In this document: positions 1 through 64,000 of the stretch, piece after piece
Layout: every line of letters starts with the position of its first letter
Numbering within the stretch: position 1 is the first letter of the stretch
Assembly: GCA_047495785.1 (NCBI GenBank)
Contig: JBLDXI010000019.1
Coordinates: 310,001-374,000 of the forward strand
DNA: 64,000 bases
Reading direction: 5' to 3'
Source of the DNA: Lepidodermella squamata
Lineage: Eukaryota > Animalia > Gastrotricha
Made by a program: the position numbers and the translations under genes
The notes under the pieces: model-generated
What the model was told of the DNA's origin: nothing
What the model saw: the letters and a program-made list of their open reading frames with translations, nothing else
Databases searched by the model: none

Positions 1-189
1 CGTTTCAGCTGAAGTTTCAAGTCCCCATCAAGATCCTGATACCCTGGTTTGTTACAGGAACACGGCGATATGTCCCTTTCTGGCCCATTCTTCCTTCCTT
101 CCATCACACTCCATTATAACTTCAGAATTTTTAGCATTTCTTTCATTTCAGGTTTTTCCGGTAACTTTTTCAGTTTTACTTGCTTCGAT

Positions 190-1747
190 ATGGACGAAAA
201 TGGTCCCTACGCTGTCTGGGAATACACCGAAAGCGACAGCTTCGGCTGCAGCTGGATCGGCTTCACATACAACATGGATGGGAAAACTAAGCCGAAAATC
301 AGTACGCTCAAGACGAAACAAGTTTATAAAGTCATGTGGGAAGATCAACTTTACTCAGCCAGATTGGTGAAGATAGGTTTGTTTCCTTCAGCTGTGATGT
401 TACAAGCTAGCCTCATTCTTCCCTGCTAAACTTTCAACAGTCGATGATTTGGAAGTCGGATCACGCGAAGCTCAAAAGCTTGATGAAATTTATTATTCCG
501 GCGTCACTGATAACAAGAAAAAATGTAATGGACTATCTGAACCGCCTCCGAAGCTGCTTCCTGCGCCTAAGACTGCCCCTGGAAAGTCTAAGCAATTGAA
601 TATCAAGAAGAATGACGCAAACGGAGTTGTTGTTGGGTAATTTTCAAGCCTCTTTAATTAGCCTTTCAAATTTTCTGTTGCAGCTTTGGTACACCAAAGC
701 AGCCAACGCTGGCGTAAGTCGACTCACACCATAGCTTTTTCGGACTTGAATGATTTTTTTTCCATAGAGCCCGATCCTTGAGCGGATCAGGTAGCCAACG
801 CAAGCCGTTGTCCTCTGTCGCCTCTAATAGGTTTTTTATCCGTTTTTCGCTAAATTATTTCCAAGGTTTTTCGTGTAAAGCAACGATCAGGAACTCGAAT
901 TCTTCGCGGAAACTCCAAAAGCCGAGCCCACCAAAGCCGTGAAAGCCGAGCTCGCCAAAGCCGTGAAAGCCGAGCCCGCTGTCACCGAAACGCCCAGTGG
1001 AGCCCGAAAAAAGCCGGATGCTGCGGTTAAGTAAGTTTTGTTTCCTGTCTAATGGAGTCTCAAATGGCCTATTTTTTATTCAGTTGGAAAAAGCTCAACG
1101 ATATTATGGACAACGAGTCTTATGAATGGCCTGACAGCCTCAAGGAAGCGTTTGGACAGTTGCGCATCATTCTAGATTCGAAATTTACATTCAACAAGGA
1201 CAAGGTATTTATTTATTCTCCATTTATTTTCTTCACTGTTTCTGCTTTATTAGATCATTATACAGGGGTACGAACTCGATCGTAAAAGTTACAACCGACT
1301 TCACGCGAAGGCCGTGGATGATGAAGATGACGAAGCGATGTACGCACTCGGCTTGTTGCGGCTGATGTTTACGAAGAGCGAATATGTCGACAAAACGCTT
1401 ACTGGCCGGAAGCCTGGCGTCTCCAACTCGGGGCGAGCAACGGGCGATGAACACAAGCTCGACGAAGATCGGGTCAATGCCATCTACGGTGAGAATTTTT
1501 TGCAGATAATGTTCCGAGTAATAATTTTCCTCAATTTCCAGCTCAGGTTAGGTACATATTTCGAAAGAAATCTACCGACGATTTGCCTCGAGTGAAAAAG
1601 GCCATTGGCGACTTTCTCGGTGCTCAGCGCCGCAAGGAAACCCCGAAAACTCCGATCGAACTGGATGGAAGCGAGGAATCGCCGACGAAAAGTCCGCCAG
1701 CCAAGAAGCAGACACGAGCGCATGAATCGTCCAGCGATCAAGAATGA
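190..1747 (+). CDS. Multi-exon BEN-domain protein
   Basis: Short GT-AG introns join the ORF pieces. The C-terminal exons read YALGLLRLMFTKSEYVDKTLTGRKPG...KLDEDRVNAIY|AQVRYIFRKKSTDDLPRVKKAIGDFLGAQRRK, matching the BEN helical pattern. The middle is Lys/Pro/Ala-rich with KAEP/KAEL repeats. Middle exon boundaries are approximate. Confidence 0.65.
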
Positions 1748-2274
1748 ACTTCATCAATTGTGTTCAACTTTAACAATTGTGATAACTTGAGAACTTGTGT
1801 GTTGAGAATATTGTGGAAATTATAGAAATATTGTAAACTTTCCTAGTCGATTATCTTTTTTTCACTTTCGCACACTTGCACGCTTAGAGTGCACCATTTT
1901 TCAAATTTTCGACGGGAAATGTAACAATTAAATTGTTCTATATGAAATTAGAGACGGCTTAAACTATAGACGGCTCCACACTATTAGATGACTCTCCATG
2001 TAAATTCTCATTTTTCACTAGCACGCAAAGAAATTGCTCAAATATTATTTCAATTCTTCTTGAATTTCAATTTTTCTTGAATTGACGTGGAATTTTGTTT
2101 CGATACTTACCTTATTTTACCCTAGTCGTGTAATTGTGCCTTATTCGTATGTGCTTTTGCGAGTCGAATTAATATCTGACTTATCTCGTGCCATTCAATA
2201 TCAATTAATCAATAAATTACAATCGCAAGCATTTAATCTCTTTTATTACACGAACTGGCGTCATCCTTTGTTAC

Positions 2275-2445
2275 TAGGGCTAATTTTTGCCAAAAATTAG
2301 GCCTACAGGTATTCGGAGGCCTAACATAGGCCTTCATGGGCTAGGGTAGACTTAGCCCTAGATTCCCAAAATGAAGGCCTAACCTGGGCATGAATTCGGG
2401 AAATGCATTTTAGCCCCACTTTAGGCCTTGCAACTTTCATCTGGG
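2275..2445. mobile_element. Probable right terminus of a DNA transposon (CCCAG-type end with subterminal repeats)
   Basis: Cluster of GGCCTAA/TTAGGCC motifs ending abruptly at ...CATCTGGG (2445). The other end is not in the window. Confidence 0.35.
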
Positions 2446-3247
2446 AAGATAAACCTAAGAAACCTAAGAATTCACCGCATTACTTCGCAAATTTTGTTTG
2501 TTTATGTATGGATTAATTCAATCAACTCAAAATGGGCCACTTGTTGGCTTCTTCATCTTCCGATAACTTTGGGTGGGTTCCCAGCTTTGAATTCGAAGGC
2601 ATTTGAGCATGAGCTTAGGTTCAAGAAGGCTCAAGAAATCTAAAAGTTTCCAAAGCAAAGATCGAATGAGAAGCAAAGACATGCCTATTCAGCAAGTTCA
2701 AATCTCTTCAACCAGGCAAATTACCAGTCCTGCTCAGTTTCAACTGTATAATATTATTTTGAGCAACATATTTTCGATTAGTTGCAATTGGACCCATTAG
2801 AAGCCTAAAAACGCATATTTAATTAGATACGAATTACATTCGCTCCGTTTTATATTAAGAAATGACTCAGAAGCCCAGAAGCTTCGAAAAAAACGTGTTG
2901 GCTCATAATAAATTGATTTTTAGAATTTAAAGGTTTTGGAACGTATTCAATTTTCAGAATTTTTTATTTTTTAAGGCAACTCTCATTCTCGCGTTTTATT
3001 GGCTATCCGTAAGAATTGGGAAACAGAATTTAGCCAGTAAGCTCGAGCAATAAATAATAATGTCAGTAATTTTCATTAAATGAATTACAGACTAGCACGT
3101 GCCCTCTCAAATCAGGCTAGATGCCCAATTTCACACAAATCATAAATCATAAATAGACATTCAAGCACATAGCTTATTAGAGAAATTTTTGTGCGACGAG
3201 AAAAATATTTATGCTGGCACTGGTTGTCGTCTTTTGGAATCGCAAAC

Positions 3248-3691
3248 ATGTCTGCCTATTCAAATATTCAAATTAGGATAGGTACATCGTTTGTTATTTG
3301 TTATCATCATTACAATGGGGTGAAAAATGTAATTATAGTTGACCGCGCCCCTAGACCAATTTCAAGGAGGAAGGCACAATCACTGGCAATATTCGGCTGT
3401 TTACTGTCAGTTTGCCATACAGTTTGCTTCAATCTGTTCATTCCGCGGTGGGCATTTCGTCTCAAGAGTTGGCTGCGTGAAGTTATACTGGAAACAGCAC
3501 TTCTCGGCTGTTGGATGGCATGTTTCGCGGCGTTTCTCTTGTCAATTCTGCCGGTTCTCAAGTGGGCGAAACCAGCCCTGACTATGTCGAATTCGCAAGC
3601 GTGGTTTTACCAAACTTCGTTCTCAGTTTCTTTATTAGGGCTATCTATTCACGTCTTCCTCTTGATTTTCGTCGGATTCCAACTGATGTGA
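3248..3691 (+). CDS. Small multi-pass membrane protein, divergent member of the CD225/dispanin-like array
   Basis: Hydrophobic C-terminal half (ACFAAFLLSILPVLKWA...YQTSFSVSLLGLSIHVFLLIFVG). Close paralog of 3958-4389. Probable short in-frame intron after MSAYSNIQIRI. Confidence 0.55.
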   Translation: MSAYSNIQIRIGTSFVICYHHYNGVKNVIIVDRAPRPISRRKAQSLAIFGCLLSVCHTVCFNLFIPRWAFRLKSWLREVILETALLGCWMACFAAFLLSILPVLKWAKPALTMSNSQAWFYQTSFSVSLLGLSIHVFLLIFVGFQLM

Positions 3692-3957
3692 AACGCTAAT
3701 TATTAAATTTATTCATCTATTTCAAACTACTATCTTCACTCTTCATTAGCTATCAGTAAAAACTGGGATGCTGTACTTCACTTGGATTGTCGGGCTATAA
3801 ATATCGTCCGCAATTTTTTTATCGAATGAATCATAGCCTGGCACGTGCCCCTCAAATCAGGCTAGATGCCAAATTTTACACAAAGCATGAAGAAATTTCT
3901 GTACAGACGAAAAAACTATACAAATTGCAGTGATTGTCGTCTTTCGATTTCACAAAC

Positions 3958-4389
3958 ATGTCTGCCAATTTAGTTCATCAAATGCGGATAGGTATTTCGT
4001 TTCTTGCTTTTTATCATCGCAAAATTCCGAATAATATCCATGTTGTAGTTGGACGCGCCCCCAGAACAATTTCGGGAATGCAGGCGCGATCAGTGACAAT
4101 CATCGGCTGTTTGCTGTCAGCTTGCTTCCATCAGCTGATTCCGCGGTCGGCATTTCGCAGCAAAGGTTGGCTCCGTGAAGTTATCCTTGAATGGGCTCTC
4201 ATCGGTTGTTGGATGGCATGTTTCGCGGCGTTTCTCTTGTCAATTCTGCCAGCTCTCCAATGGGCAAAACCAGCCTTGACAGCGCTGAATTCGCACGTCT
4301 GGTTTCACGAAACATCATTCGCAGTGGCTTTATTAGGACTATCTATTTGCATTTTCCTAATGATTTTCATTGGGTTTGGAATTATATGA
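3958..4389 (+). CDS. Tandem paralog of 3248-3691
   Basis: High nucleotide and protein similarity to the preceding gene, including the shared upstream block GCACGTGCCC..TCAAATCAGGCTAGATGCC. Confidence 0.55.
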   Translation: MSANLVHQMRIGISFLAFYHRKIPNNIHVVVGRAPRTISGMQARSVTIIGCLLSACFHQLIPRSAFRSKGWLREVILEWALIGCWMACFAAFLLSILPALQWAKPALTALNSHVWFHETSFAVALLGLSICIFLMIFIGFGII

Positions 4390-4427
4390 AAATGTTATCA
4401 ATAAATCTATTCAAATAATAAACATAT

Positions 4428-5181
4428 CGTCGTGCGCGCGGAAAAAGAGAACTATGTCCACGAACCTAAAATCGAAAGAAACGTATTTTTCCAACTTCAA
4501 AAATCTCGCAACATCGAAATTACAGGTGTAAAATTATCAGGAGAGATTATCGACCCCGCTCTTTTGAATGGCGCAATCCGTTTCCTTGTAGAATAAGCCC
4601 GGCTTATATTCGAGTACTATTTCAAAGTTTAAGCGATTTCAGCAAAAAAATGTTGAGAAGCCCTGGCTTCTGATATTGCCCCGGGCTAAGTACGTTTCTT
4701 TTTTTGGCATTAAAAAGTCGGAAAATAAAAATGATTCAATTCAAACATCTCTATTCGTCATTTAAAAGCATCAGCAGGATATTATAATCATATTGGAAAT
4801 CATCGAAGGATATCAGGCGGCATGCTTTTTTAACTTTTCGCGTGAAGCATGGTTTGCGGGCGCTTCAGGTTCGATTCTTCACGGCTCCCCAATTTTTAAT
4901 GCTTGGATTTTCTATTTTTATTTTTTATTTTATCATTAGCTAGCCTGATGTACCCAAAAAGTGGTCACCAATAAGTTTTACAATGCATTATTTGAGTGCG
5001 CAAGCATTCAATTTTGGCCCGTCGAAGAAATAACCCGTAAAACGACAACCCCAGTGGACACAGCTCTTTTGATCACTGAGAAATTTTGAAATACGGTTTT
5101 CGCGATGAGTATAGATTACGAATCCGCCAAAAAGTCATTTTCAGCCGGGGAAGTACATAGCTTTTTTCCGCGCACAGGACG
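4428..5181. mobile_element. Non-autonomous TIR element with CGTC...GACG termini (possibly Sola1-related)
   Basis: Left CGTCGTGCGCGCGGAAAAAGAGAACTATGT versus reverse complement of the right end CGTCCTGTGCGCGGAAAAAAGCTATGT. Flanks are ATAT and AATA (imperfect). Confidence 0.5.
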
Positions 5182-5448
5182 AATATTTTTTCTTTTAAAT
5201 CCTATTTTCACTTGTCATCAGCTGTAAGTTCAAACCTTTCTGTTACTGGAGGCATTCAAAATCTGCCAAAGAAACACCGCCGCATATTAATATGCTGAAT
5301 ACGTGTCAACACTTACGTTGGAAGAAAGAAAAAAATACGCCTTCATATATAAAGCCTGAATGTAGGCGTTTGGTAATACCTGAAAGTTACTCACGAATTG
5401 AAAAGCATCGCCGCCATGTTTATGATGAGGCCTAAGCTTTGAGCTTAC

Positions 5449-6083
5449 ATGTCTACACATACTACGACAGCGGATGATATTGAGGCGGAGACCAACTTGA
5501 GCCAACTCGAAAGTGCTCAGCAGCCAATTTGCATTCAAGACGACTGGTACAGATTAAAATTATTTCAATGCAGATATTATTAACCTGTAAAATTAGGTCA
5601 AGACCTCCACCTTTTGAAGAAGTCATACGCTTTGGAGTCCAGGCTGATATCGTTAATTACCAACCACTCCCATCTGTCAGTTATCACGTCCCTTTCACCC
5701 CGTTGAACCTTCCTCCTCCGGCTTATGAAGATGCGCTGGAACGAGAGCTATCGAACGGAAATTTCGTCCGAGATGTAGCAATTGATACAAATTCGTTACG
5801 ACCTAATACGGCTGACTCGCTGAAATTAATGCGTTATACAGCTCTTGGTCTTGCGTTGACCGGCGTGTTTTGCTGGTTGATTTTTGCGATTCCTGCCGTT
5901 TTATGGGCTCTCGAAGAGATTCCAGCGCTGAGCGATACGGCAGCGGTTGCGAGAATCAAAAAGAAATATCAGCGCTCAATCATATTTTCTAGTGTTTCAA
6001 TCCTGCTTGGTCTTTCTTGGATAATTTTTGTTTCGCTCATACTTAGCTGCAATATACGCTCAATTCCGGGCCCATTTTGTTAA
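5449..6083 (+). CDS. CD225/dispanin-like membrane protein, copy A (3' end replaced by MITE sequence)
   Basis: Exon 1 MSTHTTTADD...IQDD, intron, then WSRPPPFEEV...PPAYEDAL...RYTALGLALTGVFCWLIFAIPAVLWA...YQRSIIFSSVSILLG. Confidence 0.7.
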
Positions 6084-6567
6084 AAATCAGACTTGGCTTT
6101 TGCGCATAAGTTGAATTATTTTTAACAAATTTAAAACCGCGCGCAAAGATGCTAAAGGGTTACTTTCAAATATCGCGTCGGTTTTTTTACCAAAAAATAA
6201 TTCAGACAATTCTCTATCGATTGAATATGGGGTTCTCGCTCGAAAAAATTAAAATAAAAAAGTTTTACGTGCACCTAAAATTTTGCGCGCGAGTTGAGAG
6301 CGCGCGCACTCGCTTCTCAAAAGTTAGGATGTGCGGTAACCGTTTTTTCGTTCATTTTTCACGCCAGAAATCCATATCTATTCTATAGAGAATTTTCTGA
6401 ACTTTCTTTTGGTATAAAAACCGCCTAAATAATAAAAACTTGCCTTTTGACTTTACCGCACGCGGCCTTGAAATTTCTAAAAATTTCGACTTATGCGCGT
6501 TTTGCGCTAAGTCCACTTTTACCCACCGACTGGACAGAACTAATATGGGCCCGGAATCGAGCTTATA
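6053..6567. mobile_element. MITE at the duplication breakpoint
   Basis: TIRs TATACGCTCAATTCCGGGCCCAT ... ATGGGCCCGGAATCGAGCTTATA, plus subterminal inverted GCGCATAAGT/ACTTATGCGC. Confidence 0.75.
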
Positions 6568-6844
6568 AAAGTCGGAAAATGAAAATGATTCAATTCAAAC
6601 ATCTCTATTCGTCACTTAAAAGCATCAGCAGGATAAAATCATCGAAGGATATCAGGCGGCATGTTTTTTTAACTTTTCGCGTGAAGCATGGTTTGCGGGC
6701 GCTTCAGGTTCGATTCTCCTCGGCTCCCAATTTTGAATGTTTGGATTTTCTATTTTTATTTTATCATTAGCTAGCCTGATGTACCCAAAAAGTGGTCACC
6801 AGTAAGTTTTAAATAATAATAAAATAATAACAATACGTTGTAAT

Positions 6845-8292
6845 ACGTTTTACAATGCCGCGAATCTGCATGCATTCAAGTCAGAATGGCAATCAATCTG
6901 TTTTCTGAAATCGGTTTGGACGTTAATGTTCGCAAATGCAAAGCCATCGTCGTTGAAAATGGCGAATTGTCGACGGATCCATTGATAATAGATGAAGATC
7001 AAACAATTCCTGTTCTGCACCGTAACGAGACTATCAAATATCTTGGAGTCACCTTTGCTGACGAGTTGACGTTTGATCAGTCTGAAGTTACCATTCAAGT
7101 CTCATGGGCGATTTGCAACGACTTGTTGATTGCTCAGTTCTACATCCCGACCAGAAGCTAAACATTATCAACCAATTCATATGGCCTAAGCTCATTTATC
7201 CGCTTCAAAACGCTCCCTTACGAAAGCTGACAGCATCTTTCATTCATCGCGTCGATATAGAGTTTCGTAGGGCAGTAAAGCAGATAGCGGAAATACCAGC
7301 AGCAACGCCAGACGGATTCTTCTACGCAAGCAAACGGAAGCTTGGTCTCGGACTCGTAAAAGCCGAATGGGAGGCTTTTCTTCAGCATTACAATATCTGC
7401 ATGAAATTGCTCTCCGTCAACGAACCTCTGATCCCTTTATGCCGCGATCTCGAGTCGGAGATGCAGGACTGCCTGGATAAGCTGGACGTTCAGGCCGATC
7501 CGGATTCCGAGAAGCCTTTGACAGCAAAAGAAGCGCGATCTATTCTTCGGGATCGTGCTTTCGAGAGTTGGTGCGAATTGCCTGAAAAAGGGCAAGGTGT
7601 AAGTCAGTTCGCTGACTTTCCGGCTGGAAACGACTGGATCTCAAACAAAACTGGATTATCGACTTCTGAATGGACAACGGCCATCAAATTCTCGACGAAC
7701 TGTGCCGACGTTGCAGCAGCTCATGGTGGAAACAAGCCCCTTAACACTACCCGGTGTCGCTACGGTGATGCCGAGAAAGAAACCCTCGCTCATGTGTTAG
7801 GCGCTTGTAAGCACAATAGCTTCCTCATCAACAAACGGCATAACACTGTCCGCAGAATGATTGCTAATGCATTCAGAAGTCAAGGACACCGGGTGTATTA
7901 AGACTGCGTAGCCGGTCCTGGACGAAATCATCGTTTTGACATTCTCGTCATTAAAGGAAAAAAAGGCCTGGTTATCGATCCGACAATCCGTTTTGAAGGA
8001 CGTAGCGATCAATTCGAGATTGTTGACGCTGAGAAGAAATCGATATACGAACCATGTGCGAATGATATATGCGAGCAATGGAAGCTTGATGAGGTTACCG
8101 TACAAGGTCTTTACCTAGGAAGCCGAGGAACCATTACGAAACAAACTACAAAACTATTTAAAGAATGGCAATTACCCAAGCAGCTGCTGACCGATATAAC
8201 AAAATCGATCTTAAAGGACTCTATCCATATATATTTCAATCATAAAAAACAAAAATAATATTTTATAAGCACTGTGTCATAAGGCAACCTGA
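6845..8292 (+). mobile_element. 5'-truncated, frameshifted non-LTR retrotransposon with restriction-like endonuclease (R2/NeSL-type group)
   Basis: Late RT/thumb motifs (KYLGVTF; QKLNIINQFIWPKLIYPL), a degenerate Zn knuckle (CRYGDAEKETLAHVLGAC..RHNTV) and an RLE motif in another frame (RFDILVI..GLVIDPTIRFE..EKKSIYEP). Frameshifts near 7100 and 7900. Confidence 0.85.
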
Positions 8293-8600
8293 TCGTCATT
8301 TTCGGCCGGGGAAGTACATAGCTTCTTTCCGTGCACAGGACGAATATTTTTTCTTTTGAATCCTATTTTCACTTGTCATCAGCTGTAAGTTCAAACCTTT
8401 CTGTTACTGGAGGTATTCAAAATCTGCCAAAGAAACACCGCCGCTGCTGAATACGTGTCAACACTTACATTGGAAGAAAGAAAAAAATACGCCTCCATAT
8501 TTAAAGCCTGAATGTAGGCGTTTGGTAATACCTGAAAGTTGCACACGAATTGAAAAGCATCGCCGCCATGTTTATGATGAGGCCTAAGCTTTGAGCTTAC

Positions 8601-9286
8601 ATGTCTACACATACTACGACAGCGGATGATATTGAGGCGGAGACCAACTTGAGCCAACTCGAAAGTGCTCAGCAGCCAATTTGCATTCAAGACGACTGGT
8701 ACATATTAAAATTATTTCAATTCAGATATTAGTAACATGTAAAATTAGGTCAAGACCTCCACCTTTTGAAGATGTTATACGCTTTGGAGTCCAGGCTGAT
8801 ATCGTTAATTACCAACCACTCCCTTCTGTCAGTTATCACGTCCCTTTCACCCCGTTGAACCTTCCTCCTCCGGCTTATGAAGATGCGCTGGAACGAGAGC
8901 TATCGAACGGAAATTTCGTCCGAGATGTTGCAATTGATACAAATTCGTTACGACCTAATACGGCTGACTCGCTGAAATTAATGCGTTATACAGCTCTTGG
9001 TCTTGCGTTGCCCGGCGTGTTTTGCTGTATGATTTTTGCGATTCCAGCCGTTTTTTGGGCTCTCGAAGAGATTCCAGCGCTGAGCGATACGGCAGCGGTT
9101 GCGAGAATCAAAAAGAAATATCAGCGCTCAATCATGTTTTCTAGTGTTTCAATCCTGCTTGGTGTTTCTTGGATAATTATTGTTTCACTCATACTTAGCG
9201 GCAATATAACTGCGCCAGCCCGCAATGCCGGGAACTTTACAACACCTTCCAGGCCATCAAGGTCACTTATTGACTTGACCTTTTGA
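8601..9286 (+). CDS. CD225/dispanin-like membrane protein, copy B (intact 3' end)
   Basis: Near-identical to 5449-6083. Contains PPAYEDAL, GVFCCMIFAIPAVFWA and a second hydrophobic helix. Confidence 0.75.
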
Positions 9287-9457
9287 TAAAATAATTGTTT
9301 GTTAAAAAATTCCAGTTAAAAATTGGAAAATCGTGAGAAAATAAAAGAATTATCTTCGCTGCCGATCGTTTATTTTACAGGTTTTACTTTGCCTGGAATC
9401 GCGAAGATCGAAACAATGCCTATGTCAATCTCATTGCCAGCTTTGCATAAGTCAAGC

Positions 9458-9812
9458 TACCGGGAAACCCAATTTAAAACATTCAAAAAGCTTCTCTAGG
9501 TCGAAAACCTATGGTGTTTACATGGGAAAATCTTCCATCCGCTACTTGAGCCTGAGATTCCCGAAATTCCAGGGGGAAAATATAAGAAAACATCCCCAAG
9601 ACCTTTTTTACATCGATGTGGGGCCTGACGAGCAATTATTTTTTTAGAGAAGCTTTTTGAATGTTTTAATTTGGGTTTCCCGTTAGCTTGAATTATGCAA
9701 ACAGGTAAAAAGAGTATTGGGGATGTTTTCTTATATTCTACCCGGAATTTCGGGAATCTCAGGCTCAAGTAGCGGATGGAAGATTTTCCCATGTAAACAC
9801 CACAGGTTTTCG
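9458..9812. repeat. Interleaved inverted repeats / fold-back MITE
   Basis: 9502-9599 is the reverse complement of about 9718-9812, and 9458-9499 is the reverse complement of about 9644-9686. Confidence 0.8.
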
Positions 9813-10287
9813 GGTAATGAAGTCTTCAAAATGGCACCAAATGTTTCATTTCAAGGTGGGCTTCAGAAGTGGGTGACCCGAATATTCAGGGAGAATAAAA
9901 AAACACAGCGTTAGGAGAGCTTTCCTTAGGTCAGACTACTCCCGATACTTGGAACCTTTTTCCATGGAGGAGATTTCGGTCAAATTCTGAGGCGAATTTT
10001 CTCTCAATCTCTTCAATATGAAAGAAGTAGGTAAAAAATTAATAGAGTACGTAAAAAGAATTTTAATTGCCGTTCACCTGATTTTTCATGTTGCTACATC
10101 TATTATGCTCACCACAAAAAAAGATGTCATATCGCCGCACTGATGACGCACTTCTCTATTGTCGCGGCCTACAGGTCATTCTGTAAAAAAAGATATCATC
10201 AGTGCATGAAGAGTCAAGACTTCACTTCATCAAACACTCGAACTTGAGCTCAATTCGAACTTTGAACTATAAATCCACCATAATAAA

Positions 10288-10917
10288 ATGAGCATCGCGA
10301 GGGAACCGAATAATGCAATTGAGGTTCGAGGCGATTCCGTTCAAGTAAGCTCGGTGATTGTCGATAATTACGCTACAATAAGGTATGACCTAGTTATTTA
10401 GTTATGCCGACAAAAACTTCATTCTTTTCCTATATAAAGCTTTGATGGGTTGCCGAGTTATAGGTCGGTAATTCAGCTTGCGATAAGACACCTATCGATT
10501 CAAAGTGAACGAATATCTGTCTATAATCGCGAAGATTACGATGCTGTTCCGGCAACCATTCGAATTTGCTCGTTTACTGACAAGAATAGCCCACCGCCGA
10601 CTTATCACCAGCTTTTCGGTCTGGAAGGACGTAGCCCCCATTATTATCGATTTAAAACTCGAAAATTGATGAATCTCCGGAAGACTGCGCTTCGGCTGGC
10701 AATGTTGGCTACGTTACTTTTTCCAATACTCGGCATTCCAGCCTTTTTTCTAGCAATTAACAGCCTTCCAAGCCAATATTTGACCCAAAAAGCAATAGAA
10801 AAATTGCAACGTAGGTACAACACGTCTTTGATATTTTCGGGCTTATCAGCCTGTTTTGGGACCATGTGGATTGTTACTGTGATTGTTTTGGCACAAAACA
10901 ACTCATTTCAAAGTTAG
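10288..10917 (+). CDS. CD225/dispanin-like membrane protein
   Basis: Exon 1 MSIAREP...YATI splices in frame to SFDGLPSYRSVI...PPTYHQLF...LRKTALRLAMLATLLFPILGIPAFFLA...YNTSLIFSGLSACFG. Confidence 0.7.
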
Positions 10918-12274
10918 AAAAATCTTTTTAGCTGCGAAAGTGCTACATTATAAAATAGCTGAGCAATAAAGCTGTTTCCTAATGATGTCCTAGTACTTGG
11001 TACTTGGAGGCATTTATTGACCTTTGAACTCACCATGTTTAGGACTGCCGCTCACTCAGCCCAGACTAAGTTAGTTTCAACCATAGGTTTCAACTCACGT
11101 CAATTTTTTCGTCTACCTAAAAGTAAAGATGAGTGAAAATTCTCAAGACTGAAAATTTCTGAATTCTCAACTGAATTCTCAAGACTGAAGAAAATTCTCA
11201 AGATTGCCGCATTGACCACGCAACCCAGAGATTAATAATATATGCGAGAGAGCGAGATCTAGCTAACGGTATTTTACCGGGAAATTGGCTGAAAATAGTC
11301 TAAAAAGGCTTATTATCGCGTCATGATCGAACGAACGGGTTATTCGCCCGCATTCCAGCAATAAACTGCCCCGAGTTTGCGGAGCAATGTTGTGTGACAA
11401 GATAATTAAAAAATGAGGAGATGACAATACAGTGTGTCCCATGAGTAACGCAAGCAAAGATTATACACGGAAAAGGGTTCAGAAACTGCAAAATGAGAGA
11501 CGAAGTCACATCTCATGGGCAGAAAATTGTTAGAAAAATTAAAAAAAAATCACGAGAAAAAATCCAGAGAAATTAGGTCCAACCAGGTAAAATACCGAAA
11601 ATTACCAAACAAAATACCATCGGGATTTTCCGGGTTTTCTCCGGTAAGATTTTTATTTCTTCGGTTTAATCGCGGAAAAAGGACGGCATATGCTCTTGGT
11701 ATGTTCAATTTTATAAAATTAGTTGAATTTCCTACAAAAATTTGCCAAATCAAAAAGTGGTTGCGTATCTTTTGGTCACGCGGCAAATGACCTTCGATCA
11801 ATTGAACACTGTTACTGATTGAGCTGGTAATTCTGTTCACAAAAATTAAGAGCGTGAAAATAACCTTAACATCGAGACATTCCCGTATATTCGGGATCGA
11901 AACGGTAACCGAAACGGTAACCTGTCAGCTTACCTTTTATATTCTTAAAAATATTGTTATTAGGCTCTTGTGAAGGGCTTTCTACCTGGGTCTCTGAAGT
12001 ATTTCCAGAATTTTTCCTGAAATATTACGTTATACGCTCTACGGCTGTATATATCGTGCTGCAATTATTTGCTTTTTACCCGATTATTCTTGCTCTTCAA
12101 TAAAACCACGAAAAGCCGTAGCCTCAGTTGAATTTTCAAGCCGTCATATCTCCACATCAATGACGCACGTGGCAGCCAACGACCACGCTGAAAAAGAACA
12201 AGAAAATTTCAGGTGCATTAGAGCCAGGATAAGTTGCTCTACCATTTTCCAAAAGAGGTTGAGCTCAGAAGTTC

Positions 12275-12920
12275 ATGTCACAATTCGCTATGGAACCTGA
12301 TGCTAACTTGGAAACTTCATCCAGTCAAGTTGCTACGTCTTCTATCAGGTTTGCAAAAATCAACATCGTTAATCTTGTAATTCTAACTTCAAGGTATACC
12401 CAGCTATGATGAACTGCCGAGTTACATGTCAGTAGTTCAGCTTGCGATAAGGCAGCTTTCAATTCAAAGTGATCGAATATCAGTCTGCGAGGCGCAAATA
12501 AACTCATCTGCTGCTTATTCACCGCAGATTATTGCTAACGATAGCGATTCGAATCGCCCGCCACCTTCTTATCACCAACTCTTCGGCCTTGAGAGAAGTA
12601 CCTCTCGCCAATATCGGATCAAATCTCAACAACTGAAAAATCTGAGAAAAACTGCAGTTCGACTCTCAATTTTAGCTGTTTTCGCATTTGCAATACTCGG
12701 CATTCCAGCTTTTCTTCTGGCGGTGAAAAATATTCCACCTGGCTATTCGACCGAAGAAATTATTGCGAAATTTAAACGCAGATACAACATTTCGTTGATC
12801 TTGTCAGGCCTATCATCTTGTTTAGGAATCATGTGGATTGTCTCTGTTATCATTGTAATGAAAAGTAATTCGGGCCAAACTGATTCGTTCTTTAAAAGTT
12901 GTATTGCACTTAGCTGCTAA
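12275..12920 (+). CDS. CD225/dispanin-like membrane protein (paralog of 10288-10917)
   Basis: Exon 1 MSQFAMEPD...SSI, intron, then SYDELPSYMSVV...PPSYHQLF...LGIPAFLLA...YNISLILSGLSSCLG. Confidence 0.7.
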
Positions 12921-13650
12921 ACAATAAACGATCGTTTACAAGTGGGGTTTGGCGAAATTTTTGACGTCGTGAGATTTTTGTTTCGCTTTCAAGATTAATG
13001 AACGAGAAGTCGATCGATATCAAAACGAGGTGGATAGTCACCTGGGTCGCTGAGAAAATGGCTTCGAAGATTTGCGGGTGAAAATTGATAATTTCGAAAA
13101 AATGCGAGCAAATCTGTTATTGCATCAATTAATAATTCGTCGCGCAATAAAAGCCTATATTATTTTCTTATGCGCAATCGAGGTTATTTGGGGTAATCTC
13201 AGGTGTGGAATCTTGCTAGGTATTCGAACATTTTGATGGTATAAAACTAGTGCTTTCACGTCAACCTAAATCTTTCTGGCGACACTTTGGGGTCTCCCGT
13301 CTTTAAGTTGGATGGGAGCCTCCTATAAAAGTCTGAAATTCGATAATTCGAAATCCTTAAGAAAACTCGGTGCACCTGATAATCCAAGAATCGTCCCTCT
13401 TCAAGTCAACAGACTTTATGACATTTACTGGACAGTACGGGAAAACCCCACTTTTCACTTGATAAAGGTCAAGTATGCCATTTAGAACTCGCCATGTCTA
13501 GGAACTGCCCACTCAGTCTAAACTGTATTAATGGCGCCACAATGATAAGAGTTCGGCTGACTGGCGCAAAAAAATATCCGAGCTTATCACCGAGTTCATG
13601 AGACTAGTACCAACTTCCCAGTTCATTGAAAACACAATAGGAAGTACACC

Positions 13651-15954
13651 ATGATATTTTCCCAAGGTTTAATAGCACTATTACTACTCGCCTCGACGTG
13701 TAATGGTTCCGCATTTGCGCCAAGTTCCGGCTACTACGACTATATGGTCGATAGGAAACGGCCGGAAAATTTGGATGACGAAATATTAAGGCTGTTCAGT
13801 GACGGGGAATCTTTTTATGATATTCTTCCGAAAATCGACTTCAATGGCATTGTTTCAAGTTCAAAATGTTTCCGAGACCTGTTATGGATTTACCAGGCTA
13901 ATGCGACAAAATATCCGGTCGTGAAGAGCTGTGAGTTGATATAATAATTTTTTTAATTAATTAATTAATCAATTCGCACAGATAAGGATTCTACCGCTCG
14001 TAAACCGTCCGGATTTTTGAGCGGAGATTTCAAATGGTACGGCGATTTCGATCAATGCATGAACATCGCGCCGTTTCTTATGCCACTATCGAATCGAAAT
14101 TTAACTTCGAAATATTGCTACGTTGGCCTGAATGGTTTGAACAGCAAGGATGAAGGCTATCGGGATTTAAACGTTCAGCAGTACTTACCTGCATTGATGC
14201 TAGGCCTTTGCGTTCCAAGTGATTGCTCCGAGCGTGATTTTCTCGCGCTAAATTTGCTTGTCAAACAATATGGGGTCAAAGTCGCACCTGGTTACGTTTA
14301 TTGCCAACAACGGGACCTGCCATATACTCCAGTTTTTTACATTGCAGTGTAAGTTTTCTATTTTATATAATTTTTAAAAATCACTAATACAATTTAAAAA
14401 TTGAAATTCATTTTAAAATTTTGCTCCACCTTAAGATATTTATTAAAATCATTTTTCTGAATTTTCTGAATTTATTGTGAATTTTTTCAATAATAGAACC
14501 ATTTTTTCGATCATCGGATTCCTCATGCTCTATGGCCTCGGAATCGATATTTACCTGAGATTAGTCGAGCACTACCGTCGAAAGCCGAAAAACGGCGAAA
14601 TAGAAGATTCCACCGACGCCAAGAAGAAAAAGCCGGCTCGCAAAATTTCCGGCCATTTCAGCTCTGTCGCTTTGGCCTTCTCTCCTCTAACCAACCTCGA
14701 AAAGCTGTATTCAATCCCGCATGTCTCGAAGAAAGAGCCCAATTTCAACGCTCTAACCGGCCTTCGAGCGTTCAGCACTTTCCACGTCATTCTCGGCCAT
14801 TTCTACCACTACTTGCAGCCTATGATCGGAAATTTCAGTCAAGCTAGAGAAGCCGCCACTTCCGACATTGCTAAATTAATTTTCACCGGCGGCTTCTTCG
14901 CCGTGGATTCGTTCCTGTTCATCGGAGGCTTCTTGGCCTACTGGTCGCTGTATAACAAAATACCGAGAGAGCCGTTGCGTTTTCTTGGCTCGGTACCAGT
15001 AATGTACTGGTACCGCTATCTCCGCCTCACCCCGCCGCATGTGATGCTGATCCTCTTCACCATGGGCCTATATTCCTACATCGGAACAGGCCCGTTCTAC
15101 TTCCAGCAACAGGACGATTGGTGTTATGATTCATGGTGGGCGAATTTGTTGTACATCAACAACTTTTGGCCGGGCTATACGGCTTGCGTAGGCTGGACGT
15201 GGTATTTAATGGTTGATATGCAAGTTTTCCTTGTCATGCCATTTGTTGTCTACGCCTTTGTTAAATGGCCCGTCTATGGCTGGGGCCTATCAGTCACCCT
15301 GTTGACCGCGCAGATGGTAACATCCGTTGTATTGACATCGGTCTACAATTTACCAGCAACGCCCATCAGTCCGAATAACTACGGCCAAGTTCTCGCAAAA
15401 TTCGGGGCGGAGTCGAAAAATTTCGCCGATGTCTTCCCGATGTTTTACATAAAACCCTACACGCGAATGGGTCCTTACATCGTCGGGATAATTTTAGCTC
15501 ATATTCTAGTCAATCACGAGAAGGAATTGCGGAAAATGTTTAATAACACATTTTTCCTTATTCTTGGCTGGTGTGTTTCGGCCAGCATGAGACCTACGCC
15601 GGTATTAGGATCGATCCTAACTGGGTCGATTGCCTCTACAACGCGTTGGCTCGACCGGCGTGGGCTGCGGCTTTAGGCTGGATGGTTTTGGCGTGTGCTT
15701 TCAATAAAGGCGGTATTATTGGCAACATTTTAAGCTGGCCAGTCTGGGCGTTCCCGGCTAGGCTCGGCTACGCTGCTTATCTTGTCCATCCTCTGATCAT
15801 GGTATATCTAGTGCAAACAAGTCGGAGGCCAACACAGTTGACCGATATTACGACAACTTTCCTTTATTGCGGTATTATTGTTGTCACTTTCATTGTCGCA
15901 ACCGTTTTCTCACTAGCGTTTGAATCACCTGTAATTGCCCTTCAAAAAGGATAA
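13651..15954 (+). pseudogene. NRF-6-like (NRF domain + acyltransferase-3) membrane protein, frameshifted near 15580
   Basis: Signal peptide; NRF motif GDFKWYGDFDQC..KYC..LGLCVPSDCS; acyltransferase motifs GLRAFS..VILGH, FAVDSFLFIGGFL, RYLRLTP, WWANLLYINN, WTWYLMVDMQ, YIKPYTRMGPY, RLGYAAYLVHP, FESP. Two introns. The reading frame jumps at about 15580. Confidence 0.85.
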
Positions 15955-16920
15955 AAAGAATTTTTCAATTTATCCTTTGCCAAATTTGTCAAAGGATAAA
16001 TTGAAAAATTTAGCGCTGATTTCTTTGTTTAACACGGCCTAATAAAACTTGATGCTTTTGCTTTTTACAGAAGCTTTTCGAAGTTTAACTGATGTCAATA
16101 AAAAATTGCGAAAACTGGAAAAAATTATTGATAAGTTTTTCGGTCTTTCGAAATCAAATATGCCAATTTTGCCAAAATTAAAGAAAAATAGCTAATAATT
16201 TCCAGGTCAGCGATTACCAGAAACGCCAATTCTCTTCATTTCTTCAGATGTAATTTTGAAAGTTAGCAAGTTCATAGGGATTTCGAAACCTCCAGCTGCG
16301 TGTCCCTTAAAATGGGCAACCCTATCTGGAATTTTCTAAATATTTTCCAGAAAATGTATCAATATTCGCATGGTGTAGCCTGTGAGAGCGAGTTCATCCC
16401 TCATCCACGACTCGCTGTATAATTTACCGAAGAAAACCCGGAAATACCGCGGCGGGGTCATATTCGATAATTTCTCCAAATTTTCATTGCTGATAATCAG
16501 TTATATTGTTTATTGTTTTAAATTGAAGAGAACAACTTATTTTCGAATTTTGATTCTTTTTCCTTGCAGATTTTGTTGTTGGTGTATGCAGCTGAAATAA
16601 TTATTATCTAAAATTTCCTCTCATTTCTGCCTCAGCTAAATATTTTATAGCTTCACTATCTGCTTAACAAAAAGTGTAACTTCAGCCATTAAACTCAAAG
16701 CCGCCAACACGCCATATAGTCGTGAAAAACAGCTTTAAAATCTTGGCTGTGTTATGCTCGAAGCAAAAAACAATACATTAACGCTGAAATCTTACCTGCA
16801 AAAAACGACTGAGATATTGCAGTTATTCTCCGCTTAACCTACGTTCCGGCCACCGTCACGCTGCCTCTCGGAAATTTTACAGCAATAAAAACAACTTTTA
16901 ATACAGCTTTGACAAATAAA

Positions 16921-18624
16921 ATGCTTAACCTGATACCAAAATGGCGAATTTTTTCAAAGGTGCCTACTCACCTTAAACCTTGCGTTACTCATTGCTCCGT
17001 ATTTCCGCACAAAGGAAGCACCGAAGTATTCTTTGTGGTTGATGTTAGGCTGGCTGAATCACCACCGGCTTCTCAAGACGTGACAACCGAAGTCTACCGA
17101 GCTTCTCTCCGCGTTGATGGGGTGACCAAAGTCGAGCAACTCCGTGGGAAAACTATTCGAAATATCATCGGACGATCTGATGTTATCCTTATCGTTACGG
17201 CGGATGAAGTTTTCGCAATGGGAGCGAATCGGTATGGCCAAATCGGAAATGGCGAGAAAAATGACATTATGGTCGAGGAGCCTTATCTTCTCCTAAACGC
17301 ACCTGTTGTCCAGGTTGATATCGGAAGCCACCACTGTGTCTGCCTGACCGAAGCTGGTGATGTCTACACCTGGGGCAGTAACACTGGCGGCCAGCTCGGC
17401 TATCAGGAGGAGAGCCTAGCACCGAAAAAGGTGACCTTCGAAAATCAAGAAATCAAATTTCGCCAAATCGCCTGCTGGGGTAATGTGACCTTCGCACTGA
17501 GTTTGGACGGTCGGTTGTTCTCATGGGGCGAGAATCGGTATTTCACCCTAATACCACAAACCCCACTCTACCAGCCAAGATTCCAGCCTCGGGAGGTTGC
17601 GTGTTTCCAGAACATCAGGATCAAACAATTTACCTGCGATGACGAGCGAGCTTTTGCGATCACTGAGTTTGGATCAGTTTACGCCTGGGGTAGGAATGAA
17701 TGTGGCAAACTTGGGCTAGGACACACTAATATCGTAGCTGAGCCTAGCCGATTGTTGACCTTTGACGACAACTACGCCAGGGTGGTTAAAATCAACATCG
17801 GCCCAGATTTCACGATAGCTGAAACTTCGCGAGGAATCTTCACCTGGGGCAGATTCCGAATTCAGGGCAAGTGCCGTTTTTCGAACTCTATGAAAAAGGA
17901 AGTTGAGACAGAAATTTCCTACCGCGAGAACCATTTTCCTGAGCTTTCGGCCGAAACCTCCCCATTGTCGATTTTGGTCAACGAAACAGACCGAACGCCT
18001 GGTTTAGTTTCCGTAGCCGATTTTAAGGTGGCTGAATCTATGTTCGAATCAGCACTGGATGACCCGAAAACGGCTGACTTCAAGGTTAAGCTCGACGACC
18101 GAGTCATCCACGTCCACAAGGCTATTCTCAGGTTCCGTTCAAGCCACTTCCGAACTATGTTTTCGAGCCAGGACTGGAAGGAGAGTCAAACTAACGAGCT
18201 CCCTATCGAACACACCCCATACAGCGTTTATCGAGCTTATTTGTTCTACCTTTACACGAACGAACTGCCGGAAGACCTCCAGATTGAGGATGCGTTCATG
18301 CTGCTAGATTTGGCTGGGTCTTATTTTGAGGATGAACTGAAGCTTCTAACGTAGGTATTTACCCTCAAGTGTTGTGTAAACAATCGTTTTTTACTATACA
18401 GGTGTGACTTCATTCTTGAGCGATCCCTTAACGTGGACGATGTGCTGCAAACCTATGCGTTGGCGAGCAATCACAAGGCTGAACATGTGGCCAGCCGATG
18501 CTTGGACTACATCTTGGAGCATCTAGCCCAACTAGTGAAATCAGAGGCTTTCGATAAACTCGACGCTGTTCATGCTAAGGAAATTTTCCTAAACGCTGCT
18601 AAGGCTGAACTACTCAAAAAATGA
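16921..18624 (+). CDS. RCC1-repeat and BTB domain protein (RCBTB-like)
   Basis: RCC1 repeats (GANRYGQIG, YTWGSNTGGQLG, FSWGEN, YAWGRNECGKLGLG) and BTB (ADFKVKL..IHVHKAIL..RSSHFRTMF..WKES..FYLYT). An intron from about 18351 to 18401 joins a BACK-like exon. Confidence 0.9.
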
Positions 18625-18899
18625 CCAATTCTAAATTGAACCCAGTGTAAAAGCTTTTGAAATAAACAACAAAAACACAGTTTAGTTGGCTATGCATGCT
18701 AATACTCATACCAAGCGGTTTTTTCACGCATGAGTAAGCACTCTGGGGTTCCACATCGTAGGAGTTGACGCAGTGAATTGCTGCCGAATGAGTCAGCCAA
18801 ATAACGCTATTAACATTGAAGGCATAGCGTTTTTTTATTTACATAAATCAAGTAGCTGTGACACTTATAGCCAGGCTCATAATATTCCTAGGTAAAAAA

Positions 18900-19427
18900 A
18901 TGATGCCTGAACTTCCACAATATGAGGATGTCGTTAACCATGGCATTCATCCAAGTGACAATTTTCAACGCCTTCCACCTGTTAACTGCGCGATACCAAT
19001 CGGGCGTGACGAGGCCCCGCCATCTTACGACGTAGCAGTCAGGGGGAAGTCGGTCCCCGACACCAGGCCAAACAACGGTTTCCTAGTTATTCTGGCAAAT
19101 GGCGAAGAAACTGCCGATCCTCACGTCGCGAGAAAAGCAGCGATTGGCCTGTCGATTTCAAGTTTCCTATGCTGTTTTATCGTTGCGATTCCAGCCCTTA
19201 GTCTAGCCTGCACGAAGGTCCCAGAGAACACTGCTGATATTGAAGCAGTCAAGTCAGTCAATCGACGATACAAGCGGTCGATCTTCATATCTCTGATAGC
19301 TATCCTAACCGGCGCCTGCTTAATTGGCCTTATTGCAGCTGTGGTTACGCAAAAGGCGAATAATGCGACTAATTCAGCTCAAAGTTTCACTACTACTACT
19401 ACTACCCTAAGAAGTAAATTTACTTGA
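18900..19427 (+). CDS. CD225/dispanin-like membrane protein
   Basis: LPQYEDVV and PPSYDVAV; RKAAIGLSISSFLCCFIVAIPALSLA; YKRSIFISLIAILTG. Confidence 0.75.
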   Translation: MMPELPQYEDVVNHGIHPSDNFQRLPPVNCAIPIGRDEAPPSYDVAVRGKSVPDTRPNNGFLVILANGEETADPHVARKAAIGLSISSFLCCFIVAIPALSLACTKVPENTADIEAVKSVNRRYKRSIFISLIAILTGACLIGLIAAVVTQKANNATNSAQSFTTTTTTLRSKFT

Positions 19428-19812
19428 AAGTCATTGATTCCTTTAATTAATCCATATTATTATTTTCAGCTACCCGCTCTAGTCGATCAACGACAGAAGA
19501 TCCGTTCCTATCAGATTTATTTGATATCGTTAAAGTTATTGTTGGTAAAACAACGAAAGAACCTCCGATTAGGAGAGACCCAAACGATCTTCCATGGTGG
19601 ATGCAGTGATAATATTTTTGAATACATTTTCAGTGAAATAAACTTGTTTTTTAATACTTTTTCAATTTCCACTCAATTAACCGGTCAATAGAAGCCATTC
19701 ACGGCTGAATGCGTTAAAATTTTGCGTGCCAGTAGATTAGAAAAACAACTTAATCTCATAACACCTTTCTCTCCATTAAGTTGTTATTTCGACTCAATTT
19801 TTTCGCCCTAAA

Positions 19813-20277
19813 ATGATGCCCAGGAGGAAAGCTGATTCGCCACCGCCAATTTTTGTCCCATTTCTACCGCCGAAACATCAGTCAAATCCTTGCGACCTAA
19901 ATTCGGATGATTGCAAAATCGGAGATGTGGACATTCTATTCTACGAGTCTGAATTAATCCCGGACGATGATACGATCAAGCTACGGCGGACTGCTCTGGA
20001 ATTGTCGCTTTTCGCAATGTTGACTTGCTGCATTCCTTTTGCGATTCCGGCTTTCTTGCTGGCTGTCGTGCCGCGATGCGGGAAATTGTCGCAGTCAAGG
20101 CTGGTTAAACCGCTCTACGTTGCGTCTGTGATTCTGTCAGCTATTGCTTGTGCGGCCTCGGTTCTATTCCTGTCATGGGCCTGCGCCTATTTCTACTTGA
20201 TGCCAAGCTTCATGAACACGTCGTTTACTACGAAAATCGAAACGACAACTGTAGAAACTCCGCCAAATTACTACTGA
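19813..20277 (+). CDS. CD225/dispanin-like membrane protein
   Basis: KLRRTALELSLFAMLTCCIPFAIPAFLLA...YVASVILSAIAC; Pro-rich N-terminus. Confidence 0.75.
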   Translation: MMPRRKADSPPPIFVPFLPPKHQSNPCDLNSDDCKIGDVDILFYESELIPDDDTIKLRRTALELSLFAMLTCCIPFAIPAFLLAVVPRCGKLSQSRLVKPLYVASVILSAIACAASVLFLSWACAYFYLMPSFMNTSFTTKIETTTVETPPNYY

Positions 20278-20393
20278 ATGAAAATTTACTGATTCAAAAT
20301 AAATCATGTTTTAAAATAAAGAATCCAGCTTAAAATAAATTTAATGAATTTTGTGTTTGCTGTGGTCAGTCGATATTTTTCGCTGAAAGCTGA

Positions 20394-21390
20394 ATGATGA
20401 TTTCATTATCATGTCTCTCTGCCTGTTTAACAAGACGCAAGAGCAGCAAAACGGCCCGAAAAAATGAGGAAAACAATGTCGAAATGGAAGGAAAGGCTGC
20501 TAATAATGTTCCGGAATCGCAGCTTATTGCAAGCCCTTCCTATCGAGATAGTTGGACTTCAACTTCAGCAGGAAGCACGTCGGAATTTTCCGATAGCAAT
20601 TTAACGCTGACCAACGAAGAAAACTGGAGCCGAGAAGCTGTTCTGAATACACCAGCTAGCGAGAATAGCGAAGGGCTTTCCCATGAAAACATAATCAAGG
20701 CTGACATTGGCACGACCAACAGCGACCAACATTGGACGGGTCCAAGTGGAGACTACGGAACTCAATCAGCGGAACCAAAAATGGAAAATAGCGGCGAAAT
20801 TCGAAAATCCTCGAGTACCTGCATGAGTGGGGATTCAACTCGAAAAAAATCGCCCACAAAATGTGAATCTTTCAGTTTCCTACCAAATCCAGGTATGCTA
20901 TGAAATAGGTCTATTTGGTAAAGAAATTCTGCGATTCGTTTTTTTAGATGAAAAAATACTAGAGCAGGCACGTCTAATGCGAAAGCTGGGTGAAGATTGC
21001 GCATTACTGGGCCACAAATACGCATCGAGAGTCGCTCATGAAACGGCCAGTCAGCTGTTCTTCAAAGCCTATAATCCGACAAACTCACTTCACTTTTCCA
21101 ACTTCAACAACAACAACGACGGCGAGAACACATTGAATTTGGATAGGAAGCCAGTTTGTGTCCACCCTACTCTTGTCCTCAAGGAACTTCGCATCGACGA
21201 GGCTAAATCTTATGTAGCGAAAGCTGTGGAGGTGATTAGATTGAGAAATTCAGAGCAGATAAATGTTTTGGGGATAGCTTTGGATCCCGATTGTTCCGAA
21301 GAATTTCTCGCTACGATGAAGGTATTCGTGTCAATGAAGCTGAAATGTAACCTCCAGGGTGATCTGAGTCGCCTGATACTAACCTTATAA
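20394..21390 (+). CDS. Hypothetical protein (disordered Ser/Glu-rich N-terminus, helical C-terminus)
   Basis: Two overlapping ORFs joined in frame by a ~55-bp GTATGC...TTTTAG intron (LPNP|DEKILEQARL). AATAAA lies downstream. Confidence 0.55.
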
Positions 21391-21650
21391 GCATTATCCC
21401 AAAAACTGTTTTGTCCTTACAAGTTCAATAAATTTTAATTTCCTTTGACATTTTTCAAGGGTGAGCTAACACGTGAAGCGTGTTGCAAATGGTGTAGCGT
21501 ATAAAGATGAGCTTTTTTGTAGCCTGACCTTGGCATGCTGTAACACTCCTATAGAACCGCATGCGATGAGTTTACACAAAGGCGTTATTCATTCATCTGG
21601 TGCAAGAAAGTGTTGAGTAAAACTTCTACTAGTAGCTGACAGTAAATAAC

Positions 21651-22584
21651 ATGGCCGATTCTGAATATGACTACTACGCCAGACCTCTGCCAGCCGAGCC
21701 TGTTCTTCGCGAAACTAAAGCAACCGCCTCCTTTCGCCTATGGTTAAGGAGGTACAAACCTTCGACGCTTGTAAGGTGAGTCGTTGAATATTCGGAAAGA
21801 AATAGTTCCAGGAATCACATTTTCAGAGGTTTGAATGACACGCCGCCTCTACCTCCGAGACCCACCCTAGAATCTCGGCCTCCGTTACCTTCAGTCTCTT
21901 CAACTTATATCAATTATCGAAACTACGAACAACCGAATGAACCACCTCGAAGTCCTTCAATCAAAACGGAAGTTCCTCTAATTTCCAGGGAGAAACTTCT
22001 TAAAACTTATACGAGTGCTAGAAGGTAAATTTCAAAGACTTGACTTTTTAGTAAACCAATTTTAATTTAGGAGTCAGCTTGGAATATCAATCGTCAATCA
22101 CCGCGCTAGCAGAGTTGTCAGAGTCGAGAATCTTGCTCCTGAACCACAGGTTTTCGAAGCTCCGGAAGAAACTGTTCAGCCTATCCCTGACACTGCTGTA
22201 ATCGAGAGTCTGCCTGTTATTATCATTACAAGTCCTTCGCTGGAAACTGTTTCGATTGAAGTAACGGCTATTCACGGTTCAATCGCCTCCGAGGAGCAAG
22301 TTTTCACCGAGGAGACCACAGTTGTAGTCGAGGGACCGGTTACCACTGTCACCACTGTGATTACCACTGAAACAGAGTCGAAACCTGAGCCCGAACGAGT
22401 ATCTGAGACTTCAGTCTTTCGAAGTATTAACGAAGTCTTTGAACTCAGTGACGAACAGCCTGCCGTAGCTGTCTCTCATCCTGTTGTCGAGGCAGAAAAA
22501 GCCTCTGATGATGAATCTGTCTTTGGACTGACAATTTTTGAGGACACTTCTACTGAAGATCAAACAACGCCGAGTAATGCGTAA
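21651..22584 (+). CDS. Three-exon disordered Pro/Thr/Glu-rich protein
   Basis: MADSEYDYYARPLP... Two phase-2 introns keep the frame through PPLPPRP and RPPLP into the acidic Thr-rich tail. Confidence 0.65.
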
Positions 22585-23180
22585 TAAATAAAATGAGTAA
22601 TACGCCATAAGAGTCTCAAAGTTTTCCGAGACGACGGGCATGTTTACTTAGCCATACTACTATGAATGAGTTAAGGTGGACATTCTGCAGCATGCAGCTG
22701 GCGTATCAACAACACATCTCCGCGGCCTTTTCATACTCACCGCCAGCAGCAGACGAATGCATTACACTTTATGCTTGACTCGCAATGAAACACTGTTGTA
22801 TTCATGGTCAGGAAAATACATTTAGGAAATACTAGCATGAAGAGTTACACACAGGAAGCCTCGTATTATACTGAGATACCATATACGTTTGCCAAATTCT
22901 TTGCTATATTATGTTTATGTTTTGTTTGTAGTCAAGATAGCAAGTGCTATTGCTTTAAATTTCACTGCCAGTATTCATTATTTACGACGTCACGTATACA
23001 CCTATGCGTGTGAAATCTGTGAATAAGAAATAAAATAACAACGTAATACGAAAGTACTCTGCTACAATAAATTATACTACTAGCCAAAGTCTAAGTCACG
23101 GCCTTTAATCGCGGCCATTTATTTACGCTGCTGTATTATTGAGAAATCGTTATCAGTTGGGATTGAGCTGGCACGAAACA

Positions 23181-23754
23181 ATGGATAAACGATTTAATAG
23201 TGACAAATCGAGGCTAGTAATCGACGACGACGAAGAAGACAGCAGGTAAATTTCGACCTAGTTATAGATTTTTAATTTAATCAACTTTTAATTCTAGCTT
23301 ACCAGTTCGGCACGTCAATCGGCATGTAACCTCCTCAGCGAATCAATCACGTGACGAGCAGATTGTGATCAGACCTTACGACACAACCTCAATAGCAGCA
23401 GCCCTACAGCAGCCGCCTGTCACCCTCAGAGCCGAATCTATACGAATAGGCAAACGGCCAGTCACCAACATGGGAGTAGTCGTTGTCAATCAAATGACGG
23501 CCTCGGATTTTGAAATCGCTGAGCTGAGGCGATGTCGTTGTGCGGCGCTAACTCTAGGCATAATCTCGTTATTTTTCGGAGCTTTCCTGTGTGCAGTCCC
23601 TGCGATAATTCTCGCCTGTAAAAAGGTGAAAGACCTGACTCCCAAGCGGGTCGAAAAGCTAACTACAACATACAGCCGAGCTATTGCTTTGTCTTTGATT
23701 GCTATAGCTACGAGTGTAGCGATATTTGTTTCCTTTATCACAACACGCCAGTAA
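23181..23754 (+). CDS. CD225/dispanin-like membrane protein
   Basis: Exon 1 MDKRF...DDDEEDS spliced in frame; CAALTLGIISLFFGAFLCAVPAIILA...YSRAIALSLIAIA. Confidence 0.7.
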
Positions 23755-23828
23755 ATTTTATTGCAATTTTACAACAGTTCAGTTTTTCATTTTTTAAAAT
23801 AAAATATATGTGAACAATTTTAGTTTTA

Positions 23829-24403
23829 TTAATAATTACGAAGTGCCAACCCGAGAGCGACGAATAAAAGTCCAAAACCGATAAAAACCGCCAAAAGCAC
23901 TATTGCCACAATATAGCATCCCCTGCTTGGAAAGATGAAATTATCACTGAACAATATTTAAAAAACTGTCAACATTACTTTCGCCTGCCACAAAACACTT
24001 TCCGCTTTTCCCGGGCTATTTTGCTCTTCGCCTGGACACATATTGTCGGTTGCTGATGAATTATCACATTTTCAGTTTCTAGTTGATGAGCATGCTGTCC
24101 TCCTATTTGAGGGTGACAAAGGTATACATTTGAGGAAGCCACTTGCTTTCGATCCCTAAAGCGCAAAAAGTTTAAAGAACACAACATTGCACATTCATAT
24201 TAATAAGGCACCTCGATATTTGTTGGTTAGCAGATTTTTCCTCCTGCTTCCTATGCTGTAATCCTGATTGAGGGTGACTAAGGTACAAATTGGAAGAGGC
24301 CAAGTGCTTTCGGTCCCTGAAGAATAGATGATTTAGAGAACTTTTTATAACATTGCACATTTATAAGGCACCTCGATATTTGGTAGATGGCAGATTTTTC
24401 CAT
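23829..24403 (-). CDS. Four-exon tail-anchored membrane protein with a duplicated exon
   Basis: MEKSAIYQIS|RDRKHLASSNLYLSHPQ...QIS|RDRKQVASSNVYLCHPQ...|RGCYIVAIVLLAVFIGFGLLFVALGLALRNY*; all introns are phase 2 GT-AG. Confidence 0.7.
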
Positions 24404-24808
24404 ACTGATCTTTGATAGGAATTGGAAAACACCAGTGACTTTTGTTCCTTTTGTAAAGTCGTATACTTACATACGTGGGTGCTAAATTCTGAACCCGTTG
24501 GCTACTGAAAAGGTAACAATACGCCATTTATTAGTCATTCATTCAATAGGCAAAAGAAAAAAGTTACTCCCGCAACTTAATAGTAACTTAGGTTTTAGGT
24601 TTGATATATGGATCAAACCGGACTGTAAGTGAACGATCCTATCATTTCATTGTTGGTTCTACCAGAAGTCCTGCCTTCATCCGAAATCGGCATGACGGTT
24701 TTTACATTTTCTGACCTAGTTTTTCAACCTGGTCAATAATCTGAAAGTCGCAACTCGAAAGTTTCAAGAAAGTTTCAAAGAAAATGTGAACGTGAACAAA
24801 TGATAGTT

Positions 24809-25381
24809 TTATTTCCATTTACCACCAAATGCCAACCCGAGACCGACGATTAAAAGTCCAACAACGATTAGCACCATAGCCACAATGGTTAATCGCATGC
24901 TAGGAAAAAAGATGAATTTATGACTGATAACAATATTCAACAATTTTGAGCATATACTTCAGCTTGTCAGCACAGAATTTCCGCTTTGTTTCCAGGACTA
25001 TTTTACTCTCTTCCTGGCCATATTTTATCGGTTGCTGTTGAATTATCACATGTTTAGTTACTGGTTGAGCTTGTTGTCCTCCTAATTGAGGGTGACTAAG
25101 GTATAAATTGGAAGCAGCCAAATGCTGTCGATCCCTAAAGCGTAGAAGGTTTGAAGACTTTTGATAACTTTGAAAATTGTAAGGCACCTCGATATTTGGC
25201 GGATGGCAGATTTTTCCTGCTGTTTCTTGTGCTGTTCTCCTGATTGAGGGTAACTAAGGTACAAATTGGAAGAGGCCAAGTGCTTTCGGTCCCTAAATGA
25301 CAGACAGCTTTTAAATAACTTTTGATAAAAATCCAAATTTGTTAGTCACTTAGATATCTGGTATATAGCAGCCTTTTCCAT
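24809..25381 (-). CDS. Tandem paralog of the tail-anchored protein
   Basis: MEKAAIYQIS|KDRKHLASSNLYLSYPQ...|RDRQHLAASNLYLSHPQ...|MRLTIVAMVLIVVGLLIVGLGLAFGGKWK*; same exon structure. Confidence 0.7.
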
Positions 25382-25827
25382 GTTGATTTGTGATAGGAAC
25401 TGGAAATGTTATGCTCTAGTGTCTTTTGTTCCTGGTGTAAAATCGTTTACTTTCATACGTGTGTGCGAAATTGTGAACCTCTACGCTACTGAAAAGGTAA
25501 CACTACGTCATTTAATAGTTATCAACGGGCAAACAAGAAAAGTTGCACCAAGAACTTACTTTGACGGATCAAACCGGAATATCCGTGAATTATGACATCA
25601 TTTTGCAAATACAGCTTTTTTACCTCTCGTAGTAATGCTGGACCGTATTTTTTGCTGACTACTTTTGGTCAGTCAAGCATCCAATATACACACATGCATT
25701 TTCTTGTGATAAAAAATGCATCATAGTAAAACTAAGCATGAAGCATGTTAATGCTAGAGATAGCGCAGAAGCTTAGCCATCATTTTCACGAAAAGTTCTG
25801 AATATCTTAGGTTTTACTGGCAGCGCG

Positions 25828-26289
25828 ATGCCAGAGAGTGTTTTTTCGAGAAATTCGGGAAGTTTTGCGAAAATATCCATTGTCCTGCCTGAGGATCTAT
25901 CAAACGTCGAAAGACCAACGCTCCACCTGCCTCATGTGACTCTTGAACAAAAGCTGATTTACTACCTACCAGAGTCAGGAAAGCCAGTAGCAGCTACACT
26001 CTCTCTCCCGGAAATCGAAACCCCAGACTATTTATCGCAGGAATCTCCTGAGTTGGCGAAACTTCAAAAAACCGCATTCATCATGGCTTGTATTTCAATG
26101 GTGTTAGGATGCTGGGTCTTTGCCATTCCAGCTTTATGCCTTGCATGCGATTCAAAGCCTAGTGGTTGGCGATTACAGAGGCGGTATGGCATTGCAATTG
26201 GCTTGTCTATTCTTGCGATTGTAACAAACGTCATCATTATTATTGCCGTGGTGGTCACCTATTTTGTTCCGCCTAAGTTTTATGGTTAA
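25828..26289 (+). CDS. CD225/dispanin-like membrane protein
   Basis: KLQKTAFIMACISMVLGCWVFAIPALCLA...RRYGIAIGLSILAIV. Confidence 0.75.
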   Translation: MPESVFSRNSGSFAKISIVLPEDLSNVERPTLHLPHVTLEQKLIYYLPESGKPVAATLSLPEIETPDYLSQESPELAKLQKTAFIMACISMVLGCWVFAIPALCLACDSKPSGWRLQRRYGIAIGLSILAIVTNVIIIIAVVVTYFVPPKFYG

Positions 26290-26480
26290 TAAAATTATTA
26301 AACTTGAACTCGACCTCAACAAATTAATTAATTAATATTAACGTAGTTACCGAAATACTAACCTGGGCTTATAGAAAAATGATACCTCGAAAAATGGGGG
26401 AAAGTAGGCTACTATTCAAGACTAGGCTGCTTCTATTTGCTTCAAGCGTATCTTCAAGCGTCAGAAAATTTCGTATGTGT

Positions 26481-26520
26481 AATAAACCGCTCACGAATGA
26501 GTAATACCCGGTCGCTGTAA
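26481..26520 (+). promoter_or_regulatory. Conserved upstream motif with an AP-1/bZIP-like core, repeated upstream of array genes
   Basis: CACGAATGAGTAATACCCGGTCGCTGTAA; variants at about 28913, 31683, 32681 (TGAGTCA), 53051 and 54103. Confidence 0.4.
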
Positions 26521-26674
26521 TAGCTGGCATCAACTTTCAGTCAGACGTTAAGGTTGAGAAGTGAGAATGGAGAAAGGGGAGCAAGAAACCAGTTTGTAAC
26601 TAGTAGCACAAGTAGCAATTTGTTAAATAATTATTTTCAAATCACTTTGTTTCCTCCAATTATCTAGGATAATT

Positions 26675-27163
26675 ATGATCACAGCCTGGAATGTAGGCTC
26701 AAATGGCGGATCAAAAATAACTGACCCTCCGCCGACCTACGATGAAGTAGTTCGACATTTGCATAATCTCCCCACGGCTAATTGCTTCGGGCCCGTGAAT
26801 GCAAAGGAGGAGAATATTGTTATTCAAAATTACCCACCAGCGAAGGGGATCAGTGGTGCATTTGTTGGCCCTGAGCTCGCCAATCCGCAGGCTGTGATAA
26901 TCACGGCTCGACGAGTTTCATTCGATGAATCTACCAATCGACTCGCGGAAGCACACGCTTGGATGTTTGGCATTTCGTGGGTGATGGCATAATGTCTAGC
27001 AATTCCCGCTTGGTTTTGCCTTGAACTAGTGTGTGGAAGTTGGAAAGCTAGGAGTAGAAAACGGCGGTGTTTCTACATTTTATCAATAATAACGTCAGCA
27101 ATATCAATCGTTACGGTCCTTTCCGCTTTTTTTGCAATTATAGGATGGGCAGCGAATCTATGA
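26675..27163 (+). pseudogene. CD225/dispanin-like gene with an in-frame premature stop
   Basis: PPTYDEVV...WVMA*CLAIPAWFCL...FYILSIITSAISIV; the frame continues past TAA 26990-26992 to TGA 27161-27163. Confidence 0.8.
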
Positions 27164-29048
27164 ATTTCGCCTGAAACCCAGTTGCAACTTTTTGATTACG
27201 TGTGCTGATGCTTCTACTGGATGGCTCGCTGGTGGCTTGGGACTAATCCTCTTTTCTTGATTTATAATCTGAATCTAAACGAATTTTTGTAATCGGAATA
27301 GATTATTAATGAAGCCTTCGTTTAACGTTTATGTATGGCCAATGGCTATTGAAATAATAAAACTTCGATCAATTATCTCATTACAAACCCGGCACTTTTT
27401 GAAAACTGTTAAATCAGTGTTCCTTGGAATGATGGAGCGAAGCTTTTTGCCACCCTTTTTGGCGGGTTTTAGGTCTTTGAAACGCTCGCTCAATGGGAAA
27501 GAGTAGCAAGTATATATTGAACTATGAATTATTATTCTATGAATTGCAGCGTACATGTTTGACCTCAACGAAGCAGCAAGGAGAAATGGCGCTTGAACCG
27601 GCAAGGAATAGCGCGGAGAAGTACAAGTTCCACAAGCGGATAATTTTTGATGAACCCGCCCATAATTAAACAGAGAAAATGTCTTCAAACATATTACTAT
27701 GCACAAAGCTCACATAATAGGCATAATAAGAAACCCCAGACCGGCACGAAATAAGCTGAACTGCGCTGAAATAAGCTGGCAAATGGTTTCAGTGGATTTC
27801 AGCTTAACTATTTCAGAGAAAATGTATATCAGATAGAAATTTCAGCACTTTCCAGACGAGAAAAATTCATTTCAGCGCCTGGCTTCATGCTATTTAAGCG
27901 TAGGTATTTCCGTCCATTTTTTTCATTTCTCATTTAAAAATCTCGACATTTTTCAAGTCGATAATTTCCTGAAAATTGATCACCATTCACATGATCAGAC
28001 AGGTAGACAACATTTCTGAATCTTTCAATTTAATTTTTGAGTTGCTCTCCGATTCGTTTAGATAATCAGGCACGTTGTCTTGAATATGAAATTGGCTTCG
28101 ATGATGCCGTGAGGCTTTGTTGCCTTCCTCTTCTTGGCTAGCTTTTGGTCTTCAAAACACTCACAGAATGGAAAAAAGGTACAGCGCATCCTGGCTACGT
28201 GCATTTCCTCGATGCCACGCCTGTCGAACTCGCTCTGGATTGGTAATAAAAAATTGATAATTACAGAAGAAAAAATATTTAAAAGAAGCAATTAATCGAG
28301 GTTCAGAATTTATCTTGGGAATTCTCTCACTTCGCTTCATTCTGCGTAATTTGGTTAAGATGATTATTTCTTGTAAATTAATCGAATTTTACACCACCGC
28401 CGCCGGGGCGCTCCTGGCCGACTGGTCGGGGCCCGCCAGGGTGCCCTTTGAGCAGCCGAACGGCTGTGGCCTATTAATATAAATTGAGAGTTAGCCTCAA
28501 ACGCTCTCCGTCACGGTCTAAACTGGAGAAGAAATTTTTACTAGGGATCAAACATGAGAGAGAGTTCCTCAATTTTTTCATTATTAACAGCAACATGCTG
28601 GATCCGATAATTAGGAGTTTGTTTTAAAAGCATCCCTGATAACTTGACCTGAACTTGACCTCGTTCGTTATTTGGAAACACTTTGAAAGCTTAGCAACAA
28701 TGGTGAATCGCGTGCTTGGAAAGATAAATTTATATTTTATATCGCTGAGAATAATTGTCATAATCTTTGTACATTCTATACCAGTATATTCCTTTACATG
28801 CGGACGGTCTCACTTGCCAGAAACAACTCACGTATGGCACGTCAAATGCAGGTTAACGTGAAATTATCTTGAAGAGTAAGAACATTTCGTTAAAAGTGTG
28901 TAATAAATAAATAATAAACCGCTCACAAATGAGTAACACCCGGTCGGTGTAAATTCAGCATTAGCTTCCTATATCTATGAAAGGTTATAAAAGAGCACGA
29001 AAAGCCAGAATTTGTTATTCTCCCATCCTCGCCGATGGTGAATATAAG

Positions 29049-29346
29049 CAGAGTTCTCCACGTGTCGAAAAATTGAGGCCCGACGCCGCCCGTATAAGAA
29101 GAATCACACGAAACTAGTATTTATTCTTCCTTCTCGTTGCTCAAAAACTCCAAAGAGACTTCATTCTTACTCAAAATTGGCATTATTGATGATACAAAAT
29201 CAAAATATTGCTACGGGAATAACCTGAAATCTTACTGTCAAATTTACCGAAAGCTATTGTAGAAATCCTGTAAAAATCCTAGAATACGGGTTTTGAAAAC
29301 CAGACCCGTACCCGCCCAAACCCGGCCCGGCCCGTGGACAACTCTG
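29049..29346. mobile_element. hAT-like MITE
   Basis: TIRs CAGAGTTCTCCACG / CGTGGACAACTCTG with a degenerate 8-bp flank (AATATAAG vs CATATAAT). Absent from the paralogous block at about 32800. Confidence 0.65.
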
Positions 29347-29767
29347 CATATAATTCCACTGAGACATACAGAGTTTAGAGAATCCAATAATAATCTATCT
29401 TCATCTTTGTTCCGTATCTCAAGGGCGTGTACATGATTTAACTCAAGTTTATTAGCATCGATTGGTGTTAGCGGCGTGTGGAACTGTAACGCTTGGACTG
29501 CTTGAACTTTTTCATAAACTCAATGCAACTCAAGCTCTCAAGCAACTCAAGAATATAAACTCAAGCAAATATTCTGGTATTATCTTGTAATCTGTAGTTG
29601 AAAAATCGTGTCGAATTTTACTGAAACACCTGTATCCGGCATCCTAGCAGACGTATTGGCTAATTCCAGCTCAACCCATTTACTCCATTCTCTCTTCCAT
29701 TCATTCATTCAATCATTCGTTTTCTTTTTTCATTCAATCGTCCATTAGTTTATCAGCTTTAAAAAAT

Positions 29768-30322
29768 ATGAGCTACACCAAGCCAGCTTTTCCGACGTTT
29801 GGCCAAGCTAACGTCTGCTACGAACATGAGCTAGTCCAGATAACGGAAGGCAAACAAGGTCCGAGACCTCAGCAAATTGAGCCAACGATTCAAATTCCAA
29901 CTCATCCTCCGTCTGTAGCCGACAAAAGCAGATTTCATGAAATTAGAGAGCAGCGATTTGAGCGCTGTCGTGAAGCAATCACCAACGATGATCGACGAGT
30001 CCAAACAAGGATTGTCAAGTTTGAAGTCGATGATAGCGAGGTGCGATCATCGAAATTCTACCGGCGCTGCAGCATTGCGGTTTCAGTCCTTGCCTGCTTG
30101 ATTGGGCCTATGCTCTGCGGTGGTATGATCCCCCTGGTTTGCGCGCTGACTCCCGAATGCTGCAAGGTGGCTGAGCCGCGCAAGTTTCAACGCGTTGGCT
30201 ACATAATGGGGTCTATTTTAATTGTGATCGGTGTGATTGTCTTTGCTGTTCAGGTAGCATTGGGAGTGGAATTTTGGCCGAGTTATTACAGCGACGACCC
30301 ACTGTACAAAAAGTACCCATAA
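29768..30322 (+). CDS. Divergent CD225/dispanin-like membrane protein
   Basis: RRCSIAVSVLACLIGPMLCGGMIPLVCAL..CC...GYIMGSILIVIGVIVFAVQVALG. Confidence 0.6.
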   Translation: MSYTKPAFPTFGQANVCYEHELVQITEGKQGPRPQQIEPTIQIPTHPPSVADKSRFHEIREQRFERCREAITNDDRRVQTRIVKFEVDDSEVRSSKFYRRCSIAVSVLACLIGPMLCGGMIPLVCALTPECCKVAEPRKFQRVGYIMGSILIVIGVIVFAVQVALGVEFWPSYYSDDPLYKKYP

Positions 30323-31800
30323 ATTGACCTTGACATAATAAGTTGGTTATCCTTTTATAGCAGCCAAGTGATGCATTATGGGTAATCCTTTGTTGCTTTG
30401 TTTTTAGCTTCGAAAAACAGACATATTTGTACATGGCTATGATAATAACAAGTAAAAGAGAAAAGAGAAAGCAGCATCTGTAGAGACATGGTAACTCTAT
30501 TCACTATTTCTCCATGGGCTAACCACTAGTCCCCAGCCTTCGTAGAAACGCTGGAGAAACTTACATTTCCCTGTACATTTCCCGCACGAAATCATCAGAA
30601 ATCGCGATGAAGGTCATAAGCAGCTAACAATAAACGCCAATATCGGCTACAACTCAAATAACCGCATAGATTAACACTTTATGGATAATGGATAATGCAG
30701 GTAATAGTCGCTTGTGCACACATGAAACAAACCATCGACAATCGACACCTTTGCAGTAACATCAGCATACTTTACATGCTAAGAGAATAGGAAAAGGAGA
30801 GCATTTGATACATCATAAGGACATATAAGGACAGAATAGGGACATATAGCAGTACAACATAAAACCATTGGTTATACAATTTTGAATGCGCAGGACTTTT
30901 GTCGCACACCTTTTCTTGTTATTTGGAAACACTTTGAAAGCTTAGCAGCAATGGTGAATCCCGCGTGCTTGAAAAATGAATTTAGAATTTATATCACTGA
31001 GAATAATTGTCATAACCTTTGTACTTTCTACGCAAGTGTCATTTCGCTCCTCAGAGCAGAGTGAGTTTCTGTGCATGTGGGTAGTTTGGCCGCATAACTA
31101 TTTGCTTCGAGGAGGAAAAACCTGCCGAACCCTAGTCAATCCTGCGCCACGATCAACAATAATAGATTTTAGAGAAAAATTATATTCGTGAAAAGCTGCC
31201 AAAGAACCCCATAATTTTGATTCAGAGCGATAGAACGCTCTTAGATCTAAATTTTCCTGTAAGAATTGATATGTCGTGATTTCGTGGAATTTTTTGAAAA
31301 AAATGAAGAAACAATAGCCAGACGAATTCTATGAAACCAGATGAATCTGTGTTAACTATCGTGATTGAAACTTTCAGTCAAATTAGAAACTGATATCAGG
31401 AGTCCTTAGCTTAGCATACAGGTGCGAATTTTCCGACCAGTCCTTGTATTTTCGAAATTCGATTGTTTTGCTTGGCTGATGAAGTATTTGTGGCCGTGAA
31501 AGGGTTTTAATGTTCCGCGTTTTTTCAATCTTTTTTCAATTGTTTGAATCGCTGCGCCAACCAATTTGTTACTTTTCATGCGAACGGTCTCACTTGTCAG
31601 AAACAACCCACGCATGGCACGTCAAAGGCAGTTGAGCATTATTTTCATCTTAATGCGTTAGCAATTTTCGTTAAGATTAAACACTCACGAATGATTAATA
31701 CCCGGTCGCTGTAGCATCCGGAATTTTATTGTATGAAATACACGATTAATTTCCGTTTTTAATCAGAATTTCGGCGTGTCATATAAACGTTCTAGCCGAC

Positions 31801-31900
31801 TGTAACAAATGTCATCATTATTATTGCCGTGGTGGTCACCTATTTTGTTCCGCCGAAGTTTAATGGTTAATAAAAATATTACAACTGAACTCGACCTCAT
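31801..31900 (+). pseudogene. 3' fragment of a duplicate of the 25828-26289 gene
   Basis: Near-identical to 26220-26318 (VTNVIIIIAVVVTYFVPPKF..* plus 3' UTR). Confidence 0.8.
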
Positions 31901-33216
31901 TATAACTCTGGTATAAACTTAAAAAATTGATACACGTAAGGATTCATGATGTGGGCCATAGGCTTTTTGTCATCCTCTTGTTGGCAGATTTGTTGGCATT
32001 TGGATCCACATTTGGAATTCCCTGAGTAAAACGGTCGCGAACAGAAACAACGAGAAATTCAAATTTCGCACCGTTTCTTCCTTCTACATCTTCAGCTGAA
32101 TCCATTCCTATAAGTGACACCAGCTTTTCCGAATCGTTGGGAAACACCAGACCCAGAAAGAAAGCTGCGTGCTCAATGTGAAATTCGTCAGCATTTCATC
32201 AAGTTGAGAATAACATTAAGGTTTGCTTCTCCTAAAAATCGCACGGGGGATTTTGTTACCACTTTTTCGCCTCGGCTGTCAACCATCGAGCTCTTATTAG
32301 GTAAATTTACCGCACTCTAGACCCTAGACCTCTCGATTGCTGGAAATCGCAGCACTAAATTCCTTCTAGAGATTTTCGCCACAATTTTTCCTTCTCAATC
32401 TTTGCTGACTTATTGGTCTCTCACGACAACGGAAGCAAGGAATAACATTGTGACGCGAAAACCAGTCAGTATTTGGGCTGTAAATGTTAATGTAAATGTT
32501 AAATCTCAGTAAGAGCAGTATAATGCGCTTAGTTGAGCAAAAAATGGCGCGGGCTGATTTTTTGGAATAAAGTTCCATACACCATACAGATGAGTAACTT
32601 GTTACAAACGTCGTATGGCACGTCAAATGCAATAACGTGAAATGAAATCTTGAAGCGTGACCAAATTTCCTTAAAAGTGTAATAAACCGCTCACAAATGA
32701 GTCACACCCGGTCGCTGTAATATTCAACTTCCTATATCTATGAAAGGTTATAAAAAGAGCACAAAAAGCCAGAATGTCTTATTTTTCCATCCTCCCCGAT
32801 GGTGAATAAGACATATTACACTAAGACATACAGAGTTTAGCAAAACCAATAACAATATATCCCAATCTGTGTTCCGCATCTCATGGACGTGTACAATATG
32901 AAATCGATCGATGCAAGCGCGCGTGGTACTGTAACGCTTGAACCTTGGTCTAATTGAACTTTTCATAAACTCAAGGTTAGAAAGTTTTCTGCTGGTATCT
33001 TACTATCTGTGGTTGGAAACTCGTCTCAAATCTTTCATTACCACATGTATAATAATAACAGTAGAAACAAATAGACCTTATATCTTATAATTCTTTCTCA
33101 AATCTTTGTGTTGAAGTACAAGCAGTTGGGAACTAATTTGGGAAGTGTTTCTGTGTAACATTAGTTAACATTTCAAATATTTTCAAATCACATGTTTCCT
33201 CAAACCATGTAGGAAA

Positions 33217-33359
33217 ATGCATACAGCCTTAAATAGAAGCTCAAATGGAGAATCAAACATAACTGACCACCCGCCGATCTATTTTCAAGCAGTTCCACGT
33301 GTGCATAATTTTTCAACTGCTAATGGATTTAGGCCCGTTTATCCAAGGACGGTGGATAT
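33217..33359 (+). pseudogene. 5' part of a CD225/dispanin-like gene split by the 18.7-kb transposon
   Basis: MHTALNRSSNGESNITDHPPIYFQAV...YPRTVD(at|t)IAMQRY rejoins in frame with 52091-52655 once the element and one ATAT are removed. Confidence 0.9.
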
Positions 33360-33590
33360 CGTCGGCGCCGTGCAGTAATGTAGCTTAACCATGATATACG
33401 CACATTGGAAAATAAATTTTCTTATTTTGACGAATTTTGCCTCGAAACCGGTGTCATACTGACCGCCTTGATGCGATGAGCAAGAATATATATAATTCGA
33501 AGCACTTCGAGCGTTCAGTGCCACGTTAAAGCTGTTTGAGCGGTTTTTCAGTCGGCGTACTATTATTATTATTAGTGTGCGCATATGTAT
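33360..33590 (+). repeat. Left terminal inverted repeat
   Basis: Reverse complement of about 51855-52086; first mismatch at 33429. Confidence 0.95.
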
Positions 33591-34001
33591 GTTGTTGTGC
33601 ATGATGCGCTTATTAAAGCATGGGCGGGCAGGCGACATAACTTTTATGGAAATTCGTTGTTATTTTGCGTTGCATTGTGCGTAACAGGTAGCTCCGATAA
33701 CTACAAATTTATTGAGACTTGACGTAAAATACGAGAAGAATAATAAAATTCCCCTGAAAATGTTGTTCTCAAGTGCCTGCTATCTAAGATTTTCTTCACC
33801 GTTTATCATCGTTGACCAGAAGCCGCTCAAAGACACAACAACAACAACGCATTTAATGAATGCATGTTTTCATTAAAACACAACAAATAATTTATTTCAA
33901 TTTCTGCACAATAATAATAATAATAATATAATTGAAACCATTAAAACAAGAGGTAAAACTATATATTATATATAATACGAGGATAACACCAATACCAAAA
34001 T

Positions 34002-36615
34002 TCAAAGCCTGTCGACAAGCTCTTCTTCGTCTGCCATATCCACGTCATCGGCTGTCCATTCGTTGTCTTTATATTTTTCTCGAATCAGGGCTAGCCGATT
34101 TTCATATGCCCGGCGTTTCTCCTCTGAAGAAATGTCACATGGTAGAGCCTTGAAGTAATCAAGCATTCGCGGTGGAATAACACCATCCGCAATCCAAGAC
34201 AGCAAATCCATCTTTTTATCAAACGTGAGGTTTCGCGGCCCAGTGTACACTTTTTCAGGTTCAGCTGTCATGATAAAATAACAAATAAAATAACGAGCAG
34301 AGAAGGCAAGTTATTATTATCTACCTACCGTTATCATAACCAAATGGACCTTTATTCTTCACAGGAGTGAGGTGTACATCAAAACGTATCTTTTCGTCCT
34401 CATCCTTGTCTGTCAGCATTCGCTGGTCTGGAGTTAGCGGGCCTGTGCCATCTGTAGCTATATCGACATAGCTTTTTCTGGCCCACAGTTCATGCTCTCC
34501 GATTTTAATCTTGAACCGATAAAATTGATATTCGGTAATGCGAAATTTGCTGCTGTTTTGTAGAGTTGTCCAATAATTGGGCTTTCGGCGAAAATCAGAG
34601 AAGAAACTCCAGTCAAGTTCCACGACTTGAAATTTCTCCTTTTCATTTCCTTGTCGAGCACTTTTGATAATTTCGCGCCACTCAGCAGGGTCGGTAACGG
34701 AGCCAAATCTTCTCTGGGACTTTTCTATGCAGCTATGCATTGCGTCGACTGTCATTGTAGTGTGTCCTGAAACGCCATAAATAGTTCAAAATTGTCGGTA
34801 GTTTCCCATCGACTAAAAACATACCAGGAACTAGAAAGAGCCAATCAACAAAGCGTAGCCTTTCCTTGCCTTGTTGAACACGCTCGAAGTTGACTTTTCT
34901 GAGCGTATGATAAATTGCGTTGGGAATGAAGCTAAACAATAAAAATCTGATTAATGATACAAAAAAATCTTCATCAATAATTAAACTAACCGATTCTTTC
35001 CAGCTCCAACTGTCGAATCGGAGACAATTGTCAATTCCACAATATCGTCAGCGAGATGCTTCTTAATATAATCGTGCAGAATAGACCCAATTTCAGCGGC
35101 ACCCAGAGATCCTGAAAAGATAAAAGTTGGCCAGTTTCAAGACAAAAAGAATTATTTTTTCCAACAAATTTCTACCATTAAATTCTTCAAACAAGTAATT
35201 GAATGTGGTCCGCTCAGTGAGGTCAAAAATCGTAAAATTGGTTGTTATCAGCTTCCGCTTGTAGGGAAAAGCGCAGCAAGGAGTGCGCAATTTTGACTGA
35301 GCATCAACCTTGAATGAAACGATGTTCATAAATCAAGAATTGTCAAATTAAAGCATCACCTCAATTATTGCGCTTTTCCGTCCAGCAAAACCTGGCTGCC
35401 TTGATGCTTCCGCTCTTTCACGCCGCAAACGCCGAAATTCTCGGCTTGCGTCCTTTTCATTGAGATGCTGCTGGTGCTTGGCACGATTACGATTTTTTTG
35501 CGCATCCGTCATGTTATTCCACCGTGCGCATACCTAAGAAAATGAAATATAAAATCGAGAAAGCAGAAATTTGTGCAAAATCTTTTCATTACTTTGCACT
35601 TGTCATTTCTGGGTTGTTGGAACGAGACAGATCTGTATATTATAATAATGCAAATGATGCTTTCAGAAAACGGCGGCAAGTTGCATATATTATGCACTCA
35701 CCTGAAATGGGTACGGAATAGCGTTCGGAATGACTCAAAATTGCATCGGCGAACGCCAAGCTGAGGTGCAGACCGTATGTTAGCCACCCAGTCGCTGTAG
35801 AGACTTCCAATTGTAATGCTTGTTGATACGTAAAATCTCTTTGAAATTTTTCTTCGATAATGGCTTAGTTTTCTGTATTATATTTATGAAAAAAATAACC
35901 AATCATTTACATTTTCATAATAGAACTTGCCAGAAACTTACGCTTTTAAGCGCGGTTTCACAAAATTGATAACAGAATTTCTCGTCAACTCGTTCAAGGT
36001 ATTTCTGCCCCCTTCTTTCTTCGCACGCCGAAAGTCCGGATAAACAGTCAACTGGTCGGGACTAAGCTTGTTCTCCAAAGTGTAAGACACAAAGCGATTC
36101 GTAACATCCAAGGCAGACTCGAAAAACCTGCGACAAACAGTAATCCGCTGAATTTTTGCCGCTTTCCCTCGGAATTTCTCCGTAGCATAAATTGCAGGTA
36201 GTGTGTAGGTAATTCTACTTCGAAACTTGACAAAATCCTTTGAGACAAATCTCCCAACAAACTGACGTTGGTCAAAGATGGACCCAGTCGACCTAAACTG
36301 TTGACTCAGTTCTGCTATTTTCACGTCCGTGTATTTTTCCCAACATCGCTTTTCTTTGCAGCAGTTCAACAGCCGCTTGCCCTCGCGTTTCCGAACGACA
36401 GATAACTTTCGTTTCTTTCGCAGCTCGCCAGTATCTCGGTCTTTAGCAACAATTTCCCTCCTCACGTATGATTCTCCAGAATTTCTCATTCGCTTCTCCT
36501 CATCGACCCAAGCTGTTTTTACTCGCCGAATCGGTTTCTTTAATTTATCATTGGGAAACACGGGGATTTCCAAATCAGCGACCTTAGTCGCAGCCGATGT
36601 TGATGGAAGGCTCAT
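34002..36615 (-). CDS. Sola1-type DDD transposase (multi-exon)
   Basis: Spliced motifs: VCRRFFESALDV; LSHYRRK..FYV...SLYSDW; SFQQPRNDKC; VDAQSKLRTP..YKRKL..NFTIFDL..NYLFEE; EIGSILHDY; TIVSDSTVGAGKNR; FLVPGHTTMTVDAMHSCIEK..PAEWREIIKSAR; KKMDLL..IP..YFKALP. All three candidate catalytic Asp residues are present. Confidence 0.85.
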
Positions 36616-36745
36616 AATAATCAGTTAAATCGCCAATATTTTAAGGTTTTTGCTACAGCATTTGAAATAACCAAGATGTATCATTAAATGAATCGAATGA
36701 TCAAGAAATATTATGCAGATATGAGCAGAATAATTTAAAAAAATT

Positions 36746-37096
36746 CTACAAGCTATCTTCAGGTAGCTCGATTGTGTCAATTATACGCCCGTCAAGTCGG
36801 TATATGTGCAGCCGTTCCAAACCTCGCCGACTTCGGCTAATTACATTTTGGAGCCAGCGTATCACCTTCTGGAACTTGAATCCCAGAATAGCGACACCAA
36901 CAATGGCGATGACCGATAGGACAACTGAAACTATAATCAAAACGTCAGTTTTCGGCGTATCGCTAGCGTGCGTGGTGGAAGTAGTAATGGAGGTGCCTGT
37001 CGTAGAAGTCGTGTCGCAGAATACACAACTGCTGGCACTTAATTCAAGGCGGCATTTTATTACAGCATCCTCGCTAAACGGGACACAATCGGCCAT
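36746..37096 (-). CDS. Small single-pass membrane protein (Cys motif, Thr stalk, TM, basic tail); cargo family member 1
   Basis: 116 aa; C-x10-CRL-x6-CxxC, Thr-rich stalk, ~23-aa TM, RSRR, YRL. Confidence 0.7.
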   Translation of the reverse strand: MADCVPFSEDAVIKCRLELSASSCVFCDTTSTTGTSITTSTTHASDTPKTDVLIIVSVVLSVIAIVGVAILGFKFQKVIRWLQNVISRSRRGLERLHIYRLDGRIIDTIELPEDSL

Positions 37097-37295
37097 AATA
37101 ATAATTTTTTAATTTCTAAAAGGAAACAGGCAGGAATTTTATCGATAGATCATTTAATACCGAATGAAATAATAAAATTAACATTATATACTGCGGCAAA
37201 TAACATGGCAAGTAATATGGCAAGATTATAATATTATGGCAATACTTTATTATATGGCAAGATACAAGATACAAAGTAATAAACTAAGAATAATA

Positions 37296-37634
37296 TTATG
37301 CCGTAACTTCGGCATTCCCCTCGGCATTCCCCTCGGCCTCTTCGTTAGAGGCGAACAAGCAAAGCGGAAGGCTTTGCTCAAGCCGAGAATAACGCCTTCG
37401 ACGGCGAATATATACGACAGAAATGATAACAACGATAACAATGATAACAATGATAATGATCCCCGCTGAGATCAGACCAATTTCCAGCTTAGACAATCCC
37501 GTCTCAGCTGGAGAAGGCGGCAAGGGGTTTGAGGTTGTAACCGAGCTCGTTGTTGATGGCGGACATATGTTGCAGTCGACATGCAACAATCGACATCGCT
37601 CATAGGCTTCAGCGGACGGTGGAATGCAAGTCAT
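37296..37634 (-). CDS. Small single-pass membrane protein; cargo family member 2
   Basis: 112 aa; C-x10-CRL..CxxC, Ser/Thr/Pro stalk, Ile/Val TM, RRRRRYSRL, LCLFASNE. Confidence 0.75.
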   Translation of the reverse strand: MTCIPPSAEAYERCRLLHVDCNICPPSTTSSVTTSNPLPPSPAETGLSKLEIGLISAGIIIIVIIVIVVIISVVYIRRRRRYSRLEQSLPLCLFASNEEAEGNAEGNAEVTA

Positions 37635-38557
37635 TTAATAAAAATTGAACACTAAAATTTAATAAATGCAATTATTTAACACAAATTTGATTCGATTCGA
37701 TAAATTTAAATATGCAAGCAATTTCAATTTTTCGTAAATCACGATCACTCAGTCCATTCGATTTTCTAGTCCCTCGCATTCTCCAAGTGCACACTTTTCG
37801 GCCCTTACATTTTTCTATAGAAGCTATTTTTCTATAAATTCTTAAGCTCCAAATTGAGCTGGGTTCCGTCCGCTATTTCAATCTTTGAGAAGTGTATGCG
37901 TATTCACGGCCGTTGTTCTCGCATGTTATAAATCAACTGCGCGAACTTATTCCATTTTCAAAAATGCGGAAACAATTCTACCATCAAAATTGCATACAAA
38001 AGCATATCCAGACCTGTGATGCTTGTCACATGGAATCGATTTTTCGTTTAGAGAATCGAAACCTTGGCAAACTCCTGGCAAGCTGAACTACTGAACTTCT
38101 CGTAGCCGGACGAAAAGGACGAAGCTGACGCGTAATATGCAGACGCGTTTTGGACGAAGCTACTGACTGGACTACTAAAAATTCCGAAGTCCGGCCGAAG
38201 TCAGGACTTGGAATAGTCTGGCCTGGTTCTCCACATGACAGTTGTCATGAAACGCGACAGTTGTCGAAGCAGTTGAGGAATTCAAGCGGGGCTTTATAAG
38301 CGCAAAGAAAAGACGTTTTCTCCACATCAGCCGCTAATGTTTTCGCGCATCACTGGCCCCGGTGAAGAAATCTGAAAATTGGGCACAAATCCTGTAGTAT
38401 ATCGGATTGCGGAAATGTCTCCGATTGGCCATGGAAATTCCGTTTATCTAACACATCGAGTACATCTGAGTTTCTGAATTCGATTATACCGACTAATTTT
38501 TTTTTCTTTTCCAACACAATGAGGAAGACTAAATCAGACTAATACTGATACAAAAAC

Positions 38558-38790
38558 CAAGCTCGCCTTTTACGGCATGTGTGACTATCAGTCAGACTTG
38601 AACAGGAACTCTCTTCTTGATTCGATGAAGCGTGGTGATTGAACCCAAGCTCGCATTTTACGCTCTCTGTGACTATCAATTTGACTAGAACAGGAACTCC
38701 CTTCTTGATTCGATGAAGCGCGGTGATTGCACCCAAGCTCGCATTTTACGCTCTGTGCGATTTTCAATTTGACTAGTAGAACAGGAACTC
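38558..38790. repeat. Tandem repeat, ~88-bp unit, about 2.7 copies
   Basis: CAAGCTCGC recurs at about 38558, 38646 and 38734 with conserved GAACAGGAACTC..TTCTTGATTCGATGAAGCG. Confidence 0.85.
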
Positions 38791-38899
38791 CCAGGAGTTG
38801 AACATGACTTGAACATGAACTTCGTGATTTCATGCTCATGATTTCGATAAAAACGAGAGAGAGAGAGAGATTTCATCTCTGTTGACTCAGGTAACCAAA

Positions 38900-39173
38900 G
38901 TTTACAATTGCAGGGGAAGTAGCAGTGGAAGTTGAAACGACAAAAACGACCAATAGATTTTTCGTCAGTTTTCGGCGTATCGGCAGCGGGTGTGGTGGGT
39001 GTTGTGGTAGAAACCAGGCTAGAAGTCAGGCTAGGCGAGGTTACTGCGCCGGACGTGGTGGAAACACCAGGCTCTGTGATGGGAGTCGCCCCATTGCAGA
39101 AATTATCACAGTTGTCTCACAATTCAAGGCGGCATTTTACCAGGTCGTCAAAACTAAATGACACGCAAGGCAT
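38900..39173 (-). pseudogene. Disrupted cargo family member 3 (paralog of 36746-37096)
   Basis: MPCVSFSFDDLVKCRLEL*DNCDNFC...TTPTTPAADTPKTD; in-frame TGA and loss of frame before the TM segment. Confidence 0.7.
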
Positions 39174-39390
39174 TTGAGAATGTAATACGAGATTGGATGT
39201 AATATCTAAAAAAACGAAAATAATTCAATTATTTATGGTTTAATAATATTTATAATAATATTTCAATAATATATATCATTTTTTGCACGAATTAAGGAAC
39301 AATCAATTCTTCGAAAAATTATTGTTAAGTTACAGGCAAGTAACAGGCAAGGCCATAAAAAACTAGGTAAAAACAAAGTCGATGTTTTGA

Positions 39391-39729
39391 TCAGGCTGTT
39401 ACAGCATTCTCATCGGCAGCGCCTTGTTCGTTCGACGCGAACAAGCACAATTGAATTGTAGATTGATGATGTTGATCGATAGGGGCATAACGACGCCTGC
39501 GCCGACAAATGACGATTACAGCCCCTGTCGCGGCCACGACTGCTAACAAAAGCACTACCCCCCCGCATATTAGACCAATCAACATCGGGGTTGAAAGGCC
39601 AGGCGGCACATTGTTGGCTGGCGACGTTGTCGGGTTAAAGGCGGGGCATAGACCCGAACAATCGAGATTGAATAAACGGCAACGTTCAATCTCCTCAATC
39701 GTTGCCTCCCGACAAGTCGTTGTGGCCAT
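39391..39729 (-). CDS. Small single-pass membrane protein; cargo family member 4
   Basis: MATTTCREATIEEIERCRLFNLDCSGLCP..., TM, CRRRRRYAPI, LCLFASNE..VTA; paralog of 37296-37634. Confidence 0.75.
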   Translation of the reverse strand: MATTTCREATIEEIERCRLFNLDCSGLCPAFNPTTSPANNVPPGLSTPMLIGLICGGVVLLLAVVAATGAVIVICRRRRRYAPIDQHHQSTIQLCLFASNEQGAADENAVTA

Positions 39730-40272
39730 AAATATTCTCAAAAAATTAATCGACTAAAGTTAGAATAAATTTAAATAGCTGAAATGCACATCACACTTTT
39801 TAACGGAGTTGTTTAACGGTTTAATTGTTGGTTAATGTGCGGAAAACGGAGAAATAAACAAAGAAGCAATAAGAAATATAAGAAAACTTTTATAAAAAAT
39901 ACTTTCTAGCTTATACAATATTATTTTATTGTGAGATGAGATCGGTATAATATTTATAATATACAGTGAAAGTTGTCTAAACCGGAAGTTTTTGAGTCCA
40001 AAAGTGTGGACTTCATTCTCAACCGGTCTGGTGGTATAAACCTGACGGAGTTTGGGAGTCTGGAATTCGCAACCCGAGCGACCCGAGCGGCCCGAGCGCG
40101 GCCCGAGCGCGACCCGAGTCCGATTTAGACGACTTGCACTGTAGTTGTTTTCGGTTTTATAGGTAACGCAAGAACATTGAGAAAGTCCAAAGATTGCATG
40201 CAAAAAATATTGCGGGACCTTCATCATAATGGCATTATAAATCATATTCATGTGAGATTATAATAATGTTCG

Positions 40273-41774
40273 TCATTGCACATCATTTGCCTGGGCGGAC
40301 GGCTGGGCTTCCTGTCTAACTACATATAAATTAACTCCGGTTAGAAATGCCATAAATTGACGAAGATGGGTTATCCTAGCAACTACGGTTGCCATATTAG
40401 CGGTAGCAAAATTGCGCAAGGCAGTTAGCTGTTCAGCGGTATATTGTATACTTTGATACTCAAATTCTGCTTCAGAAATATAAGGAAAAGCAATGAGTCT
40501 GGTAGGCGGCGTATCTATTCTGCCTTCTCCTGCAAGACCTACAGCTACCACGCTGGGAACTTGTTCAGTCTCTACAGCTGTAGGGGCTTTAGATTTGGGG
40601 CTAGCGCCAACTATCGCATCGTCAAGACCATTCCCAACTACGGCAACTCCAGGGCCAGTCTCCACGGATTTTTTTCCAGTTATTAGGGCTAGGCTCATAT
40701 AAATTGTATTCTTTAAGCTGGAATAAACTAAAAAGGTAAAACTTGGCACGAAAAATAACGCTGTATGTTGTGGCTTGAATGAGGTTCCGTAATATATTAA
40801 AAAAAAGCCCGTTATGATCAAAACAACGTTTATCGCCATTTTCGGCCTACTCGAGACCAAAGGACCGTTTATCCAAGAAATAACAAACGCAGAGCAAGAA
40901 CACAAAAATATTAAGGCGTATAAAATATTATGTGCATTATCAATCGTATAATTTAGGTATTCAAAAGAGGCATATGATCCAGCGATAAATGACAGCAACA
41001 CATAGGCAACAGGCCTTTTAGTATTGTACAATTGTGATATAAAATAAAACGCAGCAGCTATCCCCGCTAAACTTCCGCTCATCGAACAAAAACTATAATA
41101 AGCTAGATTCGTTTCAGTTAGCCATTTCGATGCTACAACCATTAGAACACCTGTTAGCGTGACAATGAAATTATTAAAATCAAAATAACTTTCAGCCAAT
41201 TGCAGATCGACAGTCGAATTCAAGGGGCATATAGCAATGCTGTAGTAATCAAAGGCCGACACAAGCGCCGTCTCGAAGGCATCTTTATCGTCCTCGTCTG
41301 ATGCATCAAATAAGCTTGGTAGAAATAGTGACATAATCTGAAGAATGCCGGGCGAACGACGGTTTGCAGTTACTGCACAGCATCTAGCAGCGAGCTTTTC
41401 AGAGCAATCGTTGCCAGTATAAATCTCCAATTTAGCCACATCTTGTATTGATGCTGGTATTATTCGGTACTGGCATAAAGTTTTTCATTAAATATCCAAA
41501 AGGCAAACCAAAACCTTACCTTGTTTATCCAAAATAAATAATTAAGTTGCCATAATTCCGACTTAGTTAAGCACACTTGAGAAGGGATCGGCGGCGAATA
41601 GTCTGAAAAGGAAATCTGGTATGCCCCATCCTCAACGAGGGCCCACGGCGGAACACTAATTTCTTCGAAATTTTCGCAGTTGTTGGTTGTTAAACAGAAT
41701 GCCTCAGATAGAATTGCTGAGCTCCAAATTATCGTTAGAACATTAAACTCTGCGTGAAATTTGCGGTATGCCAT
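40273..41774 (-). CDS. NEMP/TMEM194-like nuclear envelope integral membrane protein
   Basis: Signal-like N-terminus (MAYRKF..), one intron (about 41517-41470), about 5 TMs with NEMP-type motifs: YYSFCSMSGSLAG..FYFISQL, GPLVSSR..INVVL..GFFLIYYG, and ISEAEFEYQSIQYTAEQLTALRNF..VVARITHLRQFMAFLTG (compare NEMP1 LTEEEY..QGEVETRKALEELREF..VSRIQSPKRFADFVEG). Confidence 0.75.
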
Positions 41775-42147
41775 ACGATAAATAAAACTGACTAAAATGT
41801 GAGAGAAATTTAGAAAATTAAACATTTATTTCTTAGTTGTGGGTAGCTATAATTATCAAATAATAGATCACACTTGTATTTTATTATAATTGACAGTGAA
41901 TTTACATTCTTAGAAGGCGTGCAAAAAGGAAAAATGAAGATGATAACCACAAAATAATAATTAATTGGCTAGATTCGCGCACAAGAGTTAAAGGACTACT
42001 AATAAAACGCAATATTTTGCAATATCAAATATCAATATCAATTATCAATAAAAAGCCAGAGGCGGAGATTTCCTTAGGTTACCTACAACATGCTAGAGTT
42101 CCTTGCTAAAGAGTTCCTTGTTGCTGGTTAAAGTAGCAAGATCTATA

Positions 42148-43821
42148 CTATCGAAATGGCCGAAAGCGATTGATCAAAGGCTGAATAATACTTGAACGAC
42201 TTTCTTCGCTCTTAGATGACGATTCATTGTTGCCCACGTCACGTTTTTCTTCGGCAATGACACGACTGCTTTCGCTATGGACGATTCTTCTTCCAGATCG
42301 CAAGACAGACGAAGATGGATCGGAGGCTAGTCTGCTACTTGTTTCAGTAGTTTTCAAATTAACTATGGGCTCAATTTTATTAGTAGCAATAACCTCACGG
42401 TCTGAATCGTTTGTCACACCACCACCACCACCATCTTCTCTATTCATGTATTTCTCAATCATGCGCGCAACAGCCAAAAAAGATAAGATGTAAATGAGAG
42501 ATAAATACCACATCAGAGGTCGGTTAAGATATAGCTCGCTCACATATAAATAACGCAGCGATAGAGCGACAAATTGGGTTACTATGACCGTGTCATAAAT
42601 CTTTATCTCGGTTGCATAGCTTGTTACAACTAATTCCAAGGCACCGCAGACCGCCAGTAGCATTAGTTGCATTAGTAGCCTGTTTCGCATAGAATCTGAT
42701 CCCGAGTAGTAATATTGGTATAATAGATACAAAGCTACCACGATGTAGAAATAGCACTGATAGGCTGAAAAATTCGGACTTCTGATGATAAAAATTGAAA
42801 TCTAAGACAATTAAAGTCAAAATTATGATCATCGTTTGCCAGAAACGTACCTGAGCTAAAACTTCCCGGACCAGGGTGGATTTTTTCGCAAAATATTCAA
42901 GCGTGGATTGAATAGGGGTATAAGCCAGAGAAATGGCCCTGACTAAACTTGGTATCCAGTTTGTGAACATTTCTCTCACCGGAACGGAAACACTGAGATC
43001 CCATAGCGTTTGAGTAAGCCACACCTTCGAATAGCTACGCAGCATGCAGCTTGTGTCCTCAGCGAAGTCGATAAAGTAAGCTATGGATATCTGAGAATAA
43101 ATCAAATGAGCAAACTGCTCTGGAAAAATGCTTATTACATACCAATCCAGGGAGTAAGTTTCCAGTATTCTTCTCGTCAAAGGCCTTTTAATAGAAATTC
43201 ATCAAATTGAAAGATTAAGCAATTAAATAACCTTCATACAAGCCAAAATATCAGCTCCCTCTTTGCAGGCAGTTTCATAAGAGGGATTGATACATACAAG
43301 AATCCGGAAAGTGTAGGATTTCTAACAATAAAATTCACTTGAGTTAACTCATGTTCACAGAATAATTTGCTCACCAAATCATCTGCAGTGAGAGGAAATG
43401 TTTTTTTGACAACCTCCTTCATATCTTTGATGATCTGAGTCATGAAAACGAACCCAATGATGTTTAAGTCAGGTTAAAGGGCTCACCTTATCTCCACAGT
43501 CTCGTTTATCTTTGCCCGTTTTTACAGCCATAAGTTTTCCAAGATAGTAATGCCCCTCTTTAGAGAAAAACATGTTTTTTAGCGATCAATGTTCGAAAAT
43601 GAATCCAAATACTTACCCCAAATGTAAGCTACTGTCTCACACTCGGTATTTACTGGCCCGGTAAAAAACCCATCCGTCACATTTTCCCAGTCGATATCTG
43701 GCGCATCAGCAAGAGGGTTCTCCAAAACAGGAGATAGTTTCACCGTGCGTTTTTCAATTTTTCCATTGACATGAGCATAGATGGCGATAATTGTTATCAG
43801 ATAATATGTCGTAGCATTCAT
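42148..43821 (-). CDS. Brambleberry/GEX1/Kar5-like nuclear membrane fusion protein (multi-exon, shortened)
   Basis: Signal peptide. Splicing out ~50-bp introns (e.g. 43374-43322, 43231-43185, 43142-43091) gives KRDCGDKIIKDMKE..LTADDLKSYTFRILVCINPSYETACKEGADILACMKAFD..ISIAYFIDFAEDTSCMLRS (Cys-rich domain), then TMs YFYIVVALYLL..RNRLLMQLMLLAVCGALE and a Ser/Arg-rich tail. Confidence 0.6.
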
Positions 43822-44034
43822 TTTGCAACAAGGAGTCGAAAAAATGAACGCAAGACGAAGCGCGCCAAAAGTGGATGATTGACAAAGGAAGCTTTTGTTC
43901 TGTCAAGGCCCTTATTAGAGAATAAAAATCTGGTAAAATGTAATTTTACATTCATAACTTGAAAGATTTTGATATTCATTTTGAAAGAGAAATTATAAAC
44001 TTCAAGATTAAAAAGCTTCTAAAAATGAATTGAT

Positions 44035-44300
44035 CCCTCGACAAGCTCACCATCTCAGCTTTCGATTTCGTGCTGCTAGCAAGTGGAATGACTTACCGCC
44101 ATCGATAAGATCTTCCGAAAACCCGAAGATCCTCAGAGATGAACTCCTGAAAGTATTACTGAAAGCAGAATACGTGGACGATTTCGTCTACACAAAGAAG
44201 AGGTAACTCGCCACCTTACCTCGACGCGCCCATCTGCGTCCGTTGGATGGAAGACCGCCTTAGTGCGAATCCAACGTACATACATACATACATACATACA
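44035..44300 (+). mobile_element. 3' end of a CR1/L2-like LINE with (TACA)n tail
   Basis: SFRFRAASKWNDLPPSIRSS ORF2 C-terminal motif, 3' UTR and TACA repeats; second copy at 49402. Confidence 0.75.
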
Positions 44301-44302
44301 TG

Positions 44303-44530
44303 ATGGGTCGAAGTTCAACTACTGCGACGCCGTCATCGATCAAGGTTGCAAGACCCAGCTGGATCGTCTTCAACACGCGCAAAACGAAGCCGTTCGTGCC
44401 GTTCTCGACGTCAGTCCTGATGAAGTTCTCCTGCGATTGCGATGGGTGAATGTGCCAGGCAAACGACTGGTCCACCCGGCTAAAACCATGTGGACGTGCA
44501 GCAGGGATCCTGAGACCCCGAGGCACGAGG
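44303..44530 (+). mobile_element. LINE ORF2 C-terminal fragment
   Basis: FNYCDAVIDQG..LDRLQHAQNEAVR..LRW..GKRLVH, homologous to LNYCDTVLDQA..VQNRVMR..LGW..GKRKVH in the 58-kb LINE. Confidence 0.75.
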
Positions 44531-44899
44531 CACCCTCGTCGCTAGTCAAGCCGATGATAATACACTTTATTTTCTTATAGTTCTGGAAGTATAGTAGTGT
44601 CTTATAGTTCCGGCGTTAAATAATACTCTATTTTTGGCTCCGTGGAATTACCTCATGTAAATATTCTCTACTTTTGTAAATCATTCTCCAAATAAGTCTT
44701 CTGGTAGCTTTCTTGCTACGACGGCGTTTGTAGGCTTCGCTGAGTGAGTGGAAAAGCCACTGATTATAGGCTGTTGTGGCGCCCTCCAACTTTCCTGATT
44801 TTGTTGCTGATTTTTTTGCTAATGCTTTTTGCGCACGGCTTCTTTGCGCCTGTCACATCTTCTTAGTTTCTAGGGATGATTAATACTACTTAAATCGAA

Positions 44900-45705
44900 A
44901 TGCATGTAATCCAAGTAAAATTTGCTGCTGGTGCTTCAATTCTAGCTGCTAAGAAGTATATACAAGATAATTATCCAGAACTTCAATTCACCTATTCCAG
45001 AAAACTTGGTGAGAATCAGGACATGTGATATATCCGATTAATTATAATAAGTCTTTTTCAGGTTCTGGAAGACGTTCTTTTTATTTTCGCTGTAGGGGGT
45101 ATGGGAGGTTCTTAGCCGAAACAACGAGTGAGAAGTGTCGATCTACGGCCTTATTGACGATTTATGATAACGGAGAAATGATATTCCAACGCTCTGCTAA
45201 TAGCCATCCAACTCATCCATTACCATACCAAATCTCTCGAATGTCAGTTGGCAGTAAGGCGTTTATAGAAGAAAACTTCAGGCTAAAAACAGCTTCGAAA
45301 ATACACGAAGAGTTGTCAGCCATGAATGAAAACAACCCGTTCTTAACGACTCCAAGCCTTGATCGGATTCAGGATTTCATAAGGCAGCTGCTACATCGAG
45401 ACCTAGGCTCCTTCAATAGGCGCCGTCCAGCGTCATCAAACGTTCTTCAAAATTTCACCAAACGGTCATGTCGGCATTTTCCTGTATCTATCTCAAAAAA
45501 GTTGAAATATCAATGGCCTTGCGGAGCCTGTCTCTCAGATCTTAGCCACCCTAATTCGCGAAAAGAACAATTGTCTATTGAGTGCTCTTGTTGCCATATG
45601 TATTTTCACAAAACTTGTTCATTGCTGACCAATCGCGAGTTCTCGCAATTTCAGTCAATCGTAAAGCTGAAGTGGTTTTGCTGTTATTGTAACCCGAAAA
45701 CTTGA
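44900..45705 (+). CDS. WRKY/GCM1-type (MULE/FAR1-like) Zn finger plus C-terminal PHD finger protein
   Basis: Two exons. FYFRC..KC..NSHPTHP; PHD C4HC3 pattern CGAC..IECSCCHMYFHKTC..KWFCCYC. Confidence 0.7.
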
Positions 45706-46578
45706 TTATTTTTTTGCTCTACCTAAACGTTAGATTTATGCGCTGTTCCAGAGCATTCATTATTATAATATTTTAGAACAATAATTACAGTGTTGAAATT
45801 ATATAGTTATGTTATGTTAAAATTATAGTGTTGATGAAGTGTTGAGGAGAAAGTTATGAATAAATTCACTGTTTGCAGCTAGAAAGGTTCATTTTCTTGT
45901 TCGATAATGATGGGATGACTCAGACGGCTCCGTGGGAGAACTTATTTTTCGATTTGAATTTGATGTTCGCATTGCCAAAATGAATAGAACGATCAGTGCC
46001 AATATTTGAAAGATGGCACACTTTAGTGAACCGATCGACAGCTCATGTTAAGAACTTGACTTGAACAATCGCGCGGGTCATTTTCATGAGGAAAATTTGA
46101 CTTTCCCGCGCATATTATATGGCATGTTATTGCGGCATATATGGTACATCCTGTGGCAGCAAAGTCGCCGATTCTCGAATGAAAAACAATGAAAAGATCA
46201 ATTATCAAATTACCAAATCGTACTATTTATTGACTAAATATTATTCATATTCCAAATATTTGACTAAATATTCAATTTGAGCAATTTGATGTAAGGTATG
46301 AGCCAAAACAGTGTCAAGCAATAACAGGAGTAGTAAGAGTACTCTAACAACAACTAACTCGTAACTCGTAACAGCAAGAGTTTTGATTCGAAGCAGTAAC
46401 AAAAATACGAGCAAGAGTCAAAAAGATGAAAAAATATCAAATTAGGGCAGGCACGACGAAAAAGGCACGAAGGAAAAGGCAGTCACGAAGACGAAGGAAG
46501 AAGATGAAAAAGTTGTATAACAGGCGTAAGAGTTATAATCGTTGCGAAACAACTAGGCGACATATTATGATATTATTC

Positions 46579-46732
46579 ATTTGTGACGTGGCAAGCGATT
46601 TCGGCCCTATCTCTATCTTCACAGGCATTTGAAAAGGCAACAGCTGACGCATAATCATTATTGCGCAACACCCAATTTTCAAATGACTGCGAAGATAGAG
46701 ATAGGGCCGAAATCGCTTGCCACGTCTCATTT
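46579..46732. repeat. ~55-bp-arm inverted repeat (small MITE/hairpin)
   Basis: GACGTGGCAAGCGATTTCGGCCCTATCTCTATCTTC versus GAAGATAGAGATAGGGCCGAAATCGCTTGCCACGTC. Confidence 0.85.
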
Positions 46733-47134
46733 GAGCAGTTATATTTTGTAGTATTTATTTATCCGCATCACGGTAAGTAAGAGTCGAAACCGGTCAAAAA
46801 CAATAGTTTTTCAGGCGCGAGTATCAAATGATCAAGAGTTAAAACCATCGAAAAATAAGAAATAATAAGCAAACGCAGCGTTTTTTAACGCTGAAGAATG
46901 CGAAGAATGCTGAAGATTTATTAACGCAGCGAGTAAGAAGAAAAATAAGAAATAAGAAGAAGATGATCGTTCAAAAAATCGAAAATCTACAATCAAAAAT
47001 AAGATCGAGGAGCAAATCAATTTTTGAAACTGAGCAGCATGCTCAACTTTATGAATGTCGCAGCAATTTAATTGACAAATCTAATGGTTCTATGACTGAA
47101 GAGCACGCGATCTGAGAGCAAAGATCAAACCAAT

Positions 47135-49003
47135 CTAATTGCCCTCTGCGCAAGGTGGTTTAACTGTCACAGTGTTTTGACAGTTAAACCACCTTACGCA
47201 GAAGCACGCCGGGCTACAACGCCGGTTATTTTTGCGGCAGCCGCACTGGGCTAAACAGCCGGTTTTGCAGTAGCAACGAACGGCTGTAGCGTCCTGCATG
47301 TTTTTCTGGTCGGTCGGAGCAGTCGAACCAGCCGGAGCAGTCGAACCAGCCGGAGCAGTCGAACCAGCCGGAGCATGATCAGACTCTGAACCTGATAAGT
47401 CGGGTCGACATTCCGGTAAAGATGAAGTTGAAGATGATGAAGATGAAGATGGTGGCAGCGCAGCATTAGTAGGGTCTATAAAACCAATTCAGACTTTAAA
47501 ACAAAATTAACAAGCATAACAAATCGTTGATACCGTTGTTTCCAGTGAGCGAGCGAGCCGTTGGGGTAGAGAACAAATTTGTATCGACCGAAACCTCCTC
47601 TCCTGTAAAAATATATAAATTATAAAAACAGGGTGTAAAATATTGTTAACTAACCAGGCGTTAGATGGAAATTGGGCGGATGTAACTGAGCATGTAACTG
47701 AGCCAGCCGCTGCTGCTCAGCGGTAATCGCATTTTCGATGGCATGTAGAAGGCCCATCGCCTCGGCAACTTGCGCCTCTGCAGCAGCGACCCGTGCTTCG
47801 GCAGCCGCAGCTCGCGCATTGGCAACCTCCGCACGGGCCTCTGCCGCGCGAGCGTAATGTACAGCTTCATGCGTAGCCGCCTCTTGGCGGGCACGCTGTT
47901 CTTCCGCCATGTGAAAGAGCCGCATGGCATTAGCGGCGCGGAGTTCAGCGGCATTCGCATCGGCATCGCAGACCCGAGCATGCTTCACGGGGACACGAGG
48001 AGTTGGCCCAATCTCAGAAGATCCTAGGTAAAACAATGTTAGCCAAATGAAATGTGTGATAATCAAATCAAAACCTGGCACTTGAGGATGATCAGGCTCC
48101 TTAAATTCGCAAGATTCTGCAAAAACGAATAATCATGATAATTACGATTTCGGGTTTCAGCTTTTACCAATGTTTTCATCCGGTGAGCTGGCACCAGCAA
48201 CAGATTGCCCAGCATCTTTTAAGTCTTTCAGGTGAGCGAACGCACGCCGAAACGGCGTTGCTACACTATCAAGCAACGGCGAAACCGCGCCGCGAATCGT
48301 TTCTAGAGTTGAAAAAAATATTACAAGAATCTAGCAACTAAAACAAACAAACCAATGTCAACGCTAACAAAGGCGCGCTCTCGGAGGCAGCCTGAAGTAG
48401 AAAGCATGAATAAAAAAAAATAAGCAAATTAATTACAGCTTACCGACGATTCGAGCACGTAGAGCTCTGGTTTTTGTAAATATGTACAGGCAACAGCAGC
48501 AAATTACGATAGCGCCGGTTACGCTGGTGACGGCGATTATCGCTATGTAGAAATACTGATGCTCCTGAAAATACAAATAAACTCCAAATAAATACAATAC
48601 AAATAATGTAAAATCATATGTCCTACGAGGACTTTTTGCAAATGGGTGTAAAAATCGGTCACGCAGAAATTAAATTCGCTAAACAAGAAATTCATGGCTT
48701 TACAGTATTATGTAACAGATGAATGGAAAAGGCTCAATTGAAGGAAACAGTATCAAAAGTTGTTTAATGCATGATCAAGAGCATTCGAAATGGTAACAAA
48801 AATAAAAAAATGTAAATGAAACCTACAAGCGTTGTGCTGTTGGAGTTGTGCTGTTCCCTGCTGATGACCACACCGCTGATGGTCAAATCGTCTGATTGCC
48901 GCTGATGGCCGCTGATGGCCACACCGTCGTTGACCACGCCATCGTTGGCGAGAGCACGCGATCCAACGGCCGGCGGCAAAACACCACGGAAAAATTCAGC
49001 CAT
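47135..49003 (-). CDS. Multi-exon transmembrane + coiled-coil + Tesmin/TSO1-like CXC domain protein
   Basis: A chain of mostly phase-1 GT-AG introns links the TM (YFYIAIIAVTSVTGAIVICCCCLYIF), an Ala/Glu coiled coil, a Ser run, (AGSTAP)x3 and a C-terminal CYCKTGCLAQCGCRKNNRRCSPACFC..NCQN. The start may instead be the ATG at about 48695. Confidence 0.75.
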
Positions 49004-49401
49004 TACAACAAAAGTACAAAAGTACAAAAGTACAAAAGTACAAAAATCAAATGAAAAACCTATGCAATAAAAGCCATATTGTTGGAAAAATAACTTATTT
49101 TAACCAATAGAAAATTTCAGATTATTCAGATTTCAGACTACAAAGACTTTTCCACGCAAGTATGCTTCGCAAGATCAAGTTGATGAAAGTGAAAGAAGGC
49201 AAGCTTGCTAGCACGTTTTTTTTTGCTCGGCGATCGGTCGTGCTAGGCTGGCCGTCGGCGTGCTAGGCTGTGCTTTTTTCATTATTCAATTAATTTTAGC
49301 ATTATAATATAACGTAATTAAAAAATTCTTGTTTATTTTATTTCATTTGAAAACCAAGAACGTCTTTTGGCGGGTTATTTTCAAGTTTTAGGAGTTTCGC
49401 T

Positions 49402-49571
49402 AACTCCTGAAAGTACTGCTGAAAGCAGAATACGTGGACGATTTCGTCTACACAAAGAAGAGGTAACTCGCCACCTTACCTCGACGCGCCCATCTGCGTC
49501 CGTTGGATGGAAGACCGCCTTAGTGCGAATCCAACGCTAATATACATACATACATACATACATACATACAT
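49402..49571 (+). mobile_element. Second, shorter copy of the (TACA)n-tailed LINE 3' end
   Basis: Near-identical to 44142-44300. Confidence 0.85.
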
Positions 49572-49914
49572 TTCAACAAAAAAGTCTCAGTTGACGTCGT
49601 CGAACGAAACAAAATAATAAAGAAGTCTCTCTCATTGCATTCATGCGTGGGAAATTTCATTTTCATTTTCGCCGAAGATTTGCCTCGAAATCGTTTTAAA
49701 GCTTTTATTTTGATTTAATTTGCAAGATCTGTTGTGAGACTTCGGCTTGTTCTTCACTACTTGTAGCAACTAGTAACTTGTGAACTATAACTAAATTTTC
49801 CATCTCCATCGCTTAACTTACTCGGAGAGGTTTGTCTTTAACCTCTAGATCCTGTAAAATGACCAAAAAATGACTAACCCATCAATGCATCCAAGTTCAT
49901 CCGTATGTTTAGGA

Positions 49915-50230
49915 CTGATAACAAGTTGATGCATCTGTTTTCTACTCGTAACAAGTTGACCTATTTGTTTTCTACTCGTAACAAATACTTATACTTTAAA
50001 CCATTAGTGTCCACTCGCGCGCAATGTTGAATCCTTTGAAAAGTTGTCATCACGAAGGCCCGGGAGGCTCTCTTACTGTCGAGACCAAGTCATCTTACAC
50101 TGGGCTTCTTGGAGCATCCTGTCAAGTGTTAAACTGCGACTCCAATATTTGTTTTCTACTCGTAACAAATAGGCACATCTGTTTTCTACTCGTAACAAAC
50201 TGGCCCGATTGTTTTCTACTTGTGACAAGT
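49915..50230 (+). repeat. Dispersed short direct repeats GTTTTCTACTCGTAACAA
   Basis: Five recognisable copies at about 49937, 49967, 50150, 50181 and 50211. Confidence 0.7.
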
Positions 50231-50498
50231 GGAGTTTTCAGCAAATTTCGCACAAACTTGACATCAATCAAACAACTTCCATCAAAGCCCCGCTAGTGGT
50301 TTAGGGCTGACTTCGTGATTTGGGTAACAGACAGTCAGTTGCCAGTTTTTACTGTTCAAATGAGCATCATTGCTTTGACCGTTCTCATAATTTACGTAGG
50401 ATTTCAGCTGCTAACGTTTGCTGAGTTTCTCTGTTGCCTGTTTACTGCTGAATTTAGTATGATACAAATAATTTTCTATTGAATAGTAAAGTTTAACG

Positions 50499-51094
50499 AT
50501 GATTAATCTTACTAATAGTTGGATTTTGGCGGTTTTTATGTTGGAGACGATATCGGGATCACCGCCTTGTCTTGAGCCCACTGGCAAGTTTTTTTGCCAG
50601 TTTTTGCTAGAAAAATCTTACAGCAATGATTTTACAGATGCCAATATCATATGGTGCGCCAAGTCTGGCAGTTGCAGAGTATGTCGCAGTCTCATTGAAT
50701 CGACAACAATAACAACAACAACATCAACAACTTCCACAACAGCAACAGACAAAACAAAGACCCCGCCAACAAACGCACAGACCCTGTCAGTGTCCTATCT
50801 AACGAACAGCGTGCTGAACATTTCGAAAGACTGCTCACAGATTTTACCGGTTTGTTCTGAATGTACCTGAGTTTAATCACGAAGTTTAACCATTTTTCTC
50901 TGTCCCACCAGGATAATAATATTACCGACGCTTATTCGGTCATTCTTTGGGTTCTATTTGCTCTTGTCATCTTAGCGATTTGCATCTGGCTACTCCGATG
51001 CCGCTCAAGTAAGTTAAAGTTAACGCGTTTGATTTTCAAATTGTGATTGTTTTTATTCCAACATCAAGGGTCTGGCTATATGGCAACTGACTAA
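50499..51094 (+). CDS. Type I membrane protein with Cys motif and Thr-rich stalk (cargo)
   Basis: Signal peptide MINLTNSWILAVFMLETISG, C..CAKSGSCRVC, poly-Thr, a spliced TM exon YSVILWVLFALVILAICIWLL and a short tail. Confidence 0.6.
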
Positions 51095-51854
51095 AATGTT
51101 GATTGCGGCTGGATTAATAGCCAGTGGTTGCAAATAGCTAGCAAAAAACCTATCGAAATGAGCGATGACATCAACAATCAATCAATCAATCTTCATTTTC
51201 GTAAAAAAAACCTATTTATCCACTATCTTTTTGTAATTTTGTAGTGTCTCTTTTTACGCGAAATTTCTAGTCCGAAAGTGTCTCTTTTGCATTTGCATAT
51301 TATTATTATTGTAATAAATAATTATTTGTAAGAAAAGAATCGTTTTAAACCCTGAGTTTTGTTTTATTATCGCTGAATGATAATTTTATTTTATGCAAAA
51401 ATCTTGCTATTGACACCTTTCTGAAAACGATGCAATTTTGCGACTTTGATTCTCCCTCGGCTCATAGCTGCGCATTAAAATGATGTGTTGAGTTCATTCG
51501 GCGTTGCTGCAACAGCTAGGTTCGCTTCACAACAAACTCTCCGAGGGCTAGTACATGGCAATAACTTTTAGTTATGAATTGATTGATGGGAGAAGGCGAG
51601 GTGTATAAAAGTAATGTCGTTTTTATTGCACATCGGTTGCACTTGTCAAACGGTTGTTGAGATTACGAAACATTTATTTTTATCAGCAGAAGTTATTTAT
51701 GGGCGGATTTCAGAAAAAAACTAAGACATAAATATTTTTGAGATACCCTTTGAGATACCGAACCTTAACCCCAAGCCTAAAAGATATCAAAGCATTAATA
51801 AGAAAAAAGAACAACGGCGGGAAAAGATGCTACATGCGGCCATCATATATGCAT

Positions 51855-52086
51855 ATGCATTTGCACACACACTAATAATAATAACAGTACGCGGACGAAA
51901 AACCGCTCAAACGGCTTTAACGTGGCACTGGACGCTCGAAATGCCACAAATTTGACATATTCTTGCTCATCGCATCAATGCGGTCAGTATGACACCGGTT
52001 TCCAGGCAAAATTCGTTAAAATAAGAAAATTTATTTTCCAATGTGCGTATATCATGGTTAAGCTACATTACTGCACGGCGCCGACG
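51855..52086 (-). repeat. Right terminal inverted repeat
   Basis: Ends ...CTGCACGGCGCCGACG followed by ATAT. Confidence 0.95.
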
Positions 52087-52090
52087 ATAT

Positions 52091-52655
52091 TGCTATGCAA
52101 CGTTACCCCACAGCGGCGAGAATGAGTGGTGCATTTGTTGAGCCTAGGCCTGCCCATCCGACTTACTATCAAGCAGTTCCTCGTGTGCATAATATTTCCA
52201 CGGCTAGTGGCTTCGGGCCCGTTTATCCAAGGAGGGACGAAAATGCTATGCAAAGTTACCCTCCAGCGACGGGAATGAGGGGTGCGTCCTATGCCGAGCC
52301 TAAGCCTGCCCAACCGCAGGCTATTATCATCATGGCTCCACGAGTTTCATTCGATGAATCTACCAATCGTCTCAGGAAAGCAGCATGTTGGATGGCAATC
52401 ATTTCGCTGTTCCTGGGATGTTTGCCGCTGTCGATTCCTGCTTTTATATGCTATAGCAGGAAGAACAGAAGTCTTGAAGCTACTAGCAGAAAAGCAAGGG
52501 ATACCTACAAATGCTCGATAGTGACATCATCGATATCAATTGTCCTGGGCATTTCTATCACTGCAATTATTGTATGGCTGAGAGTAGTGGTCTACTCATC
52601 TTCATCGTCGCCTGGTACCAATCCTACTTATTACAATTCAGCTTCATTTGGCTGA
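52091..52655 (+). pseudogene. 3' part of the interrupted CD225/dispanin-like gene (still an open frame from ATG 52095)
   Basis: RLRKAACWMAIISLFLGCLPLSIPAFICY...YKCSIVTSSISIVLG; contains a second copy of the ~52-aa N-terminal repeat. Confidence 0.85.
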
Positions 52656-54266
52656 TAACAATCTGATGAATAGTCGAATCAGTTCAATTAATAGACTCGT
52701 GCGCCTGTTGACAGTTTCAGAAGCTCAGATACAAAATGTCAATAAATAACCCATTATTCATTGCTAATCTTGTTTGAAGTTGGAAGAAACCAAGTACGGC
52801 GAGTATAAAGTATGATTAATTGTGTGGGCAAGATAAATCAGATATGTGACGGGAAAACTCCCCGTTGTCGTGGGACGCCTTCCGCGTTCTCCCGTCATCC
52901 GTCCGTACGTACGTCAATGAGGATAAGACTGCGTTTTAAATAGAGGAGTCAGAGTCACAGTCAGATGCCGCCGGATAATTTAATGTATTAAGCTCACAGG
53001 TAAACAAATGGTTGTCTAACGCGTAAAGAATTGTCTTGAAAGATACTGAAACGAGTGGATAACACCGGTTCGCTGCAAATTAACGCAACGACAAACGAAT
53101 ACCTATACTATACTCCCACGCTTTTGGATAATTCTTTAATCAGCTGTGGGCGGGTCAGTTAAAATTTACTGTCATGTAATTCAATATACTCACCCGCGTA
53201 TTCAATTAAATTCGGCATAAGCATAGAGAACAGATTGATCACTCCTTTCTCTAGTGAAATGAATCATCTTGCTAAAGCAATAAATCATACTCACCGGCTT
53301 ACTTTGATTTCTTCAAACTTCTAACGAAAATTTCATTTATGAATAATCGGCGAGATTGAATCTTTGCGACCCTCAGCGATCACTGCTCGTCTGAAGACTA
53401 AATCAGCAGTCTAAACTATCAGTCATGAGTTGACCGGGCAAACATGCTCAGTCAACTCATGACATTCAAAACAGACTGACGTTCATTTGGTGCCTGAATC
53501 TCAATCTTATTGTGTTTTTCTCGTTTTGCAACAGTCGGCTGTAGGCCTGAAATCTGAACCAAGTCACCGAAGTTGTCAGAATCAACTAATTAAAGCCACA
53601 GTTACAAAAATGGCATATATTTATGCTTGATTCAACTTATTTTTGCCTGAATAATTTGACTCTTTTACATTTTACACAGTTAGGGGCCATGAATGAGAGC
53701 CCTTTCGATGCGAAATGGCCATATTTGCGGTGATCAATACTGTCCAGCCACTGAACTAACCTTCAGTTCTGGAAGTTTTCCATGCGATGGGGCACATTGT
53801 TGGTGTGCGGCAAATTTCGCCACTTATAGGCCCCTCGCCCCTCTGAACAGGCAACAGGGAAAACTAACATGCGAAAAGTTAGTTTTGCCATCTTGCCATC
53901 TTCCTACTGCCGACTGTCGGCGCAAGATGACGTTTTGGCAAGATGACTTATGCCGAGTTTATTTGAACACGCGAGTGAGCATAGTGCCTTACATGCCTGG
54001 AAATTTATACCGAACCCGTCACCCGCCCACAGCTATCATCTAAAAAGAAAGCTATTATCTAAAAGCGTTACGAAATGTCATGAAACATAATAAAACCAAA
54101 ACACGAATGAATAACACCAGTCGCTGTGAAATTATCACGCAAAATTGCTATAATGTGCCCACACGAATTTTTTGAAAATTGACAGCAAAACACGAGTTTT
54201 AAAATTTTTATCAACAGAGGTACTGGATCCAATAATCTAGAATTTGCTTTCCAAACATCCGTTAAA

Positions 54267-54845
54267 ATGTTTACAGTCCTAAATGAGAACTCAGATAAAG
54301 GATCAGATACATCTGATCACCCGCTGTCCTTCAACCAAGTAGTTACGCATAGTGAAGAAGGCGCTGGGTCTGCAAATACAACTGTTCCCCCGCCGTCATC
54401 CCATGCTGACGTCGCTGGTTTTGCCGATCCAAGGAAGGAAAATATTGGTATGCAAAGCTACGTGCCAGCGCCTAGAATGAACGGTGCAGCTGCACAAGTT
54501 GTGACCTCTCAACCGCAGGCAATCGTCATCATGGCTCGACGAGTTTCATCAACCGATAAATTAACCATTTGCCTAAAGAAAACTGCATATTTCATGGTAT
54601 GCATTTCGCTGTTCATTGGATGTTTGTTAATATCGGTTCCCGCCTGGGCATGCTATCGTCAAGCGAGTCGAAGTGCGCAAGCTAAGAGCAGTATGTCACG
54701 GGGTAGCTACATATGCTCGATAGTGACGTCAGTGATATCAATAGCCGTAAATATAATTATCATATGGGCAAATGTGGCATTCTCTTCACCTGACACAAAA
54801 CCTAATACTACCCGTATCAGTTTTTGGGTATCAGTATCAGGATGA
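54267..54845 (+). CDS. CD225/dispanin-like membrane protein with a MITE-altered C-terminus
   Basis: LKKTAYFMVCISLFIGCLLISVPAWACY...YICSIVTSVISIAV; paralog of the 52095 and 26675 genes. Confidence 0.75.
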   Translation: MFTVLNENSDKGSDTSDHPLSFNQVVTHSEEGAGSANTTVPPPSSHADVAGFADPRKENIGMQSYVPAPRMNGAAAQVVTSQPQAIVIMARRVSSTDKLTICLKKTAYFMVCISLFIGCLLISVPAWACYRQASRSAQAKSSMSRGSYICSIVTSVISIAVNIIIIWANVAFSSPDTKPNTTRISFWVSVSG

Positions 54846-54939
54846 AATATGCTAATGAGCACTCTTAGCATGAACATTTTTTTGCCAAGAGTGCTCATAA
54901 GCATATTTCATGCTGCGGAATACTGAAAACTGATACGGG
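54811..54939. mobile_element. 129-bp palindromic MITE with TA target duplication
   Basis: TA-CCCGTATCAGTTTT...AAAACTGATACGGG-TA with internal inverted arms. Removing it restores PNTNYVSNSYFGW*. Confidence 0.85.
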
Positions 54940-55264
54940 TAACTACGTGTCTAATTCTTACTTCGGATGGTAACAATATGATTGTGCGGGATCGGAAAAG
55001 GTTAATAATCAATCCTGTGCTGTCTATTACAAAAGCCGAAGTTTTTAAATAAAGAGGGATGAAAAAATTTCTTCACTTTGTAATTGAGAATTGTCTAAAA
55101 GCGTAAAAAATGTCTTCAAACATATTACTATAGGCGAAGCTCACATAATAACATAATAAGCGCATAATAAGAAACCGGCTAACTATACTCCAGCAGAAAA
55201 TCTCAATATAAATAAAGCTATCAAACCCGATGATCAATATTTCGCTTTCTAAACATCCGTGGAA

Positions 55265-55413
55265 ATGTCTGCAGTTGTGAACGAAAACGAAATTGAAGGG
55301 CCAAATAAAACAGATCCCCCACAGTTATACGACCAAGCAACCACAATGCTAACGGCGCCGGGTTCGGCAATTCATGAAAGGAAAATTTTGGAATGCGAAG
55401 TTACGCGCTGGCG
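55265..55413 (+). pseudogene. Truncated 5' fragment of another array gene
   Basis: Upstream sequence and N-terminus (MSAVVNENE..TDPP) are similar to the 54267 gene; frameshifted and cut off at about 55413. Confidence 0.6.
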
Positions 55414-55773
55414 ATATCCACGGCATTGATATCTTAGGTATTGATTTCACTCATGTACACTCTCCATTTACGTACACGTTTCTAGCAGATCCCGTGAAAG
55501 TGTACGATGGTGAGTACTGACTGTAGTTCAGGTCATCTCTCCTTTGAGCATTCGTTGTGCACCACCTCGGCCCGGTGCTCAAATTTGTTGAGCATCTTTG
55601 ATCATTCCGTTAAGCAATGTTGAGCACTCCGTTGTGCAAATTAAGCAGAAGTTGAGATATTTCTTTGGGCAAGTTGTGCATCTTCGAGCAACTCTCGAGC
55701 ACTCGTTGAGCGGCTCTTGAGCACCGCGTTCAGCACCAGCCGTCAGTGACACAATTCAATTAAAAAAAATTCA

Positions 55774-55845
55774 GTCGCCCGGCGGGAATTGAACCAGTGA
55801 CCACTGCCCTCAAATTCACAATCGAATACCTTGCGCCCCTGGTTC
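55774..55845 (-). mobile_element. Possible tRNA-derived SINE head remnant
   Basis: B-box-like GGTTCAATTCCC followed by GCCGGGCGA, with a weak A-box upstream; no complete cloverleaf. Confidence 0.3.
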
Positions 55846-57182
55846 CACATAAATGGATTTTTTTTTAAACTCGACTTATCGATAATTTCATTTGCTGGAA
55901 ATTTGAACTTAGGCAGTTTCGACTGTTAGTTACCCAGTCGAACGGAGGTCCTATTTTTGTTATAAAATGTCATGGTAAAGTAATATAAATGTGACATGAT
56001 CAAGCTTTGGTTACACGACTGTTCCATGATAATCGTCGTTTTTAGACTAGCGGAGGGTTACGGAGGGGTTCGTTAATGCCATCAGTTGCCAGACGCTTTG
56101 TTTTGATTACGCAACAGCGCTCTCGCGAAAAAAGTGAATTTTCATTTTTTAATTGGTTTTCAGAGTGAAAATGCCTTGAGAATTTTTTTTACTGAAAAAT
56201 GAGTTGTAGCTAAAGGAAATTATGTTTAGGTTGGGCCGAAATCAAATTCAGCTACCAGCAAATTAATTTTCGTGGCTATGGCACTCAAAATGGAGGCTGG
56301 GCAAAATCATTTTGCTGCATTTCACTGCTGTGAAGAATATTTTGAATGTCGAATGTGACATCAAAATGTGTTGTATTTTATTATTTTATTTTATTATTTT
56401 TTATACATGTCGTTCTTCAAAGCAAGGACCGCGACGATGTTTTTCATATTTTGTAGACGTCGAAATGGGGGATGATTAAAAATTAAAAATTATTATAAAT
56501 CTGCTGTTATAGCGTGTAAAATAACCAAAATTACCGAAGCAGGAGTTTTCCGGGTTTTCCCTGTAAATTTTTAATTTCTACGGTAAATCGCGGATATAGG
56601 CTGGAAGATTCTTCCCATAGGTTTGATTTTGAAAAAATTCAGCTAAATTTCCTCCAAAAACTTGCAAAAATCAATAACGATAACTTATGGAACACGCTGA
56701 ATTTCTTTCGGCTACTTACTCTTATTCTTTATATCGCGATTAAAAAGGATCAAATATTTTCCTCGTTTTTTTATTCCAAAAATTTGAAAATTTAAAAAAT
56801 GGTTGAGTAAATCATGGGACAAGTTTTATTTGTTGTAGGTCACGACTTTCATTAGAAAAATAGGGCGAAATTCTCAATCCGTGACCATCTAAATGGTGAA
56901 CCGATTTTAAAAAATTATCGACGTCAGGGTTGATAGTCAAATATTCTTTCTTGCTCATCAAATTTCCGATTTGAGTATGGCAAAATTAGTAAATTTAATC
57001 AGATAATCAAATTTTTGAAGAAATTCAACGTGCCGAAATATTCCACTAATTGAGGCTACAAGTAAAGATAACTTTCAAGTACCCATAAAGAAGAAATTAT
57101 ACTTCTAAAATTCATTTTTGAAATTGCTTTCTTGACGCTTTGGAAAAAAATCGAGATTCAAATTTCCGAAATTCCTCAGTTG

Positions 57183-57535
57183 CGTAATCGAAATTTGTCT
57201 TAACAGAGCCTCTAAATAGAGCATAGTAACCGATGGCGTTAACGAACGCCTCCGTACCCCTCCGTCGTGTAAAAACGACGAGTCTCATGATGGTCATATG
57301 CCGGGAAGATAATCGCTGAAATTCGGTCATGTACCATTAATGTGACTTTCGTATGACATCTACGGCCATGTGACCGTTATATGATAGCAGTAGGACAAAG
57401 TGCGTTTATAATGGCTGAATGGCTTCGAGGCTAATCGTCGTTTTTACACGACGGAGGGGCGGTACGGAGGCGTTCGTTAACGCCATCGGTTGCTACACTC
57501 TTAATTTAGGCTCCGTTAAGACACATTTTGATAAT
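57183..57535. repeat. Long inverted repeat (~100-bp arms)
   Basis: 57183-57282 is the reverse complement of about 57432-57535; a related partial copy lies at about 56030-56090. Confidence 0.8.
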
Positions 57536-57612
57536 GAAACTGAGCCTTTGAAAAAAATAAAGTTTTTATGTATTTTTCACACTATGAAATTTGGCGCTGT
57601 TTCTTTGCAAAA

Positions 57613-57825
57613 ATGAGGCGTTTTTTGAGAAAAATAATGTTTAGACTCAGTTTGAATAGGAGACGCCGGTTAGTACTTGAATTTTCATCAATCGTGAGTC
57701 GACGGTTTTGGACGCGAGCAAGGAGCCGAACTTGTGCTAATGAAATTTTTTTAAATTTCACCTACGAGGAGATGATATCTAACATTAGAATGTATCGAGG
57801 GGCCTATAATCATCTGGTTGAGGTT
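57613..57825 (+). pseudogene. PIF/Harbinger transposase N-terminal remnant (5' part)
   Basis: RRFWTRARS..FTYEEMISNIRMYRGAYNHLVEV resembles the Harbinger W.R.RS..NFRM.R..F..L motif and continues at 60750. Confidence 0.65.
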
Positions 57826-57829
57826 GTAT

Positions 57830-60749
57830 ACTTTTTATTTATTTATTTAAGAGCTTAAGTCCGTAGCGGAACGCTCACAACAATGTTAATCGGGCAATCC
57901 ACTCATAGCCGGCAGAAAAATCAGAGTCATATTCAGTCCGTTTCAAATTCCATTTGTTCATTTTGGTAGTGATATTACAAAACAACAACAACAACTAACA
58001 ACAACTAACAACAACAACTAACGTTAAAATTAGAGAGAATGAGATGTAAGGTAAGCTCATATAAAAATAGTTTCTATTAAAATTTACAATTTTTGGGACG
58101 CGTTTGAAAACTGGAATGGCGCATCGCCGAGAAGGTAAAGATATACATTTTGTCGACACTCATGCGCTGATTTCGATTCTTGTACGTGGCGAGGCAAAGC
58201 ATTCCAAGCTACAGCTCCTTTGAAAGCGAGAGTTGATTGAGCACGTTTGCAAGTGAAAAATGGCACTTCCAAAGCTTGGTCGAAATAGCTGCGTAGGTTG
58301 CGTGGTTGTTCTTTCGATTTGAACATATCGCGCAAAGTTGTAGGCGCTTCTTGGTTCAAGCATTTCCAAACCATTGTGATGATGTGCACTTTTCGCTTGC
58401 CCGCCATGTCAAGCCAACCCAGTTGATTTTGCATTTCGCTAGGGTCAGCCGTTCGGTTTTTTCGTAGGATGATGCGCATGACTCTGTTTTGGACGGATTG
58501 AATAGCTTTTAGATTGCTGTCAGACGCCTGGTCCAAAACTGTGTCACAGTAGTTCAAGTGACTCAATACTACTGCGTTAGCCATCGTGACCAAAGATTTC
58601 CTGTTCAAATGTTTTGAAGCCATTTTAAGAGCGTAGGTACCTCGGTTCGCCTTAGCGCGAACTTCGCTGATGTGCGTTTTCAGGAGTAACGCATTGTCCA
58701 ACGTTAACCCGAGAATTTTCATGGTCTTCGAATCTGCAAGTTTCACACCTTCGACTGTCACTTCGATGTTCGGTTTCTTTCTCTTGGTTGAGAGGACCAG
58801 TAGTTGAGACTTCTTGCCGTTCACTTGCAAGCAGTTTCGTCCGAGCCAAGAACACATCGAGTCCAAGTCAGCTTGAAGGCGCGTCTGAGCGATGTCCGGG
58901 CATTCGTGGCTGTAATAGATAGTGGTGTCATCGGCATATTGCGCGATAGATGAATGAAGAACTGTAGATGAGATTTCGTTTATATACATTGTAAACAACA
59001 GCGGGCCTAAAACACTTCCCTGAGGCACTCCAAAGTTGATTTTGAGCGGCGACGAGAGACTATTGTTGACTTTGACGATTTGGTACCGGTTAGATAAGTA
59101 TGATCTCATCACTTTCAAAGCTTGGTTGTCGAATCCGGCGCTAGCTAACGATGATATTATACCGTCGTGGTGCAAGGAATCGAATGCCTTCGACAAGTCG
59201 ATCGCAACGGCGGCAACGGTTTCAGATTCGCTCAGAGCAAGTTTCCAATCACTGACGACTTTGTTGAGGCAGGTTTCGGTAGAATGATATTTTCTAAAGC
59301 CATATTGGTTGTTCGAGAGAAAGCTAATATTGTTAAGATGAATTTTGATTTGCTCGGCCAGACATCTTTCGAGTGTTCGAGAGATTGGCGAGAGAATAGA
59401 AATTGGCCGGTAGTTTTCGACCTTGTCTTTTGCGCCGTCTTTGTGAAGAGGGCTCACGATAGCGATTTGCCAGTCTGATGGAAAGTCACCTGTGTCGATG
59501 ATGCAATTAAAAAGTATCGTAAGATGTTCAGCTATCGTCGGACCGCAAAGCTTCAAAATCGATTCGGGTAATTCGTCATATCCAGTGGTTCTTTTCGTTT
59601 TTAGACGATTCAGAGCTAATAGAACATGTTCCCGCGTGACTGGTTTAAAGCTGAATTTTTTCGACGTGTTGAAGAATCTTGTGAAATCGAGGCTTGTGAG
59701 TAGAGGTTCGGCAACGTTTTTCCCAACATTGCTGAAGAATGTGTTAAATTTGTTAGCTAAATTGAGAGATTCCTCGGGGGATTGAGCATCAAATTCGGAG
59801 GATTTCGAATTCCTAGGTCTGAAACTATTGATCACTTGCCACATCTTACGTGAATTTTTGTCAGCCTCGGTGATTTGAGCTTGCCACTTGGCTCTGCGTA
59901 TCTTCCGACGTAGATTTCCTTGCTTTTTCAGTTGGCGTTCGTTTTTAAACGGCTCGGGTTTCTTCGTCTTCGGCTTGAGTGAAATCCGTTTAAGCTGAAT
60001 AGGTGCATGTTTATTGAGCGTTCGCTGGACTGCCGCTTTGATCCGCAGCCAGTAGATTTCGACAGGTTCGTCGTAGTCGATTTGTACATTTTTGAGCTCT
60101 GTTTCGAGATCAGTGCAAAACACCTTGGCATCAATTTTGCTAAGATTCCTGTACTTGATTTCGCGATATTTGGGCAGTTGATAATTCGATTCGTCGTCTT
60201 CAAACACCATAGATATGCCGAGATGGTCACATTTTGGCATAGAGGGAGTTGTTCCACTTTGCCTGATTCTGTTATCGAAATTTGTCCAGAAATGATCGAG
60301 CAAAGTACCTGATTTCGGACGAGTGATGTCGGTTGTGTTCGTAGTCCTGTAGTTGAAGCTTCCGAAGCTTGCAGTCACTTCTTCCTTTATTTCATCGTCC
60401 AGCAGGTTCCAGTTGAGATCACCTCCTATGAATCGAAGATGCGCAGATGCGTAGCGTGCCGAGTTTTCAACCAAGAAGGTATCGAGTTCGTCGTAGTCGC
60501 AAGATTCCGGCGGGCGGTAGGCAACGGTTGCCGATATCGTTAAACCTGATTCCAGTCGAATGTGGGCTTGTATATTTTCGATGGTGGATTCAAAAGAGTT
60601 GTGTTCGATAATTTGCAGTCGTTTGTGAACCAGAAGTGCGACTCCGCCTCCACGAGATAGCTTGTTTTTCGATTTCTTCGCGTGAGGCCGCCCTTTCCAT
60701 AAGCAAGTATAAGATGGAAATGCTTCCTCGACTAAGATGGAAATGCTTC
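57830..60749 (-). mobile_element. 5'-truncated CR1/L2-group LINE (APE endonuclease + RT)
   Basis: Uninterrupted ORF2, 3' UTR with (GTT/GTTA)n and a (TAAA)n tail at about 57831-57849; tandem duplication of AAGATGGAAATGCTTCCTCGAC at the 5' junction. Confidence 0.9.
58084..60740 (-). CDS. LINE ORF2: APE endonuclease (N-terminally truncated) and reverse transcriptase
   Basis: GGGVALLV, YRPP, GDLN, LLDH, DH; NYRPISIL, QYGFR, DLSKAFD, GVPQGSVLGPLLF, YADD, LNYC, WNALP. Confidence 0.95.
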
Positions 60750-60875
60750 CTCGACAATGACTTGTATCGGGAGGATACAATTTTTCGGCCGGCGTTTCCT
60801 GTTTGGCACCGAGTCGGAGCAGCTTTGTGGTTTCTTGCCACACATGGTGAAATGCGTACCGTCGGTGAATTACCG
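60750..60875 (+). pseudogene. PIF/Harbinger transposase remnant (continuation)
   Basis: LDNDLYREDTIFRPAFPVWHRVGAALWFLATHGEMRTVGEL matches Harbinger L.R.DT..R.AI....RVA.AL..LAT; the catalytic part is missing. Confidence 0.7.
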
Positions 60876-63129
60876 TCGGTGAATTATGACTCGATTTCAG
60901 CCCTTGAAAATACCATCGGGCATTTTCAGCTTCGCTACGCCCTCGGGCATTTTCAGCGGGCCGAAATCTCGTTTCTGCCCTCTACACCGTTAAGGATTCC
61001 TTAATTCCTACATGGTTGATTATTTTTTGCTTCAACAATGCTTTTGATTTTCTGCAACAAAATGTTCTAAATGTGATTCCAAGTAAAGCACCAATTATCT
61101 TAAATCTAAGAAAACTAATTAATGACCTTAAACCTTACCGTAAGCGCTAATATAACAATCGACACGCCTTAAAATTGTAAAACTACCAATTGTTACCATA
61201 AAACGTTATTCAGTTTTAAATTTAATTATCTTATTGAATTATTTTTACTTGGCAATAACTTCGCAGCTCTGGCGAGCCTTGTATAACTGCCACGTCTGGT
61301 GAGATTTGAATTGTGCCAAAGAACAAGCATTTTTGGGTCGGCGGCTCGCATTATTAGGGGTAATAAAAATAACGCACGCGCGCACACCGGCCACACTGGC
61401 ATGCCACGTCGTTCGTTTTTACTTATTACGCCCGTCGTCATTCATAAAATAACGCTCGTTAGCTAAAGAGCTGACGACTTGAGCTTTCGATTATTCTTAT
61501 AACTTGTCAATGATTTCTACCATGCCCTACAAGCGATTTAAGATTTTCTGATGTCTGGTTGTGAAATTTCCTTTCAATGCAATGTTAGATATTTAACAGC
61601 CGTTTTGATGATGTGCCTGGCCAAGCGCAACAAATTTTGTCCTAAGCCTCACGTGCCAGATGACACGTAACACAAGGCCACGCTTTATTTAAAATTGTTT
61701 TTAATTCAATTTTTTCACATTATCGATCTTTCTCATTTATCATTTTCAAGGGAACATTTCCATGACGTATAAATTATTCAGCGGCTTGTACATTTTCTTG
61801 GTGAAAGTAGAATGTTGCCGAAACGCTTCGTCTTGCTATAAAATTATAACAAAAAATTTAAGAATTTCCCGAAAATTAATCCCTTGGCAAAGCGTTTGAG
61901 TGTTTAATTTCGATATTTACAATTAGGCTTGAAATGCCGGCTTGATCACGTGCACCTTCATTTTTAGAACTCGAATCTATGCGCCTCTAAAGTCTAAAGT
62001 TGGAGAAACGTGGCATTCTTTGGCATTTTTCATTCTTCCTATGATATTTTTACACCTTTCTGGTCCATTTTTTTCGCACAAATATGTATAGCTAAATATT
62101 TCCCAAAAAAGCATACATTACTTCAAAACATTCCCTTTTTCGAACTTTATTTTCTCTGAATTTTCCGGTTTATTTTTCTCCAAATTTATCTCTAATTTAG
62201 TCCCAAGTTTTGGCATAAAATACTACATTAATAATACATCAGTGCTAAACTTAACGGTTGCGTAATAAGAAAATAATGTTGAGCTGTTTTCAATCTTCTG
62301 AAATTTATATATTAATTTTACATTTTAGTCGACCTTGAGGGATCTTGTTGATCACTAAATGCGCAACCGACTTCGAGATTTGGATGAAGCGCGATGGGTT
62401 AAATTAAATGGGTAGAAATTAATTGCTGAAATTATATATAATTATTAATTATTAATTAATTTCTACCCATAAAGATGATGTTTGGTACATTTTGAAGGCA
62501 ATTATCGGTCACCAAAGACACCGCTTTAAAATGGCGAAAAAATAGCTCAGACAAATCAATTCCATGATAAATAAAAAATTCGCAGTGCTTGAATATCAAC
62601 AAATTATTGTGGCCAATCTTGACCTGAAAAAAATATCCGAAAAAGCGATTTCAGGCCACTAGAAAAGTCTAAAATTTGGTTCCGCTAACAGGAGGACCCC
62701 AATTCAATTCCTGAATTTTCCTCTAAATTTTGATATTTTGATAAATTTCTGAAATTTCTAAAAATCCCAAAAAAATTCGAAATGAAGCACGCGGAAATAA
62801 AGCAAACACAGTGAAATTTGCACGATTCTGTACAAAACTAAGCTAACTTGGTAGGAAAGCATTTTCAAATATTTCTGAATTCCTGAAGCAAAGGCTTCAC
62901 GCGAAAGACCGTTTGTTTAGGATTTTCGCGCTGAATTCCCAACTGCGTAATTTTCACGACTTCACCGTTTGGCGTAAATAAAAATCCGCTAAAATTGAAC
63001 CTCGTCGATTTTTTCCAACATTTTTGCAGCATCATCAAAACTGAAATACCCTCACTTCCTTTTTAGCGAAAAATACCTGAATTTTTATCAAAAATTTCAT
63101 TATTTCTCGACTCTTCATTATAAAATCTG

Positions 63130-63930
63130 TCTACATGAATTTACACGGTGGTTTATTGAGCAAAAAAATGCCAGTATATATCATTTTAGCTCCGTGTATT
63201 TTCGTGTAAACCCTCGGTTTCTCCCGAAATAGAATGAGCGGGAAATTCCGTGAAATTTCCGATCGTGTAATTTCATGTAATGTCACTTGCGGCTCGTACT
63301 TGAAAATTCGAGCAGTAAAATGAGAGTAATATCGACTGAATTTTAAAAATTTATTTACTTTTTATTCACTCGATCTTCCTACATGAGAATACAACGTCTT
63401 TTTCAGGATGTAAAATCATGTGAGGATGTTTCAGACGAGAAATCGTGCAGCTTCCATTGAAATACATCGAAGAAATGAATGAAGGACGAAAATCCATGAG
63501 TTTACATGACCGAATTTCAGGGTTTACACGAATTTTCATGAAGTTTCTCGGCCGAAAAACGAAAAACCCTGTTTTACAACGCTGAATTCCGGATCGCTGA
63601 GCTGGTTCCTGATCTGCTTACATGAATATACCCAAATATACTGCTAAATACCTTAAAATACAGGAATTTACAATGTTAATTTACGCAAACTTTTTTGTCC
63701 GGGATGTTTGTTATCTTTGGAGTGCTCCATCCCGGACTAAAAAGTTTCAGCTTGTAAACTCGTGTAAAATGGGGTAAAAACACGTCATTGTATTTCCATG
63801 TATTTTCATGTAGAAATTAGATCGACTCCTATGAATTTACATGATCATTTTATTGATTCAGCTCACATGAATTTACATTTAGACCATAATTGGCTGCCGT
63901 TCGCCCTGCGCTTCCACGGAATTACACGGA
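63130..63930. repeat. Dispersed CATGAATTTACA-type motif repeats
   Basis: Variants at about 63134, 63496, 63830, 63867 and 63918, plus inverted copies; likely transposon subterminal repeats. Confidence 0.45.
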
Positions 63931-64000
63931 GTGGTGAGTCTGGTTGATTTCGCCGGAAACGCTGGAAAAACTTGCCTTGACTTGCTTCTCCTAGCTGAAT

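Follow-up and report, generated by a model that had tools for sequence, protein, structure and literature searches.

An element of 18,727 bp in Lepidodermella squamata, at 33360-52086 of the window (i.e., the whole 64,000-nucleotide stretch of contig JBLDXI010000019.1 that was analysed), is probably an autonomous DNA transposon that has been active recently; within the Sola superfamily it would belong to the Sola1 group, and it carries passenger genes. Its features are listed in Table 1. It constitutes no new class, being another case of the giant Sola elements with passenger genes that have already been published.

Boundaries of the element and the empty site

An inverted-repeat search returned arms at 33356-33549 and 51897-52090 (194 nt, 94%), with the palindromic ATAT counted in; in blastn these grew to 33360-33579 and 51868-52086 (220 bp, 93%). 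The terminal inverted repeats (TIRs) were therefore close to the length of about 230 bp given in the first-pass annotation, and its observation that the outer 69 bp are identical was borne out by columns 1-69 of the alignment; the target-site duplication (TSD) of ATAT that it proposed was present at both ends. The terminal 34-mer occurred at the two element ends only in the 64-kb window, with 0 occurrences expected by chance. Neither blastn nor the 34-mer search identified an internal TIR copy within the 18.7 kb and a composite of two complete elements was ruled out for this reason. The 4-bp TSD, TIRs inside the range of 11-1124 bp and a DDD transposase are all traits of the Sola superfamily.

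When 33359 was joined to 52091, thereby removing the element and one ATAT, a single open host frame of 251 codons resulted, which also regained the period of the two repeats of ~51 aa in the host gene; the junction (PVYPRTVDI/AMQRYP) parallels PVYPRRDENAMQSYP of the next repeat unit. The interrupted gene encodes a host repeat/transmembrane protein and belongs to a local family of paralogues. The uninterrupted site was also found in X2, a separate run from 2015 that is independent of the window assembly. One X2 contig (record 9) aligned on 33248-33359, ending exactly at 33359, and continued for 78 more letters (52091-52168 is 78 nt) before entering the second repeat unit, while its loose end was an exact match to 52234-52263. 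This contig was 98% identical to the locus, whereas likeness among the host-gene paralogues of the window reaches only 70-76%; a paralogous source was therefore ruled out and the contig was assigned to the same locus. Given this exactly matching empty site, the 18,727 bp were inserted as a single unit, as had been claimed from the restored reading frame, and the empty allele that had been suggested as a check agrees with both TIR tips at single-base precision. Since the site is uninterrupted in the second sample, the insertion is young or polymorphic.

Table 1. Positions of the element, its components and the interrupted host exon within the window
Feature	Position	Strand	Basis
Interrupted host exon, upstream part	about 33171-33359		joined frame, X2 contig
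Left TSD copy, ATAT	33356-33359	.	sequence, frame restoration, X2 empty site
Left TIR, 220 bp, terminus CGTCGGCGCC	33360-33579	+	blastn, inverted-repeat search, alignment
Transposase gene, 9 exons, 706 aa	34002-36615	-	splice model, family alignment
sTM-1, 116-aa small single-pass membrane ORF: N-terminal Cys motif, Thr/Ser-rich stalk, transmembrane segment (TM)	36746-37096	-	
sTM-2, 112 aa, paralogue of sTM-3	37296-37634	-	
Tandem repeat, 88 bp, 2.6 copies	38557-38792	.	
Degenerate fourth sTM paralogue: frame broken after N-terminal Cys motif, no in-frame TM beyond	38688-39224	-	
sTM-3, 116 aa	39391-39741	-	
Divergent NEMP-family membrane protein gene	40273-41825	-	Pfam, splice candidate
Multi-exon, multi-pass membrane orphan	42148-43902	-	
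Nested LINE fragments: 3' tail with (TACA)n at 44277-44301, then ORF2 C-terminal fragment	44012-44580	+	
226-aa ORF, FLYWCH-like N-terminus, PHD-like C-terminus	45025-45705	+	
Foldback inverted repeat, 59-nt arms, 92%	46577-46734	.	
Candidate CXC/coiled-coil/TM gene, three open segments	47138-48669	-	
Second LINE/SINE-like 3' tail copy with (ATAC)n, 95% alike to 44142-44301	49402-49571	+	
Cys/Thr-rich ORF then TM segment, another small membrane-protein candidate	50499-51043	+	
Right TIR	51868-52086	-	blastn, inverted-repeat search, alignment
Right TSD copy, ATAT	52087-52090	.	sequence, frame restoration
Interrupted host exon, downstream part: repeat units and C-terminal two-TM region	52091-52655	+	joined frame, X2 contig

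Transposase and passenger genes

The transposase gene is intact. It spans 2,614 bp, in agreement with the first estimate of about 2.6 kb, and its exons (36615-35942, 35872-35702, 35632-35593, 35533-35360, 35308-35176, 35111-34991, 34931-34825, 34766-34329 and 34264-34002) are separated by eight introns of 51-69 nt, all canonical GT-AG; the spliced ORF has no internal stop. The DDD chemistry that had been proposed was located at D355, D429 and D481, in columns invariant among 25/25 aligned sequences of the DUF7869 family. Residues 26-662 were collinear with DUF7869 proteins (P0021, E = 4e-56), at an identity of just 24-28%, and a closer relative was encoded on a Logan contig (L001; 34-44% identity, E = 1e-113). 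Searching the exons separately against Pfam produced no match, the DUF7869 model included, while HMMER with the 154-aa catalytic exon against 1.84 billion representatives gave 15 weak matches, pointing to DUF7869. Neither the TIR tip nor the catalytic exon matched anything when scanned against metagenomes, and no flanking TIRs were found around the relative P0021 (locus L003), where they were sought to link the family to 4-bp TSDs.

The other ~15 kb contained about eight non-transposase gene candidates, mostly orphan membrane proteins, which is the number first suggested. The accompanying description of this remainder as spliced, mostly open cargo genes applied to these candidates, but not to the LINE fragments, foldback, tandem repeats and degenerate paralogue lying among them. 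The NEMP gene was the only passenger with a significant family match (Pfam PF10225, E = 1.5e-13, 51.4 bits against a cutoff of 28.7, residues 79-235); it has a main exon at 40276-41469 and a likely first exon at 41520-41825, with an in-frame GT-AG intron of 50 nt between them, and a word-indexed search with its 388-aa ORF returned no sequence homologue. For the multi-pass orphan, an identity with Brambleberry/GEX1/Kar5 was unsupported, there being no Pfam match in a search of its separate segments; its best Atlas score (0.60, to unrelated NIPA transporters) was at noise level. The 226-aa ORF scored best in Atlas (0.88) to FLYWCH+PHD_Pygo clusters, which is a lead only, and gave E = 0.16 for PHD in Pfam. 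The CXC candidate comprised a TM segment (48436-48669), an Ala-rich coiled coil (47653-48132) and a Cys-rich, CXC-like tail (ORF 47138-47488), without a Pfam match; no short canonical introns resolved the splicing of this or the multi-TM candidate. The LINE fragment at 44012-44580 matched a LINE ORF at 58084-60843 (E = 4e-14), and a search of the element against Rfam identified no RNA family.

In the proposed mechanism, the 706-aa transposase would bind the 220-bp TIRs, excise the whole unit and insert it into an AT-rich target of 4 bp (ATAT in this case), duplicating that target; the insertion analysed here lies in a coding exon of the host repeat/transmembrane protein gene. The ~15 kb of passenger DNA, from the transposase gene to the right end, travels with the element, and with it the single-pass membrane-protein family, the divergent NEMP gene, orphan membrane and zinc-finger ORFs and retroelement debris. 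The element may be active at present, and its passengers may be expressed and have some function.

Probable assignment to Sola1

The motifs were compared by eye with those of Sola1 and Sola2 transposases whose sequences appear in the supplements of papers. The element transposase and Sola1-1_Ec32 from Ectocarpus have six motifs in common, in the same order and with all three catalytic ones among them: VC..F; HY/HM..YL; D.C..C; MDGANQS; VDNTVAENKNNY; and VGHTHIQIDQIFS. Sola1-1_Ec32 was itself classed as Sola1 by its authors according to its best blastp match, Repbase Sola1-1_PPa (PMC12477816). Of all entries in the Ectocarpus TE protein library, only that of Sola1 contained ENKNN, while GHTH occurred in that entry and in one unrelated Gly/Pro/Gln-rich stretch. 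The Sola2 counterparts, read by eye from Sola2_DFa-2 and Sola2_PPa-1, are different (MDFKEN, WSDGAKHFKS and YHGKSDVDRHF). At the level of motifs, these comparisons support Sola1, and not Sola2, as the probable best match of the transposase.

A 4-bp TSD is the rule for Sola (PMC10741241, PMC3627910). At the one insertion site seen, ATAT fits AWWT, a target stated for Sola2 (PMC3627910) and found in print for Sola2, not for Sola1; the TSD of Ectocarpus Sola1 is described as "biased towards ending in A" (PMC12477816). The termini showed no obvious match, being CGTCGGCGCC here (CGTCGG...), AACCG in Ectocarpus Sola1, and GACGTTCC / GACTGCCG in bivalve Sola1.

Alternative explanations

A genuine element whose transposase falls outside Sola1 proper, in an unnamed DDD clade of its own that resembles DUF7869, is improbable. 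The low identity to DUF7869 proteins, the failure of the Pfam model on separate exons, the dissimilar termini and a Sola1 likeness that was read by eye, rather than computed against curated Sola1, could all be accommodated in this way; however, the six motifs follow the order of a curated Sola1 and depart from Sola2, the 4-bp TSD and DDD chemistry are hallmarks of Sola, and ENKNN (with GHTH, the one unrelated stretch aside) is specific to Sola1 in the Ectocarpus library. A different origin is offered by a one-off composite, where a short Sola1 bypassed or lost its inner end, used a distant end and mobilised a host block once, so that the passenger genes would be no stable part of the family. 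Word depth among X1 contigs, which does not equate to copy number, was 97 in the flank, 134-140 in the transposase core, 235-300 in the cargo at 36.5-38.7 kb and 940-1640 when summed over the TIR; X1 also held variant contigs at 90-99%, and contigs diverging at 33495 and 37059. These data suggest that the element belongs to a multi-copy family, and that its copies are heterogeneous, since depth at the transposase core is below that of the neighbouring cargo. This depression in depth is compatible with a composite, as are the contig diverging at 37059 and the lack of any direct sighting of another full-length copy. Yet no TIR remnant interrupts the interior, no cargo paralogues turned up in the flanking 45 kb of host sequence, and cargo contigs at ~2.5-3x the flank depth, with near-identical and 98.5% variants, suggest that the cargo is multi-copy; a single composite event is quite improbable. 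It is scarcely credible that repeated TIRs caused a false join during assembly, enclosing an interior foreign to these ends: although X1 contains the TIR many times over and 33359/33360 is bridged by none of the X1 contigs listed, the empty site of run X2, which is independent, meets both TIR tips precisely, and X1 contigs tile 33529-38671 in window order.

That the cargo genes mostly lack function, a bloated element having gathered nested repeats together with ORFs that are in decay or due to chance, is a real possibility, albeit on the unlikely side. NEMP alone exceeds a curated family threshold, the 388-aa ORF is without a homologue, the multi-TM ORF scores no higher than noise in Atlas, and the interior includes LINE fragments, a foldback, tandem repeats and a broken paralogue; moreover, X2 depth was zero over sTM-1 and sTM-2. 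Against this, open frames of 388, 226, 217 and 201 codons persist in DNA of 40% GC, all three intact sTM paralogues retain the Cys motif, TM and basic anchor, the canonical intron links the NEMP-like exons in frame, and 28% of the words from the interval 36.7-46.7 kb occur in X2, which may include DNA. It is distinctly unlikely that the passengers form an accessory module that is functional and conserved in this Sola1 lineage and is taken by the element to each new site, consisting of membrane proteins (including the NEMP-like protein of the nuclear envelope) with FLYWCH/PHD and CXC zinc-finger proteins. If it were, the module might serve the transposon, through access to the nucleus or germline or through chromatin targeting, or alternatively might spread a host-relevant trait, and the element would be an animal counterpart of cargo-defined giant elements.

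Comparison with known systems

The element provides a clean case of a large cut-and-paste transposon observed with filled and empty sites; its spliced transposase gene is intact, and its payload comprises several genes. As a Sola1 transposon, it would indicate that Sola1 elements beyond algae can bear many genes, and that a divergent NEMP gene and a small membrane-protein family were moved, and possibly amplified, by transposition; in annotation, its ORFs should be flagged as transposon-borne, not as host genes.

The first-pass annotation had regarded Sola1 elements as transposase-only and a few kb in length, which the literature does not support. A review (PMC10741241), on the authority of Bao et al. 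2009, gives 2-9 kb as the size of most Sola elements, with some longer than 15 kb, and 11-1124 bp as the length of their TIRs; captured Fanzor genes were reported in 2013 from Sola2 elements measuring 10-15 kb (Bao and Jurka, PMC3627910), and Sola1-1_Ec32 was described in 2025 as autonomous, with an accessory gene (PMC12477816). The view of a giant, cargo-mobilising element on a Sola chassis is upheld by the 18.7-kb unit and its Sola1-like transposase; its claim to be something new was overstated, because gene-carrying giant Sola elements were already published.

Sola1-1_Ec32 resembles the present element in being a giant autonomous Sola1 (21,549 bp, against 18,727 bp here) whose TIRs are imperfect and long (282 bp; 220 bp here), with a 4-bp TSD, a non-transposase gene, and catalytic and N-terminal transposase motifs in the same order. 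It differs in its host, a brown alga, in its AACCG termini and TSD biased to end in A, in its one named accessory gene, a ParB-methyltransferase, where there are about eight mostly membrane-protein candidates here, and in a family of many fragments with 1,989 annotated copies. The dictyostelid Sola2-Fanzor elements (DFa-1/2/3 and PPa-1/4/5; PMC3627910) share the superfamily and 4-bp AT-rich TSDs (AWWT, with ATAT listed); at 10-15 kb, they have a transposase end common to families and another end with different captured genes. However, they have Sola2 catalytic motifs (DFKEN, SDGAKHFKS, HGKS..D.HF), TIRs of just 12-22 bp and Fanzor (TnpB-like) cargo. Curated bivalve Sola1 elements (PMC10294476) are also from animals and are among the longest DDE/D transposons surveyed (mean 5,445 bp), but they are ~3.4x shorter, have no cargo described and have GACGTT.. 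and GACTGC.. termini. Pack-MULEs, giant KDZ/EnSpm elements, Teratorn and Starships likewise carry extra genes beside or instead of the mobility gene, but by analogy only, and the parallel drawn earlier with Teratorn and Starships is a loose one. The enzymes in those systems are Mutator, KDZ and CACTA transposases, a piggyBac fused with a herpesvirus in Teratorn, and a tyrosine recombinase, while Teratorn and Starships are larger by an order of magnitude.

Boundaries of the element and its empty site

The element, a probable Sola1-type transposon of 18,727 bp (33360-52086), was delimited by long terminal inverted repeats (TIRs). A repeat search returned inverted arms at 33356-33549 and 51897-52090 (194 nt, 94%), a span that includes the palindromic ATAT, and self-blastn aligned 33360-33579 with 52086-51868 over 220 bp at 93%, with columns 1-69 identical. 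The terminal 34-mer occurred at the two element ends only within the window, where shuffles expect none, and self-blastn of the window found no TIR-like sequence inside the element. ATAT adjoined the element at both ends. Deletion of 33360-52090 left one ATAT and an open frame of 251 codons, encoding two repeat units of ~51 aa and then a two-TM tail. The joined frame read PVYPRTVDI before the junction and AMQRYP after it, in register with PVYPRRDENAMQSYP of the next repeat unit; therefore, exactly 4 bp were duplicated. Thus, the TIRs (put at ~230 bp, the outer 69 bp identical), the ATAT target site duplication (TSD) and the empty site restoring a host frame, all claimed in the first-pass annotation, were borne out.

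Window DNA was present in only three public runs. One of these, X2, a 2015 run carrying another organism label and probably RNA, contained the empty site itself. Its contig record 9 aligned with 33248-33359, where the match broke off at precisely the final T of ATAT, and continued for 78 letters before a second piece aligned to the repeat unit; 52091-52168 is exactly 78 nt, and the loose end of the contig was identical to 52234-52263. A paralogous gene was ruled out as the source, because the contig was ~98% alike while the paralogous genes at 26.7 kb and 54.4 kb were 70-76% alike at the DNA level; the contig therefore represents this locus in its uninserted state. As this empty site matches to the base, the whole 18,727 bp came in through one event at one ATAT, and the earlier view that it moved as a single unit holds. 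Element sequence was also present in X2 (33% of left-kilobase words and 28% of words from 36.7-46.7 kb).

The host gene into which the element inserted is one of a local family of tandem paralogues (46-49% protein identity), with proline-rich repeats of ~51 aa and a C-terminal two-TM region; the family had no Pfam match. Relatives of the RCC1-BTB host ORF were found only at 24-32% identity, which suggests sparse sampling of the host lineage.

Features of the element and its surroundings (window coordinates)
Feature	Position	Strand	Description
Host ORF	14477-15676	+	Acyl_transf_3
Host ORF	16909-18354	+	RCC1 repeats plus BTB
Host paralogue family	26732-27148, 52095-52655, 54414-54809		
Host paralogue family, weaker	19963-20148, 23401-23724, 25930-26136		
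sTM-1	36746-37096	-	Intact ORF
sTM-2	37296-37634	-	Intact ORF
Fourth sTM copy	38688-39224	-	Broken
sTM-3	39391-39741	-	Intact ORF
NEMP-like gene	40273-41439		Pfam NEMP match above threshold
Orphan	42148-43902		Multi-exon, multi-TM
LINE-derived pieces	44012-44580		Homologous to LINE ORF2, E 4e-14
FLYWCH/PHD-like ORF	45025-45705	+	Best Atlas clusters FLYWCH plus PHD (0.88), lead only
Foldback	46577-46734		59-nt arms, 92% complementary, 40-nt loop
CXC candidate	47138-48669		TM, alanine-rich coiled coil, CXC-like cysteine tail
Second LINE-type 3' tail	49402-49571		
Last small ORF	50499-51043	+	Cys/Thr-rich, with TM
Tandem repeats	Within element		Several
LINE ORF2	58084-60843	-	919 aa open, RVT_1 E 2e-35

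The transposase and its assignment

Minus-strand open segments from 36624 to 34005 were collinear with DUF7869 (PF25273) proteins, which were reached through a search with the catalytic exon. Nine exons, joined through eight canonical GT-AG introns of 51-69 nt, gave a CDS of 2,121 nt and 706 codons with no stop. Residues 26-662 of this model could be aligned to proteins of the family (best P0021, E 4e-56, 27% identity) and residues 26-704 with the L001 relative (34-44% identity, E 1e-113); these collinear alignments support the splice model. L001, a 2,879-bp Logan contig of SRR21620664, was the closest transposase relative found, and is split over three or four frames. When the model was aligned with 24 family proteins, D355 (VDAQS), D429 (SDSTVGAGKN) and D481 (GHTTMTVDAMHS) fell in invariant columns, as did H229, Y230, R232, G474, H475 and H484. 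The transposase is accordingly an intact DDD enzyme. Many of the DUF7869 (Sola1-like) proteins P0022-P0132, from animals that include molluscs, beetles and sea urchins, are fusions of the transposase with an OTU cysteine-protease domain (PF02338); the OTU domain is absent from the window's transposase.

The window protein was compared by eye with the Sola1-1_Ec32 transposase printed in the Ectocarpus TE paper (PMC12477816), which its authors classed through a best blastp match to Repbase Sola1-1_PPa (PMC12477816). The two proteins agreed in the succession of their motifs, an N-terminal-domain VC..F being followed by (S/Q)H(Y/M)....YL, D.C..C and three catalytic motifs: MDGANQS in Sola1-1_Ec32 versus VDAQS in the window protein, VDNTVAENKNNY versus SDSTVGAGKN, and VGHTHIQIDQIFS versus PGHTTMTVDAMHS. 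The resemblance extended downstream of the third aspartate. In the whole Ectocarpus TE protein library, ENKNN occurred in the Sola1 entry only, and GHTH in that entry and one unrelated Gly/Pro/Gln-rich stretch. In contrast, the equivalent motifs of two Sola2 transposases (Bao and Jurka, PMC3627910) were MDFKEN, WSDGAKHFKS and YHGKSDVDRHF. As compared by eye, the motifs, together with the 4-bp TSD, point to Sola1. The element termini had no obvious match among published Sola1 termini.

Passenger genes and nested repeats

The three intact sTM ORFs encode predicted single-pass membrane proteins of 112-116 aa with a common layout of Cys motif, Thr/Ser/Pro stalk, single TM and basic anchor; the C-terminal tail LCLFASNE...VTA is a further feature common to sTM-2 and sTM-3. 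The NEMP-like protein had no pairwise homologue in a word-indexed search; a candidate 50-nt intron can link its ORF to an exon lying upstream, which encodes a hydrophobic N-terminal segment. A Brambleberry identity for the multi-TM orphan found no support in Pfam or Atlas searches. Pfam PHD scored E 0.16 on the FLYWCH/PHD-like ORF, and the CXC candidate had no Pfam family match. No paralogue of any passenger was found in 45 kb of flanking DNA. From this survey, the 'about eight cargo genes' of the first-pass annotation is a fair count of candidates, that is, of predicted genes, although only NEMP is tied to a family. Nor is everything beyond the transposase cargo, as had been supposed: candidates are present, but so are LINE pieces, a foldback and tandem repeats. 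A fragment at 44143-44577 is homologous to the C-terminal region of the LINE ORF2 outside the element. The foldback, which adjoins a Lys/Arg-rich ORF (46387-46629), could be a small nested MITE.

Copies of the element

In run X1, contig word depth, which by the tool's own caveat is not copy number, was 97 for the flank, 134-140 for the transposase core (34357-35983), 235-300 for 35954-38671, 444 for a variant contig over 33529-34379, and 940-1640 summed for the TIR. X1 contigs of 90-99% identity were present, some diverging at 33495 and 37059. Read with caution, these data point to a family of multiple copies, with many derivatives that bear TIRs. Copies of the cargo near the transposase seem to outnumber those of the transposase core, which speaks against a cargo confined to this locus. 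At 33394, where the window has A, most X1 copies carry C. X2 contigs included, at their loose ends, diverged TIR tips (33356-33410), e.g., ACATCGTTTGTGTTC where the window has ATATCGTCGGCGCCG, with changes mostly C to T, which suggests that older copies, now decayed, lie at other sites.

Comparison with published Sola elements

The element is real: a giant transposon, probably of Sola1 type, that has exact boundaries, moved recently, and carries an intact transposase together with a payload of several genes. Sola elements in general encode DDD transposases and make 4-bp TSDs; most measure 2-9 kb, some >15 kb, with TIRs of 11 to 1124 bp (PMC10741241, a review drawing on Bao et al. 2009). Bivalve Sola1 averages 5.4 kb (PMC10294476). 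Dictyostelid Sola2 elements of 10-15 kb captured Fanzor genes and use AWWT targets including ATAT (PMC3627910); an autonomous Ectocarpus Sola1 of 21.5 kb has 282-bp TIRs, a 4-bp TSD and an accessory gene, and giant Sola-1, KDZ and EnSpm elements are discussed as a class (PMC12477816). The first-pass annotation had taken Sola1 to be few-kb and transposase-only; since large, gene-carrying Sola elements were already published, the premise of its novelty claim fails. Relative to these elements, the novelty lies in the host, in the payload and in a size so far unmatched among them by a Sola1 from outside the algae.

Follow-up and report, generated by a model that had tools for sequence, protein, structure and literature searches.

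An insertion with inverted repeats at both ends

The window (the whole 64-kb stretch of DNA that was analyzed) contains an insertion of ~18.7 kb (~33356–52090) whose inverted ends are ~225 nt each and which carries a candidate transposase gene, a NEMP-family gene, an orphan multi-exon gene, a PHD-finger gene, a gene for a membrane-anchored protein with a cysteine cluster (TM-CXC), and five genes for small Cys/Thr-rich membrane proteins (Table 1). An alignment of the two arms has matches at 204 of 220 positions, with complete identity over the outer 73 nt; the outer ends are sharp, that is, they stop at the junctions. Within the window, the terminal 29-mer occurs nowhere except at these two ends (0 occurrences are expected by chance).

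Table 1. Features of the insertion and its flanks, in window coordinates.
Feature	Position	Strand	Basis
Interrupted host gene, 5' part	33218..33355	+	frame restored on rejoining flanks
Left terminal inverted repeat (TIR)	33356..33580	+	inverted-repeat search and arm alignment
Candidate transposase gene	34002..36615	-	nine-exon GT-AG model, 694 aa
Four small Cys/Thr-rich single-pass membrane-protein genes, mutual paralogues	36749..39753	-	listed reading frames
NEMP-family gene, 500 aa	40273..41825 (exons 41825-41520 and 41469-40273)	-	Pfam and gene model
'Bmb/GEX1-like' orphan gene, seven exons, 438 aa	42148..43821	-	splice model and hydropathy
Nested LINE debris	43990..44900	+	translations and alignment
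PHD gene, single exon	45025..45705	+	PDB Pygopus PHD match
TM-CXC gene, 7-8 exons, 417 aa	47049..49003	-	splice models and hydropathy
Second copy of this LINE 3' end, 5'-truncated, with (TACA)n tail	49395..49570	+	repeat search and alignment
Fifth small Cys/Thr-rich single-pass membrane-protein gene	50490..51043	+	reading frame
Right terminal inverted repeat (TIR)	51866..52090	-	inverted-repeat search and arm alignment
Interrupted host gene, 3' part	52091..52655	+	frame restored on rejoining flanks

The insertion interrupts a host gene that encodes a small protein with two TM segments and PY motifs and that belongs to a tandem family within the window; the paralogues of this gene match Pfam CD225 at sub-threshold scores only. 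Joining the two parts of the gene through one ATAT restores an intact 231-aa host reading frame, and the rejoined gene aligns without a gap across the junction to its own next repeat unit (124/153 identity), the alignment score being highest with exactly one ATAT. The first 4 nt of the left arm and the last 4 nt of the right arm are ATAT, which may be a target-site duplication; because ATAT is a palindrome, the length of the duplication is ambiguous (0 nt, TA, or ATAT). An insertion with inverted repeats at both ends is confirmed, and it lies precisely within a host frame; in this respect the original prediction, which had placed the genes on a transposon, is borne out.

A single copy of the element is visible within the window, and no copies of its genes occur elsewhere in the window; exact-product look-ups of four window ORFs for other copies returned nothing on record. 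We also considered two other architectures. A composite of two small elements was rejected because the window contains no inner copies of the terminus. The size and TIRs would fit a Maverick/Polinton; the scanned ORFs have no polymerase, integrase, protease, or capsid match.

The same boundaries bear on whether the segment is mobile. It could instead be a block of host genes that came to lie between inverted 225-nt repeats through a rearrangement (e.g., an inverted duplication plus insertion) or an assembly join; in that case the passengers would be ordinary genes of the host, and the NEMP-like gene could represent the orthologue native to the species. We consider this unlikely. It has in its favor that gene structure and base composition match inside and outside the element, that no recognizable transposase was found, that only a single copy is seen, and that the low NEMP Pfam score could reflect lineage divergence, given how poorly the host lineage has been sampled; however, the junctions are base-exact and the interrupted frame is restored with a 4-nt duplication, and the arms have sharp ends with an outer 73 nt that is perfectly conserved and an inner part that has diverged, a pattern that marks functional transposon termini and not a random rearrangement.

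The gene that we take to be the candidate transposase is so labeled from its position beside the TIR and from its motifs; its intact frame is obtained only under relaxed splice thresholds, and it has no match in Pfam, the PDB, the protein index, or metagenome contigs (pieces were used for the last three). In the adjacent group of four Cys/Thr-rich genes, identity between the second and fourth is 40%, and the first is similar to the third; the Pfam matches of these four genes are non-specific only (TM, mucin-type). Small membrane proteins that fall into paralogous sets make up most of the passengers, and their frames are intact, as might be expected if they served some other selfish or adaptive function (e.g., as a toxin-antidote pair or as surface proteins) and the NEMP paralogue were an incidental capture; nematodes and fungi are known to have large cargo-bearing elements with toxin-antidote or surface-type functions. 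We hold this to be quite improbable, and we detected no homology to families of known toxins, antidotes, or surface proteins.

The insertion also contains nested LINE debris, namely, the C-terminal end of ORF2 with a 3' UTR and a (TACA)n tail, together with another RT-tail fragment of greater age; the LINE 3' end in this debris is 99% identical to the second copy at 49395-49570. The presence of the young nested fragments shows that the segment has since then behaved as ordinary chromatin. Scanning the window for Rfam families and tRNAs gave no match.

The NEMP-like gene and its neighbors

The original prediction grouped four of the passengers, that is, the NEMP-like gene, its 'Brambleberry/GEX1-like' neighbor, the TM-CXC gene, and the PHD gene, into a nuclear-envelope module with which the transposon might tether its DNA, wrap it in membrane after excision and fuse it into a pronucleus, or manipulate pronuclear/karyomere fusion for germline entry or drive. 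The four genes are present at the predicted positions, and in our computational models their frames are intact and canonically spliced (the PHD gene has a single exon). The module would accord with a real NEMP-family gene aboard the element and with frames that are all intact, as modeled, despite the divergence of the arms; nevertheless, mucin-like TM genes without relation to the module make up half of the passengers, no related elements were found in which co-occurrence of the genes could be tested, and the identities of the other three genes, described below, leave the module very unlikely.

Of the four identities, only the NEMP assignment has statistical support. The protein matches Pfam PF10225 with E=1.5e-13 (51.4 bits vs a gathering cut-off of 28.7, in two stretches), and its hydropathy profile has a signal-like segment at residues 26–47 and TM peaks at 198, 228, 256, 284, and 313; we regard its membership of the NEMP family as confirmed, although the sequence is divergent. 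It resembles NEMP1/TMEM194A, an inner-nuclear-membrane protein, in exceeding the PF10225 gathering threshold, in its signal-like N-terminus, and in its five TM segments; inspection by eye also shows an acidic C-terminal 'EAEFEYQ...LR.F...F..F..G'-type stretch where the conserved nucleoplasmic domain of NEMPs lies. It is unlike the family in that its match amounts to only 51 bits, mainly over profile positions 2–162 of 249, and in that the gene is found inside a TIR-bounded insertion without a recognizable conserved host context. Searching a word index of 5.8 billion proteins with the NEMP exon identified no homologue at E<=1e-3, and comparison of the exon with metagenome contigs and viral contigs identified no relatives. 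The NEMP paralogue would probably sit in the nuclear envelope or the ER; NEMP is needed for the integrity of the germline nuclear envelope.

The adjacent orphan gene has been modeled with GT-AG introns of 47–94 nt and compatible phases, the frame remaining intact over its full length. The encoded protein has a predicted signal peptide (by inspection of the splice model, the hydrophobic N-terminus ends ...AHVNG), six lumenal cysteines (at 61, 89, 122, 131, 140, and 171), and, by hydropathy, a C-terminus with two strong TM segments (263–281 and 318–336) and two weaker hydrophobic segments. Likenesses to the Kar5/GEX1/Brambleberry family (PF04163, Tht1) are the signal peptide, the lumenal N-domain with its six cysteines (as given by the best splice model), the TM segments near the C-terminus, and an acidic/Ser-rich tail, and this gross Kar5-type layout would be in keeping with the module. 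The 438-aa candidate is shorter than members of the family.

The details of the cysteine domain set the candidate apart from Kar5 and GEX1. The cysteine-rich domain of the family was described by Ning et al. 2013, as summarised in PMC4291462 and PMC7586128. The cysteines of yeast Kar5 are at 56, 68, 91, 105, 116, and 141, with gaps of 12/23/14/11/25 (PMC4291462); those of Arabidopsis GEX1 are at 79, 91, 111, 124, 133, and 155, with gaps of 12/20/13/9/22 (PMC7586128 supplement). The two sets of gaps are alike, which indicates that the spacing is conserved in the family; the candidate, with gaps of 28/33/9/9/31, does not fit. Nor does it have coiled-coil character, since a crude composition test identified no window rich in helix-forming residues; the stretch between the last cysteine and the first TM segment is only ~65 residues long. 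Its Smith-Waterman score against the Medicago GEX1 cysteine domain is 27, that is, the score of shuffled sequence (mean 26.5). The exon pieces, over four short ones of which the cysteine domain is split, have no Pfam match, Tht1 included, at E<=10, and a phmmer search of 1.84 billion proteins with a 201-aa frame (43198-42596) returned a low-complexity repeat artefact only.

Alternative splice paths were also explored permissively, and these give the Kar5/GEX1 spacing only by way of weak sites, tiny exons, or cysteines from the hydrophobic C-terminus; we give such contrived solutions no weight. A search for paralogy between this gene and the NEMP-like gene found none.

The Brambleberry/GEX1/Kar5 assignment is therefore unsupported. 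Under the refutation criterion that accompanied the original prediction, a failure of profile searches to back the NEMP or the GEX1 assignment, the GEX1 part is refuted to the extent that the exon pieces and the 201-aa frame can show. The original argument required a second nuclear-envelope gene beside NEMP; with this gene unconfirmed, the case for two adjacent nuclear-envelope genes reduces to NEMP alone, and at this point the module argument fails.

The two remaining members of the proposed module fared less clearly. The PHD gene encodes a C-terminal, Pygopus-type finger in which the C4HC3 pattern is complete by inspection. The finger resembles the Pygopus PHD in its full set of C4HC3 ligands and in its end-to-end alignment with Pygopus PHD structures in the PDB (E=1.3e-3 over the full finger); it differs in that Pfam PHD (PF00628) is sub-threshold (E=1.7) and in that the N-terminus of the same protein has a possible FLYWCH/WRKY-like zinc finger, a combination more typical of transposon-derived proteins. 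The AlphaFold model of the ORF has a pLDDT of 35 and is unusable. The putative PHD identity of the finger is weakly confirmed.

The TM-CXC protein contains a single TM segment, a helical region rich in Ala, a Ser/Thr/Pro linker, and, at its C-terminus, a cluster of nine cysteines, the layout that would be expected of a membrane-to-chromatin tether and, like the presence of the PHD finger, a point for the module. The cluster, arranged as CxC-x3-C-x3-CxC-x6-C-x3-CxC(-x2-C), resembles the Zn3Cys9 clusters of Tesmin/TSO1 CXC (CRC) proteins, MSL2, and EZH2; two of the spacers are shorter by one residue than in the CXC consensus. The best Pfam match is TCR (tesmin/TSO1 CXC, PF03638) with E=0.63 (10.8 bits vs a cut-off of 23.5), over profile positions 3–35 of 38 and with the spliced 3' end only; neither the unspliced end nor the whole exon has a TCR match in Pfam, and a comparison with the PDB identified nothing relevant. 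In addition to this sub-threshold score, the protein is unlike CRC proteins in having a single cluster vs a tandem pair, and a CXC cluster on a TM anchor is, to our knowledge, not known from CRC proteins. The putative CXC identity has support at the level of the pattern only. For the module, the weakness of both the CXC and the PHD calls, each sub-threshold in Pfam, counts against it, as does the fact that neither domain is specific to the nuclear envelope.

One could still suppose that the element encodes its own nuclear-envelope/chromatin-contact set, made up of the diverged NEMP, a lumenal cysteine protein of Kar5 type too divergent to recognize, a CXC-type DNA binder anchored in the membrane, and the PHD reader, for reaching or persisting in germline/zygotic nuclei or for biasing nuclear fusion; we find this highly improbable.

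Gene integrity and origin of the passengers

The divergence between the inverted repeats is ~7%. When this divergence is treated as neutral decay, simulation gives P ~5e-4 that four multi-exon frames all stay open, the genes simulated being three of the four discussed above and the candidate transposase, with the CXC gene left out; this suggests that the genes have been maintained. It is possible, however, that the two arms were never identical, and both the dating and the argument for selection are weaker for it.

The introns of the passenger genes are ~50 nt, the same short-intron architecture as that of the host genes in the window, so the passengers are most likely host genomic DNA or long resident in the lineage. 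No relatives of any element gene were found in the protein, metagenome, or viral collections searched. An RCC1-BTB host gene in the window has best matches that are only ~30% identical (fish, a crinoid), which implies that the host lineage is unsampled.

A candidate cargo-carrying transposon

The reading that we favor, to which we give somewhat better than an even chance, is that the region is the interior of a large TIR DNA transposon with ~ten passenger genes of host-like structure. The element would have inserted at a TA/ATAT site in the coding exon of a small membrane-protein gene, carrying a candidate transposase gene beside its left end and the ~ten passengers; the latter were most likely acquired from the host as genomic DNA or have been resident in the lineage for long. 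One passenger would be the divergent NEMP paralogue, and the others would be lineage-specific membrane proteins, a PHD-finger protein, and a membrane-anchored CXC-like protein. We infer that the element moved by cut-and-paste via its perfectly conserved 73-nt termini and that the passengers were carried rather than needed for transposition.

In being TIR-bounded and in containing host-like genes, the element resembles known cargo-carrying DNA transposons (e.g., Pack-MULE/transduplicating elements, ToxhAT, fungal Starships, and nematode Mavericks with cargo), which have in common that they carry genes without an evident role in transposition. What sets it apart is that it comes from an animal, measures 18.7 kb, and carries ~ten complete multi-exon genes; its scanned ORFs have no Pfam match to a tyrosine recombinase, protein-primed polymerase, integrase, or capsid. 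The putative duplication is TA or ATAT, and the termini begin (AT)CGTCGGCGCC.

With neither a confirmed second nuclear-envelope gene nor copies to compare, the nuclear-envelope connection is a lead and no finding; as a cargo-carrying animal DNA transposon, the case is of moderate interest. If the segment is mobile as a unit, it would be an animal cut-and-paste-type transposon that moves ~ten complete multi-exon genes, a scale of cargo documented mainly for fungal Starships and virus-like Mavericks; a transposon-borne NEMP paralogue, if true, would provide a concrete handle on the co-option of nuclear-envelope biology by mobile elements.

Insertion of the element into a tandem gene family

The original prediction placed four genes with a nuclear theme on a transposon, and the ends of the element (the TIR-bounded insertion of ~18.7 kb at ~33356-52090) bear out that placement. 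A repeat scan locates its inverted arms at 33356-33549 and 51897-52090; when aligned, the arms have sharp outer ends, are similar over ~225 nt (204/220 positions matching) and are identical in their first 73 nt. The terminal 29-mer occurs only at the element's two ends in the window (chance expectation 0), so the possibility that the arms are two complete small elements was ruled out. The interrupted gene is one of a tandemly arrayed family encoding small two-TM proteins, which match Pfam CD225 only below threshold; its start lies to the left of the element (ATG at 33218) and its remainder to the right. Joining the flanks with one ATAT kept gives an intact 231-aa reading frame, and the next repeat unit of the same gene gives an ungapped alignment with the joined DNA over the junction (124/153 identity; score 89 with one ATAT vs 82 with none or two). 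The insertion is precise and duplicates a net 4 nt; as a palindrome, ATAT leaves the length of the target-site duplication ambiguous, and it could be ATAT, TA, or none if the termini are AT...AT.

The window is eukaryotic DNA, most likely animal; its GC content is ~0.40 throughout, and its genes, which include an acyltransferase_3 gene, have short GT-AG introns (~50 nt). Searched among 5.8 billion proteins, the RCC1-BTB protein reaches only ~30% identity with its best matches (fish, crinoid). Public data therefore seem to contain very little from the source lineage, a caveat that applies to the negative homology searches described here. Left of the element, direct repeats of ~459 nt (5134-5592 and 8295-8744; 94-97% identical, spacing ~3.15 kb) lie on either side of a weak RT-like fragment (6844-8255) and may with it represent an LTR-like or tandemly arranged retroelement; two nested inverted-repeat pairs at 9442-9812 (57 and 81 nt, 94-95% complementary) have a MITE-like look.

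Gene content of the element

Features of the element and its surroundings
Feature	Position	Strand	Description
Small two-TM tandem family	3173-30319 and 52062-54842	+	PPxY-type (PY) motifs, internal repeats
RCC1-BTB gene	16921-18351	+	single exon
Candidate transposase gene	36615-34002	-	nine-exon model, 694 aa; labelled from position and motifs
Four paralogous Cys/Thr-rich genes	36749-39753	-	single-pass TM (muc1-muc4)
NEMP-like gene	40273-41825	-	two exons (41825-41520, 41469-40273), 500 aa; Pfam PF10225
'Bmb-like' gene	42148-43821	-	seven-exon model, 438 aa; introns 47-94 nt, strong splice signals, compatible phases
LINE debris	43990-44900	+	
PHD gene	45025-45705	+	single exon; complete C4HC3 pattern at end
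TM-CXC gene	47049-49003	-	7-8-exon model, 417 aa
Second copy of same LINE 3' end	49395-49570	+	99% identical
Fifth small Cys/Thr-rich gene	50490-51043	+	single-pass TM
LINE ORF2	58084-60843	-	intact, 919 aa; RVT_1 E=1.8e-35

The gene nearest the left arm is a candidate for the transposase gene from its position and from sequence motifs; we treat this label as a lead, not a result. Its intact frame was obtained only with relaxed splice thresholds, and searches of Pfam, the PDB, the protein index and metagenome contigs gave it no match. Among the small Cys/Thr-rich genes, muc2 and muc4 are 40% identical and muc1 resembles muc3; their region includes an 88-nt tandem repeat (38557-38792), and none of the five could be placed in a known family. 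The rest of the window contains no paralogue of any gene of the element. Directly upstream of the small plus-strand TM gene, a 30-nt repeat forms two clusters (49876-50228; core TGTTTTCTACTCGTAACAA, 5 occurrences vs 0.03 expected).

The two LINE 3' ends within the element (44110-44300 and 49395-49570) belong to one family, each terminating in (TACA)n, and the former extends upstream into the C-terminal tail of ORF2; their near identity implies recent retrotransposition into the element. Between the PHD and TM-CXC genes, a 59-nt inverted repeat (46577-46734; 92% complementary, 40-nt loop) looks MITE-like or hairpin-like.

The NEMP-like and 'Bmb-like' genes

The product of the NEMP-like gene matches PF10225 in two stretches (E=1.5e-13; 51.4 bits, cut-off 28.7), and its hydropathy profile has a signal-like segment followed by five TM segments; these results confirm the predicted membership of the NEMP family. 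The member is a divergent one, and a word-indexed search found no match at E<=1e-3 among 5.8 billion proteins.

The neighboring gene had been assigned to the Kar5/GEX1/Brambleberry nuclear-fusion family (Pfam Tht1), whose defining layout comprises a signal peptide, six invariant cysteines in a cysteine-rich domain, a single or paired coiled coil and two to three TM segments (PMC4291462, PMC7586128). The 'Bmb-like' protein shares this gross layout: its signal peptide is followed by cysteines at 61, 89, 122, 131, 140 and 171, by hydrophobic segments within 229-336 and by a tail rich in acidic residues and Ser. However, the cysteines of Kar5 (56, 68, 91, 105, 116, 141; PMC4291462) and AtGEX1 (79, 91, 111, 124, 133, 155; PMC7586128) give gaps of 12 / 20-23 / 13-14 / 9-11 / 22-25, conserved from fungi to plants, and the 'Bmb-like' gaps of 28 / 33 / 9 / 9 / 31 do not match this spacing. 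The cysteine domain is spread over four short exons; an automatic splice model leaves only four lumenal cysteines, and the family spacing could be reached only by contrived splice paths, which we rejected. Aligned with the Medicago GEX1 domain, the protein has a Smith-Waterman score of 27 (shuffle mean 26.5, with 42% of shuffles scoring at least as high), and no helix-former-rich window indicative of a coiled coil occurs between the last cysteine and the first TM segment. Searches of the exon pieces against Pfam gave neither Tht1 nor any other match at E<=10, and phmmer with a 201-aa frame against 1.84 billion proteins gave a repeat artefact only. From these profile searches of exon pieces and comparisons with fungal and plant sequences, we consider true membership in the family improbable. 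Thus, of the proposed pair of adjacent nuclear-envelope genes, the NEMP gene stands but the Brambleberry/GEX1 assignment is unsupported.

The PHD and TM-CXC genes and possible maintenance of the cargo

The predicted PHD reader is weakly supported: besides its C4HC3 pattern, it can be aligned over the whole finger with Pygopus PHD structures from the PDB (E=1.3e-3), and its Pfam PHD match has E=1.7. Toward the N-terminus a C...C...H..H pattern resembling FLYWCH/WRKY is visible, by eye only; the AlphaFold model (pLDDT 35) was not used.

For the predicted membrane-anchored CXC protein, the architecture is confirmed but the CXC domain is only suggestive. About 60 N-terminal residues precede one TM segment and basic residues, followed by an Ala-rich helical region (~177-272), a Ser/Thr/Pro linker and the cysteine cluster CxC-x3-C-x3-CxC-x6-C-x3-CxC. 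Splicing from the GTAAGG donor directly 3' of the cluster would append x2-C from the following exon; Pfam TCR then becomes the top match (profile 3-35/38), though at no better than E=0.63 and 10.8 bits. Neither the whole exon nor the unspliced variant has a Pfam or PDB match. A 25-bp perfect hairpin (47140-47205, minus strand) overlaps the last cysteine codons of the cluster and this donor (dG -50.2 kcal/mol, z=-8; 0/200 shuffles fold as well). It may have arisen as a small palindromic insertion, or may act in regulation or in splice control.

The arms have diverged at ~7% of positions. When neutral decay was simulated with 3% substitutions per site, only ~5e-4 of trials kept four frames open at once (NEMP-like, 'Bmb-like', PHD and candidate transposase); this suggests purifying selection on these genes, presuming that the arms were once identical and the splice models are correct. 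The evidence speaks neither for nor against the proposed tethering, nuclear fusion or drive mechanism. The element looks like a large TIR transposon whose passengers are genes of host type, and the main interest of the locus is a cargo-carrying animal DNA transposon with a diverged NEMP paralogue.

Follow-up and report, generated by a model that had tools for sequence, protein, structure and literature searches.

The locus at 43821-42148 on the minus strand of the window (the whole stretch of 64,000 nucleotides analysed here) raises an unusual question. A first-pass annotation, made from the letters alone, had read it as a cryptic, spliced and transposon-borne relative of the Kar5/GEX1/Brambleberry proteins. 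Is there a gene at all, what kind of protein does it encode, and does it travel with a mobile element?

A spliced and expressed gene outside the ORF list

The gene is real, spliced and expressed. Seven exons on the minus strand, separated by six canonical GT..AG introns of (in order) 59, 52, 53, 47, 52 and 49 nt, join into a single open frame of 453 codons; the chance expectation for an open frame as long as this is about 4e-10. Exon 1 (43617-43821) begins with an ATG at 43821 and stays open, through a hydrophobic, signal-peptide-like N-terminus and Cys61, to a GTAAGT donor, and exon 2 (43487-43557; 71 nt, with Cys89) keeps the frame by canonical AG/GT borders. Both are predicted, without confirmation by RNA; the 60-nt exon 3 (43375-43434) has a 3′ end seen in RNA and a predicted 5′ border. 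The Cys-rich exon 4 (43232-43321), which contributes Cys122, Cys131 and Cys140, has both of its junctions in RNA, and its minus-strand translation is exactly the 30-residue peptide that the first-pass annotation had picked out. Because this exon lacks a start codon, it is missing from the mechanically made ORF list, which contains no entry in its frame; the earlier suspicion of a multi-exon gene lying outside the ORF track was thus correct. Exon 5 (43143-43184; 42 nt) is tied into the transcript by the RNA joints 43183>43231 and 43090>43143, and exon 6 (42851-43090; 80 codons, with Cys171 and a proline-interrupted lumenal stretch) has RNA joints on both sides. Exon 7 (42148-42801), reached by the joint 42801>42851, encodes four predicted helices and a Ser/Arg-rich tail and ends with the stop codon at 42150-42148. 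It is followed by a 3′ untranslated region (41907-42147), the far end of which is reached by a 1280-nt RNA contig. A second contig, running from 41936 to 41812, bridges this untranslated region, an AATAAA just past it (41885-41880) and the ATG at 41825 of the downstream gene described below.

Two public runs, X1 and X2, match the window in sequence, and both were mapped on 40000-45900 (5,901 letters). Of the sampled words, 0.96-0.97 occur in X2, which behaves like genomic DNA, and 0.56, roughly the exonic share, in X1, the sole RNA run with the gene. Its 1280-nt contig covers 41907-42801, skips 49 nt, covers 42851-43090, skips 52 nt, covers 43143-43183, skips 47 nt and continues with 43231/2-43322; the 12 loose letters past 43322 correspond, as reverse complement, to the final bases of exon 3. 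These skips, together with the loose letters, establish the exon junctions 3/4, 4/5, 5/6 and 6/7 as real. Since the junctions flank 43321-43232, the Cys-rich stretch is a true exon and is retained in the transcript rather than spliced out. RNA depth (X1) is 17-28 over exons 4-7, whereas over exons 1-2 and the larger part of exon 3 there are only traces (depth 0-0.6) and no confirmed junctions. The RNA therefore bears out the proposed introns from exon 3 onwards; exons 1-2 and most of exon 3 are supported by the continuity of the frame, by splice signals and by a convincing N-terminus. A shorter product devoid of the signal peptide is conceivable, as the abundant RNA contig takes in no more than 12 nt of exon 3. 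An exon 7 acceptor at 42756, suggested by the sequence alone, was ruled out by the RNA, which places the acceptor at 42801 and makes 42850-42802 the last intron.

Compared with the window, X2 carries one substitution at 43767 in exon 1, which changes Asn19 in the signal-peptide region to Asp, and a substitution plus a 1-nt insertion at 43358-43360 in intron 3; no other difference occurs over 3 kb. An E2F-like octamer, TTTGGCGC, lies at 43862-43869 on the minus strand, about 45 nt ahead of the ATG. Such octamers occur 16 times in the 64-kb window, counting both strands, and the single one upstream of the gene is weak evidence.

A predicted lumenal six-cysteine domain followed by membrane helices

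The predicted protein starts with a short polar segment and a hydrophobic run ending in HVNG (residues 1-19), which is signal-peptide-like by heuristic reading of an exon devoid of RNA support. From residue 20 to about residue 248 the chain is hydrophilic and contains six lumenal cysteines, at positions 61, 89, 122, 131, 140 and 171, which probably form three disulfides. This lumenal domain of ~230 residues is spread over six exons of 14-80 codons. One N-x-S/T sequon (N47) lies within it and another (N246) directly before the first helix. The 77 residues between Cys171 and the first helix include prolines at positions 193, 203, 215 and 245, and nowhere in the lumenal part is a run free of proline and glycine longer than 37 residues, the maximum observed.

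AlphaFold2, applied to exon 7 alone with no alignment, placed helices at residues 249-269, 274-302, 307-327 and 330-360, with disorder in the tail behind them. With a mean pLDDT of 56 and a pTM of 0.31, the model is of a quality too low for fold comparison, so only the secondary structure was taken from it. The third predicted helix (307-327) is weakly hydrophobic according to its hydropathy, and basic residues follow helices 1 and 4. Charges placed in this way speak for three membrane spans, the N-terminus lying in the lumen and helix 3 on the lumenal side. Given this topology, the C-terminal tail (93 residues, Ser/Arg-rich and predicted to be disordered) would face the cytoplasm or nucleoplasm.

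Homology searches

Exons 1, 4, 6 and 7, scanned singly against Pfam, gave no match at E up to 1, and exon 7 gave none up to E 10, either to PF04163 (Tht1), to NEMP or to any other family. An exhaustive HMMER search (phmmer), in which exon 7 was compared with 1.84 billion representative proteins, produced no homologue; its sole match (P0001) is a bacterial YDG-repeat protein with a score inflated by 17 repeats, and we rejected it as spurious. In protein-atlas searches, exon 7 was matched with NIPA-like proteins (0.76) and exon 6 with unnamed bacterial clusters (0.81), both below the level reached by shuffled proteins. Nothing was found for exon 7 among viral contigs, tblastn revealed no paralogues of the gene within the window, and an Rfam scan of the window was empty. 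We use the term orphan in the sense of these single-exon searches, with exon 7 being the one exon searched exhaustively.

How much weight do these blanks carry? The protein of a host RCC1-BTB gene, located outside the element at 16909-18354 on the plus strand, has a best database relative at 24% identity, and word searches with the NEMP-like and transposase-like ORFs described below were empty. The lineage thus seems to be barely represented in databases, which makes a blank from single-exon searches weak evidence.

A NEMP-family gene next door

The stop codon of the studied gene is separated by 322 nt from another gene on the same strand (40273-41825, minus strand), which has two exons and an intron at 41519-41470 and belongs to the NEMP family of nuclear-envelope membrane proteins. 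Its intron is seen in RNA, its spliced frame is open, and its large exon matches the Pfam family PF10225 (NEMP) with an E-value of 1.5e-13 and 51.4 bits, against a curated cut-off of 28.7. The match spans profile positions 2-162 of 249. Neither a word search nor metagenome contigs yielded a homologue of this NEMP-like ORF. RNA depth over the 5′ part of the gene is 18-25 (24.5 vs 27.8 for the studied gene), and the 3′ part at 40394-40787 has none. Between the two genes the RNA depth never falls to zero; their transcripts may overlap, or a single bicistronic RNA may contain both.

The two neighbours, which share strand and a similar RNA depth, also have a common plan. Like NEMP/TMEM194 (PF10225), the studied protein combines a signal peptide, a lumenal Cys-containing N-terminal domain, a helix bundle and a hydrophilic C-terminal tail. 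Yet there are four helices here and five in NEMP, and exon 7 has no match to the NEMP model. The idea that the studied gene is a tandem duplicate of its neighbour was discarded: the proteins are dissimilar, with a best BLASTP E-value of 3.1.

On balance, we consider it probable that the studied gene is an orphan cargo gene encoding a membrane glycoprotein of the endoplasmic reticulum or nuclear-envelope type, which works with the adjacent NEMP-like protein. It would be an expressed seven-exon cargo gene of the 18.7-kb cut-and-paste transposon of apparent Sola1 type that is described below, and its putative product would be a membrane protein of 453 residues for which no relatives can be detected. 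The layout envisaged comprises a cleavable signal peptide, a lumenal six-Cys domain of ~230 residues, three or four membrane helices and a disordered tail. The endoplasmic reticulum is continuous with the nuclear envelope. We infer that the protein enters the former and acts with the NEMP-like protein, the two genes being a linked module that a transposon family would carry along; both the localisation and the partnership are suggested by the adjacency of the genes.

Relationship to the Kar5/GEX1/Brambleberry family

The combination of signal peptide, membrane helices and an even cysteine count is generic, and a likeness at this level has to be judged in detail. Members of the Kar5/GEX1/Brambleberry family feature a signal peptide, an N-terminal Cys-rich domain, one to three lumenal coiled coils and two or three C-terminal membrane spans, and the six cysteines of the Cys-rich domain are conserved in every Kar5-family orthologue (PMC4291462, PMC7586128). 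Outside this domain sequence identity within the family is low (PMC7586128). Every described member has one to three coiled coils, which are essential in yeast (PMC4291462).

Might the gene encode a genuine member of this family that is compact and strongly diverged, a nuclear-envelope protein of nuclear membrane fusion that has lost its coiled coils? On the favourable side, the studied protein agrees in layout with the family: it has a predicted N-terminal signal peptide, exactly six lumenal cysteines near the N-terminus and three or four predicted C-terminal membrane helices. The last four gaps between the cysteines follow the order long, short, short, long in both the studied protein (32, 8, 8, 30) and yeast Kar5p (22, 13, 10, 24). 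If there are three membrane spans, the tail would be cytoplasmic, and GEX1, described with three C-terminal spans, would be the nearest in layout. The neighbouring gene belongs to a nuclear-envelope family, and the low identity outside the Cys-rich domain leaves room for a very divergent sequence.

Closer comparison tells against membership. The Pfam family PF04163, which represents the fungal branch of the Kar5/Tht1/GEX1/Brambleberry family, does not match exons 1, 4, 6 or 7. HMMER, run exhaustively with exon 7, and the two atlas searches are likewise empty, so that sequence, profile and language-model searches on single exons gave no Kar5/Tht1/GEX1 signal. The cysteines span residues 61-171 here and 56-141 in Kar5p, and all five gaps differ (27, 32, 8, 8 and 30 as opposed to 11, 22, 13, 10 and 24). 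The family consensus that the first-pass annotation had laid over the Cys-rich region finds no match on the spliced protein. Its three-cysteine core, given as C-x6-C-x6-C, is in reality C-x8-C-x8-C, and the family signature R..L.......LE, reported for the membrane region, is absent, the real spacing being R..L-x12-LE. Nor is an expected cysteine lost, as had been thought: the lumenal count is six once exons 1-2 are included. What did hold up is the absence of the long lumenal coiled coil. The corresponding region comprises 77 residues with four prolines, in contrast to 200-300 residues in family members, so the family coiled coils cannot be present. At the other end, the protein continues for 93 residues after its last helix, whereas Kar5p ends at the second membrane span. 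The studied gene also differs from the family in being carried by a transposon. The agreement in signal peptide, even number of cysteines and membrane helices, for its part, is of a very common kind.

Taken together, these comparisons lead us to regard a divergent, coil-less family member as unlikely. As far as can be read from the sequence, the likeness to Kar5/GEX1/Brambleberry seems to be one of layout only. Membership is unproven rather than refuted, as searches with single exons have little power and the cysteine count and the overall layout agree with the family. The further notion of a dominant-negative version is pure speculation.

Functional gene or decaying passenger

An orphan cargo gene with a role of its own also has to be weighed against a captured or decaying passenger that has no function and is transcribed through the activity of the element or by read-through together with neighbouring genes. 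A passenger of this kind would agree with the failure of the exhaustive HMMER search with exon 7 and of the atlas searches to find relatives, with the lack of RNA support for the 5′ exons, and with the presence, 240 nt upstream of the ATG, of a high-copy repeat having a DNA depth 5-10 times that of its flanks. It is difficult to square with a frame of 453 codons kept open by the precise splicing of six short introns (about 4e-10 by chance for a frame this long), with a coherent layout of signal peptide, lumenal domain, membrane helices and tail, and with an RNA depth similar to that of the Pfam-recognisable neighbour. We therefore consider a functionless passenger decidedly improbable and retain the orphan cargo gene as the preferred reading.

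The carrier transposon and its insertion site

Both the studied gene and the NEMP-like gene lie between two terminal inverted repeats, one on the left at 33356-33579 (plus strand, with ATAT at 33356-33359) and one on the right at 51868-52090 (minus strand, with ATAT at 52087-52090). The inverted ends are ~225 nt long and consist of one stretch of 194 nt (94%) and another of 35 nt (89%). When 33360-52090 is removed in silico and one ATAT is kept, the flanks join as one open frame. Across the join, a Pro/Tyr-rich unit of 52 residues is re-formed, which lines up residue by residue with the intact tandem unit after it. Because both the host frame and the 52-residue unit are restored, the 18.7 kb constitute a single insertion into a host gene. 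The inverted ends, the ATAT duplication and the restored frame thus bear out the earlier claim that the gene is transposon-borne. That an ordinary host gene merely sits between two independent, oppositely oriented copies of a small transposon is hardly credible: ATAT fits the Sola1 target preference, identical flanks could arise from separate insertions, and DNA depth over the gene is the same as in the rest of the stretch, but removal of 33360-52090 with one ATAT kept gives one open frame, and the join rebuilds a 52-residue unit, an outcome that two separate events 18 kb from each other could not produce.

Pfam and word searches with the transposase-like ORFs close to the left end (34002-36615, minus strand) were both empty; to our knowledge, Pfam has no Sola model. 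A 4-bp AWWT target is the hallmark of Sola1 (PMC3845634), and the ATAT target duplication together with the inverted ends fits it. Judged by its ends and target site, the element would be of the Sola1 type.

The DNA depth (X2) over the studied and NEMP-like genes is ~298, equal to that of the rest of 40000-45900. In two segments upstream of the studied gene, ~44062-44333 and 44531-44924, DNA depth rises to 5-10 times the surrounding level. RNA depth is present there as well, and the pattern suggests a high-copy repeat nested 240 nt from the gene. In the host gene interrupted by the element (33100-33359 and 52091-52655), tandem Pro/Tyr-rich units of 52 residues precede a membrane segment; the only Pfam match of this gene is to CD225, at E 0.38.

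Comparison with giant cargo-carrying transposons

Known giant eukaryotic transposons that carry cargo include Pack-MULEs, Teratorn, Polintons/Mavericks and Starships; the review that treats them does not mention Sola elements (PMC6431247). Like these giants, the present element is far larger than its transposase gene and has intact, expressed passengers, membrane proteins among them. It differs from them in the carrier, a terminal-inverted-repeat element with the Sola1 target hallmark, and in the cargo, which consists of intron-containing genes of cellular rather than viral type. The efficiency of cut-and-paste transposition falls above ~6 kb of cargo (PMC6431247), and the cargo here, ~14 kb, is well over that limit. 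What emerges is a cut-and-paste transposon of ~18.7 kb with several intron-containing, expressed genes of cellular type, one of them recognisably NEMP. Cargo of such size and kind is unusual for elements with terminal inverted repeats, and we found no report of it for Sola1.

What the finding means depends on the identity of the studied protein. If it is an orphan, it marks a pair of membrane proteins maintained by a selfish element and offers a lead on how such an element may handle the nuclear envelope. If it is a relative of Kar5/GEX1/Brambleberry, the element would provide the first mobile example of a family linked with the fusion of nuclei in sexual reproduction, and a minimal version without the coiled coils, indispensable in yeast, would bear on the mechanism of the whole family. 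A transposon-borne nuclear-fusion protein is thus a possibility, not a result. We give little credence to the most far-reaching proposal, in which a giant Sola1-type transposon family would possess its own nuclear-envelope module, made up of a NEMP homologue and a minimal, coiled-coil-less protein of the Kar5/GEX1/Brambleberry type, and would act on the nuclear envelope through it. Were it true, the fusion of pronuclei or karyomeres in the germ line or the early embryo would be one conceivable occasion for such action.

Other features of the element and the window

Several further features were noted. Three small ORFs on the minus strand of the element (36746-37096, 37296-37634 and 39391-39741) resemble paralogues: all three combine a Cys motif at the N-terminus with a stretch rich in Thr, Ser and Pro and a single membrane span, and those at 37296-37634 and 39391-39741 end in a basic RRRRRY stop-transfer sequence. 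Their Pfam matches to single-pass glycoproteins are at noise level only. A putative PHD reader at 45025-45705 (plus strand) has no Pfam match at E up to 1, and the short ORF at 47135-47299 (minus strand) shows a CXC-like cysteine pattern. At 46577-46734 there is an inverted repeat of 59 nt with 92% complementarity and a 40-nt spacer, which represents a hairpin or a miniature element. Outside the element, a reverse-transcriptase ORF of 919 codons (58084-60843, minus strand) matches RVT_1 with an E-value of 1.8e-35.
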